Below, in pieces: positions 1 through 64,000 of a stretch of 64,000 bases of DNA. The stretch is from Bryobacterales bacterium (GTDB lineage Bacteria; Acidobacteriota; Terriglobia; Bryobacterales; UBA6623). Each line of letters opens with the position of its first letter. Positions within the stretch are counted from its first letter, which is position 1. The stretch lies in the NCBI GenBank assembly GCA_965204095.1, contig OZ241991.1, forward strand, positions 806,105 through 870,104. The letters are read 5' to 3'. The position numbers and the translations under genes are program-made. The notes beneath the pieces are model-generated. The model was not told the origin of the DNA and ran no database searches. It was given only the letters and a program-made list of their open reading frames with translations.

Positions 1-957
1 ATCCCGCACACCGCGTGGCCGAAGAACCGGGTCCGGCCCCGGCGCAGGACCACCCGGGCCGCCTCTTGACGCGCCCCCGCGCGGACGCTGCCGCCCACCG
101 GCTCCACGGCTTCCAGGCGCACCGGCTCCGCGTCGACCGGCCAGGCGCGAAACCAACTCCTCCTGTCCCCACAGCAGGGGTTCTCTCGCGTCGGCCACGC
201 TGATGTCCGAAGAGGTTTCAGGATGCGAGTGATACAGGGATTGTTCATCTTCCATGACCCACACCTGAAAAACCAGGCCATCCGGGCCGCCGAAGTGTCG
301 TGCGGCGAGTTCAGGCAGGAGTGCATCCCTCAAGAAATCCCGGTCCAACTCGACAACAACATAGCCCTGAGCACGGCGGTTCATCGCGCGGCGACCTCTG
401 GGCGCGCCCGGCTCGATATTTTCAAGGACCACCTGAGCCAGCACCGGACCTTCGTAAAGAATCGTCCAGGTGAAAGGATTGATCGCCGGCCGTCCGGGAC
501 GATCCTGCCTCTCGGGCGGCCCGCGCAGCAATCCTTGCAGGTTGCGGAGACGGTCCGGCCAATCAGCAGACTCGAACCCGCCGCGATCGGGGTTCAGCTC
601 GATTAGGTTCGCTGCTCTCCCGGCGTCAAACTTCAAAAAGAAAACGGAACGAACCAGACCCGCATAACTCGACCGCTGCCTCCAGTCTTCGAATCGGCGG
701 GCATAGGATAGCCCGTCGTCTTCCTCAAACCCGAACAGCGACGGCTGGAGCGCCCTTCCCACCTGCCGGAGTTCACGATTGAAGTCCTCGCGAAACTGCC
801 GGACCGAGTTGTCGAGAGCGCGCTGCATGCGGTCGCGCTCGGCTTCGCTGACCTGGATGCTCCACTGATACTGCAGGAATGCCAGCACGACCACAATCGC
901 CGCCATCAAAGCAGTGAGGAGCATGGACCGGCGTGAGCCGCTCCCGAAGCCAACCAT
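1..957 (-). CDS. membrane-anchored protein, N-terminal part, truncated by the window edge (possible sensor-kinase input region)
   Basis: Absent from the ORF track because it runs off the left edge. A reverse-strand ATG at 957-955 opens a frame that stays open to base 1 (319 codons). It begins MVGFGSGSRRSMLLTALMAAIVVVLAFLQYQW (one TM helix). The listed ORFs 223..606, 633..896 and 773..1318 look like shadow frames. Confidence 0.6.
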   Translation of the reverse strand, partial: MVGFGSGSRRSMLLTALMAAIVVVLAFLQYQWSIQVSEAERDRMQRALDNSVRQFREDFNRELRQVGRALQPSLFGFEEDDGLSYARRFEDWRQRSSYAGLVRSVFFLKFDAGRAANLIELNPDRGGFESADWPDRLRNLQGLLRGPPERQDRPGRPAINPFTWTILYEGPVLAQVVLENIEPGAPRGRRAMNRRAQGYVVVELDRDFLRDALLPELAARHFGGPDGLVFQVWVMEDEQSLYHSHPETSSDISVADAREPLLWGQEELVSRLAGRRGAGAPGSRGAGGRQRPRGGASRGGPGGPAPGPDPVLRPRGVRD

Positions 958-1048
958 ACCCGCAGCATACGGTTGATTTACAAATCCCGCAAGCCGCATC
1001 GAGTGGAACCGCGGCTATTCTGCAAACCCATTCATCGAAGTTTGCGAG

Positions 1049-1307
1049 CAGTCCGCGGCAAAAGTCCCGTGGAAGGCGCGGCGGGCTCCTGCGGTCGCTC
1101 GGCGCGAAGTGAGGAGGATGGCGATCCGGGTGATCTCCTCCGACGAACGACAAAGCCGACGAGCGCAAACGTCCGTCGCCCAAAGGGTTACGCGCCACTC
1201 CCGCTCGGCTGCGCGGAGAGCGCGGCGCCACGTTCTTGGAACGGCTAGTCGTTAGCAATCGGCCTCGGGGCGCGTAACGCCGCCCGCGTGACTTTTGACA
1301 CGGGCTG
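1049..1307 (+). repeat. Rep-2 element, copy a (about 260 bp, inverted ends CAGYCCGYGGCAAAAGTC...GACTTTTGMCACGGGCTG)
   Basis: Near-identical to 44888..45147. The predicted ORFs 973..1248 and 44641..45117 share an almost identical peptide only because both read through this repeat. Confidence 0.85.
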
Positions 1308-1608
1308 TTAAGCGTCACTTCCGCTCGGCTGTGCGATGAGCGCGGCGCCGCGTTCCTGGAACGGCCGGACGTTACGCCATTGGCTCCGGGGTGCCTAACC
1401 TGCTTTTCTCACCACGTGGCGGGGCGAAGTGCGTGAGAGGGTCGTCAGGACGAGGCGCGCGCCGCTTGGCGCGCGCAGGCGTACTTGACAGTACGTCGAG
1501 CACGGCAAGCAAGCGCAACGAAGTCATGGCGGTCGTATCGCGTGCTTCGACCGTCGGGTGGTGAGAAATGCAGGCTAACGCCGCCCGAGTGACTTTTGCC
1601 ACGGGCTG
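1308..1608 (+). repeat. tandem partial duplication of the Rep-2 right arm, interrupted by Rep-1 copy A
   Basis: 1308-1394 repeats 1192-1278 and 1579-1608 repeats 1279-1307. Rep-1 lies between the two pieces. Confidence 0.8.
1395..1578 (+). mobile_element. Rep-1 MITE-like element, copy A (176-bp core 1399-1574 plus CTAA direct duplications)
   Basis: Ends CCTGCTTTTCTCACCAC ... GTGGTGAGAAATGCAGG. CTAA is present at 1395-1398 and 1575-1578. The paralogous position in the neighbouring Rep-2 copy is uninterrupted. Confidence 0.85.
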
Positions 1609-1695
1609 CTTGGCTCGGATCAGGATTGTCGGGTACGCTGACGGAACCCTTGCGACCCGGTGGACGTAAAATGTTAAGGCTGAGAAGAGCTGTCC

Positions 1696-2568
1696 TTGCA
1701 CGGATTGATTGTTCGAAAGAACAGCATGTTGCTCCCGACACTGCTGCTTGCAAGTGGGGTCTTCACCGCCGCCACAGCTCCGGCCCAACCCCCCTCCGCA
1801 GCCGAGATCATTCGGTTGGCCTACGAGCGCGATGAGCAGAACGACGCGATCGCCCGGCAGTATACCTTCCGTCAGAGAGTTGAGGTGCGAAAACTCGACA
1901 AGCAGGACGAGATCCATTCCTCCAAATCACGGACCCATGATGTGACGCTGCTCGACGGCTCCGAATACAAGCGGCTCATCGCGAAAAACGATCAACCCCT
2001 CAGCTCCGAGGAGGAGCGGAAAGAGCGGCTCAAGCTCGACAAGAGCATCCGTAAAGTCCAGAACGAGACACCAAGGCAACGCGCCAAGCGCTTGGCCGAG
2101 AGGGACGAGGCGAAAGAGGAACAGCGCAAGTGGATCGCCGAGATTCAGAACACGTTCCACTTCCGGCTCCGGGGTGAAGAGACCGTCGACGGTATCGAAA
2201 CCTACGTCATCGATGCCGACCCCAAACCCGGCTACAAGCCCGCGTTCGGCAAAGCGAAGTTTCTCACCAGGATGAAAGCCATCTTCTGGATCGGGAAGAC
2301 CGACTACTCATGGGTGCGTATCGAAGCGGAAACACTGGATACGATCAGCTTCGGCTGGTTCTTGTTCCGACTTGGGAAAGGCTCCGCATTGCGGTTCACC
2401 CAAATCAAAGTCAACGACGAAGTCTGGATGCGCGATTCCTTCCGCGTGCGCCTGAAAGGCCGTTTGGCGATGCTGAAGGGTATCAATCTGGAGATATCGG
2501 GCGCGTATAGCGAGTTCCGCAAGTTCAGCACCGACTCCAACGTGATCTTCTCCGGAGCGGTGGAGTGA
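1696..2568 (+). CDS. exported hypothetical protein
   Basis: Signal-peptide-like N-terminus (MLLPTLLLASGVFTAATAPAQ), charged coiled region, then a beta-rich C-terminal half. Start is either TTG 1696 or ATG 1726. No family recognised. Confidence 0.6.
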   Translation: MHGLIVRKNSMLLPTLLLASGVFTAATAPAQPPSAAEIIRLAYERDEQNDAIARQYTFRQRVEVRKLDKQDEIHSSKSRTHDVTLLDGSEYKRLIAKNDQPLSSEEERKERLKLDKSIRKVQNETPRQRAKRLAERDEAKEEQRKWIAEIQNTFHFRLRGEETVDGIETYVIDADPKPGYKPAFGKAKFLTRMKAIFWIGKTDYSWVRIEAETLDTISFGWFLFRLGKGSALRFTQIKVNDEVWMRDSFRVRLKGRLAMLKGINLEISGAYSEFRKFSTDSNVIFSGAVE

Positions 2569-2665
2569 ACCCCGCGCACTCGGCCACGTGATTCCATTTC
2601 TCGCAAGTGAACCCCGCGGCGCGCTAGAATCTAGCTGACCGCCCGGCGGTTTCTCGTCGCGGCTG

Positions 2666-2850
2666 TTAACCTGCATTTCTCACCACATGGCGAGGCGAAG
2701 TGGGTGAGAGGGCTGTCAGGACTAGGCGCGAGACTCTTGGCGCGCGCAGGCGTACTTGAACAGTACGTTGAGCACGGCAAGCAAGCGCAACGAAGTCCTG
2801 GCGGTCGTATCGCGTGCTTCGACCGTCGGGTGGTGAGAAATGCAGGTTAA
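2666..2850 (+). mobile_element. Rep-1 element, copy B (177-bp core 2670-2846, TTAA both sides)
   Basis: Full-length match to copies C and E. The track ATG at 2840 lies inside this element. Confidence 0.85.
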
Positions 2851-2872
2851 ATATCTGTGTGAGGTGAAGCCC

Positions 2873-3655
2873 GTGAGAAGCGTTCTGACGGCTTTACTCG
2901 CCTTCGGGTTCGCTTTGCTGTTGCCCGCGCAAGAAGGCGATGTCGAGAACCCCTACACTTCCGCCGAGGACATTGCCGCCGGGAGCCGCATATTTCGTTC
3001 TCATTGCGCCGTGTGCCACGCGATCGATGGCTCAGGCGGCCGGGGCTCGGACTTGACATCCGGTACATTCCGTCACGGATCCAGCACGGAGGCGATCTAC
3101 GAGAACATCGGGGAGGGCATACCGGGAACCGAAATGCCGGCCACCTTCTTTCGCGGCAAACAATTGTGGCAGTTGGTGGCGTACGTGCGCTCGCTGAGCG
3201 AGGCCCCCCAGAGCGTGGCCGGCCTCGGCGACGCCTCCAGGGGACAGACTCTACTCGAGGGCAAGGGCGGTTGCCGCAACTGTCACCAAGTCAACGGGGA
3301 AGGAGCCCGGTCGGGACCTGAACTGACCTACATCGGCGGACAGCGCTCGGCGGCCGATCTGAGGGCGTCGCTGCTGCGTCCCAACGAACGCGTGCTCCCC
3401 AAAGACTACCGGGTGAGCGCCGTCACGAAGAACGGACAAAAGGTCAGCGGCAGGCGGCTCAACGAAGACAGCTTTTCGATTCAGTTGATCGACACGAACG
3501 AAAATCTCGTCTCTTTGTCGAAGCAGGACGTTTCCGACTTCAGCATCGACAAGACTTCATCGATGCCGGCGATGGGCGGGATGTTCAGCGAGCAGGAAAT
3601 GGAAGACCTGCTGGCCTATCTTGTAACGCTGCAGCGGAAAGGGGATCTGCAATGA
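2873..3655 (+). CDS. dihaem c-type cytochrome (two CXXCH motifs), probable electron acceptor of the downstream PQQ dehydrogenase
   Basis: Motifs CAVCH and CRNCH. Signal peptide VRSVLTALLAFGFALLLPAQ. GTG 2873 is preceded by GAGGTG (GTG 2864 also possible). The stop overlaps the next start (ATGA at 3652-3655). Confidence 0.8.
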   Translation: MRSVLTALLAFGFALLLPAQEGDVENPYTSAEDIAAGSRIFRSHCAVCHAIDGSGGRGSDLTSGTFRHGSSTEAIYENIGEGIPGTEMPATFFRGKQLWQLVAYVRSLSEAPQSVAGLGDASRGQTLLEGKGGCRNCHQVNGEGARSGPELTYIGGQRSAADLRASLLRPNERVLPKDYRVSAVTKNGQKVSGRRLNEDSFSIQLIDTNENLVSLSKQDVSDFSIDKTSSMPAMGGMFSEQEMEDLLAYLVTLQRKGDLQ

Positions 3656-5262
3656 ACACGCTCCGAATGGCGCTTCTTTCGGTGCTCGGCGCATCGCTTC
3701 TTGCCGCTCAGGTGAGCTACGAACGCATTCTCGACGCCGACAAGGAGCCTGGCAACTGGCTGACCTATTCGCGCACCTACGACAGTCAACACTACAGCCC
3801 GCTCGATCAGATCGACAAGAGCAATGTCAACGACCTGGAGTTGAAATGGGTGTTCCAGGCAGACGAAACGACGAAGTTCCAATCGACCCCGTTGGTCGTC
3901 GACGGCATTCTCTACCTCACCCACTCGCCCAACGACATCGCCGCCATTGACGCTGTTACCGGCCGTGTGTTCTGGCGATATCGCCACACGATCCCCGAAG
4001 GCATCAGTGTTTGCTGCGGGCTGGTCAACCGCGGGCTCGCCATTCTGGGAGATAGCCTTTTCATGGCGACTATCGACGGGCGCTTGATGTCTTTCGACGC
4101 CAAGACCGGCTCGATTCGCTGGGATGTGAAGGTCGTCGACAACAAGGACGGCTACGCACTCACGGTTTCGCCGTTGGTCGTCAAGGACAAGGTGGTCATC
4201 GGCACCGCCGGGGGCGAATACGGCATTCGTGGCTTCGTTGACGCCTACGACGCGAAGACGGGCAAGCATGCCTGGCGCTTCTGGACGATCCCCGGGCCGG
4301 GAGAGCCCTATCACGAGACATGGGAAGGCGATTCCTGGAAACGCGGCGGGGGGTCCGTATGGGTCACCGGCTCCTATGACCCCGAACTCGATCTGATGTA
4401 TTGGGGCACCGGCAATCCCGCCCCCGATTGGAATGCCGACGTCCGGCCCGGCGACAACCTCTACACGGACTCCGTCATTGCTCTCGACCCCGATACCGGC
4501 AAACTCGAATGGCACTTCCAGTTCACGCCGCACGACTGGTGGGACTGGGATTCGGTGCAAATTCCCGTGCTCGTCGACATGGAGTTCGAGGGCAGACAGC
4601 GCAAGGTCATCCTATGGGGCAATCGCAACGCCTTCTTCTACGTGCTCGATCGAGCAACGGGTGAATTCCTTCTCGGCAAGCCCTTCGCCTATCAGACCTG
4701 GGCGGTCGGTCTGGACGAATCCGGACGGCCGATCGTTCGCGACGGCATGCAACCCACCCCCGAAGGCACGAAAGTCTACCCCAGCGTTCAGGGCGCGACG
4801 AACTGGTACGCTCCCACCTGGCACCCGCGGACGAAACTGTTCTACTTGTCTGTCTGGGACCGCTATCCCAGCATCTACCACAAAGGAGATGCCACCTATG
4901 TTCGCGGGACGCGTTATCCGGGCAGTTTCCCCGAGGGGATCTATCCCGATATCGTCAAGGACGAGGAGATCGGCTTCGGCGCCATCCGCGCCATCGAACC
5001 CGCCACGGGCGAGCGCAAATGGGAGTTCAGGCTGACCGGCGTTTCCGAAAGCGGCTTGCTCTCGACCGCCGGTGACTTGATCTTCTCCGGCAGCAAGGAA
5101 GGTCACTTCCTGGCCGTGGATGTGGACGAAGGCAAGTTACAGTGGCGCATCAGCCTGGGCAGCCGCATGGCCAACTCGCCGATCACCTACCTGGCCGGCG
5201 GCAAGCAATTGATCTCCGTCGCTTCGGGCTTCGGCCTCTTCACGTTCGGACTCCGCGAGTAG
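3652..5262 (+). CDS. PQQ-dependent alcohol (methanol/ethanol family) dehydrogenase, no fused cytochrome domain
   Basis: NWLTYSRTYDSQHYSPL, STPLVVDGILY, vicinal-cysteine motif SVCCGLVNRG, GGSVWVTGSYDPELDLMYWGTGNPAPDWN. Signal peptide present. Confidence 0.9.
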   Translation: MNTLRMALLSVLGASLLAAQVSYERILDADKEPGNWLTYSRTYDSQHYSPLDQIDKSNVNDLELKWVFQADETTKFQSTPLVVDGILYLTHSPNDIAAIDAVTGRVFWRYRHTIPEGISVCCGLVNRGLAILGDSLFMATIDGRLMSFDAKTGSIRWDVKVVDNKDGYALTVSPLVVKDKVVIGTAGGEYGIRGFVDAYDAKTGKHAWRFWTIPGPGEPYHETWEGDSWKRGGGSVWVTGSYDPELDLMYWGTGNPAPDWNADVRPGDNLYTDSVIALDPDTGKLEWHFQFTPHDWWDWDSVQIPVLVDMEFEGRQRKVILWGNRNAFFYVLDRATGEFLLGKPFAYQTWAVGLDESGRPIVRDGMQPTPEGTKVYPSVQGATNWYAPTWHPRTKLFYLSVWDRYPSIYHKGDATYVRGTRYPGSFPEGIYPDIVKDEEIGFGAIRAIEPATGERKWEFRLTGVSESGLLSTAGDLIFSGSKEGHFLAVDVDEGKLQWRISLGSRMANSPITYLAGGKQLISVASGFGLFTFGLRE

Positions 5263-5266
5263 GGAG

Positions 5267-5451
5267 TTAACCTGCCTTTCTCCCCACGTGGCGAGGCGAA
5301 GTGGGTGAGAGGGCCGTCAGGACGAGGCGCGAGCCGCTTGGCGCGCGCAGGCGTACTTGAACAGTACGTTGAGCACGGCAAGCAAACGCAACGAAGTCCT
5401 GGCGGTCGTATCGCGTGCTTCGACCGTCGGGTGGTGAGAAATGCAGGTTAA
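5267..5451 (+). mobile_element. Rep-1 element, copy C (177-bp core 5271-5447, TTAA both sides)
   Basis: Starts 5 nt after the PQQ-ADH stop. The track start 5415 of the next ORF lies inside it. Confidence 0.85.
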
Positions 5452-5525
5452 GATACCGTTCGGAAACGTCGATCGAGCGGTCTGGGAACGACTCGGCCCG
5501 TGGAGCCATCCGGGAGAACGTACCG

Positions 5526-6683
5526 TTGAAAATCACCGACCTCAAAGTCCTCCACACGCAAGGCGGACATGCCAACTGGATCTTCGTCCAGCTCTTCACC
5601 GATCAGGGAATCATCGGCGTCGGCGAGTCGACCATCGAACGCCACCAACTGCCGGTCATCAAGACCCTGGAGTCGTTCAAGGACTTCCTGGTCGGGAAAA
5701 ATCCGTTCGAGATAGAGGCTATTTGGAACGCTCTGTACAAGCAGACCTTCTGGGAGGGGCAGCTCGTGGTGCTGACGGCGCTTTCCGGCGTCGAACAAGC
5801 TCTCTGGGACATTAAAGGTAAAGCTTTAGGAGTTCCCGTTTATGAACTGCTCGGCGGCAAGTTGCGCGACGAGATTCGCGCCTACGCCAATGCCTGGGCA
5901 TTCGAGGGCGTTATCACCGAACCGAGTGTGAAGGATACCGCCGACTTGATTGCCCGGAAAGCGGTGGACACTGTGGACGCCGGCTTCACCGCACTAAAAT
6001 GGGACCCCTTTCGCGAGGGAGGTCAAGTCATTCCGAAAGCGGAAGAGAATTACGCCATTGAAACCGTGAGGGCCGTGCGCGAAGCCGTCGGACCCGATGT
6101 CGATCTGCTCATCGAGTGCCACGGCCGTTTCAACATGTGGAGCGCCATCCGCATGGCTCAGAAGCTGGAGCCGTTCGATCCGTTCTTCTATGAAGAGCCG
6201 ATCCCTCCCGACAACATCGATGCGCTGGCCGAGGTGCAGCGGTCGATCAATATCCCCGTGGCGACCGGCGAACGCCTCTATACGCGCTGGAGCTTCCGTC
6301 CGCTCTTCGAGAAGCAGGCGGCGCGCATCATTCAGCCCGATGTTTGCCACGCCGGCGGGATTCTCGAGTTGAAGAAGATCGCCGCGATGGCCGAATCGTA
6401 CTACGTCTCGATTCAGCCGCACAATTCCAACGGGCCGCTCTGCGTGCTGGCGAGCCTGCAAGTCGACGCCTGCGTGCCGAACGTCATTATTCAGGAGTTT
6501 TTCTACCCCTATCTCGAGCACTACAACGATATCCTCACCCAACCGATCGAGTATGCCGACGGGTTCCTCAAGATGCCGAAAGGCCCGGGGCTTGGGGCCG
6601 ATCTCGACGAAGCGGCCATCCGGAAACGCCCGCCGGTTGACCTGCCCCACGAGGCCGGCTGGATGGGCAAGTACTGGTTCTGA
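5526..6683 (+). CDS. enolase-superfamily sugar-acid dehydratase (mandelate racemase / D-galactonate dehydratase-like)
   Basis: From TTG 5526 the protein begins (M)KITDLKVLHTQGGHANWIFVQLFTDQGIIGVGE, like DgoD-type N-termini. GGGAGA lies 8 nt upstream. The longer track ORF begins inside Rep-1 C. Confidence 0.8.
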   Translation: MKITDLKVLHTQGGHANWIFVQLFTDQGIIGVGESTIERHQLPVIKTLESFKDFLVGKNPFEIEAIWNALYKQTFWEGQLVVLTALSGVEQALWDIKGKALGVPVYELLGGKLRDEIRAYANAWAFEGVITEPSVKDTADLIARKAVDTVDAGFTALKWDPFREGGQVIPKAEENYAIETVRAVREAVGPDVDLLIECHGRFNMWSAIRMAQKLEPFDPFFYEEPIPPDNIDALAEVQRSINIPVATGERLYTRWSFRPLFEKQAARIIQPDVCHAGGILELKKIAAMAESYYVSIQPHNSNGPLCVLASLQVDACVPNVIIQEFFYPYLEHYNDILTQPIEYADGFLKMPKGPGLGADLDEAAIRKRPPVDLPHEAGWMGKYWF

Positions 6684-6916
6684 AACGGCCTAGTGAGGGC
6701 GCCGCGTACGGGATCTGTCGAACGATAGCCCGACAGTACGGCATCAGCCCGTCTACGGTGCAATGGCCAGGGGTTGCTCTCGGCGAGGGCCTAATCGTGG
6801 GCGCACCCGGCATATCGATCGGACGCCCGTCGAGATGGGTGTCCCGTGACATTCCGCCGACGGGACGATTCGGAGGCAGGACTTGAGGTTTCGGCTACAT
6901 CCTGGCCGCCGCTCTC

Positions 6917-7393
6917 TCATTCCTCCACGCGCTCGATCCGAAGCGCTTGCGTTCCCTGGGTTCGGATACGGCCGCAGGCTTGGGCAAAGTCGACCCAGTC
7001 GTACTTCCAGTCTCCGGGAATGCGCGCGAACAGATTCCCGAAGCTGGGCACGCCTTCGGCTCCACGCAAGGTGACGCCGCGGCCGAAGGCCAGCAGGATC
7101 TCGGCGACAGGCCGGCCGTCGCTGGTGACAGGCGATCCCGAGTCCGCCCAGTAGAGAATCTCTCCAGGCAGCGGAAGCTGGGTCCGTTTTTCTTCCGGCG
7201 CCGGCTGATACTTGTCGAGCAGCACAAACGCCTCCATCCCCGAGTAGCGCCCGTGGATGAGGTCATGTTGGATGGGCAACATGTCCCAGACAAGCCGGCA
7301 CGTGCGGGGAGCCTCGTCATCGAGCAGTTCGGCCTCGACCGATTCACCCGTTTCGACAAAGGTCAAACGTATATGGCGTCTTGACGATGGCAT
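6917..7393 (-). CDS. small cytoplasmic protein, tentatively DUF3830 / cyclophilin-like
   Basis: ATG 7393 is preceded by AAGGAGAA. Begins MPSSRRHIRLTFVETGESVEAELLDDEAPRTCRLVWDMLP. The upstream 75 codons of the track ORF have no coding character. Confidence 0.6.
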   Translation of the reverse strand: MPSSRRHIRLTFVETGESVEAELLDDEAPRTCRLVWDMLPIQHDLIHGRYSGMEAFVLLDKYQPAPEEKRTQLPLPGEILYWADSGSPVTSDGRPVAEILLAFGRGVTLRGAEGVPSFGNLFARIPGDWKYDWVDFAQACGRIRTQGTQALRIERVEE

Positions 7394-7761
7394 GAAGTTC
7401 TCCTTCCCCTCTTGGAGCTGGAATTGCTGAAGACGGCTATTCGGAATGTAATTGTAGGCTCTCCTGCCATCTCGAGCCCCCCAAATACGATTGATTTGTA
7501 GAACGGTGAGTCCACAGCGGATCTTCGAACGTCTCGACGGAGGCGACGATCTGGAAATGCGATCTTCCTGCCCTCGATTCCGGTTACCCGTTTCTCGTGT
7601 TACGCCATCGTTCCTCAAGGCGCGGTCATCGGCAACTGCCTCGCGTTCATGAAATCGGCTGCCGTACCGGAAACGTCTTCCGAATCCGCCTCTGTGTGAT
7701 CATACCTGCAAACGGGCGATCACCTCCTCCGCCCGGCGTTCCAAGCTACAATCGTCTCGCT

Positions 7762-8460
7762 ATGGCCGTTGAATGGAAATCGGACGAGGAACTCTTCGAG
7801 ATCGCCAGGCGCGAACTGTTTACGGCCGTGGTCGGCGACGCCATGGACAAGCTGGGGCTCGTCCATCAGTTCCTGCCGCCTCAGGTCCGTCCTCTCGAAC
7901 CGTCGATGCGAGCCATCGGCCGGGCGATGCCTCTTCTGGGCGCGGACTGCGTCGAGACGCCGCCCGAAGTCGAGCGGAACAACAAAATCCTCGAACAGCC
8001 CTTCGGCCTGATGCTGCGGGCGCTCGACGACCTCAAGCCCAACGAGATCTACTTCCCGGCCGGAGGGTCGCCCCGCTATGCGCTGTGGGGCGAGCTGATG
8101 GCGACGCGCGCGATGAAGCTCGGCGCCGCCGGAGCAGTGATGAACGGATACTCGCGAGATACCCCGGGCATCCTGGAACTGATGTTCCCGACCTTTTCGT
8201 GGGGACCCTACGCGCAAGACTTCGCGGCTCGCGCCAAGGTGGTCGATTTCCGCTGCCCGATCGAGGTCGAGAGTGTACGTGTCAATCCGGGCGACATCGT
8301 CTTTGGCGACATCGACGGCGTTTGCGTGATCCCTCGTGCATCCGAAGAGGAGGTCTTCACGAAAGCGCTCGAGAAGGCTCGCGGAGAGAAACTCGTCGGC
8401 AGGGCGATAGAGGGCGGCATGTCGGCCACCGAAGCGTTCCGAAAGTTCGGGATCATGTAG
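7762..8460 (+). CDS. RraA-family protein (HMG/CHA aldolase / oxaloacetate decarboxylase-like)
   Basis: ELFTAVVGDAMDKLG, ALWGELMATRAMKLGAAGAVMNGYSRD, GDIVFGDIDGVCVIP. In-frame ATG at 7762. Confidence 0.8.
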   Translation: MAVEWKSDEELFEIARRELFTAVVGDAMDKLGLVHQFLPPQVRPLEPSMRAIGRAMPLLGADCVETPPEVERNNKILEQPFGLMLRALDDLKPNEIYFPAGGSPRYALWGELMATRAMKLGAAGAVMNGYSRDTPGILELMFPTFSWGPYAQDFAARAKVVDFRCPIEVESVRVNPGDIVFGDIDGVCVIPRASEEEVFTKALEKARGEKLVGRAIEGGMSATEAFRKFGIM

Positions 8461-8477
8461 AGCCGCCTTTTGCCTCA

Positions 8478-8746
8478 CTAGTCTGCCTTTCACACCACGC
8501 GGCGAGGCGAAGTGCGTGAGAGGGCCGCCAGGACCAGGCGTAAGCCGGGCGGAGGAAAAAGCGCGAGCCGGGCGAAGAAAAAAGGCGCGCGCAGGCGTAC
8601 TTTACGGTTCAGCGGCCGTCAAACATTTCTTCTGGAGCAAACCGAGCCCCCTGACTAAGGTTTTCACGAATCACGAGACACGAGACACGAATCACGGCCT
8701 TTTTTTCGCGTGCTTCGGCTGTCGGGTGGTGAGCAATGCAGGCTAG
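8478..8746 (+). mobile_element. Rep-1 element, copy D, rearranged (CTAG both sides; centre replaced by other repeat modules)
   Basis: The left arm and the last 40 nt of the right arm are recognisable. The interior carries an internal duplication plus an S-like module and a heptamer array. Confidence 0.7.
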
Positions 8747-8814
8747 AGCCGCCCCAGGCCCGGCCAACAGGTTTTCACGAGACACGAAACACGGCTTTTT
8801 CGTTGCCTCTTGGT

Positions 8815-8839
8815 ACTGAAGCCCTTCAGTCTTGTTTTT
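8815..8839 (+). terminator. hairpin + T-run module (actgaa gccc ttcagt c ttgttttt), repeat-borne
   Basis: 6-bp stem, 4-nt loop, T-rich tail. The same 30-nt module recurs at 9094-9117. The stem is short and AT-rich, so it would be a weak intrinsic terminator. Confidence 0.3.
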
Positions 8840-9093
8840 CCTGCCCCGGCCTGCTAGGCCTGAGCACAGGGAGTCGGCGAGGCGCAGTCCGTGCGGGTCG
8901 CGAATCAGGGCTTCCCAGGCGTTCACCAGCCGCAAGCCACTGATTGTAAGGTCTTTACGGAACACGAATCACAAGACACGAGTCACGGCCGTTATGTTTT
9001 TCACGAATCACGAGACCCGAAACACGAATCACGGCTTTTGGGTTTTTCACGAATCACGAGACTCGAAACACGGTTTTTTTGGTACCTGTTGGT

Positions 9094-9117
9094 ACTGAAG
9101 CCCTTCAGTCTTTTTTT
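9094..9117 (+). terminator. second copy of the hairpin + T7 module
   Basis: actgaa gccc ttcagt c ttttttt, the same module as 8815-8839. Confidence 0.3.
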
Positions 9118-9890
9118 CGGTCGGGGGACGGTTTAGGTTGAAAGTGATGACGCCGTTGTTGGGAACAAAACCCCCATCCGCGCCCGTCGGGGACAAGTCG
9201 GGTGGGGAGAGAAGAGCCGCCCGAGCCGCGGCCTTTCAGGTTTTCACGAAACATGAGACCCGAGACCCGAGACACGGCGATAGCCTGGCGCGCGGCGCAA
9301 GCCAGCGCGAATTCCGAGGTTTTCACGAAACACGAATCACGAGACACGAATCACGAGACACGAATCACGGTTTTTTTTGCATGGGTGGCGCCACCGGAAA
9401 CCGCCGTCCGGACCACTGCGTCCGCCGGCAAGTCACTGTTTCCCGGTTCATCATTGTTCACGATTGTTCGCCATTGTTCGGCAAAAAATATTGTTGGGAG
9501 CCAGTGTCTCCGCGCCGCCCGGACGGCCGTTCCCGCCGCACGGTCACTGCTTTCCTGCGCGCTGTGGGGCGGCTATGACGCGGCATGGGCGGCGTATTGC
9601 TCCCGAGCCGGTGTCCGCGCGCCGTCCGCCGTTCTCGCTCAGACTCACGACGCGCTCCGTTCGCTGGGAATCCCGGAAAAGTGTACAAAATCCCGCTTCC
9701 TACAGGAAAATGCGCCAATCGCATCGCGCCGCAGATCTTGTCGCAACCCGGGCCGCTACCGCTGTGGTGAACGCAACATGAACCCTTATGGCGTTGACAC
9801 TCTCTCTGCCGCACTTTGCGCCTGCCCGAGGAAACAAGCTAGGCTGAGAAACATTCGCAACACTCGCTTCCCTTTTCCAGGAGGAACTCC

Positions 9891-11537
9891 ATGTCGATTC
9901 TCAAAGCGCTCCGTCGCACGAATCCCAGCGGCCTCAGCCGCCGCGAACTCTTCCGCAACGGCGGCCTGCTGGCGGCCGCCGGCCTCGCGCCTGCCGCTGT
10001 GTCCTCTGCTTCCGCCGCTCCCGCGATGAGCTTCGGCTCGGACATGTATCAGTCCATCGGCGTTCGTCCGGTCATCAACGCCAAGGGCACGTTCACGGTG
10101 ATGAGCGGCTCGCTGATGTTGCCCGAATGCCGTCAGGCCATGCAGGAGGCATCGCAGAACTTCGTCCAAATGGACGAGCTGATGGCAGGCGTCGGCAAGC
10201 GCATCGCCGAGATCACCGGCGCAGAATCCGCCATCGTCTCTTCGGGCTGCGCCGCGGCTCTCGTGCATGCCACGTCCGCCTGCATCGCGGGCGGCAACCC
10301 CGAGCGCATTGCCCGGCTGCCCGATCTGGAAGGCCTGAAGAGCGAAATCATCGCTCCGTCCTGGTCGCGCAACACCTACGACCACGCTGTCCGCATGCTG
10401 GGGATCAAGTTCATCGAAGTCGAAAACGAGCAGGAGATGCGCCGCGCCATCGGCGCCAAGACGGCGATGGTCATGGTGCTCGCTACGACTCGTGACAAGG
10501 GGCCGTTCGGACTCAAGGAGATCGCATCGGTAGCTCACGAGCACGACGTGCCGGTCCTGGTGGACGCGGCCGCGGAGGACCTGACCATCCCCAACGTGCA
10601 TCTCGAACGAGGGGCTGATCTTGTCGCCTATTCGGGCGGCAAGGCGTTACGGGGACCGCAGAGCGCCGGCCTGCTGATCGGGCGCAAGGACCTGATCGCC
10701 GCCGCTTGGCTCAACAGCGCGCCGCATCACGCCTTCGGACGCCCGATGAAAGTCGGCAAGGAAGACGCCATGGGTATGCTGGCCGCTGTCGAGATGTGGG
10801 TCAAGCGTGACCACGAGGCCGAGTGGAAGACCTGGGAAAGCTGGCTCGCCGAGATTGCCAACAGCGTCGAGCGCGTGTCGGGAGTGACCACCGAGGTCTC
10901 CCAGCCTCGGGGCTTGTCGAATCGCTCGCCTCGCCTCAGCGTGAAGTGGGACGGAGACAGGATCGGCATTTTCGGCGACGAGGTCGAGAAGCTCCTCTTC
11001 AAGGGGGATCCCCGCATCGTGCTTGCCGGCAGCCGCGGTCGACGGCGCAGGGGCGGTGAGACGTCGGTGACGATCATGCCGTGGCAGATGCAGCCCGGTA
11101 ACGCGAAAGTCATCGCCGCCGAACTGCACCGCGTGCTCTCCAAACCTCCCGAAATGGGCTCGAAGGGATCGCCGGGCGGACCCAACGTCGATGTCGCGGG
11201 CCAGTGGGATCTGCACGTCGACTACGTGCTGGGCAGCGCCGACAACGGGCTCTTCCTCGAGCAGTCGGGCGACGACCTCCACGGAACCCACGTCGGGGAG
11301 GCCACCGCGGCCGACATCCGCGGCTGGGTGGAAGGCAACCAGGTCCACTTCATGGCTCGACATCGCTACGAAGGTTCCGGCTTCGGCTTCACCTTTTCCG
11401 GACAGTTGAACGGAGACAGCATGGAAGGTGAGGTCGATCTCGGCGAATACTCACCCTACGGTCCCGCCAAGTGGTCCGCCAAGCGGCATGAGTACGGCCG
11501 GCCCGGCCCGGTGTTTCGGCCGCAAAAAAACGTCTAG
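9891..11537 (+). CDS. Tat-signal SelA-like (fold-type I, class V-like) PLP-dependent enzyme with a C-terminal beta-rich extension, paralog 1
   Basis: Twin-arginine motif SRRELFRNGGLLAAAGLA. AYSGGKALRGPQSAGLLIG resembles the SelA PLP-lysine loop. AGGAGG lies upstream of the ATG. Clearly homologous along its length to 31614..33227. Confidence 0.8.
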   Translation: MSILKALRRTNPSGLSRRELFRNGGLLAAAGLAPAAVSSASAAPAMSFGSDMYQSIGVRPVINAKGTFTVMSGSLMLPECRQAMQEASQNFVQMDELMAGVGKRIAEITGAESAIVSSGCAAALVHATSACIAGGNPERIARLPDLEGLKSEIIAPSWSRNTYDHAVRMLGIKFIEVENEQEMRRAIGAKTAMVMVLATTRDKGPFGLKEIASVAHEHDVPVLVDAAAEDLTIPNVHLERGADLVAYSGGKALRGPQSAGLLIGRKDLIAAAWLNSAPHHAFGRPMKVGKEDAMGMLAAVEMWVKRDHEAEWKTWESWLAEIANSVERVSGVTTEVSQPRGLSNRSPRLSVKWDGDRIGIFGDEVEKLLFKGDPRIVLAGSRGRRRRGGETSVTIMPWQMQPGNAKVIAAELHRVLSKPPEMGSKGSPGGPNVDVAGQWDLHVDYVLGSADNGLFLEQSGDDLHGTHVGEATAADIRGWVEGNQVHFMARHRYEGSGFGFTFSGQLNGDSMEGEVDLGEYSPYGPAKWSAKRHEYGRPGPVFRPQKNV

Positions 11538-11840
11538 TTGTGATATTTCAAAAGGATATCCGGCTCACCCCGGTCGATCCATAACCGCAGCAGCGGACCG
11601 ATGTTGACTTGATCCCGGCCGGCCAGCGGGAGAGTCGGAGGGTATCGAGAAACGGGATCGGGTTTCCCGATGGCTGGGCTGACGGAACCGGAAGTTGAAG
11701 TCCTTTTGGATCCTGGTGCTTGGCTTGACCCGGCGGATCACGGTCCGGGCTCATCCACTTCCCCTGGCGGCAAGAAGGAGAATACGGGAGCGTCGAAAGC
11801 GGTTCTACGAATCCCCGTCTCTTTTTCTCAGGCCCTCCGT

Positions 11841-12539
11841 CTATTCCTGAGACATCCTCTCTTCGACCGGCACGACCGGCAGCATGGTGAAGATGCGGTT
11901 GCCGGCATCCACTTCCACCGCCAATCCCGTGAACGTCCCCTCCCCCGGCGCGGTGCAGCGCACTGTCCCCACGAAGTCCGTCGTATCGGTCATGGTGAAC
12001 CCCTCTTCGATGAACCACGACATCTGCCCGTTGGCCTCCAGAGGGATCCCTACCTCTTCCAACACGGCGCCCCCGCTCATCAATCGGCACCTCACCTCCA
12101 TCGCTTCCTCTCCCAGGTTGTGCATCGCCGCCGCCGTGTGGATCCCTCCCTCCCGCCTTCGGGCCGGGAACAGGGCGTCCCGCACGGGCGGGCCGGCTCC
12201 CACCCCGGTCACTCCAACCCCCGGGACGCGATAGCGCAGCACCCCGCCGATAGGACCCTCCGAGACCACTTGCACCGAGCCGCTCACCTCCTCCCCGCGA
12301 CCGTGGGTCGCTATCGTGAGTTCTCCCAGCGGCTCCATCGCCGTCCGAACCGTCAGCCCGCCGTCCTCTTGGACTTCCAGATCGCCCGTCACCTCCACCA
12401 CTGATGCGGCGGTCACCGGATCGCCTTGCTGATCGGAAAAGTAGAGGGCGGGGCGGATCGGTATGGCGCCCACATTGACGAGCACCACCTCGGACGTGAT
12501 GCCCTTCCCATTGGCGAAATGCGCGAAGTCCAGGGTAGA
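11841..12539 (-). pseudogene. 5'-truncated fragment of a two-domain beta-sandwich protein (LDFAHFANG...VLVN-type domains)
   Basis: Domain-like sequence starts abruptly at STLDFAHFANGKGITSEVVLVN with no signal peptide or plausible N-terminus. The upstream part of the track ORF overlaps the opposite-strand response-regulator fragment. Confidence 0.45.
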
Positions 12540-12561
12540 CCCTTCCGGTGGCCTGATCAAG

Positions 12562-13116
12562 ATGTGCCGGCCCGACCTAGTCCTGCTGGACCTGCTGCTG
12601 CCCGGGATGGACGGCATCGAGCTGATGCAAAGCGTCCCCGCGCTGGCCGATCGGCCGGTCATCTTCCTGTCCGCGTACGGCAGGGACGAGACGATCGCCC
12701 GCGCTCTGGAGGCCAGAGCGGCCGATTACATCGTCAAGCCGTTCTCGCCGACGGAGCTGGTGGCGAGAATCCAGGCGGCCCTGCGCAAGCGGAACGCACC
12801 GCGCCCGCTCTATCAGATGGGAGAGTTGGCCATCGACTACGACGAGCGCCGGGTGAGCCTGGCCGGCCGCCCAGTGCAACTGACCGCCACCGAATACAAT
12901 CTGCTACGCGAGCTCTCGGTCAAGGCCGGGCGCGTTTTGACCTACGAAGACCTGCTGCGCCGGGAGTGGGGTCCGAAGGACGCCAGTGACGCCCGGCTGG
13001 TGCGCGCCTTCGTGAAGAAGCTCCGCCGCAAGCTGGGCGACGATGCGAGCCGCCCAACGTACATCTTGAACGAGCACGGGGTCGGCTACCGCATGGCCAA
13101 GCCGGAGAATGGCTGA
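12562..13116 (+). pseudogene. OmpR-family response regulator lacking about 45 N-terminal residues of the receiver domain
   Basis: Homology begins at PDLVLLDLLLPGMDG (beta3 with the phospho-acceptor Asp). The acidic-pocket N-terminal strand is absent. The winged-helix C-terminus is intact (LTATEYNLLRELS..., YILNEHGVGYRM). Confidence 0.7.
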
Positions 13117-13266
13117 GAATCTTCCCCTCCGGAGCCGAAGAGGACCGGAACCATAAAGAAGACAGAACATGGAAATCGACATTGCTTTAGTCCGCATCGC
13201 CGAGACCGCGCTGTGGATGATGGATCACATCATGAACAATCGGCTGAGCCTGGCGTTCGGCCGGAG

Positions 13267-13792
13267 CTATGTCCGCATTCCGCTTGAAGGCTCGCCGCAT
13301 ATCTTGAACGCCGATGCGCTGGAAACCGACTGGACGGCATTGTTGCCGCCAGAGGCATTCCTGCCCTCACAGAACGCAAGCAGCGTGCCTTTCTGGGTGG
13401 TGACCAACGCCGGGATTCGGTTTGAATGGGGAGACCGTCAAAATCATCACGCAGTTTTCTCCGAAATATCTAATCCCGGCGATCGCTGTTGCAGCCGCCA
13501 CACTCGCTAGCCCCTTCGGCCGCTTGCAGGTGGACGGGGCAAGCAAGTCAGCCAAACGCTCCAGGCAGGCTCACAAACCAGCCTCAAAGCTCCTTACTAT
13601 TGTTTTGTTGTCTTCCAGCAACACGGTCGTCGGATGCCCCAGGTATTGGCCGGCCCCACGGTCCACCGTTACCTGTCGATGGGTCTCCGCGGCCAAATCA
13701 ATCGTCGGAATCCCTTACCCTTTGGACACTTTGGATGCGACTTTTTGAGCGGCAGCAGGTGTTGCCGCTAGGAAAAGGACCGTTGCCGTCAT
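13267..13792 (-). pseudogene. relics of sialidase/BNR-type (GH33-like) gene(s)
   Basis: Reverse frame reads MTATVLFLAATPAAAQKVASKVSKG-TAA-GIPTIDLAAETHRQVTVDRGAGQYLGHPTTVLLEDNKTIV, i.e. a signal peptide followed by an in-frame stop. A separate short frame reads SNRIPALVTTQKGTLLAFCEGR (FRIP-type motif) bounded by stops. Confidence 0.45.
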
Positions 13793-13898
13793 TGCTGCCC
13801 TCAAACCCACGACGCCCGGCAATACCTTGGCTTTGGCCGAGCGATAATTTCGGTTGATCAAAATGCTTCTCCCTTACCGGACAACTAAGTGTGTTCCC

Positions 13899-16800
13899 TC
13901 AGAACTTGATTTCGGCTCCGAACTGCCAGATGCGCGGGTCATGCACTGACGAAATCTGACCGAAAGCACTGGAGTTTACATTGTCTTGGGGATTTCTCAA
14001 GTTCGGATGGTTCAACGAGTTGAAGGCTTGTATGCGGACCCGAAGAGCGATCTGCTCGGTAAGATGGAAATCGCGGTGCAATCCGAGGTCCAACAGAAAG
14101 AAACTTGGTCCCCGATTGTGAGCGTCCCGAATCGGCGCGGTACCGTAGTGTCCGTCCACAAGCGAGTAGGCATCCGGGCTAGTCCAGATTATGTTTCCGT
14201 TCGACGCCACAGTCCCGCGGACGCTCCTGCTGGCCTCGCCGGCGTCGGTGAGTAGATCAGGACGCTGACTACCTGGCAGTCCGTTACTGGCGCTCTGGCG
14301 AACTGCAAGTGGGGCACCGGACTGAGTCATCAGCGTGCTTGTTATCTGCAAGCGCCCCAGCAGGATGTTGAGGGTCTTGTTGCCGGAATACCTACCCCCT
14401 GAGCCAAATGGGGAATCATATACCAAATTAGCGACTAGGTTGTGCGGCCGGTCGTAAGCACCCACAGCCCGAGCGTCCCGCAAGTTGTAGGGGTTCTGCT
14501 CGCGTCCCCTGATGTTCCCGCTGGCATTGGCGATGACGTTGTCGATCTCCTTCGACAAGGTATAGCCAACCAGGAAGGCAAGCCCGCCACCGAACCGCCT
14601 CTGAAACGTAAGCTGCATGGCGTGGTAGAGTGAGTCGCGATCGTTCTGAAACGCACTTGCGCCGCCATACTGGGGGAACGGATGTGAGGCGCGCTCGCGA
14701 GTGATCGTAGGAGCGCCAAGAGTGCCTGGGACGAGGCCGGCAAGCGGGTTGGGAACTCTCTCATCCAAGAACGTCCGAGCGGCCCCCTGTTGTCCGCTAG
14801 CTTCCTGCAACGCGACAGCCTCCTGTATCAGGGACTCAGGGGCAAGATTGTAGCCGCGATTTGAAAGCAGGCGTAAGCCTCTGTTCCCGGTGTAGAGAAT
14901 CTCTAACAGCGTGTTCCGCCACAACTCCCGCTGCACTCCGAAATTCCATTGATAGATGCGGGGATTTTCAAGCTGCCGGTTCAGTGGATTGGTAAAGCCA
15001 AGACCAAGATAGGCGGCTTCCCCACGCGGCCCATCTGCGGGAGGGAGTTCATAGTTCCCTCTCAGTACCAGAGCCGGCTCGGCGGAGGCGGGCTTTAGCG
15101 GGCTGAAAGTCGTCTCAAACCCCGGCGCGGCGGCGAAATACCCCGAGGTCGGAATCGGCGAGTAATAAACACCGAAACCCCCACGAATAACCGTACCTGC
15201 CAGACGACTCGGAGAATATGCAAATCCAAACCGAGGCGACCAGTTGTTGTAATCGCCGATCCGAATATTTCGCGAATTTCCCCCGATGCCCGCGTACTGG
15301 AATACCCCCGGAAGGCTGACAATCGAGTTTGCGGAAGTTGTGTCTAACCAACCGACTTGATTGTTCTGCTCCAACAAAGGCCCAACCGCCTCCCAACGCA
15401 ACCCGAGATTCAGTGTTAACGTGGGTAGAACCTTAAAGTCATCCCCAAAATACAGCGCTGGAGCGCTCTGATGAACACGGACGAGCGGCTGCCGCTGAAT
15501 CGTCACAGCGTTAGGCAGGCCAAGCAGTCCGGACGCCACAGAGAACCCGGTGCCCGACGTTCCCTTCCCGGTCTGACTTGCGCTGAAAGACCACGATCCG
15601 TTTGGCAGGCCGGTGGCGACGAGGCCCGAGAGATACTGCCGCCGTAGATCGGCGCCGAAACGCATACTATGCTCGCCTTTTTGCCAGGAGAATGCCGGAT
15701 TGATCTGGAAATTTTCAGAAATAAAGCTCTGTGGACTTCCTGTGCCGATAGAGTGGAAACCGGCGAAATTAGCGCGAGGAGTCAGGTTCAGGATATTCCC
15801 CTCCTCCAAAGCTGGCGTGATGCTGTACCCAAAGAGTGAAGTTCCTTGGGTGTTCCTCGTCAAATCGGTGATCTGTCGATTCCATTTCGTATACCCGGCG
15901 CTCGCAGAAAACAGCAATGAGGGACTAAGAGTGTACGAATAATTCGCTGTCAGGTTGGAGGAAGGAAACTTAATGAATTGGGACGCGGGATCGTGAAGAC
16001 CTAAGACCTTATCTGAATCTGCGTCTGATCGTACTCTTGTGACTTTGAACATCAGCTTCTGCCTGTGGGACAAGACGTGGTCGACTCTGGCCGTCATGTT
16101 ATCGACTTTGACAAACGAAAAAAACCTTCCCAGGAAGTTGGAAGCGGGCCCTACTCCCCTGTTTGGTTCAGGATAGACACGCAGCATCTGCTCCCCGAAG
16201 CTATTGAACTGCGACACGGGAATTTGATTGTTGGGGTATGGCGTGCGATCAGCGGCAGAGCTCGCACTTGCGGGGTCATATACGACCTCGCTGATCTCAG
16301 AGAAATCACCAGCACGCATCTTCAAAGTCGGGATCGTGGTGACTTGAGGGAATTTCCGAATCCACCGGGCTGAGTCCCATCCGAAGAAGAAGAATGAGCG
16401 ATTTCGTGCGATCGGCCCGCCTACACTGCCACCGAACTGGTTGTAGACATTGGGTGGTTTGGCGGCTGTTGCGGGCAGAGCTAATCTTGTCTGGGTTGCC
16501 GTACTGCGGTGAGCATAGAAGAGGTTGCCGTGGAGTTCATTGCTGCCGCCTTTCGTCACGAAATTGACTACGCCGCCCACCGTATGACCATGTTCAGCCG
16601 ACATCGCCCCAGACTGCACTCGGAACTCCTGGAGGGCGTCCGCCGCTGGAAGCGCCAGTATAGAACCATCGCGTAAGTTTGTTACGCTAATTCCATCCAC
16701 CAGATATTCCTGATAACCACCTGAGCTGGTGCGAATGCCTCCATTGATGTTGTAACGCGACGTGATGTTTGCACCGTCGCTACCTGGCCGATTGAACGAC

Positions 16801-17333
16801 GCATTCCCTTCTCTGGTGACCACCCCGGGGGTCAGCATCATCAGGGCGAGAGGATTCCGTGTTTGAAGAGGCAAGGATTCGAGCTGGCGCTCGGTTACGA
16901 TTTGCCCCTTAGTGCCAGTGTCATAGTCAAGTAACGTGCTGTCAGCGGTAACAGTAATAACTTCCCGAGTGGAAGCAATTTGCAGAACCACATCGACCCT
17001 GGTCACTCGGTTCACCTCGACCGCGATCGCGGTGATGCGAACCGGATCGAAGGCGCTGTGCGTGGCGGACAAGATGTAACTCCCCGGTTGTAACTGCACG
17101 AAACGATAAATCCCTTCTTCGTTCGATTTCGTTTCGAATGACACACCGGTCAGCTCATGCCGGAGCTGCACTGTCACGGCGGGGATGATGGCCGCGCTCG
17201 AGTCGCTCACAGCTCCTGTGACCGTGCCAGTGGATTGGGCTATTCCCGCATGGGGAATGGCAAACATCAAGAGTATCCAAACAACCGAGAATACTCCTAA
17301 TACTCTGATCCTTTGTGGTCGTGACGGAAGCAT
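13899..17333 (-). CDS. TonB-dependent outer-membrane receptor with N-terminal carboxypeptidase-regulatory-like domain
   Basis: TGTVTGAVSDSS...YRFVQLQPGSYILSATH (CarboxypepD_reg), a plug region, a long beta-barrel, and a terminal ...FGAEIKF. Lower GC than neighbouring genes. Confidence 0.9.
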   Translation of the reverse strand: MLPSRPQRIRVLGVFSVVWILLMFAIPHAGIAQSTGTVTGAVSDSSAAIIPAVTVQLRHELTGVSFETKSNEEGIYRFVQLQPGSYILSATHSAFDPVRITAIAVEVNRVTRVDVVLQIASTREVITVTADSTLLDYDTGTKGQIVTERQLESLPLQTRNPLALMMLTPGVVTREGNASFNRPGSDGANITSRYNINGGIRTSSGGYQEYLVDGISVTNLRDGSILALPAADALQEFRVQSGAMSAEHGHTVGGVVNFVTKGGSNELHGNLFYAHRSTATQTRLALPATAAKPPNVYNQFGGSVGGPIARNRSFFFFGWDSARWIRKFPQVTTIPTLKMRAGDFSEISEVVYDPASASSAADRTPYPNNQIPVSQFNSFGEQMLRVYPEPNRGVGPASNFLGRFFSFVKVDNMTARVDHVLSHRQKLMFKVTRVRSDADSDKVLGLHDPASQFIKFPSSNLTANYSYTLSPSLLFSASAGYTKWNRQITDLTRNTQGTSLFGYSITPALEEGNILNLTPRANFAGFHSIGTGSPQSFISENFQINPAFSWQKGEHSMRFGADLRRQYLSGLVATGLPNGSWSFSASQTGKGTSGTGFSVASGLLGLPNAVTIQRQPLVRVHQSAPALYFGDDFKVLPTLTLNLGLRWEAVGPLLEQNNQVGWLDTTSANSIVSLPGVFQYAGIGGNSRNIRIGDYNNWSPRFGFAYSPSRLAGTVIRGGFGVYYSPIPTSGYFAAAPGFETTFSPLKPASAEPALVLRGNYELPPADGPRGEAAYLGLGFTNPLNRQLENPRIYQWNFGVQRELWRNTLLEILYTGNRGLRLLSNRGYNLAPESLIQEAVALQEASGQQGAARTFLDERVPNPLAGLVPGTLGAPTITRERASHPFPQYGGASAFQNDRDSLYHAMQLTFQRRFGGGLAFLVGYTLSKEIDNVIANASGNIRGREQNPYNLRDARAVGAYDRPHNLVANLVYDSPFGSGGRYSGNKTLNILLGRLQITSTLMTQSGAPLAVRQSASNGLPGSQRPDLLTDAGEASRSVRGTVASNGNIIWTSPDAYSLVDGHYGTAPIRDAHNRGPSFFLLDLGLHRDFHLTEQIALRVRIQAFNSLNHPNLRNPQDNVNSSAFGQISSVHDPRIWQFGAEIKF

Positions 17334-17374
17334 TGAAATAACCCTCCCATAACCCTCATAACCCTTTCGTTAAT

Positions 17375-18115
17375 CTACTTCCGGGAACCGTCGATTGCGG
17401 CGTCTGCACGCCTCAGCGTCTCGGAAGCTTTTGACTGACCGTCCTCGTCGGAGCTAATGTATCGCCCATATGACAACTCGATGTGTTCACGAACCGCCTC
17501 GGCGATGGCCTGGTCTTCCCGGCTTCGGAGGGCCGCGACAAGGGGCTCATGCGGCCGGACAACTGCTGTAAGATTCGCACGAGACCGGCTGCGACACACA
17601 CAGATATACGCGAACAGCGGTATCGTTACCTGCTCCAAGATCCGAGAGAGAAGGGTGTTGCCCGACTTCTGCCAGATAAAGCGGTGAAACTCCAGGTCCA
17701 CTTTTTCGACTTCGTAGTAGGAGTTTTCGGAAGTGAGTCTCGAGATCTCCTCGGCTCGCTGCTGTAAGATGTCGAATTCTTCGGGGGACAGCCGGGCGGC
17801 GGCTTCAATTGCAGCGTGCTGTTCCAAGTGAGTCCGAACAATACAGCGCTCGTGTATTTCACTGGGGGATAGTGCAGCGACGTAGGTGCCTTTGTTGGGA
17901 ACCCGCACTGCCAGATGGGCGCACTCCAGTTGAAGCAATCCCTCACGGACGGTGGCCTGGCTCACCTTCAGCTCACGCGCGAGGTGGAGCTCTCGGAGAG
18001 CAGCCCCGGGCTGAAGCGCGCCAGAGAATATTGCTGATCTCATGGCCTCGAAAACCAGATCAGAGGCCGATGAAGGCTTGATGGGCTCAAACTGAACCGG
18101 GGGTGTGGTCGTCAT
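17375..18115 (-). CDS. GntR-family transcriptional regulator (FadR/FCD-type C-terminal domain)
   Basis: LRELHLARELKVSQATVREGLLQLE winged HTH plus a helical C-terminal domain. Confidence 0.85.
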   Translation of the reverse strand: MTTTPPVQFEPIKPSSASDLVFEAMRSAIFSGALQPGAALRELHLARELKVSQATVREGLLQLECAHLAVRVPNKGTYVAALSPSEIHERCIVRTHLEQHAAIEAAARLSPEEFDILQQRAEEISRLTSENSYYEVEKVDLEFHRFIWQKSGNTLLSRILEQVTIPLFAYICVCRSRSRANLTAVVRPHEPLVAALRSREDQAIAEAVREHIELSYGRYISSDEDGQSKASETLRRADAAIDGSRK

Positions 18116-18510
18116 CGATTAATGGATCTATGCCCTTCTGAATTATCGTTAAGTCAATTTGTACTGAATCCTCCGGGGTTTGTCAAGCAAAATCTGACCA
18201 GCCTGTCAAGACTCGATAGAAATGTCCCCCTGGGCAACTCGGGCAGTTGCTCGCGCTCGATGCGGCCGTTGATCCATCTGAGACGGAAGGCCTCCGAACC
18301 GCCGAGGCAGATCACGCCGTCCGCGCTGGGTTCCCTGGGAATTGCGCGCAATCTGGCGTCCGTTGGAATGAGGAAAAGCGGGGACTCCTTTGGTTTCACC
18401 GACCTTGAGAACCGCCGGAAAATGTCCAGAAATGTCCGGGTGCAAGGGGGGTAAAATTTCTGTGGAAGACTGCTAACTGCTTTGTTTGCTGCTATTTAAT
18501 TGTCGCCGAA

Positions 18511-19185
18511 ATGTCGGCGGTGGGCAGATTTTCCGTATCTTTTCTGGTACAGCGGTGGCATGATCTCTTGCAGCCACTCGCAGCACTCCTTCAAGGTACG
18601 AAAACGCCCTGCCCAAGAAGGCGCGGGGGCTCAGCGGACGGCGGGCGCGTGGAGGTGGACGAGACCTATGTCGGTGAAGAGGAAGGGGTTCGCGGACGCC
18701 AGAGGTGGAAGAAAGCGCTGGTAGTGGTGGCAGCCGAGGAGGACGGCAACGGCATCGGAAGGATTCGGATGGGGCGCATCCAGCGGGCCACCAAGACCGA
18801 ACTGCACGCCTTTGTCAAGCAATCGGTCGAGGCTGGCAGCACCGTCCACACCGACGGCTGGGAGGGAATCGGATACCGGCACGAGTTCACCTTTCTGGCC
18901 GGCAAGGAAAAATCGGCGGCCGAACTGCTGCCGCGCGTTCACCGTGTGGCTTCCCTTCTCAAGCGCTGGTTGGTTGGAACCCATCAGGGGGCGGTGAGCC
19001 ACAAACATCTCGCCTATTACCTGGACGAGTTCACGTTCCGTTTCAATCGCCGCACCCCGCGTCACCGAGGCAAATTGTTCTTCCGGTTAGTCCAACAGGC
19101 GGTCGCCGTGCCCCCGAGGGCGTATCGAGAGATGGTGCAGCCTGCCCGAGATCCTCGAACAGGTCAACCACAAGATATGGGGTAA
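18511..19185 (+). mobile_element. IS1595-family (ISXO2-like DDE) transposase gene, 5'-truncated or decayed
   Basis: RVEVDETYVG, STVHTDGWEGIGY, LLPRVHRVASLLKRWLVGTHQGAVSHKHLAYYLDEFTFRFNRR. The N-terminal zinc-ribbon region is missing. No inverted repeats identified. Confidence 0.7.
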
Positions 19186-19403
19186 ACGGGAGTCAAGTGC
19201 ATACCCCAATCCGTTGAAAGTTAGCTGAAACACCTGATCTTCTTTATCACCCATAGGGTGTTGACCTCCAGCCGGTCCTGCCAGGGCTTAAACCGCTATG
19301 AATACAGACGCTGAAGGCCGCTGGAAGGTCGGGATGCCGGAATCAAATTGAAAATCCGGGTTTAAAGCAACACGCCCTTTCGACCCACCGCCCGACACTG
19401 CAC

Positions 19404-20510
19404 CTAGCGGATGGTCTCTTCGCGTACGGTCAGCGCGTCGATGTAATCGCGGTCCAATTCGTACCCGAAGCCGGCTTCATCCCGAACGGCGATCGTTCCC
19501 TCGGGGCCGACTTCGACAGGCGGATCAATGATGTCGCGCTTCCAATATCGTTTGCTCGCTGAGACATCACCGGGCAGCGTGAAATTGTCCAGCGTCGACA
19601 GGGCGATGTTGTGAGCCCTGCCGATGCCGCTTTCGAGCATCCCGCCGCACCATACCGGGATGCCGTGGGCCCGTGCGACGTTGTGCACCAACAGGGCCTC
19701 GGAGAAACCGCCGACCCGGCCCAGCTTGATGTTGATGATTCGCCCCGCACTCATCTCGATCGCCTGCTCGGCATGACGCGCCGTGCGGATGCATTCATCG
19801 AGGCAGATCGGCGTGTCCAGCCGGGCCTGGAGCTGAGCGTGGTCGATGATGTCGTCGTGCGGGAGAGGCTGTTCGATCATCATCAAGTCGAACTCGTCGA
19901 GTCGCCGCAGATGCGCCGCATCGCTGAGCGCATAGGCGGAGTTGGCGTCGGCCATCAGCCGGATTGTCCGAAAGGCCGCGCGCACCTGACGCACCACCTC
20001 GACATCCCAACCCGGTTTGATCTTGATCTTGATGCGCTGGTAGCCTGCCCGCACCTCGCGCTCGATCAGCTCCAGCAACTCTTCCACCGAGTCTTGAATG
20101 CCGATCGATACACCGCAGTCGATTTCGGTGCGGCTCCCTCCGATATGCTGCCAAAGCGGCAAGCCGAGCTTGCGGGCTTCCAGGTCCCATGCCGCCGTCT
20201 CCAGTCCGCCGCGGGCCATGTGATGACCACGGATGTGGGAACTCCTCCCGGCTACATCGGCGGCGGATGCGATGTCGATGTCGAGAATCCGCGGCGCAAC
20301 GAAATCACGCAGGATCAACCACGCCGCGTCGACCCACTCCTCGTTATAAAAGGGGCGCTCTCCGCAGGTGACCTCACCCCATCCCACCGCACCGTCCTCT
20401 TCTACCTCCACGAGCAGGATGCGCCGCTCGGTCGTGCGGCCGAAGCTTGTCTCGAATGGATGCACCAAAGGCATCCGGATTTCACGAAGGGTGATGCGGT
20501 CGATTCTCAT
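19404..20510 (-). CDS. enolase-superfamily OSBS / N-acylamino-acid racemase (NSAR/OSBS subgroup)
   Basis: KxK motif RIKIKIKPG, metal ligands in MADANSAY, MIEQP, CLDE, and a second catalytic Lys in INIKLGRVGG. Confidence 0.85.
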   Translation of the reverse strand: MRIDRITLREIRMPLVHPFETSFGRTTERRILLVEVEEDGAVGWGEVTCGERPFYNEEWVDAAWLILRDFVAPRILDIDIASAADVAGRSSHIRGHHMARGGLETAAWDLEARKLGLPLWQHIGGSRTEIDCGVSIGIQDSVEELLELIEREVRAGYQRIKIKIKPGWDVEVVRQVRAAFRTIRLMADANSAYALSDAAHLRRLDEFDLMMIEQPLPHDDIIDHAQLQARLDTPICLDECIRTARHAEQAIEMSAGRIINIKLGRVGGFSEALLVHNVARAHGIPVWCGGMLESGIGRAHNIALSTLDNFTLPGDVSASKRYWKRDIIDPPVEVGPEGTIAVRDEAGFGYELDRDYIDALTVREETIR

Positions 20511-21262
20511 GGCGGACCCAACTGAAAAGCTCCGCCTGCTTCGGTCCGTTCATAGCCGATGACCGCCAGGCCCTTCCCGAAGCAGTGCTGGAACTCCTGA
20601 CGCACCCGGTCCTGCACGGCGCGGGCGCGTTCGGGGTCGTTGGCCCGCCACTCATCGATCTCTCTCGGAACGGCAATCGTCGTTTCGACTTGCCGGCCGG
20701 AGGGAGCGCCTCCTGAGACCACCGTCTCCACACGCTTGCTCATTACGTGCCATTCGGCGACAAGGCGGTCGGTCGGCAGCCCTCCGTGCAGCGGCGACGA
20801 GGTGATGCCGTATTGGTTCGGCAAGAAGCGTTTCACCACGCAGCCGAGCTTCTCGATATTGAAGCGGGCATTGCGAATCTGCAGCGGATCGAACAGCCAC
20901 TCGACCAACCCCACCCTCGAGGCGATCGCTTGCTCGCGCTGTTTCAGCTTGATCCTGTAGCCGATGCCCAGGTTCTGATAGCCGTCAAGCACCCCCGTCA
21001 TGTGGCTATGCCAATAGCGCGATCCATCACGCTTCATGCCCGGCAGCGAGAAGCTGAAGCCGATCATCTGTTCGCCGTCGTAAGCGCCCAGGATCAGCCC
21101 GCCGATGTACCTGGCCACGCTCAGAATACGCGGCGGAACCTGGTCGACCTCGGAGAATTTCCAAACGCCCATTTGGACGCCGAGTGTCGCGCGGTACTCT
21201 TCGTGCTCCGAGAGAACGCGTACCTCGATGCCATCCCCTATCGGCCCGGGGCCTACCGCCAT
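20507..21262 (-). CDS. GNAT-fold acyltransferase-like protein (tentative)
   Basis: YQNLGIGYRIK fits the GNAT acyl-CoA loop Q/R-x-x-G-x-G/A. The stop overlaps the OSBS/NSAR start by 4 nt. Confidence 0.55.
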   Translation of the reverse strand: MAVGPGPIGDGIEVRVLSEHEEYRATLGVQMGVWKFSEVDQVPPRILSVARYIGGLILGAYDGEQMIGFSFSLPGMKRDGSRYWHSHMTGVLDGYQNLGIGYRIKLKQREQAIASRVGLVEWLFDPLQIRNARFNIEKLGCVVKRFLPNQYGITSSPLHGGLPTDRLVAEWHVMSKRVETVVSGGAPSGRQVETTIAVPREIDEWRANDPERARAVQDRVRQEFQHCFGKGLAVIGYERTEAGGAFQLGPP

Positions 21263-22041
21263 AGCTGCTCCATTTCCTCGACGCCGGCTTCTTCAATCGT
21301 GAGGCCCTTGTCGCGGAGCTGCTGTTCGATGCAGCCGAAACGCTCGCGGAACTTGCGGTTGGCCCGCCGCAGAGCCAGCTCCGGATCGACGCCGGCACGG
21401 CACGCCACGTTCACGAGCAGGAAGAGGAGATCGCCGATCTCGTCCTCGGTGCGGTCGGGGTCCTGGCAAGCTCGCGCGTCCCGAAATTGCCGCATCTCCG
21501 CTCCGGCCTTTTCGGCAATCTCGTCCGCCTCGCGCCGCTCGAAACCGGCTCGGGCAGCCCTCTTGCTGATCTCGTGCGCTTCGAGCATGGCGGGTTGCGC
21601 CCGCGTGACGTTCGACAGCAACCCAGCTTTCTCCCGGTCCGATGGGTCGTGGTTCCCGGCCTCGGAGCGCTTTTCTTCGGCCTTGATCTCTTCCCAGCGC
21701 TGCAGGACCTTGCCCGCCGTATCGGCCGACTCGGAGCCGAATACATGAGGATGCCGCCGGATCAGCTTGTCGTTGATGTGCCCGAGTACGTCATCGATGC
21801 CGAACCAGCCGTTCTCCTTGGCGATCTGCGACTGAAAGACGATTTGCAACTGGATGTCGCCGAGCTCCTCGGCCAGGTCGGCCCAGTTTCTGCGCTCGAT
21901 GGCATCGATGGCTTCGTAGGTCTCTTCGATCAGGTAACTGCGCAATGATTCCAATGTTTGCTCGCGGTCCCAGGGGCAGCCGCCGGGAGCCCGCAGTCGC
22001 TCCATCAGTTGCAGCAGCGTCTCGAAACGAGAATCAGCCAT
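21253..22041 (-). CDS. mazG: nucleoside triphosphate pyrophosphohydrolase MazG
   Basis: MADSRFETLLQLMERLRAPGGCPWDREQTLESLRSYLIEETYEAIDAIE, with two MazG repeats. ATG 22041 is chosen over the longer track ORF. Its 3' end overlaps the next gene by 10 nt. Confidence 0.9.
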   Translation of the reverse strand: MADSRFETLLQLMERLRAPGGCPWDREQTLESLRSYLIEETYEAIDAIERRNWADLAEELGDIQLQIVFQSQIAKENGWFGIDDVLGHINDKLIRRHPHVFGSESADTAGKVLQRWEEIKAEEKRSEAGNHDPSDREKAGLLSNVTRAQPAMLEAHEISKRAARAGFERREADEIAEKAGAEMRQFRDARACQDPDRTEDEIGDLLFLLVNVACRAGVDPELALRRANRKFRERFGCIEQQLRDKGLTIEEAGVEEMEQLWR

Positions 22042-22112
22042 GGCACAATGAGCGAACCAGTAGCACAATGTAGCACAGCGTTTTTTCGCTTCCCGGACCA
22101 ACGATTGTTGCG

Positions 22113-22853
22113 ATGAAGGCCGTCGGCATCATCCCCGCGCGCTATGCTTCGAGCCGTTTTCCCGGCAAGGCTTTGGCAATGCTGGGGGACCGCACGCTGA
22201 TCCGGCATGTCTACGATCGGGCGTCTGAAGCCGCGACATTGTCGCTCGTGGTGGTCGCCACCGATGACAACCGCATTGCCTCGGCCGTGCGGGACTTCGG
22301 CGGCAAGGTCGTCATAACTTCGCCGCGTCATCCCTCCGGAACGGATCGCGTTGCGGAAGCGGCGCGGGACCTCGACGTGGAGGTCGTGGTCAATATTCAA
22401 GGCGACGAACCGTTCATCTCGCCGAAGGTGATCGATCAAGCGGTCGCACCGTTCGAGTCCCGTCCCGAGTTGGCCATATCGACCCTTAGCCATGCGATTG
22501 AGGATGAGGCTTCGCTTCACGACCCCAATGTCGTCAAGGTTGTCTCGGATCTGCGGGGCTACGCTCTCTACTTCTCGCGGTCGCTGATCCCTCACCCGAG
22601 GCGAGGCCACCGGGAGAGGGCCTTCGCGCACATCGGGCTCTATGCGTATCGCAAGGATTTTCTGTTGCGATTCGCTTCCCTGCCGCCGGGCCGGTTGGAG
22701 CAGGCCGAAGCTCTGGAGCAGCTTCGGGTTCTCGAAAACGGAGAACGGATCCTGGTGATTCCGACCGACGATTACGTGGGCATCGGCGTGGACGTTCCGG
22801 CCGACCTGGAGCGCGCCGAGAGTTTCCTGAACGGCAGACGAGAGGCAATCTGA
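22113..22853 (+). CDS. kdsB: 3-deoxy-manno-octulosonate cytidylyltransferase (CMP-KDO synthetase)
   Basis: MKAVGIIPARYASSRFPGKAL..., VNIQGDEPFI. Confidence 0.9.
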   Translation: MKAVGIIPARYASSRFPGKALAMLGDRTLIRHVYDRASEAATLSLVVVATDDNRIASAVRDFGGKVVITSPRHPSGTDRVAEAARDLDVEVVVNIQGDEPFISPKVIDQAVAPFESRPELAISTLSHAIEDEASLHDPNVVKVVSDLRGYALYFSRSLIPHPRRGHRERAFAHIGLYAYRKDFLLRFASLPPGRLEQAEALEQLRVLENGERILVIPTDDYVGIGVDVPADLERAESFLNGRREAI

Positions 22854-22891
22854 GAGCGGCCTGCGAGGGAAATTTTTCCGGGTTGATATCG

Positions 22892-22900
22892 TGGTATAAT
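22892..22900 (+). promoter_or_regulatory. candidate extended -10 box (TGgTATAAT) upstream of the Rieske/cyt b cluster
   Basis: tgGTATAAT lies in the AT-richer spacer 22854-23037. No convincing -35 at 17-bp spacing. Confidence 0.25.
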
Positions 22901-23037
22901 TTCCTGTTGAGCACGATTCGTTGCTGTTATACAGTAATTAACAGGGGGCTCTTGACACCCCCCATACCTAAGCGGCACGCTATGAGTTACCGCATTGCCG
23001 GGTTACTCCAGGGTGCCGCTACCGGCAACGTTTCTCG

Positions 23038-23652
23038 GTGACAGAAGAGGGATCGATGGCTGACTCGAACGCGGGCCAAGCCGGAGCGGAGCGGGGGGCT
23101 CCGGCCGAAGCTAAACCTCCCTTCCTCTCCCGCCTGATCGAAGGATTCAAGAAGACGGAAGCAGACAAGGACGCGGTTCGAACGCGCCGCCTGTTCGTCG
23201 GCTTCGCAATCTCCGGCTTCTTGACGACCAACTTTCTGATGTTCCTGCGGTTTTTCTTCCCGCGGACCATCTTCGAGCCGCGCACGGTGTTTCGCATCGG
23301 GACGCCGAACGATTTTGGCTTCGGCGTCGACACGAAGTTTCAAAAGTCACAACGGATCTGGGTGGTCAAGAATACCGAACGGCTGTTCGTGATCAGTGCG
23401 ATCTGCACCCACCTGGGCTGCACGCCGGATTGGAAGCAGTCTGAGCAGAAGTTCAAATGTCCGTGCCACGGCAGCGGCTACGACCCGGAGGGGATCAACT
23501 ACGAGGGCCCGGCGCCGCGCCCGATGGACCGCGCCTGGGTGGAGCTCGATGCTGAAGGGCAGATCGTCGTCGACACCAGCGTGGTTTTCAAAGAAGAAAA
23601 AGGCAAGCAGACGCAGTTCAATGACTACCCGGGGGCTTTCATACCCGTGTAA
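23038..23652 (+). CDS. Rieske [2Fe-2S] subunit of a cytochrome bc/b6f-type complex
   Basis: CTHLGC ... CPCHGS boxes. Tat-like RTRRLFVGFA followed by a TM helix. Start is GTG 23038 or ATG 23056. Confidence 0.9.
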   Translation: MTEEGSMADSNAGQAGAERGAPAEAKPPFLSRLIEGFKKTEADKDAVRTRRLFVGFAISGFLTTNFLMFLRFFFPRTIFEPRTVFRIGTPNDFGFGVDTKFQKSQRIWVVKNTERLFVISAICTHLGCTPDWKQSEQKFKCPCHGSGYDPEGINYEGPAPRPMDRAWVELDAEGQIVVDTSVVFKEEKGKQTQFNDYPGAFIPV

Positions 23653-23761
23653 GCACTTGCGGAACCGGGTCGGTCGGTACGCCGGAACAGGGCGGGACAG
23701 GCGCTGGAATCGCCTTTTGCTGATCGCGGCCGGACTTTTGGCCTGACAAGGAGTTGGCGGC

Positions 23762-24679
23762 ATGGCGGAACAGACAACGAAGACGACGGAACAAGAGCAA
23801 TCGAGCAACGGCGCCTCCGGCAACGGGAAGAGGCTGTTCGGCATCGATCCGGACGCCATCAAGGCAAAAGCGACTGAGGACATCAACGCCTTCAAGAAGC
23901 CGACCAGGACGGACCTCTACAAATCGATCTTTCGCGTCAAACACGACGATACGCCTCGGAGCCGCACGCTCGGTGTGCTGAGCAATGTCTTCTTGCATCT
24001 GCATCCGGCGAAGATCAACCGCGACGCGGTGGCCTACAACTACACCTGGGGGATGGGCGGCATCTCGTTCTACCTGTTCTGGGTGCTCACCTGGACCGGC
24101 GTCCTGCTGATGTTCTACTACCACCCGACAAAGGTTCAGGCGTTTCGCGACATTCTGTATCTCGAGCACGACGTACCCTTCGGCAAACTTCTGCGCAACA
24201 TGCACCGCTGGGGCGCACACGCCATGGTCCTGACCGTGTGGCTTCACATGTATCGGGTCTTCCTGACAGGTTCCTACAAGAAGCCGCGCCAGTTCAACTG
24301 GATGATCGGAGTGATCCTGCTTGTGCTTACGCTGCTTCTGTCGTTCACGGGTTATCTTCTGCCGGATGATCAGTTGGGGTTCTGGGCGGTCACCGTCGGA
24401 ACGAACATGGCGCGAGCCACCCCCTTGTTGGGCCACGAAGGGCCGTTTGGCATTCAATTGGGTATGACGGCATACAACGACGTGCGGTTCGCGCTGCTCG
24501 GCGGTTCGATCGTTGATTCGAATGCTCTGTTGCGAGCCTACATCTGGCACTGCGTCGCAATACCGGGTTTCGCCGCGACGTTCATGATTGTTCACTTCTG
24601 GCGGATACGCAAGGACGGCGGCATCTCGGGACCCGCTCCGATGATGCTCGAGAAAGAGATCAAGCCGCTCAGGAGATAG
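23762..24679 (+). CDS. cytochrome b, N-terminal (b6-like) subunit
   Basis: Helix B has HRWGAHAMVLTVWLH (His-His 14 apart). Helix D has WHCVAIPGFAATFMIVH (15 apart, b6-type spacing). Also SFTGYLLPDDQLGFWA. Confidence 0.9.
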   Translation: MAEQTTKTTEQEQSSNGASGNGKRLFGIDPDAIKAKATEDINAFKKPTRTDLYKSIFRVKHDDTPRSRTLGVLSNVFLHLHPAKINRDAVAYNYTWGMGGISFYLFWVLTWTGVLLMFYYHPTKVQAFRDILYLEHDVPFGKLLRNMHRWGAHAMVLTVWLHMYRVFLTGSYKKPRQFNWMIGVILLVLTLLLSFTGYLLPDDQLGFWAVTVGTNMARATPLLGHEGPFGIQLGMTAYNDVRFALLGGSIVDSNALLRAYIWHCVAIPGFAATFMIVHFWRIRKDGGISGPAPMMLEKEIKPLRR

Positions 24680-24695
24680 GGCTGGAGAACGACAA

Positions 24696-25631
24696 ATGGA
24701 CTGGCATCAACTTTGGACGATCATCTCGCTCCCGGACAACATTCCGATTGTCGGTTTGATGTTCCTCATCCCGTTTTACACCTGGTACGCGTTTCGCCAA
24801 GCCTTCGCGAATGACCGCCTGATCGATCAACTCGAAGAGGATCCGGAGATGGCCAAGACCCATCACCGCAAGACCCAGCCCTACCAGAAGGGCTGGGCTC
24901 GTGAAGTGCACGTTTGGCCCTACCTTCTGAGGATCGAGTTTCTATCGGCGATCATCGTTACAGCCATCCTGATGGTCTGGTCGATCACCCTCGACGCACC
25001 GCTGGAAGAGCCGGCCAACCCGACCCTCACGATGAACCCCTCGAAGGCGCCCTGGTACTTCCTCGGCCTGCAGGAAATGCTGGTCTACTTCGACCCGTGG
25101 ATCGCCGGCGTGCTCATGCCGACGTTGATCATCATCGGCCTGATCGCGATCCCGTACATCGACACCAACCCCCTGGGCAACGGTTATTACACCTACAGGC
25201 AAAGGCGTTTCGCGATTTGGACGTTCCTGTTCGGCTTCGTCATTCTGTGGTGCGCCATGGTCGTGATCGGAACGCTGATTCGGGGACCGGGCTGGATGTG
25301 GTTCTGGCCGGGACAGACCTGGGATCACAACAAGCTGATCTTCGAGGTGAACCGCGACCTGCACGAGATCCTCGGCATCACGGATCCCATCCTGTACGGC
25401 ATCTTCGGTTTTCTGGTGGTCGGTGGATTTTTCCTGATCACGGCCTTCGGCATCCACAAGCTGATGACCTTGACCGAGTTCAACCGAAAGATTCTGGCCC
25501 GTATGACCTTGCTGCAGTACCTGACGATGCAGGTATTGCTGATCACGATGATCGGTTTGCCGGCAAAAATGGCGGCTCGCCTGCTTTTCCGGATCAAATA
25601 CGTCTGGGTGACTCCTTGGTTCAACATTTGA
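24696..25631 (+). CDS. cytochrome b C-terminal / subunit IV-like membrane subunit, extended (311 aa)
   Basis: NPSKAPWYFLGLQEMLVYF (PEWY-region equivalent) plus additional TM helices. Confidence 0.8.
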   Translation: MDWHQLWTIISLPDNIPIVGLMFLIPFYTWYAFRQAFANDRLIDQLEEDPEMAKTHHRKTQPYQKGWAREVHVWPYLLRIEFLSAIIVTAILMVWSITLDAPLEEPANPTLTMNPSKAPWYFLGLQEMLVYFDPWIAGVLMPTLIIIGLIAIPYIDTNPLGNGYYTYRQRRFAIWTFLFGFVILWCAMVVIGTLIRGPGWMWFWPGQTWDHNKLIFEVNRDLHEILGITDPILYGIFGFLVVGGFFLITAFGIHKLMTLTEFNRKILARMTLLQYLTMQVLLITMIGLPAKMAARLLFRIKYVWVTPWFNI

Positions 25632-25682
25632 CGATCTCCGGGGACTAGCAAAGACTGCCCGAACAAGAAGACCTCCAACGAA

Positions 25683-28600
25683 ATGCCGAAACCTGTTGAC
25701 ACTGATGTCGATCCCGTCGTAACCAAGTCGCTGAGCGTCCCTCTGTTGATCTCGACGCTGATCCTGACGTTCAGCCTCGTCTGGGCAATCTACGACGAGG
25801 TATACGTCATGCGCCCCTGGAAGATTTTCCAGGCTGACTTCATCGAGCAGTATTCGTCGTTCTTGACCAGGCTCAAGCCCCGGCAAGCCGCGGCGGAAGC
25901 GGAAGTGAAGGAATCACCCGAGTATCAGGCATTACAGCAGGAGCTTGACGGAGCGGAAGAATTGGCCGCGCAGCGCGTGCGGGAAATCGACACGGTCGTC
26001 GGTCGCGGCGTGACTCCTCGATTGCTGACCGCGCGACAGACTTTCCAGATACTGAAAACCGAGATCGACGCCATTACGTATCAGATCGAGACCGAGACGA
26101 GCGAGTCGGCAAAGCAGAGCCTGCAGGAGGACATTAACGAGATCAAGGCCCGCGTCGTCGAAGTCGACCTCGCCAGCGAAGACGGCTCGGGCGAAGTCGA
26201 GACGGTCGAGATGCAGTTCGAAGCGCTGCAGGCCGAGTTCCTGCGACTGCAAGAACGGCGGGTGGCCTTGCAGGCCGAGAGAGCGAAGGTGCTGGAACCG
26301 GCGAGTGAAATCCGGGCTGAGCGTGACGCTTTGCTTGCCGACCGCCTCGCCGGCCTGACCGCGCAGCAAGTCGATGGCTTGATCAGCAAAATGGAGAACT
26401 TCAACATCGGGATCAAGCAGATTCACCTGAACGACATCGACTGGGTTGACCGCTGCGAATCTTGCCATCTGGGAACACGCGAGCCCGTCAGCATCAATGC
26501 CGAAGACGTCGGCGGGCGGGCGGAATTCGTGAGCCATCCGTCGCTCGACCTGCTCCGCATTCACGACCCCGAGCAATTCGGCTGCTCGACCTGCCACAAC
26601 GGTAACGGCCGGGCGACACGTTCGGTCGTCAAGGGCCACGGCAGGCATAAGTTCTGGCTCTGGCCTCTATGGCACAAGGAAAACATGCAGGCGGGTTGTC
26701 ACCAGTGTCACGCCAGGGAGGTCATCACCGAGCAGGCTGATGTACTCAACAAGGGGCGGACGCTGTTCTTGAACAAGGGCTGCTGGGGATGTCACCGCTT
26801 CGAAGGCTTCGACCGTGAATCGGACGATCTCGCCGCCGTCCGGCAACAAATGAAGATCATTGACGACCGGCGCAACGCGAACCTCAAGGAACAACGCGAG
26901 AGCATTGCGGCCGGCGACGTCGTGGAGGACATGGATGAAGCTGATGCCCTGTATGCGCGGGCCGACCTGCTGAGCCTGCGCAACGCCAAGCTCGACGCCG
27001 AATACGACGCCCTGCAGGTGGAAGAGAAGTCGCTTGTTCTGGAAACGCGAAAGTTCGGCCCGAACCTCAAGGAGATCAAGGTAAAGCTCCGCAAAGAGTG
27101 GATTCCGGTTTGGCTGACCAATCCGCACGAGTTCCGCCCCGGCACGAAGATGCCGGAGTTCCGTTTGCTGGAAGACGAGGTCCAAAAAATCTCGGCGTAC
27201 CTTTGGCAGAACGGGATCGAAGGTGAATTGGCCTCACATCCGCCGGGAGACCCCGAGCGCGGCAAAGAGCTGTTCGGCACCCGAGGCTGTCTGGGTTGCC
27301 ATTCGATGGGTGAAGGAGACGCGAGAGAGGGCGGCAGCTTCGCGGCGAACCTGACACGGGTCGGTGAGAAAACGAACTATGACTTCCTGGTTCGCTGGAT
27401 CAACAATCCGAGCGAGGTGACGCCGGACCCGGAAGCCGACGCGGATGCGCCGCACCCCATTCCGATCATGCCCAGCCTGCGGCTGAGTATCGATGAGGTA
27501 CGCGACGTCGCCAGCTACCTGATGACCAGGAAGACGGACGCAACCTACGAGCCGGCAGACTACATGGACGACCCCGCAATGGCCGAAGAAGGCATGGCAT
27601 TGATCCGTCATTACGGCTGCGCGGGATGTCATGAGATTCGCGGACTCGAACTGGAAGGCCGCATCGGCACCGAACTTACGCTCGAGGGCAGCAAGCCCGT
27701 CGAGCGGCTCGACTTCGCTCTTCTCACGCACCAGGCCGAGATGGAGGGCTGGTACAACCACAAGGGCTTCTTCGAAAGGAAGCTCAAGGACCCGGCCATC
27801 TACGACCAGGGCAAGATGCGTGTGCACCTGGAGAAGTTGCGGATGCCGAACTTCCATCTCAGCGACGATGAAATCAATGCCTTGACGACCTTCCTGCTGG
27901 GAGCCGTCGACACCAATCTTCCGGCGCATTACCGCTATGAACCGGAAGACGATCGCCGCTACATCCAAGAGGGCTGGTGGATCGTTCGGCGCTATAACTG
28001 TGTCGGCTGCCACCAGATTTCCTTCAGCGGACAAAGCGCTTTGATGAGCGTCCCGCTCTACGAAGATCCCGATTGGCAGGAGCAGTTGCCGCCGCAGCTT
28101 TATACGCAAGGCGCTCGCGTGCAGCCGGATTGGTTGATCCGCTTCCTCGATAATCCTGCGCTCCATGAGACCGACATCCACCGCAACGGCATTCGCCCCT
28201 ACCTGGAGGCGCGCATGCCTACGTTCCACTTTTCGGAACGGCAGGTGATGAAGCTCAGCCGGTTCTTCATGGCGCGGTCGTCGCAATCGATGACCCATGT
28301 CGATCCCGGCCTTGAACCTTTGACTGCGGGGGAGACGGCGCTGGCGCGACGGCTCTTCCAAAGCCGCGGCGCCCCGTGCTTGAGGTGCCATATGACGGGC
28401 AACCCGTCGCATGACCGCGATGCCACCGCGCCGAACTTCTTGACCGCGAGCACGCGTCTCAAACCGGACTGGACCTATCGCTGGATGTTGGAGCCGGCAA
28501 AGATCGCGCCCGGCACCGCGATGCCCTCCGAACTGTTTCGTAAAGAAGGGGATCGCTGGGTCTTTGCAGGACCTCTGCCGGCGGCGTTCGAGGGCTATGA

Positions 28601-28688
28601 GAAAGATCATGCCGATCTGCTCGTTCGATATATGTTCCAACTCACGCCGGCGGAGTTGAGACGGCTGACAGCGGCGGGCGTACAATGA
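25683..28688 (+). CDS. membrane-anchored c-type cytochrome with eight CXXCH motifs (putative octahaem), 1001 aa, N-terminal coiled-coil region
   Basis: Eight CXXCH: CESCH, CSTCH, CHQCH, CWGCH, CLGCH, CAGCH, CVGCH, CLRCH. N-terminal TM helix LLISTLILTFSLVWAIY. About 200 residues rich in E/Q/A/L precede the first haem motif. Confidence 0.85.
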   Translation: MPKPVDTDVDPVVTKSLSVPLLISTLILTFSLVWAIYDEVYVMRPWKIFQADFIEQYSSFLTRLKPRQAAAEAEVKESPEYQALQQELDGAEELAAQRVREIDTVVGRGVTPRLLTARQTFQILKTEIDAITYQIETETSESAKQSLQEDINEIKARVVEVDLASEDGSGEVETVEMQFEALQAEFLRLQERRVALQAERAKVLEPASEIRAERDALLADRLAGLTAQQVDGLISKMENFNIGIKQIHLNDIDWVDRCESCHLGTREPVSINAEDVGGRAEFVSHPSLDLLRIHDPEQFGCSTCHNGNGRATRSVVKGHGRHKFWLWPLWHKENMQAGCHQCHAREVITEQADVLNKGRTLFLNKGCWGCHRFEGFDRESDDLAAVRQQMKIIDDRRNANLKEQRESIAAGDVVEDMDEADALYARADLLSLRNAKLDAEYDALQVEEKSLVLETRKFGPNLKEIKVKLRKEWIPVWLTNPHEFRPGTKMPEFRLLEDEVQKISAYLWQNGIEGELASHPPGDPERGKELFGTRGCLGCHSMGEGDAREGGSFAANLTRVGEKTNYDFLVRWINNPSEVTPDPEADADAPHPIPIMPSLRLSIDEVRDVASYLMTRKTDATYEPADYMDDPAMAEEGMALIRHYGCAGCHEIRGLELEGRIGTELTLEGSKPVERLDFALLTHQAEMEGWYNHKGFFERKLKDPAIYDQGKMRVHLEKLRMPNFHLSDDEINALTTFLLGAVDTNLPAHYRYEPEDDRRYIQEGWWIVRRYNCVGCHQISFSGQSALMSVPLYEDPDWQEQLPPQLYTQGARVQPDWLIRFLDNPALHETDIHRNGIRPYLEARMPTFHFSERQVMKLSRFFMARSSQSMTHVDPGLEPLTAGETALARRLFQSRGAPCLRCHMTGNPSHDRDATAPNFLTASTRLKPDWTYRWMLEPAKIAPGTAMPSELFRKEGDRWVFAGPLPAAFEGYEKDHADLLVRYMFQLTPAELRRLTAAGVQ

Positions 28689-28762
28689 GGAACTCATCCG
28701 GCCGTGCCTGCCCACGCCGCATTTGATCGTAGTTGCAGCATTCAAACAAGGAAGGTGTTCAC

Positions 28763-29539
28763 ATGAGATTTTCAAAATCGGTTTCCGGCGGGATGATGGC
28801 CGGCCTGTTGGTGTTTTCGCTTGCCTGCGGCGGCGGAGATGACGCCGGCGAAGTAGCAGACGCCCCCGAGATGGAGGAAGCCCTGGTAACCGTCGATCCG
28901 GCGAAGGCCGCCACGGTTACCGGCAAGGTCAAGCTTGAGGGCGATGCGCCCAAGATGCCCGCCATCAATATGAGTGCCGAACCGGATTGCAGGGGGCTGC
29001 ATGAGGCGGCGCCTCCGGCGGAAGTCGTTGTGGCGTCCGACGGCATGCTGCAGAACGTTTTTGTCTGGGTCAAGAGCGGCCTTGAGGGAAAGTTCGCCGT
29101 TTCCGAGACAGCGGCCATGCTCGACCAGAAGGGTTGCATCTATAGCCCGCACGTTCTGGCGGTGCAGACCGGGCAGATGTTGAAGATCTCCAACAGCGAT
29201 CCGACGACTCACAACGTGCATCCGCTGCCGAAGACAAACCGCGAGTGGAACAGGTCACAGCCCGCAGAAGGAGCCGATATCGAGTACAAGTTCCCGCGCC
29301 AGGAAATCATGATCGCGGTGAAGTGCAACATCCATCCCTGGATGCGCTCTTACATCAGCGTGGTGAACCATCCGTTCTTCGCGGTCTCGGGAGCCGATGG
29401 CAGCTTCGAGATCAAGGGCCTGCCGGCCGGCAGCTATACCGTCGAAGCCGTTCACGAGAGGTTCGGCTCCCAGGAAATGAGCGTGACTCTGGGTGACGCC
29501 GAGTCCAAGGACATTGAGTTCAGCTACAGCGCAAGCTGA
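28763..29539 (+). CDS. lipoprotein with a cupredoxin (type-1 copper, amicyanin-like ligand spacing) domain and a C-terminal carboxypeptidase-regulatory-like domain
   Basis: Lipobox LVFSLACGG. Ligand candidates THNVH and CNIHPWM (C-x2-H-x2-M). C-terminus GSFEIKGLPAGSYTVEAVHE. AAGGAAGG lies upstream of ATG 28763. Confidence 0.7.
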   Translation: MRFSKSVSGGMMAGLLVFSLACGGGDDAGEVADAPEMEEALVTVDPAKAATVTGKVKLEGDAPKMPAINMSAEPDCRGLHEAAPPAEVVVASDGMLQNVFVWVKSGLEGKFAVSETAAMLDQKGCIYSPHVLAVQTGQMLKISNSDPTTHNVHPLPKTNREWNRSQPAEGADIEYKFPRQEIMIAVKCNIHPWMRSYISVVNHPFFAVSGADGSFEIKGLPAGSYTVEAVHERFGSQEMSVTLGDAESKDIEFSYSAS

Positions 29540-30464
29540 CCGGGAGTACCCGGCGACGCGCGGATTGCATCTCTTCGCGGTCTTCACGGCCGGCGCGACG
29601 TTCCTGCTGATCGTCGCGGGGGCTCTGGTGACGAGCCGCGACGCCGGACTTTCCGTGCCGGACTGGCCCCTGTCGTACGGCCGGCTCATGCCTGAAATGA
29701 TCGGTGGTGTTTTCTACGAGCACGGCCACCGCATGATCGCCGCTTTTGTCGGCTTTCTGACGATCATCCTGGCCGTTTGGACCTGGCGGGCTGATCAGCG
29801 GCGTTGGGTGCGTCATCTTGGCTGGACCGCGCTGGCCGCTGTGATCGCGCAAGGCCTGCTTGGTGGACTCACGGTACTGTTCCTGCTGCCCACCGCCGTG
29901 TCGGTGAGCCACGCTTGCCTGGCTCAGTTGTTCTTCTCGATCACCGTGGTGCTGGGGTTGGTCACGTCGCGGACCTGGTGCGAGCAGGACCGGAGGCTCG
30001 CCGCGCCATGGCCACCCTCCCGGCCGTCGCTGCCGGTGCTTTGCGTCACGACCAATTTCGTGACCTTCGGACAGCTTTTGTTGGGAGCCGCGTTGCGGCA
30101 CAAGGGACTTGGTATCATTTTTCATCTCATCGGCGCCGCGGCGGTTGCGGCGATGGTCTTTTGGGTGCTGGCGCGTGTAGCTCGCGAGCACTCCGGTGAC
30201 GCGGGGATTTTTCCCTGGGCTCTGGCTTTGAACGGACTGGTGATGCTGCAACTGCTCCTCGGAGCCGGCGCTTACTGGATTCGCGAGGTCACCCGCCATG
30301 CCGTGCAGCCGCTCTGGCCGATGGTCGTGATCACGGTCGGACATGTAGCGCTCGGAGCGCTCATCCTGGCCCTCGGCGTAGTGTTGACGTTTCAAGTCCA
30401 TCACCGATTCGGTCGTCAAACCTCGTCTTCGTTCGAGCGCGAGGGAGTGCCCGTAACCACATGA
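29493..30464 (+). CDS. ctaA: haem A synthase (COX15/CtaA)
   Basis: VTSRDAGLSVPDWPLSYG, EHGHRMIA, second-half HxxxA motifs. Start uncertain: GTG 29493 overlaps the upstream gene by 47 nt; TTG 29565 is an alternative. Confidence 0.85.
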   Translation: MTPSPRTLSSATAQADREYPATRGLHLFAVFTAGATFLLIVAGALVTSRDAGLSVPDWPLSYGRLMPEMIGGVFYEHGHRMIAAFVGFLTIILAVWTWRADQRRWVRHLGWTALAAVIAQGLLGGLTVLFLLPTAVSVSHACLAQLFFSITVVLGLVTSRTWCEQDRRLAAPWPPSRPSLPVLCVTTNFVTFGQLLLGAALRHKGLGIIFHLIGAAAVAAMVFWVLARVAREHSGDAGIFPWALALNGLVMLQLLLGAGAYWIREVTRHAVQPLWPMVVITVGHVALGALILALGVVLTFQVHHRFGRQTSSSFEREGVPVTT

Positions 30465-31360
30465 GACCGGACTCCTCGACCGCCCCCGCTGTTCTCGCCG
30501 GCGCACATGCGCTGCTGCTCGACTACTGGGAGCTCACCAAACCGAGCGTTGTCTGGCTAATTCTGATGTCGACGGCCGTCGGTTTCTACATGGGGACATC
30601 CGGCTCGTGGCCTCTCATTCTGTTGGTCCACACCATCATCGGGACCGCCTTGCTGGCCGCAGGCACGGGCGCGCTCAACCAGTGGTGGGAGCGCGAAGCA
30701 GACGCCAAAATGCGCCGCACCGAGAATCGTCCGCTGCCGGCGGGCCGTTTGCGGCCCGGTCCCGCGCTGGTTTTCGGCATTTTCCTCGCCGCCGCCGGTA
30801 CGATCTACCTGTTGGCGGCCGTGAATGTGCTTGCCGCCGTTCTCGGATTTCTGACGCTGGCTTGCTACCTGTGGATCTACACGCCGTTGAAGAGCCGCAC
30901 ACCCGCCGCGACGTTCGTCGGCGCTTTCCCCGGCGCGATGCCTCCGTTGATCGGCTGGGTCGCTGCTCGCTCGAGTATCGGCATCGAAGGCTGGGTGCTC
31001 TTCGCGATGCTCTTCCTGTGGCAGTTCCCGCATTTCTACGCCATTGCATGGATGTACCGTGAAGACTACCAACGAGCCGGCATCCAGATGCTTCCGGTCG
31101 TCGAGCCGGACGGCATCTCGACCGGCCGGCAGGTTGTCTGCTACACCCTCGCTCTGATCCCGGTAAGCCTCGCGCCGACGCTGTTGGGCATGGCCGGCTT
31201 TCTGTACGCCGCTGGGGCTCTCGCGGCGGGCATCATCTACCTCTACTTCGGGATTCTGATGGCTCGGGAAAAGACCCGGTTTCAGGCGCGACGCCTGCTG
31301 CAAGCTTCGGTCTTCTATCTGCCGCTGTTGTACTTTTTCCTCATCGTCGATAAGCTGTAG
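30461..31360 (+). CDS. ctaB: protohaem IX farnesyltransferase (haem O synthase)
   Basis: WELTKPSVVWLIL, ALNQWWEREADAKMRRTENRPLPAGRL. ATGA overlap with ctaA. Confidence 0.9.
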   Translation: MRPDSSTAPAVLAGAHALLLDYWELTKPSVVWLILMSTAVGFYMGTSGSWPLILLVHTIIGTALLAAGTGALNQWWEREADAKMRRTENRPLPAGRLRPGPALVFGIFLAAAGTIYLLAAVNVLAAVLGFLTLACYLWIYTPLKSRTPAATFVGAFPGAMPPLIGWVAARSSIGIEGWVLFAMLFLWQFPHFYAIAWMYREDYQRAGIQMLPVVEPDGISTGRQVVCYTLALIPVSLAPTLLGMAGFLYAAGALAAGIIYLYFGILMAREKTRFQARRLLQASVFYLPLLYFFLIVDKL

Positions 31361-31443
31361 CACGTTGACCTCGCCGGTCTTCCCGGCTTCCAATTCGATT
31401 CGCTGGCCTTGGTTTTGAAGCTGTTCCGCAGTTCGGACCTCTG

Positions 31444-31554
31444 ATGAATCTCGCCGAAATCGCCTTTATTGCACTGGCCTTCGTGATGGCCGTGCTTCCG
31501 CTGCTTGGACGCGCCATTCAGATGGCGCGCAAAAACAGACGCCAACGCGGCTAG
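31444..31554 (+). CDS. candidate 36-aa single-TM peptide
   Basis: MNLAEIAFIALAFVMAVLPLLGRAIQMARKNRRQRG: hydrophobic helix plus basic tail. Below the track length cut-off, no clear SD, unverified. Confidence 0.25.
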   Translation: MNLAEIAFIALAFVMAVLPLLGRAIQMARKNRRQRG

Positions 31555-31613
31555 ACTCAACGGACACGCATCACTACCGGCCTGCCGCACCACGTTGTCA
31601 AGGACCATTCACC

Positions 31614-33227
31614 ATGCCAAAAACATCGTCGATCAAAGACCGTGCCCGGCTGAGCCGCCGGGACATCTTCCGGGGAGGAGGCCTTGCCGCTTCGGGTTTG
31701 CTGGCTGGGACGGCCTCGATGTCCGCCGCCGCAATGCCTGTGTCGCCCAGCGTCTACACGCGGGTCGGCGTCAAACCCTTCATCAACCTGACGGCGGCCG
31801 TCACGATCAACGGCGGCATGCTGACGTTGCCCAACGTGAAGCAAGCGATGGAGGAAGCATCCTACTTTTCCGTCAACCTGGACGAGCTGATGGAAGGCGT
31901 CGGCAAGCGCCTCGCTGAGATTTTCCAATGCGAGGCGGCCCTTGTCACGTCCGGCGCGGCAGGGTCATTGACGCATGCCACCTCGGCTTGCCTCGCCGGG
32001 GGCGATCCCGAACGGATTCAGCAGTTGCCTGATCTGACGGGGCTCCGCACGCAGGTCATCATGCCCCGCGAGTCGCGCAATACGTATGACCATGCGATTC
32101 GAGCCCTCGGCGTGAAGATGATCACCGTCGACACCCGCGAGGAATTTTACCGCGCACTGAGCCGCAACACCGCGATGATTTCCGTGCTCGGCAACGCGGA
32201 ATCGCGGGGGCCGATCCGCCTCGAGGAGTTCGTCGAAGCCGGACACAAGTACGGAGCGCCGGTGGTCGTCGATGCTTCGCCGGAGTGGCCGCAGTCGCCG
32301 GACCCCTACCTGGAGCGCGGCGCTGACCTCGTCGCCTATTCGGGCGGCAAGATCTGCGCCGGCCCACAGTGCAGCGGATTCTTGATTGGCCGCAAAGACC
32401 TCATCCACGCCGCTTGGATGAACAGTTCGCCTCATCACGCTTTCGGCCGCATGATGAAGGTCGGCAAGGAAGAGATCATGGGCGCGTTGGTGGCTGCCGA
32501 GTTCACCTTGAGCCGGCGCAACGTCGAGCACGAACTCGACAAGTGGAACGGCTGGATCAGGCGGATTGACGCCAAGCTCAAGAAGGTTCCCGGGGTGCGG
32601 ACGAAGCACAACCCGCCGCCGGGCAAGAATCCGCATCCCGTTCTCGAGATCGCCTGGGACCCCGAGCGCATCGGCTACACCGCTGGAGAGGTCCACGATG
32701 TCCTGATGGGCAGCGAGCCTCGGGTTCAGACTCACGCGGGGGGCGAGGGCCACAGTTTCGCCATTCGGGTCGGTAACTGCCGCGAGGACCAGATCGATGT
32801 GGTGGCGGACCGCCTCGCGGAGGTCTTCCGCAGTGCGCCCACGCCGAAACCAGAACGCAACATGCCTCCGGCAGCGGATGTCTCCGGCCGTTGGGATGTG
32901 GAGATCAGCTTTGTCCGCGGCTCAGCCCGTCATAGCCTGTACTTCGATGCCGAAGGCGGTCATCTGCGCGGAACGCACATCGGACAACGCGGACAAGGCG
33001 AGCTGGCCGGCTCCATCAATGGCAACCACGTCCGCTTCCGCAGTCGATTGACGTACGACGCCGAGCGCAGCAGTTATCTGTTCGACGGCGAGCTGAAGGG
33101 CGACGAGATTGCCGGCGCTCTCGATCTCGGCGAATACGGCAAGGCCACCTTCAAGGCGTGGCGTCACGCATACGGAAAACCGCGCCGCAAAGACCCTTCC
33201 GTTTCCGGGAAAACAGAGAAAATATAA
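31614..33227 (+). CDS. Tat-signal SelA-like PLP-dependent enzyme, paralog 2
   Basis: SRRDIFRGGGLAASGLLAG; AYSGGKICAGPQCSGFLIG. Same domain order and same C-terminal extension as 9891..11537. Confidence 0.8.
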   Translation: MPKTSSIKDRARLSRRDIFRGGGLAASGLLAGTASMSAAAMPVSPSVYTRVGVKPFINLTAAVTINGGMLTLPNVKQAMEEASYFSVNLDELMEGVGKRLAEIFQCEAALVTSGAAGSLTHATSACLAGGDPERIQQLPDLTGLRTQVIMPRESRNTYDHAIRALGVKMITVDTREEFYRALSRNTAMISVLGNAESRGPIRLEEFVEAGHKYGAPVVVDASPEWPQSPDPYLERGADLVAYSGGKICAGPQCSGFLIGRKDLIHAAWMNSSPHHAFGRMMKVGKEEIMGALVAAEFTLSRRNVEHELDKWNGWIRRIDAKLKKVPGVRTKHNPPPGKNPHPVLEIAWDPERIGYTAGEVHDVLMGSEPRVQTHAGGEGHSFAIRVGNCREDQIDVVADRLAEVFRSAPTPKPERNMPPAADVSGRWDVEISFVRGSARHSLYFDAEGGHLRGTHIGQRGQGELAGSINGNHVRFRSRLTYDAERSSYLFDGELKGDEIAGALDLGEYGKATFKAWRHAYGKPRRKDPSVSGKTEKI

Positions 33228-33321
33228 ACCGCTTGGGGCATCTGCGGTAGCAGAAGTTGCACTCTGACAGCCTTGAACACCTGCAAACTTTTTTGAAAAG
33301 CACCTCGCTGCAATGCCGTAG

Positions 33322-35043
33322 TCAGCGTCTCTGTGACGGTTCCTGGCGAACCGGCCGACGTGAAGGTCCGGATTCCCGGACCTCGGTCCTGCGATCGCAT
33401 TCGATATCCGTCAGGGTTTGAACCGCGCCATGGGGCCAGATGACCTCGAGTTTGCGGATAGACGTCTCTTCCCCAAGGCCGAAGTGGACCCGGATATCGC
33501 TCGCTGAAAGATAGCTGCCCACCGAACCCACAAACGACTCCTGCACGCGGCCCGAGCCGGTCTCGATGCGGATGCGGGCTCCACGGCCTTCGTAACCGCC
33601 TTGCGCCGCGATCAACTGAACGCTGAGCCAATGGTTCGAGGACTCCGTAATATTTTTCAGGACCGCGGCCCGCTCGTTGTTGGCGTTGACGACGATGTCC
33701 ATTCTTCCGTCGTTGTCGAGATCGCCAAACGCGGCGCCGCGTCCCGCAGCCGGTTTGCGGAACGCAGAGCCGGCGTTCTTCGATATATCGAAGAACCGCC
33801 CGAATACGTTCTTCAGCATCAGGAAAGGCTCACGGAAGGCGAGCGCGGGATCGGACCACTCGATGTCATCCATGACGTGGCCTTGTGCAACGAACAGATC
33901 CCGCCAACCATCGTTGTCGAAGTCGACGAGTCCCGCTCCCCAGCCGGAATGCATATCGGTCAGCGGACCCAGCCCGCTTGATCTCGCTGCGCTCCGGAAC
34001 TCTCCGCCACGGTTGCGAAACAGCCAGTAGCTCTGGCGTGCGAGGGCGTTGACGAAGATGTCAGGCTGTCCATCGTTGTCATAGTCGGCGAATGCGACGC
34101 CCATTCCCGCGAAGTCGCGGCCGTCGGCGTCATAGGCAACCCCGGCAGCCACGCCGACCTCCTCGAAGCGCTTGCCGTCGAGGTTGCGGAAGAGCTGTTG
34201 CGGGTATGCATCGTTTGCAACGAAGATGTCGACCCAGCCGTCGCGGTCGTAGTCGCCGAGGGCCACGCCGAGGCCCTTGCCGGGGTAAGCACTGATACCG
34301 GTGGTGCGAGAGACATCCTCGAACTTTCCTTGGCCGGTGTTTCGGAAAAGCAGGTGTTCGATGGGCGCGAAACGTCGCGGATGGCAGTAGGAGCGCCGAT
34401 CGGGAAGGCCGTTGCCGCACGGAATGTTCCTGGAAACGTCCCAGTCCAGGTAGCGCGCCACGAAGAGGTCGAGGTGGCCGTCGCGGTCGTAGTCGACGAA
34501 GGCGGCGCCCGACGACCATCCCCTCCCCCCTACTCCGGCTTCCGCAGTCACGTCAGTGAACGAGCCGGCGCCGTCGTTTTCCAGCAGGATGTTGCGGCCG
34601 AAGTTCGTGACGTACAGGTCGGGGTCGCCGTCGTTGTCGTAGTCTCCGACAGCCGCGCCCATGCCGTAGCCCCGGCCCGCTGCGCTGGCGGCTTCGGTGA
34701 CGTCCTTGAAGCGCCAGTCTCCGAGGTTGCGATAGAGCCGGTTCCAGTAGGCAGGGTCGGTCTTGTCGGGCTCCGTCCCAGCAGGCATGGGGGCATCGAG
34801 CGCGGCTCCGTTCACGAGATAGATATCGAGCAGTCCGTCGCCGTCGTAGTCGAGGAGAGCCACACCCGAGCCCATCGTCTCGATCAGATACTTCTGCGAT
34901 GTTCGTCCGGAACGATGCTTGAAAGAGACGCCGCCCGATTCGGCCACGTCAACAAACCTGGGCGAAACGAGCCCCGGTTGCGCCTGAAGCAGGAGAGTGA
35001 CTCCAAGCACGCCGGCGATCAGTACCGTCCGCAGGATGGGCAT
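33322..35043 (-). CDS. FG-GAP/VCBS repeat protein with ASPIC/UnbV C-terminal domain (CRTAC1-like)
   Basis: ATG 35043 gives MPILRTVLIAGVLGVTLLLQAQ (signal). Repeated DYDGDGxxDxxVxN motifs. C-terminus GARIRIETGSGRVQESFVGSVGSYLSASD. The 877-aa track ORF is an upstream artefact overlapping the divergent gene. Confidence 0.9.
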   Translation of the reverse strand: MPILRTVLIAGVLGVTLLLQAQPGLVSPRFVDVAESGGVSFKHRSGRTSQKYLIETMGSGVALLDYDGDGLLDIYLVNGAALDAPMPAGTEPDKTDPAYWNRLYRNLGDWRFKDVTEAASAAGRGYGMGAAVGDYDNDGDPDLYVTNFGRNILLENDGAGSFTDVTAEAGVGGRGWSSGAAFVDYDRDGHLDLFVARYLDWDVSRNIPCGNGLPDRRSYCHPRRFAPIEHLLFRNTGQGKFEDVSRTTGISAYPGKGLGVALGDYDRDGWVDIFVANDAYPQQLFRNLDGKRFEEVGVAAGVAYDADGRDFAGMGVAFADYDNDGQPDIFVNALARQSYWLFRNRGGEFRSAARSSGLGPLTDMHSGWGAGLVDFDNDGWRDLFVAQGHVMDDIEWSDPALAFREPFLMLKNVFGRFFDISKNAGSAFRKPAAGRGAAFGDLDNDGRMDIVVNANNERAAVLKNITESSNHWLSVQLIAAQGGYEGRGARIRIETGSGRVQESFVGSVGSYLSASDIRVHFGLGEETSIRKLEVIWPHGAVQTLTDIECDRRTEVRESGPSRRPVRQEPSQRR

Positions 35044-35184
35044 CACGATCAAAACCCACCTTAGCGGCAACGAGCAGTGCTGACAATCGCCGGGGCGACG
35101 CTGGCGCCGCGATCGACTTCGCACATTGACGCGAAAAGGATTCGACGCCGTCATGAAGATGATGGATAATAAGGTCCACGGCAA

Positions 35185-37095
35185 ATGATCGACACGCTTC
35201 GAGCAATCGCCTGTCTGTTGCTCGCCTGTGGAATGACGAGCGGGCAGCAGTTGTCTCCCCAGGCACGCGAGCGCATGGAGCGTGCGCACCAGATTCCTCA
35301 GAGAGCGCCGGCTTCGGAAGTTGCCCAGGAACTGACCCAGCAGGCAGCGGAGGTGCGACCGGGCGGCGCGGCAGTGAAGACGCCGGTCGAACGGCGGAAC
35401 TTCATCGACGAGCATATCTTCGGCCGGATCGAGCGCGACGGCATCCCTCACGCCGGGCCGGCGTCGGATCGTGAGTTTGCGCGGCGTGCCTATCTGGATG
35501 CGACGGGCCGCATCCCGCCGGTCGATGAGTTGCTGGCCTTCCTCGAGGATACCGACCCCGAGAAGCGTGACAAGCTGGTGGATCGGCTGGTCGATAGCGA
35601 AGAGTTCATCGAACGCTGGTCCTACTACTTCGAGGACCTCTTCCGGGCGGGCAACCGCATGGGGTTCGGCAAGAATCTCTTTCACTATTGGATCGTGGAA
35701 TGGCTGCTTCTCGACCGCTCGTACGCCGATGTGGCGACGGACCTGTTGACCCAGGGTGGGAAGAGCAGCCATTCGTCGCCGGGCGCGCTGTATTTCGCGC
35801 GCGATTTCGTCAAGGCCAAAGACGATCCGGAAGAGCCGGACGCGCTCGATCTGGTGAACCGCGCCGACGCGATCGACGAATTCACGATCACTTACAGCAA
35901 GGTGCTGCTCGGCATGAATCCGGGTTGCATCTCCTGCCACGATGGAGCGGGGCATCTCGAGAAAGTGAATGTGTTCTTCTCACGCAAAACGCGCGAGGAG
36001 TTCTTTCAGCAGGCGTCTTTCTTCGGCAGGACGCGGATGGTGATGAACTGGGAGAACGGCTTCCAGGCAAATACCGAATACACGGTAGATGATGTCGAGC
36101 CCGGGTATCCGACCAGCGGCGAGAGTATCGTTCGCGTCCCGCGGACGGGCGGGTCGAACGAGCCGCGATTCATCCTGACGGGTGAGGCGGCGCGGCCCGA
36201 AGCCATGCCCCGGGACGAGTTGGCTCGGCTGCTGACGGGGCATATCCAGTTTTCACGAGCCATCACGAATCGCATCTGGGCGGAGTTGATGGGGTTCGGC
36301 ATTGTCGAGCCGCTGGACGACTTCGACCTGGCGCGGTACTACCCGGACCAGGAGCTGCCCGAAGGCTGGTCGATGCAGCCCTCGAACCCGCAATTGCTGG
36401 ATGCGATGGCGCGAGATTTTCAGGCGCACGATTACAGCTTCAAGCACCTGGTGCGGACGATTATGAAGTCCAATGCCTACCGGCTCTCTTCGAAGTTCGA
36501 CGGTGAATGGAAACCCGGATATGCGAACTACTATCCGCGGAAGTTCGTGCGCATGTTGAGCGCGGCGGAACTGCACGACTCGATTGTCACGGCGACGGCG
36601 CGGCCAGGGTCCTATAAGAGCGGAGTGGATGATGTCGCCACGGCGATGGCGTTGCTGGACCCGGCGCACGTGAATCGCGAGGTGAAGGAGTTTCTGCGCG
36701 CTTTCGGACAGCAGAGCCGCGACTCACTGCCGGCGAAGACCGCGAGGTCGTCGCTGCAGGCGATGCTGATGATGAATTCGCAGGTTGTGCTCGATCGCGT
36801 GAAGGCGGAAGGCAACAGCCGGGTCGATCAACTGCTCGGACGCCTCGAAGATGACCGTATCGTGATCGAGCAGAGTTTCCGCACGGCGGCTGGACGCGAA
36901 CCCAGCACGGAGGAACGGGAGCGGGTTCTCGACCGCGGCCTGGTGGAGAAGATCTACCTGGCGACGCTGTCGCGGCGCCCGTTGCCGGCGGAGATGGATA
37001 TCGCCCTGAGCGCTTTGCACGAGGACCGCAAGCAGGGGATGGAGAACTTGCAGTGGGCGCTGCTGAACAAACCTGAATTCCTGTTCAACTATTAG
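35185..37095 (+). CDS. DUF1549/DUF1553-type protein (PSD1-like)
   Basis: NFIDEHIFGRIERDGIPHAGPASDREFARRAYLDATGRIPP, DKLVDRLVDSEEFIERWSYYFEDLFR. C-terminus LQWALLNKPEFLFNY. Confidence 0.8.
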   Translation: MIDTLRAIACLLLACGMTSGQQLSPQARERMERAHQIPQRAPASEVAQELTQQAAEVRPGGAAVKTPVERRNFIDEHIFGRIERDGIPHAGPASDREFARRAYLDATGRIPPVDELLAFLEDTDPEKRDKLVDRLVDSEEFIERWSYYFEDLFRAGNRMGFGKNLFHYWIVEWLLLDRSYADVATDLLTQGGKSSHSSPGALYFARDFVKAKDDPEEPDALDLVNRADAIDEFTITYSKVLLGMNPGCISCHDGAGHLEKVNVFFSRKTREEFFQQASFFGRTRMVMNWENGFQANTEYTVDDVEPGYPTSGESIVRVPRTGGSNEPRFILTGEAARPEAMPRDELARLLTGHIQFSRAITNRIWAELMGFGIVEPLDDFDLARYYPDQELPEGWSMQPSNPQLLDAMARDFQAHDYSFKHLVRTIMKSNAYRLSSKFDGEWKPGYANYYPRKFVRMLSAAELHDSIVTATARPGSYKSGVDDVATAMALLDPAHVNREVKEFLRAFGQQSRDSLPAKTARSSLQAMLMMNSQVVLDRVKAEGNSRVDQLLGRLEDDRIVIEQSFRTAAGREPSTEERERVLDRGLVEKIYLATLSRRPLPAEMDIALSALHEDRKQGMENLQWALLNKPEFLFNY

Positions 37096-37111
37096 CCCCA
37101 GTGAGGATCAC

Positions 37112-38500
37112 ATGATCAAGACCGTTCGGGATACTCTCCCTTTCCGCCGGGACGTGCTGAAGTTGGGAACGCTGAGCTTGCTGAGCGGCTTCGTGGAGCA
37201 GGGCTTGTGGCCCCCGCGCGTGCGCGCGGCGGGCAAGTCGAATCCCCGAGGGACAGCGCGAAACTGCATCGTGGTCGAGGCGGCGGGAGCGATCAGCCAC
37301 ACTGACACCTTCGACTTCAAGGAGAATGCCGGAACTCAATCCGATTTCGACGTGCGGCAGATCCGGAACGACCTCTATCTCTCGAACCGCTTGTTCCCCG
37401 AGCTGTCGTCGGAAATGGACAAGGTGGCGGTCGTGCGCTCGTTTTGGAGCCACGAGGTGGTTCACTTCCGCGGCGAGTACTACACACGGGCCGGACGTCC
37501 TTTGAACCCGGCGCAGGTTTCCGAGATTCCGCCAGTGGGTTCCGTAGTGTCTTACGAGTTCGAACCGCAACGGCGTGAGACGGATACGTTCCCGACGTTC
37601 GTGACTTGCAACCTCGGTTCGGCGGCGCTGCCGAGCGGGTTCCTGCACCCGCGCTTTTCCGGACTGGATATCAATGCCCAGGCCGGTGTCGGAAGCGTGT
37701 CGGCTCAGGGCGAAGCACTCGATCTTCTGCAGGAACGATTTCGATTGCTCAGCGAATTGGAGAAGGTCGTCGCCAAAGACTACCAAAGCCGCGGGCGCGA
37801 TCTCACGGGCTTCAGCACATTCCAGCAGGATGCCTACCGGATCCTGGGAGATGGTCGTTGGCCGAGGGCGCTTGAACTCGAGGATGAAGATCGCAGGCGC
37901 TATGGAGCGAATGCGGTCGGGCTCGGTTGTCTGCTGGCGCGGAATCTGATCCGGGCGGACGCGGGCACGCGGTACGTTCACGTGAAGCATCCGGGCTGGG
38001 ACCATCACAAGAACATCTTCGACCACTCGAAGAAGAGCAATCACTACAATCACTGCACGTCTCTCGACAGAGCACTGGCGAACCTGCTTCGCGATCTCGG
38101 GAAAACTCCTTCTCCGCATGATCCCGAGAAAACGCTGCTCGATGACACGATCGTCGCCGTACCGACCGAGTTCGGGCGCGTGCCAGGGCCGCTCAACGGC
38201 GTTGCCGGGCGGCATCACTACAACAGGTGCTACATCGGTCTGTTTGCAGGCGGTGGCGTAATAGGCGGACGGATCATCGGGCGCACCGACGCCGCGGGCG
38301 AAAACGCCGTCGAGACCGGTTGGAAATACGGCATGCAACCGAAGACGGAAAACATCTACGCCTCCGTGTACTCTGCCCTCGGAATCGACTGGAGAAAAGA
38401 GATCACCAACACGCCTTCCAAACGCGTCTACCGTTACGTGGATCCTCTCGGCGCGACAGAGCCTTGTATCGACGACGAGATCGCAGAACTCTTCGTCTAG
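37112..38500 (+). CDS. DUF1501-type (sulfatase/alkaline-phosphatase-fold) protein with Tat signal
   Basis: FRRDVLKLGTLSLL; VVEAAGAISHTDTFDFK; HVKHPGWDHH. Confidence 0.8.
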   Translation: MIKTVRDTLPFRRDVLKLGTLSLLSGFVEQGLWPPRVRAAGKSNPRGTARNCIVVEAAGAISHTDTFDFKENAGTQSDFDVRQIRNDLYLSNRLFPELSSEMDKVAVVRSFWSHEVVHFRGEYYTRAGRPLNPAQVSEIPPVGSVVSYEFEPQRRETDTFPTFVTCNLGSAALPSGFLHPRFSGLDINAQAGVGSVSAQGEALDLLQERFRLLSELEKVVAKDYQSRGRDLTGFSTFQQDAYRILGDGRWPRALELEDEDRRRYGANAVGLGCLLARNLIRADAGTRYVHVKHPGWDHHKNIFDHSKKSNHYNHCTSLDRALANLLRDLGKTPSPHDPEKTLLDDTIVAVPTEFGRVPGPLNGVAGRHHYNRCYIGLFAGGGVIGGRIIGRTDAAGENAVETGWKYGMQPKTENIYASVYSALGIDWRKEITNTPSKRVYRYVDPLGATEPCIDDEIAELFV

Positions 38501-38514
38501 GACCGAACGATCTG

Positions 38515-39318
38515 ATGTTGCCGTGTAGGGTCCTGCTGTTGTCTGTGATTGCATCGGTCGCTTTCGCAGACGAGGCGGGATCGCAGGACGCTCCTGCGGG
38601 CATGGTTCTGATACCGGCGGGAGAGTTCACGATGGGCCGGACGTTCGAGACCACTGATGACAAGCGGGGGATGCGACCCCTCGTGCTACGCGATGATCGT
38701 CCGGCGCACGTGGTCCGATTGGGTGCGTATTTCATGGACGCGCATGAGGTGACACAGGCTGAGTATGCGGAGTTCGTGCAAGCGACAGGTTACCGGACGC
38801 CCTATCACTGGGTGAATGGGGTGACGCCGGAAGGCAAGCAAGACCATCCTGTTCACAATGTCGATTGGCAAGACGCCGATACCTACTGCGCCTGGCGGGG
38901 CAAGCGGCTTCCGACAGAAGCAGAGTGGGAGCGTGCGGCGCGCGGCGGCGAAGAAGGCAAGCGCTACCCATGGGGTGACGACAAGCCGGATCGCCAACGG
39001 GCGCTTTTCAATACACCTTTGGGTCCTGGACCGGTCGGTTCTTACCCCTCCAATCCATTCGGTCTGTATGACATGGCGGGGAGTGTTTCCGAGTGGTGTT
39101 CGGACTGGTTCGTGAGGACGTATTACGAGCGGAGCCCGAAGGACAATCCCCATGGCCCTCCAGAAGGGATGTACAAGATCATTCGGGGCGGCTCCTGGGC
39201 GGATGGGCCTCAGCGGATAAGTGTTTTCTTTCGGAACTGGGTGCGGAAAAATCAACGGACGCCGAACTTGGGGTTCCGGTGCGTACAGGATGCGCCGGAG
39301 ACGAGCGCGGCGCAGTGA
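38515..39318 (+). CDS. FGE/SUMF1-family (formylglycine-generating-enzyme-like) protein
   Basis: ATG 38515 gives a signal peptide MLPCRVLLLSVIASVAFA. MVLIPAGEFTMG, HEVTQAEYAEFV, RLPTEAEWERAARGG, IIRGGSWAD, LGFRCV. Confidence 0.85.
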   Translation: MLPCRVLLLSVIASVAFADEAGSQDAPAGMVLIPAGEFTMGRTFETTDDKRGMRPLVLRDDRPAHVVRLGAYFMDAHEVTQAEYAEFVQATGYRTPYHWVNGVTPEGKQDHPVHNVDWQDADTYCAWRGKRLPTEAEWERAARGGEEGKRYPWGDDKPDRQRALFNTPLGPGPVGSYPSNPFGLYDMAGSVSEWCSDWFVRTYYERSPKDNPHGPPEGMYKIIRGGSWADGPQRISVFFRNWVRKNQRTPNLGFRCVQDAPETSAAQ

Positions 39319-39347
39319 GGAAGATGAAACGGCGGCGGTTCCTCGGC

Positions 39348-39674
39348 CTACAAACTCTTCTCCAGTGCCTGCATGATCCAACGGTTCAGGCTCAGGCCGC
39401 TCTGTGCGGCCGAGCGCGCAACGCGTTGATGCAAGTCCGGCCCTAGCCGAACGTTAAGCTTCCCCGAAAAAGGTTTCCGGGGCTCGATGCCATCTTCCTT
39501 GCAGGACTCGAGATACTCGTCGATGGACCTCTGGAACTCGCGCCGAATCCCCTCGACGTCAGTTGCTTCAAAGGTGGCGATTGGATAGGAGCCGCTATTG
39601 ACGACTCGTCCGTGAAGACGGTCCACGGACTCGTCGAACTCGACTGCAGCGATGTACCCTTTGTACTCCATCAT
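39348..39674 (-). CDS. hicB: HicB-family antitoxin (N-terminal HicB fold + C-terminal RHH)
   Basis: MMEYKGYIAAVEFDESVDRLHGRVVN..., KPFSGKLNVRLGPDLHQRVARSAAQSGLSLNRWI. Confidence 0.85.
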   Translation of the reverse strand: MMEYKGYIAAVEFDESVDRLHGRVVNSGSYPIATFEATDVEGIRREFQRSIDEYLESCKEDGIEPRKPFSGKLNVRLGPDLHQRVARSAAQSGLSLNRWIMQALEKSL

Positions 39675-39925
39675 GGCTTCACTCCCACGGCTTCGAGAAA
39701 TACGGCAATGTCGCGGACCGTCGCTCTACCGGTCTCCGGTCCTGGGTGAGACCGGTGAACCACCATCCGTTCCGTTCCCTTCTTCAGCAGCACCCGCGAT
39801 CCCGAACGCTGTGAGACCTCCACGTCTGCCGCCTTCAACAAGGCGGCGATGTCCACCCACCGGATGCCAGTCGGCGTCGGCCTCTTGAACATGCTTTCCA
39901 AGGTACGCCGATGCTTCGTACGCAC
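39671..39925 (-). CDS. hicA: HicA-family toxin (mRNA interferase)
   Basis: MRTKHRRTLESMFKRPTPTGIRWVDIAALL...GSRVLL...VHRSHPGPETGRATVRDIAVFLEAVGV. ATGA overlap with hicB. Confidence 0.8.
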   Translation of the reverse strand: MRTKHRRTLESMFKRPTPTGIRWVDIAALLKAADVEVSQRSGSRVLLKKGTERMVVHRSHPGPETGRATVRDIAVFLEAVGVKP

Positions 39926-39937
39926 GACACCCCATAC

Positions 39938-39956
39938 AGTACCAAATCAAGTACCA
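39938..39956. promoter_or_regulatory. direct repeat AGTACCA-N5-AGTACCA just upstream of hicA (candidate operator)
   Basis: Copies at 39938-39944 and 39950-39956, 12 bp centre to centre, 13 nt from the hicA start. Confidence 0.25.
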
Positions 39957-40032
39957 TTCTACAGCCGGCCTTTCCTGGCTCCCGTTTCCCGTTTCATGAA
40001 ATCGAGATAAGCTGTGTCTTTAAGAACCCGCG

Positions 40033-40188
40033 GAAGGGATGAACAAGATCATCCGGGGCGGCTCCTGGGCGGATGGGCCACAACGGATTACCGTTTTCTT
40101 TCGAAACTGGGTACGAACCAATCAACGGACACCGAACTTGGGTTTCCGGTGTGTGCAGGATGCGCCGGAGTCGAGCGCGGCGCAATGA
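40033..40188 (+). pseudogene. orphan 3'-terminal 52-codon fragment of an FGE-family gene (second copy of 39163..39318)
   Basis: Translates EGMNKIIRGGSWADGPQRITVFFRNWVRTNQRTPNLGFRCVQDAPESSAAQ-stop. 138/156 nt identical to the end of the intact gene. No upstream coding continuation. Confidence 0.85.
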
Positions 40189-40276
40189 AGTGAACGGCTG
40201 AACGCGGGCCGGTGGACTGCCTATCAGGAGGGCGCATGAGGTGCGGCGGGGCATTGAACCGCGATAATGACCAGGC

Positions 40277-42415
40277 ATGACGAAAACCGCGAGGTTGGCG
40301 CTCATCTTGATGGTTTGGTCCCCACCGCTCTGCGCCGAAGACCTCACTGTCCTGACAACCGACAGCAAGGGTCTCAAGCCGGGCCAACAGCTCGAAGAGC
40401 ATCTCAAACAGCAGTTCTACCGGCGGATCGAGGATCGCCACGCAGCCTTCGAGCAGATCAAGAGCCAAGCGGCCGCCCATGTCTGGCAGCACGAACGGCG
40501 CGAGTTCATGGTCCGCCAATTAGGGGGCTTCCCGAAGCGCACGCCGCTCAACCCGAAGACCCTTGGACATCTTGGCGGTGAAGGCTTTCGTGTCGAAAAG
40601 GTGATGTTCGAAAGCCGCCCTGGACACCACGTCACCGCTCTGCTCTACCTGCCGGACAGCACCGTGGAGAGAGTCCCCGGCGTGCTCATCCCGTGCGGCC
40701 ACAGCCACAACGGCAAGGCTTCCGGATGGTATCAGCGTGCCGGAATCCTCATGGCTCGCAACGGCATGGCGGCGCTTTGCTATGACCCGATCGGTCAAGG
40801 GGAGCGCTACCAATCGCTGGCGGCAAAAGACCATACCCATTTTCCAAGTGCTCCTCGATACCCCGTGCCGCATCCGAAGGTTCGATTCCTGCCGACGGTC
40901 GAGCACACCATGATGGGAATCGGCGGCATTCTGGTCGGTTCGAACGTTGCGCAGTACCGCATCTGGGATGGCATGCGGGCGATCGATTACCTGCAAAGCC
41001 GCGATGAAATCGATGCAACCCGCATCGGCTGTACCGGAAACTCCGGGGGCGGAACTCTGACTGCGTACCTGATGGCCCTCGACGATCGGATTGGCGCGGC
41101 GGCTCCCGGCTGTTTCTTGACGACGTTCCGCCGGCTCATCGACACACGGGGAGCGCAAGACGGCGAGCAGAACATCTTCGGCCAGATCGCTTTCGGTCTG
41201 GACGAGCCTGACTACGTCATGATGCGCGCCCCGGTGCCGACGTTGATTCTCGCCGCGACGAGGGACGTGACCTTCGACATCGCTGGAACTTGGGATCTTT
41301 TTCGCCAGGCAAAGCGCTTCTACACGCGTCTCGACTACCCCGAGCGGGTCGATCTGGTCGAGGCGGACGCTCCCCACGGATACTACATTCAGCACCGCAC
41401 GGCCGCCGCACGCTGGATGCGCCGCTGGCTTCTTGGCGAGGACGATGTCATCCCCGAGGTGGACCGCCTTCCCGACCCGCTCACGGATCAGGTACTGCGG
41501 GATCGGTTTCGAGAGGGAATGTGGCCCGACGACAAGCTGCTGGTTTCCCCACAGGGTCAGGTGATGCTCATGCAGGGGGAGAAGTCGGTGTTCGACCTGA
41601 ACGCCGACACCGCTTCGCGGCTTGCCACGGAAAGACAGCGGCGCTGGAGCAGGGCATCTGCCGATGAATGGAGCGAAGCGGTGAGAAGCGTTATTGGAAC
41701 CCGCAAGTCGTCGGAACTCCCTGCCCCGCAAGTCGAGAGTCGAGGAGCCGTCCAGCGCGACGGTTACCGGATCGAGAAACTCGTTCTGCTCGGCTCCGAT
41801 GGGGCGATCTCCTTGCCGGGTCTGCTGTTTGTTCCGGAACGCCGCGGTGCGGAACCGGTTCTCTACCTGCACGGGGAGAGCATGAAAACCGACGCCGCAG
41901 CGAAGGGGCCGATCGAACGGCTTGTCCGGGAGGGACACGTCGTCTTGGCAGCCGAGCTGAGCGGGATCGGAGAAACAGAAACCGGTCATCAGAAGCGCGA
42001 TTATGGCCGGGGCCGCTTCGGACCGGATTCGCAGGAGATCTATCTCGCCTACCTGCTCGGCAAATCGTTCGTCGCAATGCGCACGGAGGACGTGCTTCGC
42101 TGGTCGAGTTATCTTGCCGGCCAGGTAACGGAGGACGAGGGCAGCATTCAACTTTTGGGGATTGGCGAGGCCGCCATTCCCGCTCTGCACGCAGCGGCTC
42201 TGGAACCGGCCCGGTTCAAATCGGTATCACTGCGAGGAATGATCCGCTCCTGGACGGAGTTGGTTGGCGCTCGGGAAAACCGGAACCAGCTTGTCAACGT
42301 TGTCCACGGTGCGTTGAAAACCTACGATCTGCCCGACCTGATCCGGCTTGCCGGGACCGGAAAGGTCGAAGTCGCCCGATCGGTCGACCCCTTGGGACAG
42401 CCGCTGGCTCGCTGA
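40277..42415 (+). CDS. secreted alpha/beta-hydrolase (acetyl-xylan-esterase-like)
   Basis: Signal peptide, then VLIPCGHSHNGK and nucleophile elbow GCTGNSGGG. The C-terminal half is a second, degenerate hydrolase-like region. Confidence 0.75.
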   Translation: MTKTARLALILMVWSPPLCAEDLTVLTTDSKGLKPGQQLEEHLKQQFYRRIEDRHAAFEQIKSQAAAHVWQHERREFMVRQLGGFPKRTPLNPKTLGHLGGEGFRVEKVMFESRPGHHVTALLYLPDSTVERVPGVLIPCGHSHNGKASGWYQRAGILMARNGMAALCYDPIGQGERYQSLAAKDHTHFPSAPRYPVPHPKVRFLPTVEHTMMGIGGILVGSNVAQYRIWDGMRAIDYLQSRDEIDATRIGCTGNSGGGTLTAYLMALDDRIGAAAPGCFLTTFRRLIDTRGAQDGEQNIFGQIAFGLDEPDYVMMRAPVPTLILAATRDVTFDIAGTWDLFRQAKRFYTRLDYPERVDLVEADAPHGYYIQHRTAAARWMRRWLLGEDDVIPEVDRLPDPLTDQVLRDRFREGMWPDDKLLVSPQGQVMLMQGEKSVFDLNADTASRLATERQRRWSRASADEWSEAVRSVIGTRKSSELPAPQVESRGAVQRDGYRIEKLVLLGSDGAISLPGLLFVPERRGAEPVLYLHGESMKTDAAAKGPIERLVREGHVVLAAELSGIGETETGHQKRDYGRGRFGPDSQEIYLAYLLGKSFVAMRTEDVLRWSSYLAGQVTEDEGSIQLLGIGEAAIPALHAAALEPARFKSVSLRGMIRSWTELVGARENRNQLVNVVHGALKTYDLPDLIRLAGTGKVEVARSVDPLGQPLAR

Positions 42416-42510
42416 CCGGCATCCAGCGCCGTTGTACGGCGATGTCGTTGTCAAGTACCGGATGTTTCCAACGAAAATCGGAAACGAAGCTTCCGCGTCA
42501 TTGCAAAGAT

Positions 42511-42587
42511 TGGTCGGGCCGCCGAGATTTGAACTCGGGACCTCTTCCACCCCAAGGAAGCGCGCTACCAGGCTGCGCCACGGCCCG
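42511..42587 (-). tRNA. tRNA-Pro (anticodon GGG)
   Basis: Hand-folded 77-nt cloverleaf: acceptor CGGGCCG/CGGCCCG, D stem GCGC/GCGC, anticodon stem CTTCC/GGAAG with loop TTGGGGT, T arm CCGAG-TTCAAAT-CTCGG, encoded ACCA. Confidence 0.9.
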
Positions 42588-42719
42588 AATGCAGAAGGTA
42601 TCCACATTTTATCGTTTGCGGCCGATGTGTCGTGAGATTCGGACTGCGAACGGTGTAAGAGCAACTTTGCCGGGTCAAAGACTGGTGCGTTCCGGTGTTC
42701 CTCGGGATACGTTCCCCAG

Positions 42720-44657
42720 TTATTCCCGCAGTAGCCGCAGAGCTTCCAGCAGGCCGCTACGGTCGGTGTCCTCGTCCGGTTCTGAGTCCTCTTCCGAGTC
42801 GCCCTCGCCCGGCGCCAGGAAGAGGTTCTGCTCGAGCCCATGCTGGCGCATGTACAACTCGTGGTAAAGGCCCCCCTGTGCGAGCAGCTCGTCGTGCCGG
42901 CCGCGTTCGACGATGCGGCCTTCGTCGATCACGAGAATCTGATCCGCCCGGCGAATCGTCGAGAGCCTGTGAGCAATCACGAAGGTCGTTCGGCCTCGCA
43001 TCAGGTACGACAGCCCCTCTTGGATCATCGCTTCCGATTCGGAATCGAGGCTTGACGTGGCTTCGTCCAGAATGAGGATTCGCGGGTCGGCCAGGATCGC
43101 CCGTGCGATCGACACCCGCTGCCGTTGGCCGCCGGAAAGCTTGACGCCGCGCTCGCCGACAATCGTTTCGTACCTGTCCTCGAACACTTCCGCGAATTCA
43201 TCCACACGGGCGATGCGGCCGGCGGCGATGATCTCCTCCTCGCTCGCCTCCGGTCGGGAGAAAGCGATGTTTTCGCGGATCGTGCCGTCAAACAGGAACG
43301 TGTCCTGCAAGACGACCCCAAGCTGTGAGCGATAGGACGCCAGGCGCGTGGTTGAGAGGTCCGCGCCGTCGACGGTGATGGCTCCCGACGACGGTTTGTA
43401 GAACGCGGCCACCAGGCCGATGAGCGTTGACTTGCCGGAACCCGAGGGGCCGACCAGAGCCGTGACCGTGCCGGGGTTGGCCTCGAACGATACCTCGTGG
43501 AGAACGGATTTGCCCTCTTCGTACGCGAACGAAACGTTGTCGAAGCGAACTTCTCCGCGGATTTTCCCGATGTCCGCGGTTCGATCCGGATCTTTGTCTT
43601 CGGGACGCTCGTTGAGGACCTCGCGGGTGCGCTCGAGTCCGGCGAGCGCTTCGGTCACCTGCGTTCCGATGTTGACCATCTGGTACAACGGCGAAACCAG
43701 GAACGCCACGAAGGCCGTAAAGGTGACGAAGCTGCCCAGAGTCATCGTCCCGGCGAAGATTTGCTGAGTGCCCACGTACATCACGACCGCGCCCACCAAG
43801 CCGAGCAGCAATACCGCCGAGAGACTGACGAGCGCAGTGCTCGTCATGGTCTTGAGAATGTTCTCGAGCAGCCGCTGAACACCGCGCGAGAACACCGCGG
43901 CCTCCCGTTCCTCGGCGTGGTAGCCCTTCACAACTCTCACGCCGCTCAGTGATTCCGAGAGACGCCCGGTCACTTCAGCGCGGATTCTTCCCCGCTCCCG
44001 GAAGATCGGCCGGATATGCTTGAACGCATACCAGAAAACGGTCACGAAACAGATCACGATCGTCAACGCCATGCCGGCCAACAGCGGGCTGATCCAGAAA
44101 AGCACTCCCAGCGCGATCACGGCCGTCAGCAGCCCACCCACCAGCTCGACCAGTCCGGTGCCTACCAGGTTTCGAACACCCTCGACATCGCTCATGATGC
44201 GGGAGATCAGAGACCCTGTCTTGGTCATGTCGTAGTAAGCGACCGGCAGCCGCCCGACGTGCTCCTGGACCTGGCGCCGGAGGTCGGCGATCATTCGCTG
44301 AGCTGCTTTCGAAAGCAGTTGAGTCAGTGAGAACGCCGTAGCGCCCTGCACCGCTGTCGCGGCCAGGACAGCCAGGACGAGCGGAATGAGCAGCTCTTCT
44401 CTTCCCTGCCCGATGACATCGTCGATCAGAAACTTCGTCGATGCCGGGAGCACCATGCTTGCCGCGCGGCTGATGGCGATCAATACGAGGCCCACGGCCA
44501 TGGCTCTGCGGCGCGGTTTTACCAGCGCCCAAACCTCGGCGGCAAGCGACTTGGCGCGCTCCTTGGTGAACGGTTTCCTGGCAGCTTCGCCGCCGGGCCG
44601 GGTCTTTCCGCCGCTCGCGCGTTCATAGCGCCCTAGAGATGTGCCGTGTGATCTCAT
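42720..44657 (-). CDS. ABC exporter, fused permease/ATPase (MsbA-like type I exporter)
   Basis: Six-TM N-terminal half; Walker A GPSGSGKST; signature LSGGQRQRVSIARAIL; Walker B ILILDEATS. Confidence 0.9.
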   Translation of the reverse strand: MRSHGTSLGRYERASGGKTRPGGEAARKPFTKERAKSLAAEVWALVKPRRRAMAVGLVLIAISRAASMVLPASTKFLIDDVIGQGREELLIPLVLAVLAATAVQGATAFSLTQLLSKAAQRMIADLRRQVQEHVGRLPVAYYDMTKTGSLISRIMSDVEGVRNLVGTGLVELVGGLLTAVIALGVLFWISPLLAGMALTIVICFVTVFWYAFKHIRPIFRERGRIRAEVTGRLSESLSGVRVVKGYHAEEREAAVFSRGVQRLLENILKTMTSTALVSLSAVLLLGLVGAVVMYVGTQQIFAGTMTLGSFVTFTAFVAFLVSPLYQMVNIGTQVTEALAGLERTREVLNERPEDKDPDRTADIGKIRGEVRFDNVSFAYEEGKSVLHEVSFEANPGTVTALVGPSGSGKSTLIGLVAAFYKPSSGAITVDGADLSTTRLASYRSQLGVVLQDTFLFDGTIRENIAFSRPEASEEEIIAAGRIARVDEFAEVFEDRYETIVGERGVKLSGGQRQRVSIARAILADPRILILDEATSSLDSESEAMIQEGLSYLMRGRTTFVIAHRLSTIRRADQILVIDEGRIVERGRHDELLAQGGLYHELYMRQHGLEQNLFLAPGEGDSEEDSEPDEDTDRSGLLEALRLLRE

Positions 44658-44887
44658 CGCATTCGTGCAGGCACTCCATTCTCGCAGGCGGACGCTCGAT
44701 AGTGAGCCCTCATCAGCGCGTCATCTTGCGATTCGGCAACCCGTCAAGGCGTCCAGCCGATATCCAGGCAGGTCATGCCGCTGTGCTCCCGAGGCCCCGC
44801 AGGGATCGAAGCCTGGAGTACATCAGTCCCGTGCAAAGCCAACCGCACCCCGCCGGTCCCAGTTCAATGCACCTGCGGCACGGCTAG

Positions 44888-45147
44888 CAGCCCGTGGTAA
44901 AAGTCCCGTGGAGGGCGCGGCGGGCTCCTGCGGTCGTTCGGCGCGGAGTGAGGAGGATGGCGATCCGGGTGATCTCCTCCGACGAACGACAAAGCCGACG
45001 ACTGCAAATGTCCGTCGCCCGAAGGGTTACGCGCCACTCCCGCTCCGCTGCGCGGAGAGCGAGGCTCCACGTTCCTGGAACGGCCAAGCGTTATGCTATC
45101 GCCCCCGGGGCGCGTGACGCCGGCCGCGTGACTTTTGCCACGGGCTG
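44888..45147 (+). repeat. Rep-2 element, copy b
   Basis: Aligns end to end with 1049..1307. Inverted ends cagcccgtggtaaaagtc / gacttttgccacgggctg. Flanks CTAG and TTAG. Confidence 0.85.
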
Positions 45148-45294
45148 TTAGTGCAGGTAAAGGCATACACCGTCGTTCTTTGACATCGCCGGATGGGACC
45201 GCTACACTGCCGTAGTTTTTGAGGCCGCCGCTCAAGATGGCAGACGCCTCGTCCTTTTCGTTCTTCCGACTCTCGAACACAGGGGCTTTACTGA

Positions 45295-46560
45295 ATGAAT
45301 CCCGGCCGACTGTTCTTCGCCAGTTGCCTTGCGCTGGTTACGACCTCGATGGTCTTCTCGATTCGCGCGGACATTCTTGACGCGCTGGCCGCCGACTTTC
45401 AGCTCACCAAGGAGCAGGTCGGCTGGGCTATCAGCCCTGCGTTCTGGGGCTTCACCATTTCAATCCTGATCGGCGGCTCGCTCGTCGATTTCTTCGGCAT
45501 GCGCAACCTGTTGCTGTTTTCGAGCGGAGGTTACATCGTTGCCGTCACCGCCGTCCTGTTCGCGCCGCTACCGGCAGGCCCGGCCGATCCCTACTATTCG
45601 GACCCCGGCTTCGTGACGCTGTTCGGAGCAATGCTGCTGATCGGACTCTCGCAGGGTCTCGTGGAAGGCGTCATTAACCCCTTGTGCGCGACACTCTATC
45701 CGCAGGAGAAAACGCATCGCATGAACGTGCTGCACGCCTGGTGGCCGGGGGGATTGATCGTCGGCGGACTGTTGGCTTTCGGAATCACCAAGCTGATGGC
45801 GCTCGACTCGGCAAGCGTCTCCGCAGCGACCGCGACCCTGGGTTGGAAAATCAAGCTGGGCACGATTCTGCTGCCCGGAGCTCTCTACGGTGTTCTGTCG
45901 CTCGGCCAGAAGTTCCCGCCCACAGAAAGGGTGGCCGCCGGCGTATCGGCCGGCGAAATGTTCCGGGAGTTGTTGCGACCGCTGTTCATCCTTCTTTGGC
46001 TGTGCATGTGGATGACCGCCATCACCGAACTCGGCACGGACCAGTGGGTGGGCTCCCTCATCACCAACCTCACCGGCATGCAGGGCATTCTGATTCTCGT
46101 CTACACAGCCGGCATCATGTTCGTCCTGCGGTTCTTCGGAGGACCGCTGGCGAATTTCTTCTCGCCGATGGGCTTGCTCACCGGCTCGGCGGTCCTTTCC
46201 GCGATCGGGCTATACGGCCTCGGCGCGGCCTCCACGCCGTTCTCGGCTTTCGCGGCGGCGACGGTCTTCGGGGTTGGTAAGACCTACTTCTGGCCGACGA
46301 TGCTCGGCGTCACATCGGAGTTGTTCCCGAAGGGTGGCGCGGCAACCCTGGCTATCATGGGCGGCACCGGCAATCTGGCCGTGGCCTTCATCCTGCCGGT
46401 CATGGGCGGTTGGTATCAGGATTACGGAGCGGCCGCCGCCTTCCAGTACGTGGGTGTGTTGCCGATCATCCTCACCGTGATCTTCGGCGCCCTGTTTTTC
46501 TACTTCAAATCCCAGGGAGGCTATCAGGCCGTCCGTCTCGAATCGAAAGAGATCTCTTAA
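45295..46560 (+). CDS. MFS transporter
   Basis: About 12 predicted TM segments; N-terminus LFFASCLALVTTSMVFSIRADIL, GGSLVDFFGMR. Confidence 0.8.
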   Translation: MNPGRLFFASCLALVTTSMVFSIRADILDALAADFQLTKEQVGWAISPAFWGFTISILIGGSLVDFFGMRNLLLFSSGGYIVAVTAVLFAPLPAGPADPYYSDPGFVTLFGAMLLIGLSQGLVEGVINPLCATLYPQEKTHRMNVLHAWWPGGLIVGGLLAFGITKLMALDSASVSAATATLGWKIKLGTILLPGALYGVLSLGQKFPPTERVAAGVSAGEMFRELLRPLFILLWLCMWMTAITELGTDQWVGSLITNLTGMQGILILVYTAGIMFVLRFFGGPLANFFSPMGLLTGSAVLSAIGLYGLGAASTPFSAFAAATVFGVGKTYFWPTMLGVTSELFPKGGAATLAIMGGTGNLAVAFILPVMGGWYQDYGAAAAFQYVGVLPIILTVIFGALFFYFKSQGGYQAVRLESKEIS

Positions 46561-46594
46561 TGATCCAGAACCCGATGCCCCAGCCGGGTTCCAT

Positions 46595-47164
46595 TCAGGC
46601 TTCAGCCGGCGCTTCCGTGTCCATGAAGTAGTAGCAGATCATGTGCATGATCACCATGTGGGCGTCTTCGACGCGGCCCATATGATGATCGTCGACGTGC
46701 AGGCTGAGGTCGACCAGGGGACGCAGCTTGCCGCCGGTCATTCCGCTGAGGCCGATGGTGTAGCAGCCGGCGGAGCGGGCGTACTCGATCGCCCGGATGA
46801 CGTTGGCTGAGTTGCCGCTGCCGCTGATCGCCACCGCCACATCGCGGGGCCGCGCGAAGTTCTTGAGCTGCTCCACGAAAACGGCGTCGTAACCGACGTC
46901 GTTGGCGTAGGCGGTCATGGTGGGAATCTGCTCGCTGAGCGCCATGATCCGGAAGCGCTGATTCCGGCCGTAGCTCGCTCCTTTGACGATGTCGCAAGCG
47001 AAGTGATTGGCGGTAGCTGCGCTGCCCCCGTTGCCGAAGACGAAAATCTGGCGGTCTTCTTCGCGCGCCCGGGCGAAAACGCGGATGGCTTCATCGACTT
47101 TGTCGGCATCGATCGTTTGCAAGGCCCCAAGCAGTTTCGTTCGATAGCCGGTGGGAAAGCTCAT
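46595..47164 (-). CDS. gmhA: SIS-domain sedoheptulose-7-phosphate isomerase (GmhA-like)
   Basis: IFVFGNGGSAATANHFACD, VAISGSGNSANV. ATG 47164 chosen (MSFPTGYRTKLL...). Confidence 0.8.
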   Translation of the reverse strand: MSFPTGYRTKLLGALQTIDADKVDEAIRVFARAREEDRQIFVFGNGGSAATANHFACDIVKGASYGRNQRFRIMALSEQIPTMTAYANDVGYDAVFVEQLKNFARPRDVAVAISGSGNSANVIRAIEYARSAGCYTIGLSGMTGGKLRPLVDLSLHVDDHHMGRVEDAHMVIMHMICYYFMDTEAPAEA

Positions 47165-47231
47165 GACACGCCAGGGCCGGGCAGGAACAGGTCGAAAAAA
47201 AGAGTGATGCCGCCGTACACTTCCAGCGTAG

Positions 47232-47556
47232 CAGCCCATGGGAAAAGTCCCGTCGTGAGAAGGGAAAAGCGCGGCGGGCTACTGCGGTCGATGTGAAGAA
47301 AAAGCGAGGTCACTACGGGCGGCAATCTCAGCACCGTTGACGGAACGAATCGGATCGCAAACGCCCGTCGCCCGAAGGGTTGCGCCCGCCGGGGATCTCG
47401 GCCGGAAGCACGGAAACACGAATCACCGGTTTTTTCACGAAACACGAATCACGGTCTTTCCCATCGAGCCGGCCAGGCAGGCACAATGCTTGCGTCCTTT
47501 GAGCGACAGCCGTACCGCCAGCCTCGGCTGTTGAGTGACGAGACACGAATCACGGC
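47232..47556 (+). repeat. partial Rep-2 (copy c, left half only) followed by heptamer arrays
   Basis: cagcccatgggaaaagtcccgtcg... matches the Rep-2 left end and interior. CACGARW arrays at 47409-47456 and 47536-47556. No right Rep-2 end. Confidence 0.7.
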
Positions 47557-47571
47557 TCTTACGCGGCGGCG

Positions 47572-48570
47572 TCACGCCGCTCCGTTGCCTGCCGCACCGC
47601 ATCGCGCGACGACTTCCCGGGGTGTTGCGGAGCCTGTTCCCGGCTTCTCGATCGTCAGGCTGGCGACGACGCTTGCAAACTCGGCGGCCGCATCCAGGTC
47701 ACCTGACGCCTTGAGCGCCAGCACGAGCCCGGCCGTAAAGCTGTCGCCGGCGCCGCAATCATCGACGACCCGGGCGGGCCGAACCGCCGGGATGGTCCGG
47801 CGCCGTCCGTCGTCGAAAAGGAGAGTTCCTTTGCCCCCCCGCGTGACGACCAACGGCGCACCGCCGATCGCCTTCCGCAACCGCGGAAAGTCGATTCGTC
47901 CGAAGAGTTTCCTGCATGCCGTATTCGCTTCCTGATGGTTCGCCTTGGCTATGACATTGCGGAAACGCTCGATGCGCGTGCGTGAGTCGGCGAGGACGAT
48001 CTTGTCGGGGCAGCGTTCGGCGATGCCGGCGATGATCTCGCGAAAGGCGGTCGAGACGACACCGCCGTGCTCGGTTTCGGATTGATCGGAGACGACAATG
48101 ACATCAAAATCCTGAAAAGCCGAATGGAGGTTGACGATGAGCTGGTCTTCGACAACGCCCGGCAGCGGGCGATGGTTGATGAAGTCGATACGAGGCTTGT
48201 CTTCTCTGCCGCTGTTCGTGTTGATCAGCTTGCTGTAGGTGAATGTCTGGATCTCGGTCGATGCAACCAGAAGACGGCAATCGATGTTGCGCGCCGCGAG
48301 GGCTTGTTGGAGCTCGAAGCCGAAGCCGTCCTGGCCGATCGCGCCCAGCACGGCGACACGGCCCGCGCCGAGAGCGGTGAGATTGTTGGCGACCGTCCCC
48401 CCCGCGCCCGGCGTCACCTCGGTGCGCACGATTCCCACGCGCGGAATCCCGGTCTCTCGAGACGGGTCCGATTCGCCCGGATCGTACCGGCACCAGCGGT
48501 CGAGGCAAATGTCTCCCGCCACCAGCACGCGGATGTCCTTGAACTTTTTGACCAGCGACTCCAGTTTCAT
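47572..48570 (-). CDS. PfkB-family sugar kinase, HldE/RfaE domain-I-like (heptose-7-phosphate kinase-like)
   Basis: VLVAGDICLDRW..., GAGGTVANNLTALG, DDCGAGDSFTAG. No adenylyltransferase domain. Confidence 0.75.
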   Translation of the reverse strand: MKLESLVKKFKDIRVLVAGDICLDRWCRYDPGESDPSRETGIPRVGIVRTEVTPGAGGTVANNLTALGAGRVAVLGAIGQDGFGFELQQALAARNIDCRLLVASTEIQTFTYSKLINTNSGREDKPRIDFINHRPLPGVVEDQLIVNLHSAFQDFDVIVVSDQSETEHGGVVSTAFREIIAGIAERCPDKIVLADSRTRIERFRNVIAKANHQEANTACRKLFGRIDFPRLRKAIGGAPLVVTRGGKGTLLFDDGRRRTIPAVRPARVVDDCGAGDSFTAGLVLALKASGDLDAAAEFASVVASLTIEKPGTGSATPREVVARCGAAGNGAA

Positions 48571-49541
48571 GAGGCTTCGGCCGCCGACAAGGCCTGCCGG
48601 AGAGCGGGAATGGTAGCGCGGTGGTCACCGCAAATGTAGTGGCTGCGCCCGCCGTCGGCGACGGTGCGAACCAGGATCGTTTTGTGCGGCCGGAAATAGT
48701 AACCCGGGTCGGTCTTGGGCAATTCCTTGTGATAGTCGCCCTCGATCGGAATGAGATCGAAGACTGCGGTAGTGAAGTCGGCGATGCGCCGCCCGTGCTG
48801 ATGCGCCACGTTGCGGGCCATCGAGAGAGCCTTGAGATAAACTTCCGGCCCCATGATCGCTGACCCGAAGCTCAGCATGACGCCGCTTTCGAGACGCTCG
48901 ACCGCATGGGTGTACATCAGGAAATCGCGATAGCTCGTTTCGCCCAGTGCCGCGCCGTTGCAGTTGGGATGCTCGTGGGTGATATCGTAGCCGACTCCGA
49001 TGTGGACTGAAACCGGAACCGAGGCCTCGTAGGCGGCGGCCAGGATGCTGACGTCACGATGCGGGTAGTCGCTTTCGAGAATCCGGCGGCCGATGTATTC
49101 GCCGAGTCCGAGCCCCGCGCTTGCGGCCTCGCAAGCCCAGTCGTTGATCAACCCCGTCTCTTCCCACAGGCCGAACTCGCCGCTGCGAATGTAGCGCGCG
49201 ACGCTTTCCGTCGTAGCTCCGATGCGCGCGAGTTCATAGTCGTGAATGGTGCAGGCGCCGTTCACCGCGAGATGGCTGATCCAGCCGTTGCGCAACAGGT
49301 CGATGATGTGACGTGACGCGCCCATCTTGATCACGTGCGCGCCCATCATCCAAAGGCGGGCGGCGTTGCTCTCGCGCGCGGAACGCAGCGCGGAAGCGAT
49401 CACGGGAAGATCGGGATGCTCGAAGGCCGGTGATTCGCCGGCGAGCGGGAGCACATAGCCGAGATCCATGTCATGGGCTCTTTCGGCCAGTGGCCGCAGG
49501 CGCAGTCGGGTACGGTCGAAAACAGGGTATTTCGATGTCAT
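48567..49541 (-). CDS. conserved hypothetical, deoxyhypusine-synthase-like Rossmann pattern (tentative)
   Basis: ATG 49541 (MTSKYPVFDR...). LWMMGAHVIKMGASRHIIDLLRNGWISHLAVNGACTIHDYELA resembles the DHS core pattern. 4-nt overlap with the kinase start. Confidence 0.4.
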   Translation of the reverse strand: MTSKYPVFDRTRLRLRPLAERAHDMDLGYVLPLAGESPAFEHPDLPVIASALRSARESNAARLWMMGAHVIKMGASRHIIDLLRNGWISHLAVNGACTIHDYELARIGATTESVARYIRSGEFGLWEETGLINDWACEAASAGLGLGEYIGRRILESDYPHRDVSILAAAYEASVPVSVHIGVGYDITHEHPNCNGAALGETSYRDFLMYTHAVERLESGVMLSFGSAIMGPEVYLKALSMARNVAHQHGRRIADFTTAVFDLIPIEGDYHKELPKTDPGYYFRPHKTILVRTVADGGRSHYICGDHRATIPALRQALSAAEAS

Positions 49542-49602
49542 GAAAACGATAAGAACTCCAGGATATACATTCCAGCGCCGGCAAGACTGAGGTCTCCGGC
49601 CC

Positions 49603-50769
49603 TTACCGAGTTGCCGGCGACAACTCGCGGAGGCGTGTGACGACGCTCGCGACCTTGTCGACAACGTAATCGACTTCCTCCTCGGTATTCCAGCGGCCGA
49701 GACCGAAACGCAGGGAACTCTGAGCGAGAGAGCGGCTCACTCCGAGAGCCCTCAGGACATGGCTGGGCCGGGCCGTTGCCGTCGTGCAGGCCGAGCCGCT
49801 CGACACGGCGATGTCATCGAGACGCATGAGCAACGACTCGCCGTCCACCGCGCTGAAGCTGACATTGAGGTTGTGCGGGAGCCGGGCGTCGAGATCGCCG
49901 TTGACCGAGAGGTCATCAAGACGGCTCCGCAAGCCGTCGAGCAATCGATCGCGGAGGCCCGCGAGCCGCTCGGACTCTCCCCCCATTTCGGACCCTGCGA
50001 TTTCGCAGGCCTTGCCGAGTCCCACGATACCCGGCACGTTCAACGTACCTGATCGAAAACCGCGCTCATGCCCGCCACCGTCGATCAATGCCGGAACATC
50101 GATGCGAGGGTCTTTCCGCCGCACGTAGAGCGCGCCCACACCCTTGGGGCCGTAGAATTTGTGGGCGGTTAGCGACAGCAGGTCGATCTCGTCCCGCTCG
50201 ACCGAAACGGGAATTTTGCCCACGGCCTGCGCGGCGTCAACATGGAAAACGATACCGCGTCTCCGGGTGACCCGGCCGATCTCGCCGACCGGTTGAATGA
50301 CGCCGATCTCGTTGTTGGCCAGTAAAATCGAAATGAGAATCGTCTCGTCGCTGATCGTGCGTTCCAGCCTCTCCAGGTCGACCAGCCCCCCGGGCGCGAC
50401 CGGCAAATAGCTGACGCGGAAATCCCCTTCTTCAAGGCGATTGAGCGAATCAAGAACGGCCCGGTGCTCGGTCTGCAGCGTGATGATGTGGTTGCCGCGC
50501 GTCCTCCGGGCGGCGGCCGCCCCTTTGAGCGCCGTGTTGATCGATTCCGTCGCGCCGCTCGTGAAGACGATTTCGCGCGAACGTGCGCCGATCAGCCCCG
50601 CCACCTGAGCACGAGCGGCCTCGACTGCCTCCTCGGCGCGCCAGCCGAATAAGTGATTGCGGCTCGCTGGGTTGCCGAAAGTCTCGGTGAAATACGGCGT
50701 CATCGCCTCGACGACACGTGGGTCGACCGGCGTGGTGGCGTGGTGGTCCATGTATACAGGCCGCTTCAT
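49603..50769 (-). CDS. class V aminotransferase / cysteine desulfurase (NifS/IscS-like)
   Basis: [27 protein letters not shown] (PLP Lys), SSGSACTT active-site Cys loop. ATG 50769; the track start 50817 lies in a repeat stub. Confidence 0.85.
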
Positions 50770-50806
50770 CGGAAGGCTTCCGATCCGAACCCCGAACACC
50801 TTCATC

Positions 50807-51172
50807 CTAGCCTGCATGCCTTACCACGTGGCGAGGCAAAGTGAGTGCTTCCGACCTCGGATCAAGAATCCATGAATCGCAAAACACGGCCTTTACGATT
50901 CACCGGCCCTCAGACATTCCTTTCGAGAGCGAACTAGCCTGCATTTCTCACCACGTGGCGAGGCGAAGTGCGTGAGAGGGGCGTCAGGACGAGGCGCGAG
51001 CCGCTTGGCGCGCGCAGGCGTACTTGAACCGTACGTTGAGCACGGCAAGCAAGCGCAACGAAGTCCTGGCGGTCGTATCGCGTGCTTCGGCCGTCGGGTG
51101 GTGAGACATGCAGGCTAGGCCGCCACCAATGGTTTTCACTAAAAACTAACCACTAACAACTAACCACTGCCT
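50807..51172 (+). repeat. Rep-3 composite repeat, copy 1 (stub + heptamers + S module + T module) carrying nested Rep-1 copy E
   Basis: Modules: ctagcctgcatgcc... (Rep-1-like left stub), degenerate heptamers, cacggcctttacgattcaccggccctcagacattcctttcgagagcgaa (S), [Rep-1 E], gccgccaccaatggttttcactaaaaactaaccactaacaactaaccac (T). Confidence 0.8.
50934..51118 (+). mobile_element. Rep-1 element, copy E (177-bp core 50938-51114, CTAG both sides)
   Basis: Best-preserved copy, with 20 of 21 terminal positions pairing between the two ends. Inserted between the S and T modules of Rep-3. Confidence 0.9.
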
Positions 51173-51772
51173 TTACGTTTTCCCCCGGTGCAAACCCAGC
51201 GCCATGCGGCCCAGCCGCATCAGGTGAGCGTGAACCGCATAGCCGAGGAGATAGACAAACACGAACGGAAAGACGATAAACCGGACCAGGGTGCGCGGAG
51301 CGGATTTATCGAGCAGGCCCGCCCGATGCATGCAGAGGCGGGCCAGATTGCCAAAATTGCCGCGGTCGAGCCAGAAGAAGTCGGCGTTCTCGTTTGCGAT
51401 GAGGAACTTCGCCGGGATGAGCAGCAAGCTCGCCGCGCGCCAGCGAGCCATGATGGGCCCGCCCGCATACAGCACCACGGCGATGCCGTGCCGGCGGTTG
51501 CGGACCTCATGCAGCAGACGCCAGCGGGCGTGGTCGTCGGTGTATTCGGTGACACGCCAGACCTGACGTTTCGTGTCCGGCGCGAGTTGCAAAGGCAGAC
51601 CCGGCCAGCAAGTAAGCAGGTCGATAACGACGTTCTCGCCGAAGGCCCTCTTCAAGTGTGGGATCAGCTTTTCCGTAACGTCGCGCTTGCCGCTCTCGAC
51701 GAGCAGAATGCGTTCCGTCTCCGGAACGCGTCGGCTGAGAACCCAGCGCATCCCGCTCATTCTATTCCGCAT
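51173..51772 (-). CDS. hypothetical membrane-associated protein
   Basis: ERILLVESGKRDVTEKLIPHLKRAFGENVVIDLLTC (Rossmann-like start) and a C-terminal TM helix LVRFIVFPFVFVYLLGYAV. The track start 51772 lies in Rep-1 F; ATG 51760 or 51751 are alternatives. Confidence 0.55.
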   Translation of the reverse strand: MRNRMSGMRWVLSRRVPETERILLVESGKRDVTEKLIPHLKRAFGENVVIDLLTCWPGLPLQLAPDTKRQVWRVTEYTDDHARWRLLHEVRNRRHGIAVVLYAGGPIMARWRAASLLLIPAKFLIANENADFFWLDRGNFGNLARLCMHRAGLLDKSAPRTLVRFIVFPFVFVYLLGYAVHAHLMRLGRMALGLHRGKT

Positions 51773-51945
51773 GTCTCGCTACGTGACGAGGCGAAGTGCG
51801 TCATAGGGCCGTCAGGACGAGCCGCGAGCCGCTGGGCGCGCGCAGGCGTACTTGACAGTACGTTGAGCACGGCAAGCAAGCGCAACGAAGTCCTGGCGGT
51901 CTTATCGTGTGCTTCGACCGTCGGGTGGTGAGAAATGCAGGTTAG
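51765..51945 (+). mobile_element. Rep-1 element, copy F (left end degenerate, right end ...gcagg TTAG)
   Basis: Interior and right arm match copies B/C/E. The left terminal repeat has decayed (ccgcatgtctcgctacgtg). Confidence 0.75.
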
Positions 51946-52167
51946 CCCGCCATGCGGGGAGGCCGCCGCTCCCTGCTTGATATAATCGGAACCATACGGA
52001 GCGATTGTCTGGTTTGCGGCGTGCCGGGCGCGAAGCTGGAACCGCCGGTTTCGCTTCAGGCAAGCAGCCCGGCCGAACCGCATGGCCCGCTCGAAGCCGT
52101 TCGCTTTCAGACCGGCTCATCGAACTCCCGCACGGGCCTGCTTCCCGTTGATCGGCCCCGAACAGCG

Positions 52168-52608
52168 ATGGCAAAGTTTTTCACATTGCAGGAAGCCGAG
52201 GACTGCATTCCAGGACTGGAGGACTTGCTGCGGACCGCCATCGACTCCAAGAAGGGGGCGGCTCAGATGGAACGCGAGCTCCAGGCGATCGGCGAGCGCA
52301 TCCATCTGCTCGGCGGTGCCGAGATCAACCCCGTCAAGGTCGCGGAAAAAAGGGCTATGCAGCGCGTTTGCATGCAACGCCTCAAGTCTTCGATAGAGAG
52401 CATCGAGCAAACGGGCTGCCTGGTGAAGGACCTCGAAATGGGCTTGCTGGATTTCCCGGCTCAGCTCGAGGGCGACGAAGTATACCTCTGCTGGAAGCTG
52501 GGCGAACCCCGCATCCAGTTCTGGCATCGCCCCGAGGAGGGCTTTGCCGGGCGCAAACGCATCGGTTCGCAGTTCGGTGAATCCCGCGGCCCTTCAAGAA
52601 CTCATTAG
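52168..52608 (+). CDS. DUF2203-like small protein
   Basis: MAKFFTLQEAEDCIPGLEDLL..., TGCLVKDLEMGLLDFPAQLEGDEVYLCWKLGEPRIQFWH. ATG 52168. The stop TAG is the TTAG at the start of Rep-3 copy 2. Confidence 0.65.
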   Translation: MAKFFTLQEAEDCIPGLEDLLRTAIDSKKGAAQMERELQAIGERIHLLGGAEINPVKVAEKRAMQRVCMQRLKSSIESIEQTGCLVKDLEMGLLDFPAQLEGDEVYLCWKLGEPRIQFWHRPEEGFAGRKRIGSQFGESRGPSRTH

Positions 52609-52821
52609 CCTGCACTATGCAGCACGCGCCAAGGCGAAGCGCCTGCCGGCAGGACGAGCCGCGAGACGCTCGAAGCGCTCCGGCCCCGTGTCCCGAATCA
52701 CGAGACACGAAACACCGGGCTGTTAAGGTTCACCGGCCGTCAGACATTTCTTTCGAGAGCGAACCAGGTCGCCACCAATGGTTTTCACTAAAAACTAACC
52801 ACTAACAACTAACCACGGCCT
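52605..52821 (+). repeat. Rep-3 composite repeat, copy 2 (fills the whole convergent intergenic spacer)
   Basis: Degenerate Rep-1-like left arm, heptamers (gaatcacgagacacgaaacacc), then S and T modules. Confidence 0.8.
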
Positions 52822-53667
52822 TCACTCCAGCTTGTCCAGGCCTTCGGTAAGCTCGATATTCGTGCCCCAGGGGTCCGTCAGGAAGGCGATCGAGAAACCC
52901 AGGCTCTTCACGTGCTCGTAGGGGCGGTCGAACTTGACGCCCTGCCGTTCCAGCTTCCGGCAGAAGCTTTCCAGATCATCGATTTCGAAACCGATGTGGT
53001 CGAGCACGCGGCCCTTGATGGGCTCTTGCGGCGTGTCGGTGCGAGTGTAGGTGAGGTTGACTCCGGGCAGGTCGGCTGCCTCGAAGATCCCGCGCCGCAT
53101 CGGCCTCGCGCCGAAGATGTCGGCGTACCAGGCCTGCATTTTCTTGTCATACTGGCCCGCGAAGTGGATGTGGTGATTCGCCAACGGCGTCTTCAGGGCG
53201 CGGTTTTCGAACATTTCGATCTTCAGTTCGTCGGGCCCCATGATGAACGCCAGATAGCGGTACTGGCTGGGACTGAAGAAAATGTCTCCCTTGGCGCGGT
53301 TGCGGCTGATTTCCGCCTTCGTCACCACCGGCACGCCGGCCGCGCGCACCTTCGCCACCATCGCCGGTACATCGGGAAACTGGATGCCGATGTGATTCAC
53401 CGAGCTGCCCTTGGTGCCGTCGGTCGGCTTCTGCTCGCGGAGAAAGATCAGGGCGTTGGGATACTTGACGTACTCCATCGTGTCGAGCTTCCCCGCCTTC
53501 GCGCCGATCACGTCGACCCAGAAGCGCTTGTGCTCGTCGAGGTCGCTTACGTTCAGATACATGCGGCCCATCGCGACGGGCGCTTCCCGGGCCGCGATGA
53601 GCTGCGCCTGGACGGGAATCGAGAGCACGGATGCAAGCAGAGCGGTAGCGAACAGTCTTTTTATCAT
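52822..53667 (-). CDS. secreted two-domain VOC (glyoxalase/bleomycin-resistance/dioxygenase) family protein
   Basis: ATG 53667 gives MIKRLFATALLASVLSIPVQAQ. Two VOC-like halves (VNHIGIQF..., LDHIGFEIDD...). Confidence 0.75.
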   Translation of the reverse strand: MIKRLFATALLASVLSIPVQAQLIAAREAPVAMGRMYLNVSDLDEHKRFWVDVIGAKAGKLDTMEYVKYPNALIFLREQKPTDGTKGSSVNHIGIQFPDVPAMVAKVRAAGVPVVTKAEISRNRAKGDIFFSPSQYRYLAFIMGPDELKIEMFENRALKTPLANHHIHFAGQYDKKMQAWYADIFGARPMRRGIFEAADLPGVNLTYTRTDTPQEPIKGRVLDHIGFEIDDLESFCRKLERQGVKFDRPYEHVKSLGFSIAFLTDPWGTNIELTEGLDKLE

Positions 53668-53798
53668 TAGTTCCTGCTTTCCTCCCGCGGCGCGGGACGG
53701 GAAATCGAACCGTGATTGTACCAACGCCGGCGGAGCCGGCTTGCGGTTTCGGCTCGCGGCCGATCCGTATAGAATGAATACGACATTGAAGGAGGTCA

Positions 53799-54020
53799 AT
53801 GGCGAAAGAAGAAGGCATCGAAGTTCAGGGCACCATCATCGAGAAGCATCCGGGCGGTACGTTTGAAGTGCGGCTGGACGACAAGCACGTCGTTCTGGCG
53901 CAAATCGCAGGCAAACTGCGCAAGCATCGCATCCGAATCCTCACCGGCGACCGAGTGACGGTCGAACTCTCACCCTACGACCTGACGCGCGGGCGCATCA
54001 CCTATCGTTTTCGTTCGTAG
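53799..54020 (+). CDS. infA: translation initiation factor IF-1
   Basis: [70 protein letters not shown] is collinear with E. coli IF-1. Confidence 0.95.
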
Positions 54021-54135
54021 CCATTCGTCGAAAGCAAAGCTCCCAGCGTCGAGCGGGCCGGCCCCCGTTCGGCCGTTCGCAGGCGAGCCGCGTCCCGCCG
54101 CCGCGTCAGCGGCACGGCGAAGTCAAGGCGGCCGT

Positions 54136-63200: not shown

Positions 63201-63659
63201 GTCCGCGTTTTTCGCCAGCCGGAAGGTTTCGAGCTTCGCCGTTCGGCCCGCCGCGTCTTCGCCGACCAGTACGAAGTCCCGCAGATTGGTCACCAGCACC
63301 AGCCGGTAGCGGCCCCAATAGCGGCTCACCTGCTGGCCCTCCGCGGTCACCCAGGCGTCGTCGTCGGCAGACTTTACCTCGACCACGCCGCGCTCCGGCG
63401 TCTGCCCCTCGCGCAGCTTGCCCTTCTGCAACTGCTTCGCCGCATACAGGCCGAAGTCGGGGTGCCCCGCGCCTTGGTTCGCGAGTGCGCTGACGCAGAA
63501 CACCTTCGGCTTGAGCGTCGCGCCGACCGCGTTGAGCAGGTTGCCGAGCGGCCCGTAGCTCGACAACTCGCCGGTCGAGCCACCCGAGGCGCGCACCTTC
63601 CCGAGATCGGCGAAGTATGCCTCCACCGCCGCCCTCAGCTTGCTGTTCGTTCCCGTCAC
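60285..63659 (-). CDS. single-chain restriction-modification-type enzyme: N6-adenine DNA methyltransferase with a candidate N-terminal PD-(D/E)xK nuclease and a C-terminal specificity region (Type IIG/IIL-like)
   Basis: GVWYTPAEVVRYMV, motif I VLDPCCGTGAYL, motif IV GNPPYNG. N-terminus GHPDFGLY...(24 aa)...VVEVKS. About 480 C-terminal residues end in WCYKLGGYQVLKKWLSYRE. GTG start at 63659. Confidence 0.8.
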   Translation of the reverse strand: MTGTNSKLRAAVEAYFADLGKVRASGGSTGELSSYGPLGNLLNAVGATLKPKVFCVSALANQGAGHPDFGLYAAKQLQKGKLREGQTPERGVVEVKSADDDAWVTAEGQQVSRYWGRYRLVLVTNLRDFVLVGEDAAGRTAKLETFRLAKNADDFQRGLDKPRAFARKAGAGLGEYLARVLSHRAALAEPRDLAWLLASYARDGLARVEAAGDAPSLTAVRSALEEALGVRFEGEKGARFFHSTLVQTLFYGVFSAWVLWARQLPPPASTFDWRTAVWHLRAPVLRALFQQLSDPGRLQPLGLVEVLDWTAGALDRVDRAAFFSKFNEGEAVPYFYEPFLEAFDPGLRRQLGVWYTPAEVVRYMVARVDKALKDDLGIADGLAAENVYVLDPCCGTGAYLAEVLRRIAANLEGRGLGALTGARVKQAAAERVFGFEIMPAPFVVAHLQVGLTMQSLDAPLADDGSERAGVFLTNALTGWEPRIQKPLPFPELEEERERAEHVKQETPILVILGNPPYNGFAGMAVDEERELSEAYRKVKGVRKPEGQGLNDLYVRFFRMAERRIAEKTGRGVICFISNYSWLDGLSFTGMRERYLEAFDAVRIDNLHGDRIISEYAPDGRTSETVFALRGQSPGIKVGTSIALLSRSGTVTGPSTGGRILYRNFHQARADERRRALLDSLDASEIDSGYSALEPDLRLDLPFKPMAVSEEWFDWPALPDLFPVSFPGVKTDRDTFLIDVDLDRLRERMADYFDVSLSHEEIARRYPAAMRNTTSVQSDACAVRDERLVRGGPDGAAYLRCTYRPFDNRWLYWEADNGLLARPRPDYRPHVFEGNLWLSAAQHLRKGAAEPQACFTEHIGQLHLIERSANFFPAWLRNHGIGSGGDGARRPNLSVETQRYLERLGVNVEDLFHHVLVTLHDPSYREANAGALRMEWPRIPLPGWPEGKVDDASEALGESAAHGRELAALLDSEMPVAGVTTGGLRPEIAAIAVPATTHGRNMAGSDFAVTAGWGHYGSGEAVMPGQGRIVERAYTPDERAAMGDTLSTLGETTLDVYLNSNAFWRNVPAAVWCYKLGGYQVLKKWLSYRERAILGRPLKPEEVQHFTDTARRIGAILVVIASRGT

Positions 63660-63913
63660 CGTCTCCGTTGCCGTCGAGCGTGGCGAGGCTCGTTCGCCGG
63701 CTCGCGCAGAGGCAGTTCCAGGTCCACGCCGCCTAGGGGCGCGAACCGGGCGCGGATAGCGCTCGCGAGGTTCTCGGGGCCGGTCTTGCGATCGACGGCC
63801 TCGCGCAGGATCAGCCTCACTTCCTCTTCCATGGAACGGCCGTTCCTGGCCGCCCGCACCCGAAGGAGGGTCTTCACGTCGTCATCGAGATTGCGGATCG
63901 TGATGCTCGCCAT
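63656..63913 (-). CDS. ribbon-helix-helix (Arc/MetJ) antitoxin-like protein, VapB/FitA-type
   Basis: ATG 63913 with GGAGG 7 nt upstream. MASITIRNLDDDVKTLLRVRAARNGRSMEEEVRLILREAV. Its stop TGA overlaps the GTG of the methyltransferase (GTGA). Confidence 0.75.
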   Translation of the reverse strand: MASITIRNLDDDVKTLLRVRAARNGRSMEEEVRLILREAVDRKTGPENLASAIRARFAPLGGVDLELPLREPANEPRHARRQRRR

Positions 63914-64000
63914 GGTCATGCCTCCGTCTGGATTGAACTCTGCCCGATGCGGTGATTGCAGTTGGTTCACGCGAAAGTCCCAGTCGTCAGTCGTTCCGCG

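Follow-up and report, generated by a model that had tools for sequence, protein, structure and literature searches.

The spacer between a histidine-kinase gene (minus strand) and the divergently transcribed gene for a 280-aa exported protein is 768 bp long in the 64-kb window, by which we mean the whole stretch of DNA analysed, and it contains two adjacent copies of a repeated sequence, one of which is interrupted. A full-length copy of a repeat of about 259 bp, referred to here as Rep-2 (copy a), lies on the plus strand at 1049–1307, its ends being set by an inverted repeat and by the alignment of eight copies from the window and from Bryobacterales loci. The right 121 bp of this copy (arm a; 1187–1307, plus strand), identified among direct-repeat families and by global alignment, recur directly downstream as a second right arm (arm b). 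The left part of arm b extends over 1307–1394, up to the insertion (BLAST E = 1e-17 against arm a), and its right part over 1579–1608 (BLAST E = 6e-8), with the Rep-2 right terminus ...CACGGGCTG at its end. Between the two parts are a CTAA tetranucleotide at 1395–1398, a 176-bp element, Rep-1, at 1399–1574 and a second CTAA at 1575–1578, all of them, like both parts of arm b, on the plus strand. An earlier note on this DNA had described the repeated unit as the right ~115 bp of Rep-2; the tandem repetition is borne out, with a unit that measures 120–121 bp.

Rep-1 at this site starts with CCTGCTTTTCTCACCAC, ends with GTGGTGAGAAATGCAGG and is 96.0% identical to a family consensus built from 52 copies. 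Its 17-nt terminal inverted repeats carry one mismatch on the left side in this copy, its arms form a 27-nt inverted repeat that is 81–85% complementary, and the element folds (as DNA) into one long hairpin of -59.3 kcal/mol (z = -6.7 against shuffles). The right CTAA is followed by CGCCGCCCGAGTGACTTTTGCCACGGGCTG at 1579–1608, and without Rep-1 the arm b junction would read ...GGGGTGCCTAACGCCGCCCGAG... When 1399–1578 (Rep-1 and one CTAA) is removed, the global alignment of arm a with the insert-free arm b runs colinearly across the former junction, with 102 of 122 columns identical and a single 1-nt gap. The arms are thus homologous across the junction, and the clean 4-bp direct repeat that the earlier note had seen on either side of the core is present as described. 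Arm a indeed holds the adjacent site in its empty form, but the tetranucleotide there is GTAA (1274–1277, plus strand) and not CTAA. With Rep-2 homology on both sides and the 4-bp direct repeat, the proposal that Rep-1 moved after Rep-2-type sequence was in place holds: Rep-1 inserted into one of a pair of neighbouring copies of an older repeat.

Rep-1 is a family of 176–177-bp sequences without coding capacity, a length that leaves no room for a gene. Its termini are 17-nt perfect inverted repeats, CCTGCATTTCTCACCAC, which can be extended to ~27 nt and imperfectly to ~60 nt, and copy 2 in the window has a 21-nt inverted repeat that is 100% complementary. The window contains the 17-nt terminus 12 times, where 0.11 occurrences are expected, and at least five full copies are present. 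Besides the one in arm b, copies 2 (2670–2846) and 3 (5271–5447) have TTAA on both sides (at 2666–2669 and 2847–2850 for copy 2), copy 4 (50938–51114) has CTAG on both sides, a full copy with a decayed left end lies at ~51766–51941, and a 261-bp variant at 8482–8742 is again flanked by CTAG on both sides; copies 2 to 4 are on the plus strand. We scanned 185,579 species genomes for the exact 17-nt terminus, which gave at least 100 stretches (cited by labels such as L004). Among the matches listed, the stretches come mostly from Bryobacterales MAGs, with about 45 from the complete chromosome OZ242366.1, and at least 68 matches among the 100 stretches listed are full-length, again mostly in Bryobacterales. 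The modal length across ~130 terminal-repeat pairs is 170–180 bp, and the 52 copies behind the consensus are ~96% identical to it. Rep-1 is abundant in genomes of Bryobacterales (Acidobacteriota). An Rfam scan of the whole window gave no match to Rep-1, the sole match being a tRNA at 42514–42587; plasmid BLAST with the termini yielded no meaningful match, and a literature search on the terminal sequence returned unrelated primers only.

The tetranucleotides on either side of Rep-1 vary between copies. Among copies of 170–200 bp they are CTAG/CTAG in 24 cases, CTAA/CTAA in five, TTAG/TTAG in four and TTAA/TTAA in four, the remainder being mostly one-base departures, so that 37 of ~85 copies have symmetric flanks; the inverted combination CTAA/TTAG does not occur in this set. 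Left and right tetranucleotides co-vary at the first base (Fisher p = 8.5e-6) and at the fourth (p = 6e-8). Because the flank differs from copy to copy while matching left to right, including the non-palindromic pairs CTAA/CTAA and TTAG/TTAG, it is a true 4-bp target duplication at 5'-YTAR-3' and lies outside the element. The concern that CTAA might belong to the Rep-1 consensus in all copies is removed by the same observation.

Rep-1 thus combines a short, non-coding body with terminal inverted repeats, a variable but matched duplication and dispersed, polymorphic copies, the features of a miniature inverted-repeat element (MITE), and it is a previously unnamed repeat family of this well-known kind. 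Bacterial MITEs such as Correia/NEMIS of Neisseria and RUP of Streptococcus pneumoniae are 100–300 bp long, non-coding, intergenic, hairpin-forming and mobilised in trans, and they too have terminal inverted repeats, a target-site duplication and many copies. Their target duplication is TA, and each is linked to a known IS family, whereas Rep-1 has a 4-bp YTAR duplication and unrelated termini, and is found in Bryobacterales. REP/BIME sequences, being 20–40-nt imperfect palindromes with no target duplication, differ from Rep-1 both in its length of 176 bp and in its 4-bp duplication.

We consider it highly probable that Rep-1 is a non-coding, insertion-sequence-derived MITE which is mobilised in trans by a DDE cut-and-paste transposase with a 4-nt stagger at YTAR, and that it inserted after Rep-2. 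Here we infer both the class of the Rep-1 enzyme and the chemistry of its stagger. A DDE-type transposase encoded elsewhere would recognise the CCTGCATTTCTCACCAC termini and attack 5'-YTAR-3' with a 4-nt stagger, and gap repair would duplicate the tetranucleotide on both sides. In the present case, Rep-2 would have entered the spacer between the two divergently transcribed genes, its right 120 bp would have come to be present twice, the second arm would have gained CTAA where the family has GTAA, and Rep-1 would then have inserted at the CTAA of arm b.

Judged by target and duplication length, the Rep-1 transposase is a candidate IS5-group-like enzyme, with IS701 or IS1380 as alternatives. IS5 makes 4-bp YTAR duplications that equal the flank spectrum of Rep-1, but it is a 1.2-kb autonomous element as opposed to a short non-coding one (PMC5009759). 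Nearly all members of IS701, which is widespread across phyla, duplicate exactly 4 bp; the published end consensus of that family (---YACT-Y--YR), which according to the same paper is not family-wide, does not fit the Rep-1 end CCTGCATTTCTC (PMC2266710). Neither an IS5-type transposase next to Rep-1 termini nor an IS701-type transposase by Rep-1 was found in the stretches listed or in the window. The ends of IS5, which we take to be GGAAGGTG..., are unlike the CCTGCATTTC of Rep-1. IS5-group ends start with GG (ISfinder tables) and Rep-1 termini start with CC, while IS1380 elements have CC ends, like Rep-1, together with 4–5-bp duplications (ISfinder table).

Searches for an autonomous partner were made in several ways. 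No element joining Rep-1 termini to a DDE transposase was present among the matches listed, in ~0.8 Mb of DNA, or in the window. Terminal-repeat pairs 0.4–3.5 kb apart in the 100 stretches listed enclosed nothing but IS110-family genes that had entered Rep-1, host genes lying between a pair of MITEs, or non-coding filler sequence, and single Rep-1 termini without a mate had no adjoining transposase among those stretches. All-against-all clustering of 1113 ORFs revealed no multi-copy transposase family. When metagenomes were scanned for left halves of Rep-1 that run into other sequence, eight chance matches and one mutated Rep-1 were recovered, and the scan of viral contigs gave one chance match in DNA of 37% GC. 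IS110-family enzymes were considered as the mobiliser and rejected, since the flanks of Rep-1 have no more than 4 bp in common and the IS110 copies entered the centre of Rep-1 secondarily.

The empty counterparts of filled sites bear more closely on the mechanism. For every Rep-1 copy, the two flanks were fused and uninterrupted matches to the product were sought, which left nine usable, independent comparisons (a further case, L016, was left uncounted, since its paralogues show several differences near the site). In seven of the nine, a single base separates the empty or consensus site from YTAR, compared with ~3 expected from flank identities alone. Filled CTAA stands against empty GTAA for the copy at 1399–1574 and against CAAA in L004; filled CTAG against CCAG for copy 4 at 50938, and again for the copy at 9714 of L101, where only the left flank is CTAG and the right is CCAA; filled CTAG/CTAA against CGAA in L017, where the copy is nested in Rep-1; and filled TTAA against TCAA (L101 and L103) for copy 2 and against TTCA for copy 3. 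The site is unchanged in two comparisons (L048 and L063, in both directions) and in that of copy 2 with L102.

One way to account for this pattern is a piggyBac/IS1380-type transposase that carries 4-nt overhangs from the donor site, near-cognate targets being converted to the donor YTAR on one or both sides. The CC termini of Rep-1 and a 4-bp duplication with central TA suit such an enzyme, as do the seven one-off sites and the asymmetric flanks of some old copies (CTAG|CCAA over an empty CCAG in L101, for example). piggyBac has been paired with IS1380-like elements, IS1380 being its prokaryotic counterpart (PMC5718144); it targets TTAA with a 4-bp duplication, whereas Rep-1 targets YTAR with CTAG the commonest. 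We nevertheless regard overhang conversion as quite improbable. No transposase of the piggyBac/IS1380 type was found in the stretches listed or in the window, and copy 2 set against L102, the cleanest of the comparisons and the youngest, has its TTAA unchanged. Moreover, YTAR is strongly depleted in this 61% GC genome: with Rep-1 masked, observed/expected ratios in the window are 0.13 for CTAG, 0.22 for CTAA/TTAG and 0.27 for TTAA, and the tetranucleotides neighbouring YTAR are 5–15 times commoner than YTAR itself. Given a rare and strict target, the transposase would land only where a neighbouring tetranucleotide has already changed to YTAR. The excess of one-off empty sites would then be one of ascertainment, existing YTARs being, at equilibrium, mostly recent derivatives of their common neighbours, which is an argument rather than a test. 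Asymmetric flanks, for their part, occur at the rate expected from ~10% decay over eight bases. On the strength of this rate and of the YTAR depletion we keep the plain target-duplication mechanism. Every insertion of Rep-1 also creates a further copy of the scarce target, an effect that may contribute to the nesting of repeats and to their end-to-end clustering in L012, L054, L017 and L001.

A second departure from the four-base duplication would have only the central TA duplicated, in the manner of IS630/Tc1 or IS711, with the outer bases belonging to the element or to unduplicated target. There is precedent in Brucella, with IS711 (IS5 family) and the Bru-RS palindromic repeats: IS711 targets YTAR, appears to duplicate only TA and favours palindromic repeats, so that its insertion into short palindromic repeats resembles Rep-1 inside or abutting Rep-2 (PMC2266754). 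IS711 is autonomous, however, and Rep-1 duplicates all four bases. The commonest palindromic flanks, CTAG and TTAA, cannot separate the two models, and the empty TTAA of L102 fits both. The decision comes from the non-palindromic flanks, which are directly repeated (five CTAA/CTAA and four TTAG/TTAG, as well as the copy at 1399–1574) and never inverted, and from the co-variation of the outer bases, since TA-only duplication predicts that positions 1 and 4 are independent. We accordingly hold a TA-only duplication to be very improbable.

The order of events can be read from the Rep-2 family, which has terminal inverted repeats CAGTCCGCGGCAAAAGTC... / ...GACTTTTGACACGGGCTG (CAGTCCGYGG.AAAAGTC). 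A third copy in the window, at 44883–45147 (plus strand), is unduplicated and empty, with GTGA at 45114–45117, and Rep-2 also recurs in several OZ242366.1 stretches. Its flanks resemble decayed YTAR pairs (CTAG/TTAG, TCAA/TTAA, CTAG/CTGG and CCAG/CCAA), and Rep-2 is probably a MITE as well, of greater age and with a target of the same type. That it is the older family follows from the mutual identity of its right arms (63–93%), set against ~96% to consensus for Rep-1. Nine empty Rep-2 right arms could be aligned over the point where Rep-1 inserted; seven of them read GTAA there, one GTGA and one GTAG, and hence the empty state is ancestral. Both duplicated tetranucleotides at the filled site are CTAA while the family has GTAA, so arm b already read CTAA before the insertion; the sites in arms a and b differed when Rep-1 landed. 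In another genome (L004), Rep-1 sits in a different Rep-2 copy at a different internal position, with CTAA at the filled site and CAAA in all other copies. The order, Rep-2 first and Rep-1 later, is secure.

It follows that little room is left for the reverse sequence, in which Rep-1 would have entered the arm before the arm was duplicated and then have been excised precisely from arm a. Some cut-and-paste elements do excise precisely, and the arms, at 16% divergence, are old enough for several events. But precise excision would leave CTAA, and arm a has the GTAA of the family, including copies in another genome, and carries no footprint. We find the reverse sequence extremely improbable.

How Rep-2 came to have two right arms is a separate matter. 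The arms differ in 20 columns; the majority base of the family is found in arm a at 12 of these and in arm b at seven (p = 0.36). Faster evolution of arm b was considered on this basis and set aside, the asymmetry not being significant, and the ages of the arms could be equal. The two arms have only one rare variant in common; arm a has five in common with L031_7532 and three with the third Rep-2 copy of the window, and these are missing from arm b at four positions. The term "duplicated arm" in the earlier note is apt as a label for the repeated sequence and need not denote a duplication event. Two readings of the sequences may be offered: the early duplication of a near-consensus copy may have been followed by conversion of arm a from some other copy, or two pieces of Rep-2 with separate origins may have been brought together. 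The tetranucleotides bounding the whole block, CGAG (1045–1048) and CTTG (1609–1612), are each one base from CTAG, which fits a single original insertion and proves nothing.

Related genomes supply orthologous loci. The closest relatives of the flanking 280-aa protein are 90%, 85% and 81% identical to it, and the gene order is kept: histidine kinase (minus strand), 280-aa protein, cytochrome c, PQQ dehydrogenase and enolase-superfamily protein. The relatives compared were L101 (OZ244625.1), L102 (a 1.9-kb Logan contig, SRR8304772) and L103. In L101 and L103 the whole block 1049–1608 is missing and the kinase-to-protein spacer is ~210 bp, as against 768 bp in the window. L102, which is ~94.7% identical to the window at the DNA level with differences at scattered positions, has its first base within the final 24 nt of Rep-1, from where it runs through CTAA, the end of arm b and the unique flank as the window does. 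As L102 carries the same Rep-1/CTAA/arm b junction, the site was filled before the window and L102 lineages split, and the insertion at 1399–1574 is not recent. The earlier suggestion that relatives be inspected for the locus without the insertion is thus answered in part, by two genomes lacking the entire Rep-2/Rep-1 block and one already filled. An assembly artefact, with repeats collapsed or mis-joined, is scarcely credible: assemblers do fail in repeat-dense spacers, and L102 itself breaks inside Rep-1, but this independent assembly from another sample has the same right junction, and arms that differ at 20 positions are not a collapsed duplicate.

Two further Rep-1 copies of the same operon have orthologous sites that are cleanly empty. 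The site of copy 2 (2670–2846) is empty in all three relatives, with a single TTAA in L102 and TCAA in L101 and L103, and that of copy 3 (5271–5447) is empty in L101 and L103, where it reads TTCA. L101 has a Rep-1 of its own at 9714–9889 that is absent from the window and from L103. The polymorphism of these copies indicates that Rep-1 moved during the divergence of these lineages. Copies 2 and 3 with their flanks (2666–2850 and 5267–5451) occupy spacers of the 280-aa protein/cytochrome c/PQQ dehydrogenase/enolase-superfamily cluster; the last bases of copy 2 run over a potential ATG at 2840 in the cytochrome c ORF.

The locus is an internally controlled example of MITE insertion, with an empty paralogue beside the filled site, and it shows by what rule an abundant repeat of Bryobacterales, a poorly studied soil lineage, selects its target (YTAR, with a 4-bp duplication). 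For annotation, 180-bp hairpins between operon genes could pass for regulatory RNAs; for assembly, contigs break inside Rep-1, as in L102; and for dating, Rep-1 insertions provide polymorphism markers between close lineages. This is ordinary transposon biology, with no new mechanism. The insertion of Rep-1 into Rep-2 is less unusual than two further observations, the occurrence of the terminus across phyla and the landing of an IS110 element in the Rep-1 centre.

The exact terminus CCTGCATTTCTCACCAC, nearly always after CTAG, CTAA or TTAG, heads different short elements in other phyla. It is found in Verrucomicrobiota (L002, L005, L024, L039, L045, L047, L071, L072 and L096), where one element is ~67 bp long, in Planctomycetota (L003, L077, L089 and L090) and further in L022 and L040; some of the contigs are short and perhaps mis-binned, and several are long. 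An unrecognised and very widespread transposase with conserved end recognition could lie behind this distribution and, if piggyBac/IS1380-like, could rewrite near-cognate sites to YTAR, an idea that we think unlikely. If true, overhang rewriting by a widespread enzyme would account for the excess of one-off empty sites.

A 1.44-kb IS110-family element (Pfam DEDD_Tnp_IS110 and Transposase_20) is present in OZ242366.1 in five 100%-identical copies, the complete one at L027 6395–7833 and the others at L074 7433–8000, L064 7860–8000, L067 1–475 and L069 7780–8000. Every copy interrupts a separate Rep-1, always at an identical point in its centre, as GTACTGTTCAA|IS|AAGTACGCC, with AA on both sides. 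The Rep-1 centre appears to be where an active IS110 element specifically lands, and the target loop of its bridge RNA would be expected to match GTACTGTTCAAGTACGCC. Some IS110/IS1111 members target REP elements, a parallel to the insertions in Rep-1. A second, unrelated IS110-family gene (310–345 aa) lies at L078 6554–7978, with an unpaired Rep-1 left terminus on one side and a variant right half of Rep-1 on the other.

Several other repeats were encountered. Copy 4 of Rep-1 is nested, within 50807–51118, in a repeat family that starts with the related terminus CCTGCATGCCTTACCAC; uninterrupted paralogues near 52710–52825 and 54281–54383 have CCAG at the site (~52767 and ~54332). Short-unit arrays of CACGAATCACGAGACACGA / CACTAAAAACTAACCAC lie at 8656–9375, 47514–47560, 51128–51174, 52777–52823 and 54206–54252, and the same units are found inside Rep-1 variants (8482–8742 in the window and 1592–2021 in L035). 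At L054 1393–2277, two inverted Rep-1-like termini with mismatched flanks (CTGG/TTAC) surround an ORF of 246 aa whose start resembles a signal peptide; this is either a host gene with a MITE on each side or an element with a passenger. Finally, two gene-length regions of the window, 10134–11450 and 31842–33137, which lie 21.7 kb apart, are 71–86% identical over several blocks and are probably paralogous genes.

Follow-up and report, generated by a model that had tools for sequence, protein, structure and literature searches.

Rep-1, a palindromic miniature element with YTAR target-site duplications in a Bryobacterales lineage of marine sponges, and its probable IS1380-family partner

The window, that is the whole 64-kb stretch of DNA that was analyzed, carries six full copies of a short repeat termed here Rep-1, all in + orientation, as found by nhmmer using a profile built from five of them. 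The copy under study (copy 2, 2666..2850, +) lies between two + strand genes and has a core of 177 nt (2670-2846), perfect 17-nt terminal inverted repeats and TTAA on both sides. Copy 1 (1395..1578, +; core 1399-1574, 176 nt), which scored 198 bits over the full model in the nhmmer search and was also recovered by alignment, is flanked on both sides by CTAA, a tetranucleotide that is not palindromic and yet is directly repeated. Copy 3 (5267..5451, +; core 5271-5447; TTAA/TTAA duplication) begins 8 nt past the stop of a PQQ-dehydrogenase gene (3652-5262), and a long variant with a core of 261 nt (8482-8742), split into two pieces by the profile search, is located at 8478..8746 (+) between CTAG and CTAG. 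The remaining two are copy 5 (50934..51118, +; core 50938-51114; CTAG/CTAG), inserted in another repeat family, and copy 6 (51762..51945, +; core 51766-51941), whose left end has decayed and whose flanks read CTAT/TTAG. Profile search and alignment thus place the six copies where the initial annotation had put them; the five pairs of flanking tetranucleotides that it listed were also recovered, the CTAT/TTAG pair of the sixth copy being absent from its list.

The Rep-1 core measures 176-177 nt and is bounded by a 17-nt end, CCTGCATTTCTCACCAC, which occurs 12 times in the window when up to 3 mismatches are allowed, compared with 0.11 expected; this count was reached by 0 of 100 shuffles of the window. 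The terminal inverted repeats are perfect in several copies and, in a set of 67 copies, they are the most conserved columns of the element. Together with the folding z scores given below, this count bears out the earlier description of terminal inverted repeats, arms that pair along their whole length and a central hairpin. Three left-end stubs had been described as well. Two were detected, both weakly: a truncated left end of ~37 nt at 50807..50847 (+, CTAG flank, nhmmer E 1.5e-4), which abuts the start of a - strand aminotransferase gene and is also found in the related assembly RHO3_bin_12, and a degenerate left arm of ~75 nt at 52605..52683 (+, TTAG flank, nhmmer E 7.8e-4), followed by heptamer repeats. 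The supposed stub at 54136 was unsupported, TAGCCTGC being the only match there.

The copy at 8478..8746 had been called rearranged, and it is indeed altered: the left arm, the core 19-mer and the right arm are retained, a segment of ~36 nt has been added, and the region around positions 90-135 has been swapped for a second repeat with CACGAAT/CACGAGA heptamers. It represents a subfamily and not a one-off rearrangement, because the same variant was found in another genome (block L035, 87% identity over 264 nt, and block L031).

Rep-1 has no transposase gene, its sole ORFs being spurious ones that start in its ends; the ATG at 2840 falls in the right end of copy 2 and a GTG at 5415 lies inside copy 3, as previously pointed out. 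Rep-1 gives rise to false starts and artificially lengthened ORFs; with the element masked, gene calling in uncultured sponge symbionts would improve. Neither an IS1380 nor an IS110 transposase was detected by tblastn in the 64-kb window, which agrees with the earlier observation that no matching transposase is encoded there. No promoter- or terminator-like sites were seen in the Rep-1 copies between 1200 and 9000, and Rfam 15 returned only a tRNA for the whole window at the gathering threshold, the interval 2600-2920 being empty at E up to 1.

Other repeated sequences were noted in the same stretch. A second intergenic family (8597-8703, 8947-9375, 47417-47560, 50878-50937, 51119-51175, 52680-52824 and 54196-54417) consists of a ~60-95-nt core (…TTTACGGTTCACCGGCCGTCAGACATTTCTTTCGAGAGCGAACCAGGCCGCCACCAATGGTTTTCAC…) with arrays of 7-nt units behind it (CACGAAT/CACGAGA or ACTAAAA/ACTAACC); its members frequently lie beside Rep-1 or are nested with it, and the family contains an insertion site common to Rep-1 and to the IS1380-family element described below. 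A third repeat of ~265 nt is present at 1044-1399 and 44883-45150 (91% identical), one of its copies abutting Rep-1 copy 1, and has matches of 85-90% in several blocks of OZ242366.1 and RHO3_bin_12 (L005, L016, L022, L047). The - strand gene 33322-35955 contains at 33686-34866, within a large ORF, 7 diverged direct repeats of ~53 nt spaced by 150-240 nt, and looks like a repeat-domain protein. Finally, ORFs 9891-11537 (548 aa) and 31614-33227 (537 aa) share DNA stretches that are 75-79% identical (10134-10213 with 31842-31921 and 10653-10793 with 32361-32501), and are probably paralogues.

The invariant core 19-mer of Rep-1 matched at least 87 eight-kb blocks of public genomes, nearly all of them, among the matches listed, from Bryobacterales (Acidobacteriota) assemblies, and no match was found in viral contigs. 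Bearers include the 5.97-Mb chromosome OZ242366.1, the sponge-derived bins RHO3_bin_12 and APA_bin_29, and OZ244625.1, among others, and diverged copies are present in more distant Terriglobia. The window and the 87 blocks gave 233 non-overlapping nhmmer hits, 92 of which are unique full copies. The closest comparison is provided by RHO3_bin_12, whose contig JAPPLB010000050.1 is ~95% identical to the window across 43557-51827. The literature searched on IS1380-derived MITEs, Acidobacteria MITEs and transposases of sponge Bryobacterales contained no account of the element or of any MITE derived from IS1380, an absence that is no proof of novelty. One further contig of 2.3 kb, binned within the gammaproteobacterial COS2_bin_9 (JAPOWV010000036.1, L001), carries at 117-2084 three elements in tandem, each sharing a CTAG: a truncated Rep-1, a full Rep-1 that is nested, and an element of the IS1380 family; given this content, it is probably mis-binned and comes from a sponge Bryobacterales genome.

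The flanks of the 92 unique full copies from the window and the 87 genome blocks were then compared. Inside the ends the sequence is almost fully conserved, the four flanking positions (C/T, T, A, G/A) are partly so, and beyond them conservation drops to about zero. The first position of the left flank agrees with the first of the right flank (Fisher p=2e-6), and so does the fourth with the fourth (p=5e-6), whereas the pairing that an inverted repeat would give, left 1 with right 4, shows no association (p=0.78); a weak association of left 4 with right 1 (p=0.005) probably stems from a preference for the palindromic CTAG. Non-palindromic flanks are identical on the two sides in 17 pairs (TTAG/TTAG 9, CTAA/CTAA 4, others 4) and inverted in only 1. 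The flanks are therefore direct 4-bp target-site duplications with the consensus YTAR, as had been proposed. Two other readings of the flanks were ruled out, namely a TA-only duplication in the style of IS630/mariner, since positions 1 and 4 of the tetranucleotide are also directly repeated, and an extension of the inverted repeat, given the ratio of direct to inverted pairs and the missing left-1/right-4 association.

Comparison of the window with the ~95%-identical RHO3_bin_12 block (L051) revealed three insertion differences, each with a 4-nt spacing. The copy at 50934..51118 is missing at the orthologous RHO3_bin_12 site (L051 6794-6936); a Rep-1 copy at L051 3246-3452 corresponds in the window to ACACG-CCAG-GGCCG; and the RHO3_bin_12 orthologue of the copy at 51762 holds a second, nested Rep-1 copy. 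Both orthologous empty sites read CCAG or CGAG instead of YTAR, so that one extra substitution is needed at each. Rep-1 is a mobile MITE that has been active recently and duplicates a 4-bp YTAR target, because conservation ends 4 nt outside the element, the tetranucleotides are directly repeated, and copies are present in one genome and absent from the other, including the nested one. The MITE assignment of the initial annotation is upheld by the agreement of the flanks on both sides and by this polymorphism. Since Rep-1 copies differ between genomes that are 95% identical, they can be used to mark strains, and they probably also cause breaks in assemblies.

A side observation concerns the sequence of the sites themselves. 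Filled sites with CTAG(G) face empty or paralogous sites with CCAG(G) or CGAG, and decayed duplications often read CCAG or CTGG (window ~47168-47176 against L051 3246-3452; L051 7576-7760 against window 51811-51820; window 50934 against its paralogues at 52759 and 54328). This pattern looks like a frequent CTAGG to CCAGG change, which is the change expected from very-short-patch repair.

The predicted stop codon of the upstream gene coincides with the TAR of the duplication in 21 of the 92 copies. Copies hug gene ends because YTAR contains TAA/TAG, and in a GC-rich genome (60-63% GC) many of the tolerated targets are stop codons and intergenic sites; by our own estimate, which was not computed, the 21 overlaps fit roughly with YTAR sites being rare and insertions being tolerated only at intergenic sites and stop codons. 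An insertion at a stop codon regenerates it.

The intergenic location of the copies within operons, together with the strong hairpin covariation and the strand-specific G:U excess presented below, could also be expected if Rep-1 were mainly a structured intergenic RNA or DNA element maintained by the host, such as a regulatory hairpin or a REP, its copies being conserved spacers and not products of transposition. This is very unlikely in view of the direct 4-bp duplications and the loss of flank conservation beyond them, of insertions that differ between 95%-identical genomes and copies nested in copies, and of ends that are those of a transposase-bearing element (see below); as a sole explanation, it is already contradicted. 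REP sequences and BIMEs, moreover, are 20-40-bp palindromes with a GTAG or CGTC head and without target duplication (PMC3733652), and Rep-1 has no Rfam match. Classification of Rep-1 as a RAYT-dependent REP/BIME was rejected on its length of 177 nt, its 4-bp duplication and its lack of a GTAG/CGTC head.

Coding elements having Rep-1-type ends were collected from two sources. Metagenomes were scanned for end sequences that have TAR in front and, behind, sequence not resembling the MITE arms; more than 120 contigs matched, some of them in records labelled as marine-sediment or activated-sludge metagenome. Five of these contigs contained elements of 1734-1781 bp that share the 15-17-nt ends and lie between YTAR tetranucleotides. 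Two of these (L161 and L170) have ORFs of 485 and 486 aa that match the IS1380-family model NF033539 with 376-388 bits (cut-off 180) and PF13701 with E ~1e-150, and the transposases of the other three are 57-62% identical to them over their full length. The left ends of L153, L161, L191 and L200 are identical to the Rep-1 end (17 of 17 positions), and 15-17-nt ends are all that these diverse IS1380-family elements share.

The second source was the Bryobacterales lineage itself. In the sponge-metagenome contig L001 an IS1380-family element, detected by tblastn, directly abuts a Rep-1 copy; it was the only IS1380 transposase found in the 87 sampled 8-kb blocks. Homologues of its transposase with 87-94% identity are encoded in Bryobacterales assemblies, including RHO3_bin_12 (JAPPLB010000144.1), and in all 7 IS copies of 1722-1725 bp were retrieved from Bryobacterales or sponge assemblies; the Bryobacterales transposase has 481 aa. 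One end of this IS, CCTGCATTTCTCACCAG, agrees with the MITE end in 16 of 17 nt, and the other, CCCGGATATCTCACCAG, in only 13 of 17. The flanks of the 7 copies read CTAG/CTAG in five and CTAG/CTAA in one, the last lying at a contig end. Overall, 12 coding elements with Rep-1-type ends were recovered (1.72-1.78 kb; 5 from metagenomes and 7 from Bryobacterales or sponge assemblies). Every one of them encodes a transposase of the IS1380 family, and the 11 with readable flanks are all flanked by YTAR (CTAG/CTAG in 7, mixed YTAR pairs in 4). Other long end pairs in the first 87 blocks were considered as parent IS and rejected, being neighbouring MITEs.

The insertion sites are also shared. The IS copy of RHO3_bin_12 (JAPPLB010000144.1, L208) sits inside a Rep-1 element at the site GGA|CTAG|GCGC, which is used by nested Rep-1 copies as well, and in L212 and L213, which belong to another genome, the IS1380-family element occupies the same site of the second repeat family as the window copy at 50934. 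The element is present in RHO3_bin_12 and four other related assemblies and absent from the 64-kb window; from the 95%-identical relative we infer that the genome to which the window belongs carries it too. Since ends, YTAR duplication and insertion sites are shared with coding elements of the IS1380 family, the sequence comparisons identify this family, and not IS5, as the probable partner of Rep-1.

The initial annotation had attributed the mobilization of Rep-1 to an IS5-group transposase, a reasoning that starts from the 4-bp YTAR duplication of Rep-1, as IS5 insertions carry a conserved duplication of the same kind (PMC10359306). That attribution did not hold up: the same YTAR flanks accompany the coding elements with Rep-1 ends, 12 of 12 of which belong to the IS1380 family, and no IS5-type gene bounded by such ends was present in ~1.4 Mb of retrieved sequence. 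The ends of IS5-group elements begin with GG or GA and those of the IS1380 family with CC, and both Rep-1 and its partner begin with CC. We therefore regard an IS5-group transposase as a highly improbable mover of Rep-1, and a YTAR duplication alone is not diagnostic of IS5.

The mechanism that we favor, with an IS1380-family partner, would be as follows. Both ends of Rep-1 reproduce an end of the 1.72-kb IS1380-family insertion sequence in the same lineage; the IS1380-family DDE transposase, supplied in trans, most likely binds these ends, and it would make a 4-nt staggered cut at YTAR, into which the element is inserted with duplication of the tetranucleotide. IS1380 transposases serve as the prokaryotic outgroup of piggyBac (PMC10813416). 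With Rep-1, a miniature element is connected to this family of bacterial relatives of piggyBac, and its 4-bp target centred on TA is like that of piggyBac.

Rep-1 itself appears to be a target of other mobile elements. In OZ242366.1, a 1.44-kb IS110-family element (NF033542, 335 bits) splits at least 5 different Rep-1 copies at one identical position in the central loop, TTCAA^GTACG, the junction in the MITE centre being …CTGTTCAA^GTACGCC…. Composites of this kind are located in L044 (64-1681), L062 (2511-4128 and 4847-6464), L055 (2231-3838) and L086 (476-2050). The IS110-family element has 11-bp subterminal inverted repeats (GGTTCGCTCCC/GGGAGCGAACC) and its protein is 100% identical in at least 9 places. 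The MITE halves of the composites differ from each other, including indels, while the insert is ~99% identical, indicating that it entered different MITE copies independently; to judge from these junctions, the MITE seems to serve the IS110-family element as a homing site. The 1618-bp units with MITE ends of OZ242366.1 had been considered as a possible MITE parent, and were rejected as they consist of this insert in the MITE loop. A second, different IS110-family element of the same chromosome (L031 6554-7978), with a 318-aa ORF (6772-7728) and a leader of ~200 nt, interrupts a long-variant Rep-1 after position 18 of the arm. The non-coding ends of IS110 elements gave no match in Rfam. The insertions in the Rep-1 loop provide a natural example of an RNA-guided recombinase at a repeated landing pad.

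As RNA, copy 2 is predicted to fold into one long hairpin on either strand, with -110.4 kcal/mol for the + strand (z -10.9) and -83.9 for the - strand (z -7.4). The hairpin is single and of ~85 bp, the arms pair along its whole length, and the central stem-loop GTACTTGAACAGTAC (GTAC-TTGAAC-AGTAC) is present. Metagenome contigs contributed at least 21 sequence clusters of short elements having Rep-1 ends and a YTAR duplication, in which non-palindromic flank pairs are direct in 9 cases and inverted in 0. Many of these elements measure 173-178 nt and form one symmetric hairpin, one strand folding better than the other by 15-30 kcal/mol. When oriented by the better-folding strand they align with Rep-1 over the whole length, conserved islands being the ends, CGTCGCGAGG near 22-31, a central GGCGTAC-TT-GACAGTACGTCGAGCAC and CGCAGCAG near 150, with variable arms between them.

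In an alignment of 17 sequences, which are related and come in some cases from the same cluster, pairing holds for 91.8% of cells, and both sides have changed in 27 of 43 pairs. The covariation score of 0.48 exceeds that of shuffles (0.19, with 0 of 500 reaching it) and of slid controls (0.08-0.13). Counted on one strand of the superfamily alignment, over 25 column pairs, G:U cells outnumber A:C cells by 74 to 12, the orientation there having been picked by folding energy; within the Rep-1 consensus taken by itself the counts are 8 and 3, a difference that is not significant. When orientation was re-drawn from nothing but the asymmetric central core, the Rep-1-sense strand still gave the better fold in 19 of 22 elements. 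For Rep-1 hits with a score of 60 bits or more, the ratio of copies pointing the same way as the tandem genes around them to copies pointing the other way is 26:12 to 32:17 (p 0.03-0.04), counts that rest on a home-made gene caller, and for full copies only the ratio is 20:13 (p=0.30, not significant). Covariation, G:U excess, strand folding and co-orientation together suggest that one strand only is under selection, the simplest candidate being the transcript, and that a transcribed Rep-1 hairpin matters. Such a hairpin would probably affect, for instance, the processing or stability of operon mRNAs, or the tolerance of insertions.

The covariation might instead arise at the level of DNA, through gene conversion from arm to arm or through a need of transposition for symmetrical subterminal sites or a single-stranded DNA hairpin. 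A palindromic MITE is what two copies of a single IS end naturally produce, folding is much stronger than in shuffles for either strand, and the orientation bias relative to genes is weak, all of which would fit. Symmetrical processes, however, predict no strand preference, against the G:U excess and the same-strand folding of 19 of 22 elements; conserved bulges and internal loops persist without being homogenized; and the conserved islands are not needed for transposase binding, given that IS1380-family elements share just their 15-17-nt ends. A single-stranded DNA intermediate of fixed polarity may nevertheless be compatible with a strand preference, and we consider this DNA-level origin possible, although it is not the one that we would choose.

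Returning to selection on the transcript, we hold with good confidence that Rep-1 is a MITE of a Bryobacterales lineage of marine sponges, most likely moved in trans by an IS1380-family transposase, and that its one-strand hairpin probably has an effect; mobilization in trans and any role as RNA are the parts of this explanation that we infer. More tentatively, and with less than even confidence, Rep-1 could be one branch of a cross-habitat superfamily of ~176-nt IS1380-dependent elements, in which the hairpin, internal loops and central stem-loop are kept as a functional RNA by selection on one strand. If this were true, the hairpin would not be a mere by-product of two inverted ends, and the RNA of the MITE could, for example, determine how stable operon mRNAs are by serving as a target of an RNase, or it could regulate the spread of the element itself. 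The strand-specific covariation opens the question of whether a selfish element is being shaped by selection on its RNA.

Among known systems, the partner elements resemble members of the IS1380 family such as ISEcp1, ISPme1, IS1247 and IS1380 in their NF033539/PF13701 transposase, their length of 1.72-1.78 kb with a single ORF of ~480 aa, their ends starting with CC and their short duplications, Rep-1 differing from all of them in having no transposase. Duplications of this family are of 4-5 bp per ISfinder. IS1247 is listed with a 5-bp duplication (PMC3281130). For a strict YTAR target (mostly CTAG), as seen in this clade, we found no report in the IS1380 family. The non-canonical products known from the family, one-ended transposable modules that take neighbouring genes along (PMC9330008), are unlike the miniature hairpin of Rep-1. 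The resemblance to IS5 of E. coli and to IS5-group MITEs is restricted to the target, the 4-bp YTAR duplication, while ends and transposase family differ.

Animal piggyBac and its TTAA-flanked miniature derivatives share with Rep-1 a 4-bp duplication with a central TA, TTAA being one of the YTAR sequences; piggyBac ends begin with CCC. Rep-1 differs in its bacterial host, its broader target, of which CTAG is the commonest form, and a transposase that is only distantly related. Regarding the IS110-family element at the Rep-1 loop, it recalls the IS110/IS1111 members that home to REP sequences or transposon ends; it is a separate element, for which Rep-1 is the landing site.

Closest in form are Correia/NEMIS of Neisseria, ERIC of enterobacteria and RUP of Streptococcus, which like Rep-1 are non-coding elements of 100-200 bp with terminal inverted repeats in intergenic positions, and which are often co-transcribed into long RNA hairpins, the hairpin of Rep-1 being predicted from its sequence. 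The structure of ERIC is reported to be conserved by compensatory changes, and Correia and ERIC transcripts are reported to be processed by RNases; Correia and RUP duplicate TA. Rep-1 differs from Correia, ERIC and RUP in sequence, host phylum and partner family, and it stands above a routine MITE by its piggyBac-like target, a strand-biased hairpin conserved across a broad superfamily and its use, in a relative, as a landing site for an IS110-family element.

Follow-up and report, generated by a model that had tools for sequence, protein, structure and literature searches.

In the 64-kb window, i.e., the whole stretch of Bryobacterales DNA analysed here, we have found two genes (copy 1 and copy 2, Table 1) with the same three-part architecture, namely a twin-arginine (Tat) signal, a DgaE/SelA-like PLP module related to glucosaminate-6-phosphate ammonia-lyase, and a predicted C-terminal β-barrel. 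Based on the conserved residues of the family and the gene neighbourhoods of relatives, we consider it fairly probable that such a protein is a Tat-exported, phosphate-independent PLP ammonia-lyase for 2-amino-2-deoxy-aldonates, which would work in a periplasmic amidohydrolase–lyase–RidA–aldolase module with the barrel as an accessory. To our knowledge, the general view places PLP enzymes and RidA proteins in the cytoplasm. If exported RidA, amidohydrolase and aldolase really are the partners of the family, a large Tat-exported DgaE-like clade would bring PLP deamination to the periplasm.

Table 1 Features of the two genes and their surroundings, in window positions
Feature	Position	Strand	Basis
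Galactonate dehydratase (enolase superfamily), predicted cytoplasmic	5415..6683	+	NF010624 342 bits, cutoff 311
RraA-like aldolase-family gene, 5' of copy 1	7597..8460	+	Pfam RraA-like E = 4.5e-29
Shine-Dalgarno-like AGGAGG	9879..9884	+	6 nt 5' of copy 1 ATG, sequence reading
Copy 1, gene of a predicted Tat-signal DgaE-like PLP enzyme with C-terminal β-barrel	9891..11537	+	ORF, 548 aa, ATG
Predicted Tat signal peptide, copy 1 aa 1-42	9891..10016	+	Motif reading, family conservation, low pLDDT
Twin-arginine motif S-R-R-E-L-F, copy 1 aa 16-21	9936..9953	+	R17/R18 invariant in 64/64 sequences
DgaE/SelA-like fold-type-I PLP module, copy 1 aa 49-418	10035..11144	+	Profile alignment, Foldseek
Codon of K251, predicted Schiff-base lysine (YSGGK), copy 1	10641..10643	+	Pairs with DGL YSGAK lysine
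Predicted 8-stranded up-and-down β-barrel, copy 1 aa ~437-533	11199..11489	+	AF2, weak Foldseek matches
Copy 2, three-part architecture as copy 1	31614..33227	+	ORF, 537 aa
Twin-arginine motif S-R-R-D-I-F, copy 2 aa 14-19	31653..31670	+	Sequence reading, subfamily conservation
Codon of K246, predicted PLP lysine of copy 2	32349..32351	+	Alignment with copy 1
Predicted C-terminal β-barrel, copy 2 aa 425-518	32886..33167	+	40% identical to copy 1 barrel

Since a database search returns thousands of homologs (best E = 0), copy 1 can be regarded as far from a chance ORF, and the AGGAGG six nucleotides before its ATG supports the start at 9891. For Tat substrates we applied a pattern that starts with an N-terminal S/T-R-R-x-F/L-L/F, continues with an h-region of moderate hydrophobicity and ends with A-x-A in the c-region. 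In copy 1, S16-R17-R18-E19-L20-F21 is followed by an h-region rich in G and A (G24-V37, mean Kyte-Doolittle 1.7), and then by A40-S41-A42, so that the whole reads SRRELF, GGLLAAAGLAPAAV and ASA; cleavage after A40-S41-A42 is what we would expect from this arrangement. L20 and F21 are at least 90% conserved among 64 sequences. The 48 residues ahead of the DGL homology correspond exactly to the signal, with DGL residue 2 pairing with residue 49, and AlphaFold2 gives a pLDDT below 55 over residues 1-40 (whole model: 86.7). The strict motif occurs in 113 of 120 copy 1 homologs and in 103 of the 115 full-length members of the copy 2 subfamily. Taking both subfamilies together (45-97% identity), about 95% of 235 homologs retain the RR signal, so the start codon of copy 1 does not seem to be miscalled; the motif-negative homologs are mostly truncated gene calls. 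The earlier note had read a Tat signal on copy 1 and had allowed for a true start downstream of the RR motif. The signal is borne out by its conservation, which, like the fit of AGGAGG to the upstream ATG, speaks against the downstream start.

Some database entries do start downstream of the RR motif (e.g., P0009, P0012, P0117), as would be expected if copy 1 were simply a DgaE ortholog of the cytoplasm, annotated with too early a start codon, so that its "signal" is untranslated. We hold this to be highly improbable, since homologs down to 45-60% identity keep both the RR motif and the h-region as protein, the ribosome-binding site fits the upstream ATG, and the comparison with DgaE given below points the same way. 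An Rfam scan of positions 8300-12000 gave no leader or riboswitch at E ≤ 0.1. The organism probably uses the Tat pathway, since the Rieske and DUF1501 proteins of the window have RR signals as well.

That Tat-exported cofactor enzymes are known had been pointed out before and stands, but exported PLP enzymes have precedents as well: in Pseudomonas, PvdN and PtaA leave the cytoplasm through Tat with PLP bound, and PvdN requires PLP binding in the cytoplasm for its transport (PMC6206403). They are fold-type-I PLP enzymes and thus offer a mechanistic precedent, although they belong to other subfamilies (class V/cysteine-desulfurase-like, and transaminase), serve siderophore tailoring and not nutrient catabolism, and have neither a β-barrel nor RidA, amidohydrolase or aldolase partners. 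We propose that the lyase would acquire its fold and its PLP in the cytoplasm before it travels through the Tat pathway to the periplasm, because RR motif, h-region and AxA site are conserved, the ribosome-binding site is strong, the N-terminus is an extension relative to DGL, the partners of relatives carry signals, and PvdN and PtaA set the precedent.

The fold of the body is that of the SelA-like fold-type-I enzymes. Residues 49-414 of copy 1 align with residues 2-362 of DGL (7lc0) at a profile E of 2e-50, and Foldseek matches the model to 7lc0 with a TM of 0.86 (E = 5.9e-28), so the SelA/DgaE-like body proposed earlier is confirmed by an end-to-end alignment. The PLP-lysine loop AYSGGKALRGPQSAG is found in copy 1, and its lysine is kept in a proper alignment, where K251, D225, R284, K287, K290 and E291 (copy 1 numbering) are invariant in 64/64 sequences. 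R265, which is Arg in 56 of the 64, is the counterpart of DGL R226, and the latter binds the substrate α-carboxylate (PMC9529869). What copy 1 shares with DgaE/DGL is therefore the catalytic-module fold, the PLP lysine motif with the R/K/K/E cluster behind it, the Asp that pairs with the pyridine N, and the Arg that binds the carboxylate.

The weak matches to Pfam SelA and Aminotran_5, together with JGI labels like "L-seryl-tRNA(Ser) seleniumtransferase", might suggest that the enzyme transfers selenium or sulfur in the manner of a selenocysteine synthase or a cysteine desulfurase. We give this reading next to no credence: the TIGR00474 score is 36 bits, where the cutoff is 267.9, SufS-type models are marginal, and a tRNA would be out of reach for an exported enzyme. 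Moreover, tRNA-Sec is absent from the window, whose single tRNA is tRNA-Pro, and the SelB and SelD families were not found among the window ORFs scanned. HMM scores and context thus effectively refute both the SelA and the cysteine-desulfurase reading, in agreement with the earlier view that this is not a selenocysteine synthase.

On the other hand, the window proteins differ clearly from DgaE/DGL. They are ~28% identical to it, add the Tat signal and the C-terminal β-barrel, and score far under the curated cutoffs: for copy 1, TIGR01437 gives 183 bits (E = 7.6e-54) against 385.3 and NF047797 gives 175 against the equivalog cutoff of 600, while copy 2 reaches 119.6 (E = 1.4e-34) and 117.6 bits. 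The His-162/His-163 loop of DGL is strictly conserved among DGLs even at ~40% identity (PMC9529869). This loop is absent here: copy 1 has T/R at positions 200/201 and copy 2 has A/E, while the 64 homologs have Pro in most cases or varied residues there, and no His. Of the phosphate-binding cluster Arg-301/332/346, one of three pairs with Arg: R301 pairs with R348 of copy 1 (Arg in 55/64, Val in copy 2), R332 with G/A and R346 with W/Y, in a region that was aligned by sequence only and where the nearby conserved R386 might compensate. With the His-His loop missing and one of three phosphate-binding arginines left, the substrate is most likely unphosphorylated. Because of the low scores, the lost loop and the reduced Arg cluster, we conclude from the sequences that copies 1 and 2 are not DgaE orthologs; the same differences argue against the ordinary DgaE ortholog with a miscalled start, and so does the fact that neither a PTS nor a KDPG aldolase was found in the window, which hence does not show the DgaE operon setting.

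As for the chemistry, full-length DGL homology with the fold match, the invariant residues and the RidA genes adjoining the lyase in relatives are the reasons why we propose an elimination. The lyase would remove water by α,β-elimination from a 2-amino-3-hydroxy acid that bears no phosphate, the same reaction type as that of DgaE, and the resulting enamine/imine would hydrolyse to a 2-keto-3-deoxy acid and ammonia. The likeliest substrates would be 2-amino-2-deoxy-aldonic acids of the glucosaminate/galactosaminate type, derived from amino-sugar oxidation.

The gene context of relatives gives this proposal its setting. In Acidobacteriota and Bacteroidota loci, the putatively exported lyase lies beside RidA, PRK09237-type amidohydrolases and RraA-like aldolases that are likewise predicted to be exported, with TonB-dependent or SusC/SusD transporters ahead of the clusters, and the partner genes have Tat or Sec signals of their own. 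RidA directly adjoins the lyase gene in 13 related loci, which account for 14 of the 69 target clusters (80% identity), and this is an enrichment over farther positions of the same loci (Fisher p = 4.5e-5). The catalytic-Arg motif is kept in the adjoining RidA genes, the exception being the frameshifted call in L063, and in 8 related loci an RraA-like gene lies no more than two genes away from the family member. TonB-dependent outer-membrane proteins show no enrichment near the lyase over positions farther off (Fisher p = 0.75, within loci); their adjacency recurs in well-organised clusters only. Overall, the context across the family is heterogeneous, and ~80% of lineages have no RidA neighbour.

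Plasmid pACIX902 of Granulicella tundricola carries OMP-RraA-DgaE-like (421 aa)-RidA-DgaE-like (532 aa, barrel)-amidohydrolase-lactonase-BBE/FAD oxidase-GH35, with export signals on most genes and none seen on the BBE oxidase or the annotated OMP start. Chondrinema litorale has SusC-SusD-RidA-DgaE-like-amidohydrolase-RraA-polysaccharide deacetylase, and export signals are present on the five downstream enzymes translated. Shorter arrangements include RidA-amidase-DgaE-like (L084) and RidA×3-DgaE-like-[barrel+RraA] (L091). The cytoplasmic counterpart is the amidohydrolase-DgaE-KDPG aldolase operon behind a PTS in Bartonella and on C. difficile plasmids. Judged by gene content, the exported module mirrors this operon: relatives share its logic of a PRK09237-type amidohydrolase, a lyase and a 2-keto-3-deoxy-acid aldolase, with TonB-dependent uptake in place of the PTS, an RraA-like enzyme in place of KDPG aldolase, and RidA added. 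As to why RidA should be paired with the lyase, DGL H163A lets free enamine go (PMC9529869); loss of the His-His loop was nevertheless rejected as a sufficient reason, since a cytoplasmic Rhizobium homolog keeps SHH and has RidA adjacent.

In such relatives, the substrate would enter via TonB-dependent outer-membrane transporters, its N-acyl group would be taken off first by the exported PRK09237-type amidohydrolase, and the lyase would deaminate the product. Exported RidA would quench the enamine/imine, and the exported RraA-like aldolase may split the resulting 4-hydroxy-2-keto acid. The earlier statement that no reaction is assigned is therefore narrowed: the context of relatives points to β-elimination/deamination as one step of a deacylase–lyase–RidA–aldolase pathway in the periplasm. 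Our literature search on the family, on exported RidA and on the RidA/RraA/amidohydrolase module found no description among the papers of the library covered.

A functionally analogous route is that of the ong cluster of Pseudoalteromonas, where OngB deacetylase, OngC PLP deaminase and OngD RidA turn N-acetylglucosaminate from oxidised chitin into KDG (PMC9537276). The proposed module would have in common with it N-deacetylation of an amino-aldonic acid, PLP deamination to KDG, an essential RidA-family protein and TonB-dependent uptake (PMC9537276). The ong system differs in that its deaminase OngC has fold type III and no relationship to DgaE, its deacetylase OngB is of D-aminoacylase type and not of PRK09237 type, all three proteins are predicted cytoplasmic, and KDG is phosphorylated, not split by an RraA-like aldolase.

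We further suggest, more tentatively and with less than even confidence, an undescribed, wholly periplasmic and phosphate-free amino-sugar-acid route in polysaccharide-utilisation loci of Acidobacteriota and Bacteroidota, in which the barrel would bind a shared intermediate or couple lyase and aldolase. Splitting sugar acids as far as pyruvate would be an unusual process for the periplasm. If true, the route would be an extracytoplasmic twin of the PTS-linked DgaE pathway and give RidA its first defined role outside the cytoplasm. The pathway would also show soil- and sponge-associated Acidobacteria and some Bacteroidota gaining carbon and nitrogen from oxidised amino sugars, e.g., from LPMO- or oxidase-treated chitin or other glycans. 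It offers a testable function for genes that now carry the name "aminotransferase class V-fold PLP-dependent enzyme" or, wrongly, that of a "selenocysteine synthase", and Granulicella tundricola MP5ACTX9 and Chondrinema litorale are cultured strains for such tests.

The window itself is much poorer in partners. Neither copy has RidA or amidohydrolase nearby, and tblastn found no match to either anywhere in the 64 kb. The RraA-like gene is the sole partner-type match, and it has no signal peptide; its likely start by translation is M55 at 7759. The galactonate dehydratase places copy 1 in an apparent sugar-acid neighbourhood, which is to be read as context only. In a close relative, the gene abutting copy 1 is of OSBS/N-acylamino-acid-racemase type (TIGR01928 335 bits, DgcA-like E = 7.6e-35).

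Export and β-elimination could also be kept with other substrates, i.e., free β-hydroxy D-amino acids such as D-serine and D-threonine, freed from peptidoglycan or from N-acyl-D-amino acids by the neighbouring amidohydrolase, which would make the enzyme a periplasmic D-amino-acid dehydratase. The DGL substrate has the D-amino-acid configuration, serine/threonine dehydratases are the classical RidA partners, the racemase-type neighbour just mentioned would fit, and the analogous OngC deaminates D-Ser and D-Thr too (PMC9537276). However, pyruvate and 2-ketobutyrate need no aldolase, while aldolases of RraA type are found repeatedly, in one case as a fusion with the barrel, and GH35, lactonase, BBE sugar oxidase, polysaccharide deacetylase and SusC/SusD point to carbohydrate substrates. 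We therefore consider these substrates rather unlikely, and prefer the amino-aldonates.

Another kind of chemistry is suggested by the fact that the nearest structural relatives of the model include Cap15 (PDB 8T7J), which we take to be an O2- and PLP-dependent monooxygenase-decarboxylase of capuramycin biosynthesis, and so would perform no elimination; a literature search on 8T7J found nothing. It is as near in structure as DGL (TM 0.86, profile E = 3.5e-45) and belongs to the same DgaE/SelA-like structural family, but it is cytoplasmic and biosynthetic, acts oxidatively on a nucleoside amino acid, and has neither signal nor barrel. The family might accordingly tailor a periplasmic or secreted metabolite, by O2-dependent oxidative decarboxylation as in Cap15 and PvdN or by transamination as in PtaA. 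PvdN and PtaA, the only characterised Tat-exported PLP enzymes, are both tailoring enzymes, and a barrel-bearing homolog without signal is encoded on S. meliloti pSymA in a biosynthetic cluster of phosphonate type, which means that the architecture goes with more than one role. Yet the conserved neighbours (transporters, glycosidase, deacylase, aldolase) are catabolic, RidA suits an enamine/imine product, and soil Acidobacteriota have thousands of sequences, with several paralogs per genome and no biosynthetic cluster around. A tailoring role is thus unlikely in our judgement, and the catabolic ammonia-lyase is the reading we retain.

Copy 2 is 45% identical to copy 1 over the full length (E = 2e-151), and its homologs form a subfamily of their own. 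The earlier claim of a paralog with the same architecture holds, as copy 2 has its own SRRDIF signal, K246 and barrel. The two differ in the distal pocket: where copy 1 has R348, R386 and P397/W398, copy 2 shows V, a gap and V/G, so at least one of the copies would have a different substrate.

The extra β-rich C-terminal domain, also noticed earlier, is confirmed and spans ~100 aa. AF2 predicts eight consecutive β-strands with pLDDT 84-95 in both the full-length and the domain-alone models of copy 1, and the sequence is marked by G437-x-W439, G-E-Y and W-x-A-x-R-H, in this order. It is predicted to resemble calycin-type barrels (lipocalin/FABP/avidin) in a ~100-residue, 8-stranded up-and-down antiparallel fold, has their G-x-W motif in strand one, and gives weak Foldseek matches to calycin/avidin-like PDB entries (best E = 4e-4, TM 0.55-0.61, 10-16% identity). 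The CBASS Cap15 receptor barrel (7N34) and domains of quinohemoprotein amine dehydrogenase and PvdP gave weak matches only. For both window barrels neither Pfam nor NCBIfam gives a match, even at E ≤ 10 and E ≤ 1; the sole Calycin_like (PF13944) match, in a 7-repeat protein, is sub-threshold (27.4 bits, cutoff 30). In L091 the barrel is fused to the RraA-like enzyme rather than to the lyase. We regard it as a mobile domain that neither Pfam nor NCBIfam covers, which lies outside the catalytic fold and may serve as an accessory module for ligand binding or enzyme-enzyme association. A search with the copy 1 barrel retrieved 3271 cluster representatives at E ≤ 1e-3, and a widespread β-barrel domain for which no curated model exists is thereby defined.

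Copies 1 and 2, the two window genes of the DgaE-like lyase family, would most likely encode Tat-exported, PLP-dependent ammonia-lyases that act in the periplasm on non-phosphorylated 2-amino-3-hydroxy acids. We consider export and elimination chemistry together to be fairly probable, and a substrate that is specifically an amino-aldonic acid is put forward only tentatively.

Features of the window with their positions (window numbering)
Feature	Position	Strand	Details
Repeat region	8640-9370		intergenic, 5' of copy 1
AGGAGG	six bases 5' of the copy 1 ATG	+	sequence reading
Copy 1	9891-11537	+	548 aa, ATG start
Copy 1 signal	S16-R-R-E-L-F21 to A40-S-A42	+	G/A-rich h-region; sequence reading
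7.85-kb insert	11538-19384		between copy 1 and OSBS/N-acylamino-acid-racemase-type gene
Respiratory cluster	23038-31360		directly 5' of copy 2
Copy 2	31614-33227	+	537 aa
Copy 2 signal	S14-R-R-D-I-F19	+	layout as copy 1; sequence reading
Type ISP restriction-modification enzyme	60285-63659	-	1124 aa; N6_Mtase, Eco57I, Type_ISP_C domains

The codon-position base composition of both copies (GC3 0.78–0.82) favours real genes, and the window is 93–97% identical to Bryobacterales (Acidobacteriota) metagenome-assembled genomes. The earlier note had described a SelA/DgaE-like PLP enzyme with a paralog of like architecture, and both statements hold. Copy 2 has the same N-terminal layout and is 45% identical to copy 1 across the entire length (E = 2e-151), and tblastn across the 64 kb window found no third copy. 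The catalytic module of copy 1 matches DGL, the cytoplasmic glucosaminate-6-phosphate ammonia-lyase DgaE (PDB 7lc0), with E = 5.4e-38 in a single-sequence search and 2e-50 in a profile search. The AlphaFold2 model (64 homologs in the input, mean pLDDT 86.7, pTM 0.80) is closest to DGL (TM 0.86) and to Cap15 (8T7J, TM 0.86), an O2/PLP-dependent enzyme of capuramycin biosynthesis, with SelA scoring below these two. The PLP lysine is kept, as K251 in YSGGK is aligned to the DGL lysine and is invariant in the 64-sequence alignment, together with D225, R284, K287, K290, and E291; R265, the counterpart of the carboxylate-binding R226 in DGL, is Arg in 56 of the 64.

Copy 1 is neither a DgaE ortholog nor SelA. 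Identity as a DgaE ortholog is rejected, since the scores for TIGR01437 (183 vs a cutoff of 385) and NF047797 (175 vs 600) are far under the curated cutoffs and the His-His positions of DGL hold no His in the family alignment, being Pro or variable instead. Among the counterparts of R301, R332, and R346, only that of R301, i.e., R348, is usually Arg in the family (Val in copy 2), the others being G/A and W/Y. A substrate without phosphate would be in keeping with a periplasmic location. SelA identity, which the earlier note had also discounted, is rejected by a TIGR00474 score of 36 vs a cutoff of 268, and no tRNA-Sec was found in the window, nor SelB or SelD among its scanned ORFs.

The twin-arginine signal read on copy 1 in that note proves to be conserved among the homologs of both copies, and predicted Tat export of the two is thereby supported. 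The RR motif is present in 113 of 120 copy 1 homologs, the seven others being over-extended or truncated gene calls, and the strict Tat pattern in 103 of 115 full-length copy 2 homologs, where the failing ones mostly have truncated starts or RR-x-A-F variants. Across 64 aligned sequences with 44–84% identity to copy 1, R17 and R18 never vary, and L20 and F21 hardly do. The signal has a moderately hydrophobic h-region (mean Kyte-Doolittle 1.7), is predicted to be disordered (AlphaFold2), and is exactly the N-terminal stretch extending past the cytoplasmic DGL. A true start codon 3' of the RR motif, which the earlier note named as a ground for refutation, is contradicted by the sequence evidence, because the RR signal is kept in homologs and precedes the DGL N-terminus. 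RR signals also occur on the Rieske protein and the DUF1501 protein encoded in the window, both of them classical Tat clients. The enzyme family as such is already known, and so is Tat export of PLP-loaded enzymes: in PvdN the PLP lysine is required for transport competence, and PtaA is exported PLP-loaded in the same way (PMC6206403). In the literature that could be searched, we found no description of the exported clade, the C-terminal barrel, the exported RidA partners, or the periplasmic pathway.

We have called genes in 82 loci of relatives and clustered the neighbours. RidA-family genes (PF01042; TIGR00004) directly adjoin the DgaE-like gene in 13 loci, i.e., 14 of 69 target clusters at 80% identity, and are more frequent there than three or more genes off in the same loci (13/160 vs 7/549, Fisher p = 4.5e-5). 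All of them carry Tat (RRKF/RRGF-type) or Sec signals, some are triple-RidA fusions, and, with the sole exception of a frameshifted call (L063), they keep the P-x-R-T/A-T arginine motif. PRK09237-type 'amidohydrolase/deacetylase family metallohydrolase' genes (NF006689, 439 bits vs a cutoff of 371) occur within two genes in 10 loci, with export signals on those inspected. RraA-like aldolase-family genes occur within two genes in 8 loci and in none at three or more, and have Sec signals beyond the window-type loci. One locus of the copy 2 subfamily reads RidA – FmdA/AmdA amidase – DgaE-like. A cytoplasmic DgaE-like protein of 398 aa with the S-H-H loop kept adjoins RidA in an ABC-transporter operon of a Rhizobium ruizarguesonis plasmid (L089, 5426-7203), and query matches occur in ~139 Rhizobium plasmid records, the listed ones covering the same catalytic region (aa 46-418); from these, RidA pairing may be general in the wider family.

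An organised, co-directional 11-gene cluster was observed in a cultured acidobacterium, Granulicella tundricola MP5ACTX9 (plasmid pACIX902, NC_015065.1, 24.3-38.5 kb). The order is histidine kinase, response regulator, CarboxypepD_reg outer-membrane protein, RraA family, DgaE-like (421 aa, barrel-less), RidA, DgaE-like (532 aa, with barrel, 44% identical to copy 1), amidohydrolase/deacetylase, 7-bladed lactonase, FAD/BBE oxidase, hypothetical protein, and GH35 glycosidase. Tat signals are present on both lyases, RidA, and the lactonase, and Sec signals on RraA, the amidohydrolase, and GH35. This cluster is an experimental system at hand for the proposed pathway. In Bacteroidota, a SusC/SusD polysaccharide-utilisation locus of Chondrinema litorale (plasmid NZ_CP111044.1, 163.4-173.6 kb) reads FecR – SusC – SusD – RidA – DgaE-like (406 aa) – amidohydrolase/deacetylase – RraA – polysaccharide deacetylase, with export signals on all five enzymes 3' of SusD (Tat on lyase and RidA); the same exported module therefore crosses phyla.

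The bona fide DgaE operon of Bartonella and C. difficile plasmids (transporter/PTS – amidohydrolase/deacetylase – DgaE – KDGP aldolase, in some with a sugar kinase) shares the deacylase–lyase–aldolase logic, whereas the exported module has another aldolase type, an added RidA, and TonB-dependent uptake in place of PTS. The ong pathway, which handles oxidised chitin, provides a non-homologous analogue of its deacylase–lyase–RidA part: OngB removes the acetyl group from N-acetylglucosaminate, OngC, a PLP enzyme of fold type III, converts glucosaminate to KDG by deamination, and OngD, a RidA protein, is indispensable; the three are predicted to be cytoplasmic (PMC9537276).

Neither RidA nor amidohydrolase genes were found near copy 1 or copy 2, or anywhere in the window. 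The function proposed for them thus rests on homologs with 44–62% identity and a common invariant active-site set. The distal pocket differs between the two copies, which probably act on different substrates.

The extra β-rich C-terminal domain of the earlier note is modelled as eight consecutive β-strands (residues 437-533, AlphaFold2), a putative barrel, after a linker of ~18 residues. No Pfam or NCBIfam model was found for it, and in Foldseek the AlphaFold2 model of the domain alone (pLDDT 84) matches small calycin-type barrels only weakly (TM 0.45–0.61), including the CBASS Cap15 receptor 7N34 (E = 4e-4), quinohemoprotein amine dehydrogenase domains, FABP/CRBP, avidins, and PvdP. Its conserved motifs are G-x-W in the first strand and a terminal G-E-Y … W-x-A-x-R-H. 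An exhaustive profile search gives 3271 cluster representatives at E <= 1e-3 (793 at E <= 1e-10), where the barrel appears C-terminally in DgaE-like enzymes, by itself in small proteins, some of which bear a Sec signal, and in tandem arrays of up to 7–8 copies. Stand-alone Sec-signal barrels of 119–127 aa (L056, 6368-6751; L061, 150-509) lie ~1.2 kb 5' of Tat-signal DgaE-like genes. In protein P0225, a Sec signal and a barrel are joined to the N-terminus of an RraA-like enzyme, in an operon (L091, 4488-8230) of Sec-RidA×3 – Tat-DgaE-like (414 aa, barrel-less) – the Sec-signal fusion. The barrel thus moves between consecutive enzymes of the proposed route, which argues that it may serve the pathway, by shared-intermediate binding or association, and not catalysis by a single enzyme. 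The architecture is not limited to exported enzymes, since a 534-aa barrel-bearing homolog on S. meliloti pSymA (L087, 7932-9536) has no signal peptide; its cluster holds PEP mutase (aepX), aminotransferase, cytidylyltransferase, and CDP-alcohol phosphatidyltransferase, and its role may be biosynthetic and phosphonate-related.

Word-indexed searches return thousands of relatives of ~510–550 aa, whose annotations say no more than 'aminotransferase class V-fold PLP-dependent enzyme' or wrongly give selenocysteine synthase or DgaE. With one genome per species, there are at least 416 (416/598 among the pattern matches listed), and the best 80 of these are all Acidobacteriota (Bryobacterales, Solibacteraceae, Terriglobia, Vicinamibacterales, Acidoferrales). 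Genomes carry several DgaE-like copies, often in tandem, and long (barrel) and short (barrel-less) Tat-signal paralogs, which are set apart by family-invariant positions including H279/H280 and R160/N161, often adjoin each other.

In the window, copy 1 is preceded by genes for cytochrome c, a Sec-signal PQQ dehydrogenase, a galactonate dehydratase (342 bits vs a cutoff of 311), and a signal-less RraA-like protein. The intergenic repeat region holds six copies of a 46–57 nt unit built from CACGA[AG][AT]C heptamers (e.g., TTTTCACGAATCACGAGACACGAAACACGAATCACGGC) and a second, 64-nt repeat pair; it has no Rfam match, and its spurious ORFs encode 'TKHETRD'-like peptides. The insert 3' of copy 1 contains a 273-aa ORF, an OmpR-type response regulator, a 1144-aa CarboxypepD_reg/β-barrel OMP, a GntR/FCD regulator, and an IS1595-family transposase. 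It is absent in the closest Bryobacterales MAG (OZ242366.1, 93–97% identical), where nothing separates the DgaE-like gene from the OSBS/NAAAR-type gene, and the difference is probably a transposase-associated insertion or deletion. Copy 2 is flanked by heme A synthesis genes and an ASPIC/FG-GAP protein. The respiratory cluster comprises RR-signal Rieske, split cytochrome b, a 1001-aa multi-haem cytochrome c, a CarboxypepD_reg-domain protein, and CtaA and CtaB for haem A synthesis. The highest GC of the window (0.69) is in the 62–64 kb bin, which covers the 5' half of the Type ISP gene.

What the first reader, a model, noticed from the sequence alone, without database searches (positions are those of the whole stretch)
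39163..40188. hicAB cassette bracketed by two diverged copies of the last 52 codons of the FGE-like gene
The final 156 nt of the FGE-like gene (39163-39318) recur at 40033-40188. The 714 bp between them carry hicB, hicA and their promoter region. By my count the copies differ at 18 of 156 positions. Of 16 altered codons, 12 are synonymous and 4 are conservative replacements (Y/N, S/T, K/T, T/S), and both copies keep the stop codon. That pattern means both copies evolved under protein-level selection before being juxtaposed. The second copy therefore comes from a different functional allele or ortholog, not from a local duplication followed by decay. A plausible model is homologous-recombination-mediated acquisition of a foreign segment (FGE 3' end + hicAB) that left the resident 3' end stranded, or the converse. 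This would be a rare case of a TA cassette arrival whose junctions can be read from the sequence.
Basis: seen in the sequence. Interest (0 to 1): 0.6.

Follow-up and report, generated by a model that had tools for sequence, protein, structure and literature searches.

The report
hicAB cassette flanked by duplicated gene end
A small toxin-antitoxin gene pair was inserted behind a sulfatase-maturation-type gene in a group of Bryobacterales bacteria, leaving a dead spare copy of that gene's last ~170 bases which still swaps sequence with the live copy; it is a clear but ordinary case of gene-cassette acquisition.

Summary
Window 39163-39318 and 40033-40188 differ at 18 of 156 positions, 14 of them third codon positions (dN/dS 0.08). 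HicB and HicA lie between the copies. Relatives add four points.

1. Two sister lineages (L002, L178/179) have an empty site: one FGE 3' end, no hicAB, same esterase downstream.
2. Every strain of the ~95%-identity clade with sequence across the site (about 10 assemblies, some long-read) carries hicAB plus both copies, so this was one old acquisition and not an artefact.
3. The downstream copy is the stranded remnant. It joins the native intergenic DNA and decays independently in each lineage (indels, lost stops, substitutions spread over codon positions).
4. The copies exchange sequence. Several strains have homogenised copies. The tract in the window's dead copy is part of the live gene in L164-166 and L003.

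So the synonymous-biased differences reflect two old functional haplotypes (dS 0.36-0.52, about species-level). Ongoing exchange means the window alone cannot show that they predate the juxtaposition, or which one is foreign.

Best model: one-sided homologous plus illegitimate recombination, or a Campbell-type insertion-duplication.

Novelty: new member of a known kind. Interest is modest.

The parts
38515..39318 (+). FGE-sulfatase-family gene (267 aa). It is the last gene of a PSCyt2/PSD1 - DUF1501 - FGE triad that is conserved across Bryobacterales.
   Evidence: Pfam PF03781 1e-65. Triad synteny in L001-L021 and L081-L087.
39152..39329 (+). Copy 1 of the duplicated unit. It covers the live 3' end of the FGE gene (last ~55 codons) plus 11 nt past the stop. 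It carries haplotype A in this window.
   Evidence: Alignments. In L181 the post-stop flank reads TGAGGCCGATG, like copy 2 and the native flank. Variants private to copy 1 fall mostly at third codon positions (3/1/7).
39330..40021 (-). Inserted DNA (692 nt), absent from the empty-site lineages L002 and L178/179. Only the core 39355-39963 is shared (80-86% nt) with hicAB cassettes in unrelated contexts.
   Evidence: empty sites; cassette core. No terminal inverted repeats. No integrase or transposase ORF.
39348..39674 (-). hicB antitoxin (108 aa, DNA-binding C-terminus). It is intact in all strains.
   Evidence: PF05534 1.9e-22. Intact ORFs. 80-98% aa homologues across phyla.
39671..39925 (-). 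hicA toxin (84 aa from GTG 39925, or 73 aa from ATG 39892). Its stop overlaps the hicB start.
   Evidence: PF07927 8.9e-9. Intact in all strains. Gene callers give 84, 73 or 56 aa in relatives.
39938..39956 (-). Direct repeat TGGTACT-N5-TGGTACT just upstream of hicA. It is a candidate HicB operator or promoter element.
   Evidence: The repeat is exact in the strains of this locus and in L172. In L171 and L173 each differing copy is one base off (L171 CGGTACT/TGGTACT; L173 TAGTACT/TAGTACC). The spacer varies and the sequence upstream of the repeat is unrelated. No sigma-70 consensus promoter was found.
40022..40188 (+). Copy 2, the stranded and decaying remnant of the FGE 3' end. It carries haplotype B in this window, a Y-to-N change, and a 34-nt deletion at its 3' edge. 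The 49-aa ORF at 40039-40188 is fortuitous.
   Evidence: It is contiguous with the native intergenic DNA also found in the empty-site L002. Relatives carry 11-12-nt, 2-nt and 1-nt indels and lost stops. Pairwise identity is 80-87% against 95-96% for neighbouring genes. The codon-position spectrum of private variants is flat.
40277..42415 (+). Native downstream gene (AXE1/S9-type esterase, 712 aa). It directly follows the FGE gene in the empty-site genomes.
   Evidence: Pfam. L002, L178 and L179 have FGE, a 122-nt gap, then the esterase.

Best explanation
SHOWN. A hicA-hicB type II toxin-antitoxin cassette (~690 nt) was acquired once, in the ancestor of a ~95%-identity clade of Bryobacterales. 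It sits between the FGE-family gene and the downstream esterase. The event left two direct copies of a ~178-nt unit (the last ~55 codons of the gene plus 11 nt). The upstream copy completes the live gene. The downstream copy is a stranded remnant that is decaying.

INFERRED origin. A fragment from a related lineage, carrying a complete FGE 3' end followed by hicAB, recombined with homology on the FGE side only. Its other end joined illegitimately inside the resident gene, ~166 nt before the stop (homology-facilitated illegitimate recombination). This replaced the resident stretch and stranded the resident tail. The topologically equivalent alternative is a Campbell-type single crossover of a circle.

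SHOWN, later history. The two repeats act as recombination partners. Tracts have been copied from the live to the dead copy and from the dead to the live copy, and they are reciprocally placed in one strain pair. Two old functional haplotypes (A, B) therefore circulate between the two positions. The window holds A in the gene and B in the remnant.

INFERRED. The cassette encodes an mRNA-cleaving toxin and an autorepressing antitoxin that binds the TGGTACT repeats. Loss of the cassette by repeat-repeat deletion may be counter-selected by the toxin.
For: - Empty sites: L002 and L178/179. Outgroups L081 and L180 lack hicAB.
- Occupied sites in W, L001, L003, L161-170 and L181.
- hicAB divergence tracks or is lower than that of flanking genes, so there was a single acquisition.
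- Copy 2 is contiguous with the native flank and decays by independent indels and stop loss. Copy-2-private variants fall 8/17/12 over codon positions, against 3/1/7 for copy 1.
- Exchange between copies: strain-specific variants are shared by both copies in L001, L003, L161-163 and L181. Eight sites at 39210-39273 are reciprocally placed in W versus L164-166, flanked by position-specific sites. The longest identical run between copies is 26 nt, so k>=31 assemblers cannot collapse them, and three independent assemblies agree.
- Haplotype depth: A versus B dS is 0.36-0.52, against a within-clade window median of 0.12 (maximum 0.44, n=387) and a W-L002 median of 0.32.
- Cassettes related at 80-86% nt sit in unrelated contexts without flanking repeats, so the repeats come from this insertion event and not from the cassette.
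- There are no TIRs, integrase or transposase.
- HFIR is a documented route for foreign DNA with one-sided homology (PMC6382021).
Against: - No donor arrangement (complete FGE, 11 nt, then hicAB in another lineage) was found, so the recombination route is inferred from topology only.
- The direction (which haplotype was resident) is unresolved. dS to L002 favours B as resident, but not significantly.
- Outgroup proteins share B's amino-acid states. That fits B being ancestral, but it equally fits a local duplication in which copy 1 later changed.
- The exchange history is a mosaic. The W/L164 'swap' tracts themselves differ at 3-4 of ~64 sites, so more than one event or inter-strain import may be involved.
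- Competence for transformation in these bacteria is unknown.
- Toxin activity, operator binding and counter-selection of deletion are untested.
Confidence: 0.6

Rival explanations
1. Campbell-type insertion-duplication. A non-replicating circle carrying ~178 nt of an FGE 3' end plus hicAB integrated by one homologous crossover inside the resident gene tail, which automatically creates the two flanking copies. Such circles could come from repeat-repeat excision in another strain that already carries the structure.
For: The topology is exactly that of insertion-duplication: a direct repeat of the targeting fragment flanks the insert with an 870-nt period. The reciprocal placement of haplotypes in W versus L164-166 is what excision followed by re-integration at a different crossover point would give. 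hicAB is nearly identical (0-1 differences per 150 nt) among strains whose flanks differ by 3-5%.
Against: It needs a pre-existing circle containing a gene fragment, so it does not explain the first origin. No circular junction or free element was seen. The cassette has no nucleotide match in the plasmid or phage collections. Mosaic recombination is also seen elsewhere in the locus, so the hicAB homogeneity is not specific.
Confidence: 0.2
2. Local duplication at insertion. The cassette was captured during break repair or a replication template switch that re-copied ~178 nt of the target, so the copies began identical. Today's synonymous-biased differences arose later, through allelic replacement of the live copy from diverged strains and exchange between the copies.
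For: Inter-strain mosaic recombination is frequent at this locus. Exchange between copies is demonstrated. The duplicated unit includes 11 non-coding nt past the stop, so it is not defined by the coding sequence. Outgroups share the amino-acid states of the remnant haplotype, so the live copy carries the derived S and K.
Against: The A/B split (dS up to 0.52) is at or beyond the extreme of within-clade diversity (0 of 387 windows >=0.48; 1.5% >=0.38), so an allele from outside the sampled clade is still required. 7 of the 8 haplotype-defining sites at 39210-39273 are third positions, which would be unlikely (my binomial estimate, about 0.003, at an expected 1/3 per site; not run as a tool call) if they had arisen neutrally in the remnant.
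Confidence: 0.15
3. Remnant of a larger integrative island that targeted the FGE 3' end by site-specific recombination and carried a surrogate gene end. Only its hicAB stabilisation module survives between attL and attR.
For: Islands that insert into gene 3' ends carry replacement ends and often carry TA modules (general knowledge). A tRNA-Pro and variable IS insertions lie 2.3 kb downstream in relatives.
Against: No integrase or any other island gene lies between or next to the repeats in any of ~10 strains. The repeats have no identical core longer than 26 nt. Homology runs ~166 nt upstream of the stop, which a site-specific surrogate end does not need.
Confidence: 0.03
4. Two tandem FGE paralogues once existed, and hicAB replaced most of the second, leaving its tail.
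For: Both haplotypes look protein-constrained. Tandem FGE genes occur in some Nitrospiraceae loci (L023).
Against: No Bryobacterales relative, empty-site or outgroup, has a second FGE gene at this place. It would require a precise loss of the whole paralogue in two sister lineages.
Confidence: 0.02

Closest known systems
Type II toxin-antitoxin system hicAB (HicA mRNA interferase, HicB antitoxin/repressor)
   Same: Both Pfam domains are present. The gene order is toxin first, with an overlapping stop and start. The genes are small and a conserved direct repeat lies upstream. Homologues are spread across phyla at 80-92% aa, as expected for a horizontally mobile cassette.
   Different: Nothing unusual in the genes themselves. 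Only the insertion scar is special.
Homology-facilitated illegitimate recombination (de Vries & Wackernagel 2002; Prudhomme et al. 2002; described in PMC6382021)
   Same: Foreign DNA is fixed next to a homologous anchor. One junction is homologous and the other is abrupt, with at most a few bases of possible microhomology (AGG/A at 40022). No mobile-element machinery is involved.
   Different: Known from laboratory transformation of competent species. Here it is inferred from a natural scar. The donor is unknown, competence is unknown, and the outcome leaves a duplicated gene tail rather than a simple insertion-deletion.
Campbell-type insertion-duplication (as in insertion-duplication mutagenesis with non-replicating plasmids; my own knowledge)
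   Same: A direct duplication of the targeting fragment flanks the insert. The repeats later recombine (conversion, excision).
   Different: There is no vector backbone and no evidence for a circle. The repeats were, or became, 12% diverged.
Integrative islands and phages that insert into gene or tRNA 3' ends and supply a surrogate end
   Same: The live gene is completed by the copy adjacent to the insert, a displaced tail remains on the other side, and a TA module lies inside.
   Different: There is no integrase and no identical att core. The insert is only 0.7 kb, and homology extends far upstream of any plausible crossover site.
Gene conversion between a gene and a nearby pseudogene fragment
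   Same: Strain-specific variants are shared by both copies. The dead copy has donated a tract to the live gene in L003 and L164-166.
   Different: There is no sign that the exchange is programmed or selected (unlike antigenic-variation cassettes). It is one donor of 178 nt.

Membership tests
hicAB type II toxin-antitoxin | HicA toxin domain (PF07927) | tested here: met
   E=8.9e-9, 35.8 bits against a cut-off of 27. The ORF is intact in all strains.
hicAB type II toxin-antitoxin | HicB antitoxin with a DNA-binding C-terminal domain (PF05534) | tested here: met
   E=1.9e-22, residues 54-104.
hicAB type II toxin-antitoxin | Bicistronic operon with the toxin upstream and overlapping genes | tested here: met
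   hicA 39925-39671 and hicB 39674-39348 overlap by 4 nt on the minus strand.
hicAB type II toxin-antitoxin | Autoregulation through an operator in the promoter | tested here: inconclusive
   TGGTACT-N5-TGGTACT or a copy one base off is present in all sampled cassettes, exact only in this locus's strains and L172. Binding was not tested, and no sigma-70 consensus promoter was found.
hicAB type II toxin-antitoxin | RNase toxicity neutralised by the antitoxin | not testable with these tools
   Needs expression assays.
Site-specific integrative element at a gene 3' end | Integrase/recombinase gene within or beside the element | tested here: not met
   Only hicA and hicB lie between the repeats. 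The neighbours are FGE and the esterase in all strains.
Site-specific integrative element at a gene 3' end | Identical att core in both repeats | tested here: not met
   The longest identical run between the copies is 26 nt in W and 23 nt in L164, at different places.
Transposon / IS / MITE | Terminal inverted repeats, a short target-site duplication, and a transposase | tested here: not met
   No inverted repeats at the insert ends. The duplication is ~178 nt. There is no transposase ORF.
Integron gene cassette | attC recombination site at the cassette end; integron integrase nearby | tested here: inconclusive
   No imperfect palindrome at either insert end and no integrase in the neighbourhood. 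No dedicated attC model was run.
HFIR product | One homologous junction plus one illegitimate junction at 3-10 bp of microhomology | tested here: inconclusive
   The right junction is abrupt at 40021/40022, with at most A/AGG shared with the gene. The donor sequence is unknown, so microhomology cannot be scored.
Campbell-type insertion-duplication | Direct duplication of the homologous fragment flanking the insert | tested here: met
   ~178-nt unit at 39152-39329 and 40022 onward, period 870.
Campbell-type insertion-duplication | Circular donor molecule | not testable with these tools
   Needs reads or PCR for a circle junction.

The most novel reading that the evidence does not exclude
The repeat-flanked hicAB acts as a recombinase-free mobile module. 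Host homologous recombination between the two FGE tails excises an 870-bp circle. That circle can re-enter any FGE allele in the population by a single crossover. Cells that merely delete it are punished by the stable HicA toxin. If so, the toxin-antitoxin pair maintains and spreads its own insertion scar. This would account for the near-identical hicAB in strains with 3-5% diverged flanks and for the reciprocally exchanged haplotypes.
Probability: 0.08. Interest if true: 0.6.

Novelty: new member of a known kind. Interest (0 to 1): 0.33.

Why it matters
Chromosomal toxin-antitoxin cassettes are known to move horizontally, but the insertion step is rarely visible. This locus preserves several things together: an empty site in sister species, both junctions, a dated pseudogene tail, and a population series. 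The series shows conversion in both directions between a live gene and its stranded fragment. That makes it a useful worked example, and a caution. Synonymous-only differences between a gene and a nearby fragment do not prove that the fragment was foreign at the time of insertion, because exchange with the live copy can renew that pattern. It does not reveal a new kind of element or mechanism.

Tried and rejected
- Assembly artefact: rejected. The structure recurs in ~10 assemblies, some chromosome-level, and the copies share no 31-mer.
- Native versus foreign copy by synonymous distance to the empty-site species: inconclusive. Haplotype A is closer to L002 (dS 0.11-0.19) than B (0.30-0.50), but 17% of 141-nt windows at this locus are as low as A, and B is not an outlier.
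- Polarising sites with L081, L178 and L180: mixed, with both haplotypes carrying derived states.
- Donor search: the FGE scan of metagenomes gave only one moderately close locus, without hicAB. The nearest hicAB cassettes (L171-L173) sit beside unrelated genes and have no flanking repeats. There are no plasmid or phage nucleotide matches.
- Transposon or integron features: none found.
- Sigma-70 promoter scan upstream of hicA: nothing.
- Literature searches for a described hicAB or TA insertion with duplicated target gene ends found no direct precedent. PMC122324 is not held.
- An exact look-up of the window's FGE protein found no record, so the source genome was not identified.
Full report
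**Observation.** I re-read 37800-41200 and listed the ORFs. 39163-39318 and 40033-40188 align without gaps and have 18/156 mismatches. Sixteen codons are altered, 12 synonymously and 4 by replacement (Y/N, S/T, K/T, T/S). The mismatches fall 2/2/14 over codon positions. Nei-Gojobori gives dS 0.52, dN 0.039 and dN/dS 0.076, and the position bias has p=3e-4. The pair is unique in the window (blastn E=2.6e-53; the repeat finder). Pfam confirms each gene:
- FGE-sulfatase at 38515-39318
- HicB at 39348-39674, minus strand
- HicA at 39671-39925, minus strand
- an FGE C-terminal hit for the 49-aa fragment
- a DUF1549/1553 - DUF1501 pair upstream
- an AXE1/S9-type esterase downstream

**Relatives.** A scan of species-representative genomes with the FGE protein shows that the organism is a Bryobacterales (Acidobacteriota) bacterium. 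L001 and L003 (~94% nt) carry the same hicAB and both copies. L002 (~90% nt) aligns through the FGE gene and continues directly into the esterase, with a single gene tail and no hicAB, so it is an empty site. Exact-protein look-ups added L161-L170 and L181, which are all occupied. They also added a second empty-site lineage, L178/179. More distant loci (L081, L180) lack both hicAB and the esterase. One gain on the stem of the ~95% clade is therefore the most parsimonious history. hicAB divergence among strains equals or is lower than that of the flanking genes, as expected for a single acquisition. Several assemblies are chromosome-scale. The two copies never share more than 26 identical bases, so the duplication is not an assembly artefact.

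**Anatomy refined.** Alignment of all copies places the 5' edge of the duplicated unit at 39152/40022. In L181 copy 1 is followed by TGAGGCCGATG, exactly like copy 2 and the native flank, which places the 3' edge 11 nt past the stop. The unit is therefore ~178 nt and is not limited to coding sequence. The inserted DNA is 39330-40021. Only 39355-39963 of it is shared, at 80-86% nt, with hicAB cassettes found beside unrelated genes: a ParA-type context, and a CBASS island in a Truepera MAG. Those cassettes have no flanking repeats. No terminal inverted repeats, integrase or transposase are present. The cassette has no nucleotide match in the plasmid or phage collections.

**Which copy is the remnant.** The downstream flank of copy 2 is the native FGE-esterase intergenic DNA seen in L002, whereas the downstream flank of copy 1 belongs to the insert. 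Copy 2 decays independently in each lineage:
- a 12-nt deletion in L001
- 11-nt and 1-nt deletions and a CGA in place of the stop in L003
- 2-nt and 1-nt deletions and AGA in place of the stop in L161-163
- single-base insertions in L169
- a Y-to-N change and a 34-nt deletion at the 3' edge in the window and L164-166

That last deletion makes the window's 'retained stop codon' uninformative. Copy-2 pairwise identity is 80-87%, against 95-96% for neighbouring genes. Variants private to copy 2 are spread 8/17/12 over codon positions. Those private to copy 1 fall 3/1/7.

**Exchange between the copies.** Strain-specific variants occur in both copies of the same genome: L001 at 39219 C, L003 at 39216 T, the identical centres of L161-163, and almost the whole unit in L181. 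This is gene conversion from the live to the dead copy. In L003, and more clearly in L164-166, the live gene carries the tract that sits in the window's dead copy (CCACAACGGATTACC...CGAACC...GGT). Copy 2 of L164-166 carries the window's live tract, including the otherwise unique ATA-AGT. Eight sites at 39210-39273 are reciprocally placed, and they are bracketed by sites that stay with their position. Three assemblies from two pipelines agree on this. The swapped tracts still differ at 3-4 sites between the strains, and some copy-2-specific variants are shared across strains. The history is therefore a mosaic of several events rather than one clean swap. Fourteen of the 18 copy-2 states in the window are found in live FGE genes elsewhere.

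**Depth of the two haplotypes.** A versus B gives dS 0.36-0.52 over 47 codons. Within-clade 141-nt windows across four genes have a median of 0.12 and a maximum of 0.44; none of 387 reaches 0.48 and 1.5% reach 0.38. Window-versus-L002 windows have a median of 0.32. The split is therefore about as old as the split from the sister species, and it is protein-constrained. Direction stays open. A is closer to L002 than B (0.11-0.19 against 0.30-0.50), but both values lie inside the window distribution. Outgroup nucleotides side with each haplotype at different sites. At protein level the outgroups share B's T...T states, so A's S and K are derived.

**Mechanism.**
- Shown: a single acquisition, a stranded tail, decay of that tail, and exchange between the copies.
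- Inferred origin: the simplest single-event origin is recombination of a fragment carrying a complete FGE tail followed by hicAB. Homology on the gene side gave one junction. An illegitimate join ~166 nt before the resident stop gave the other. This is homology-facilitated illegitimate recombination, described for transformable bacteria (PMC6382021).
- Alternatives not excluded: a Campbell-type single crossover of a circle gives the same topology. A local duplication during capture, followed by allelic import, is also possible because inter-strain mosaicism is strong here. For example, hicAB shows 0-1 differences per 150 nt among W, L161/163 and L164, while the flanks show 5-10.
- Disfavoured: a remnant integrase island and a lost tandem paralogue (no supporting gene in any strain).

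**Function of the cassette.** HicA and HicB are intact everywhere. The TGGTACT-N5-TGGTACT repeat 13-31 nt upstream of the GTG start is exact in L172. In L171 and L173 each differing copy is one base off, and the sequence upstream of the repeat is unrelated in all three. This fits an operator or promoter element. No sigma-70 consensus promoter was found. Toxicity, binding and any addiction effect against repeat-mediated deletion are inferences from what is known of the family.

**Verdict.** However, 'diverged before juxtaposition, hence foreign' is not demonstrable from the window, because the copies keep exchanging sequence. This is a well-preserved example of a known kind of event, and the interest is modest.

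Noticed in passing
window 35185-39318; L004-L021, L081-L087: The gene triad PSCyt2/PSD1 (DUF1549/1553) - DUF1501 - FGE-sulfatase is conserved in order across distant Bryobacterales loci. This suggests that the FGE-type enzyme works on the DUF1501 protein or its partner, rather than on a classical sulfatase.
   Followed up: partly
window 39330-39925 versus L161, L163, L164: hicAB shows 0-1 differences per 150 nt among four strain lineages whose flanking genes differ by 3-5%. This points to recent inter-strain homogenisation of the cassette. Similar low-divergence patches occur in the esterase (41350-41650, W versus L163), so the population is generally mosaic.
   Followed up: partly
L001 10000-11463; L002 9964-10914; window 42430-42510: Relatives carry different insertion sequences between the esterase and tRNA-Pro: a 487-aa DDE-type transposase in L001 and a 316-aa integrase-core-type ORF in L002. 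The window has none there.
   Followed up: partly
L173 (JAPOQY010000076.1, Truepera MAG) 3783-4333: A hicAB with 89% HicB identity (80% nt) lies beside a CBASS-like island in a Truepera MAG. Its accession series resembles that of L003. This suggests recent cross-phylum transfer within one community.
   Followed up: no
window 39981-39994: A tandem 7-mer, CCCGTTT x2, lies in the non-cassette part of the insert. L164-166 have lost one unit.
   Followed up: no
window 39892-39925: The HicA start is ambiguous, either GTG 39925 (84 aa) or ATG 39892 (73 aa). The related cassette in L173 lacks the upstream start, and gene callers disagree among strains.
   Followed up: partly
window 40039-40188: The remnant forms an intact 49-aa ORF in this window, and it was called as a gene in one public assembly (L166). 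It is disrupted in most other strains, so it is fortuitous.
   Followed up: yes
window 40082-40103: A terminator-like hairpin (AACGG-ATTA-CCGTT followed by a T-rich run) exists only in haplotype B of the repeat. Its frequency is at chance level for the region (1 found, 1.0 expected).
   Followed up: no
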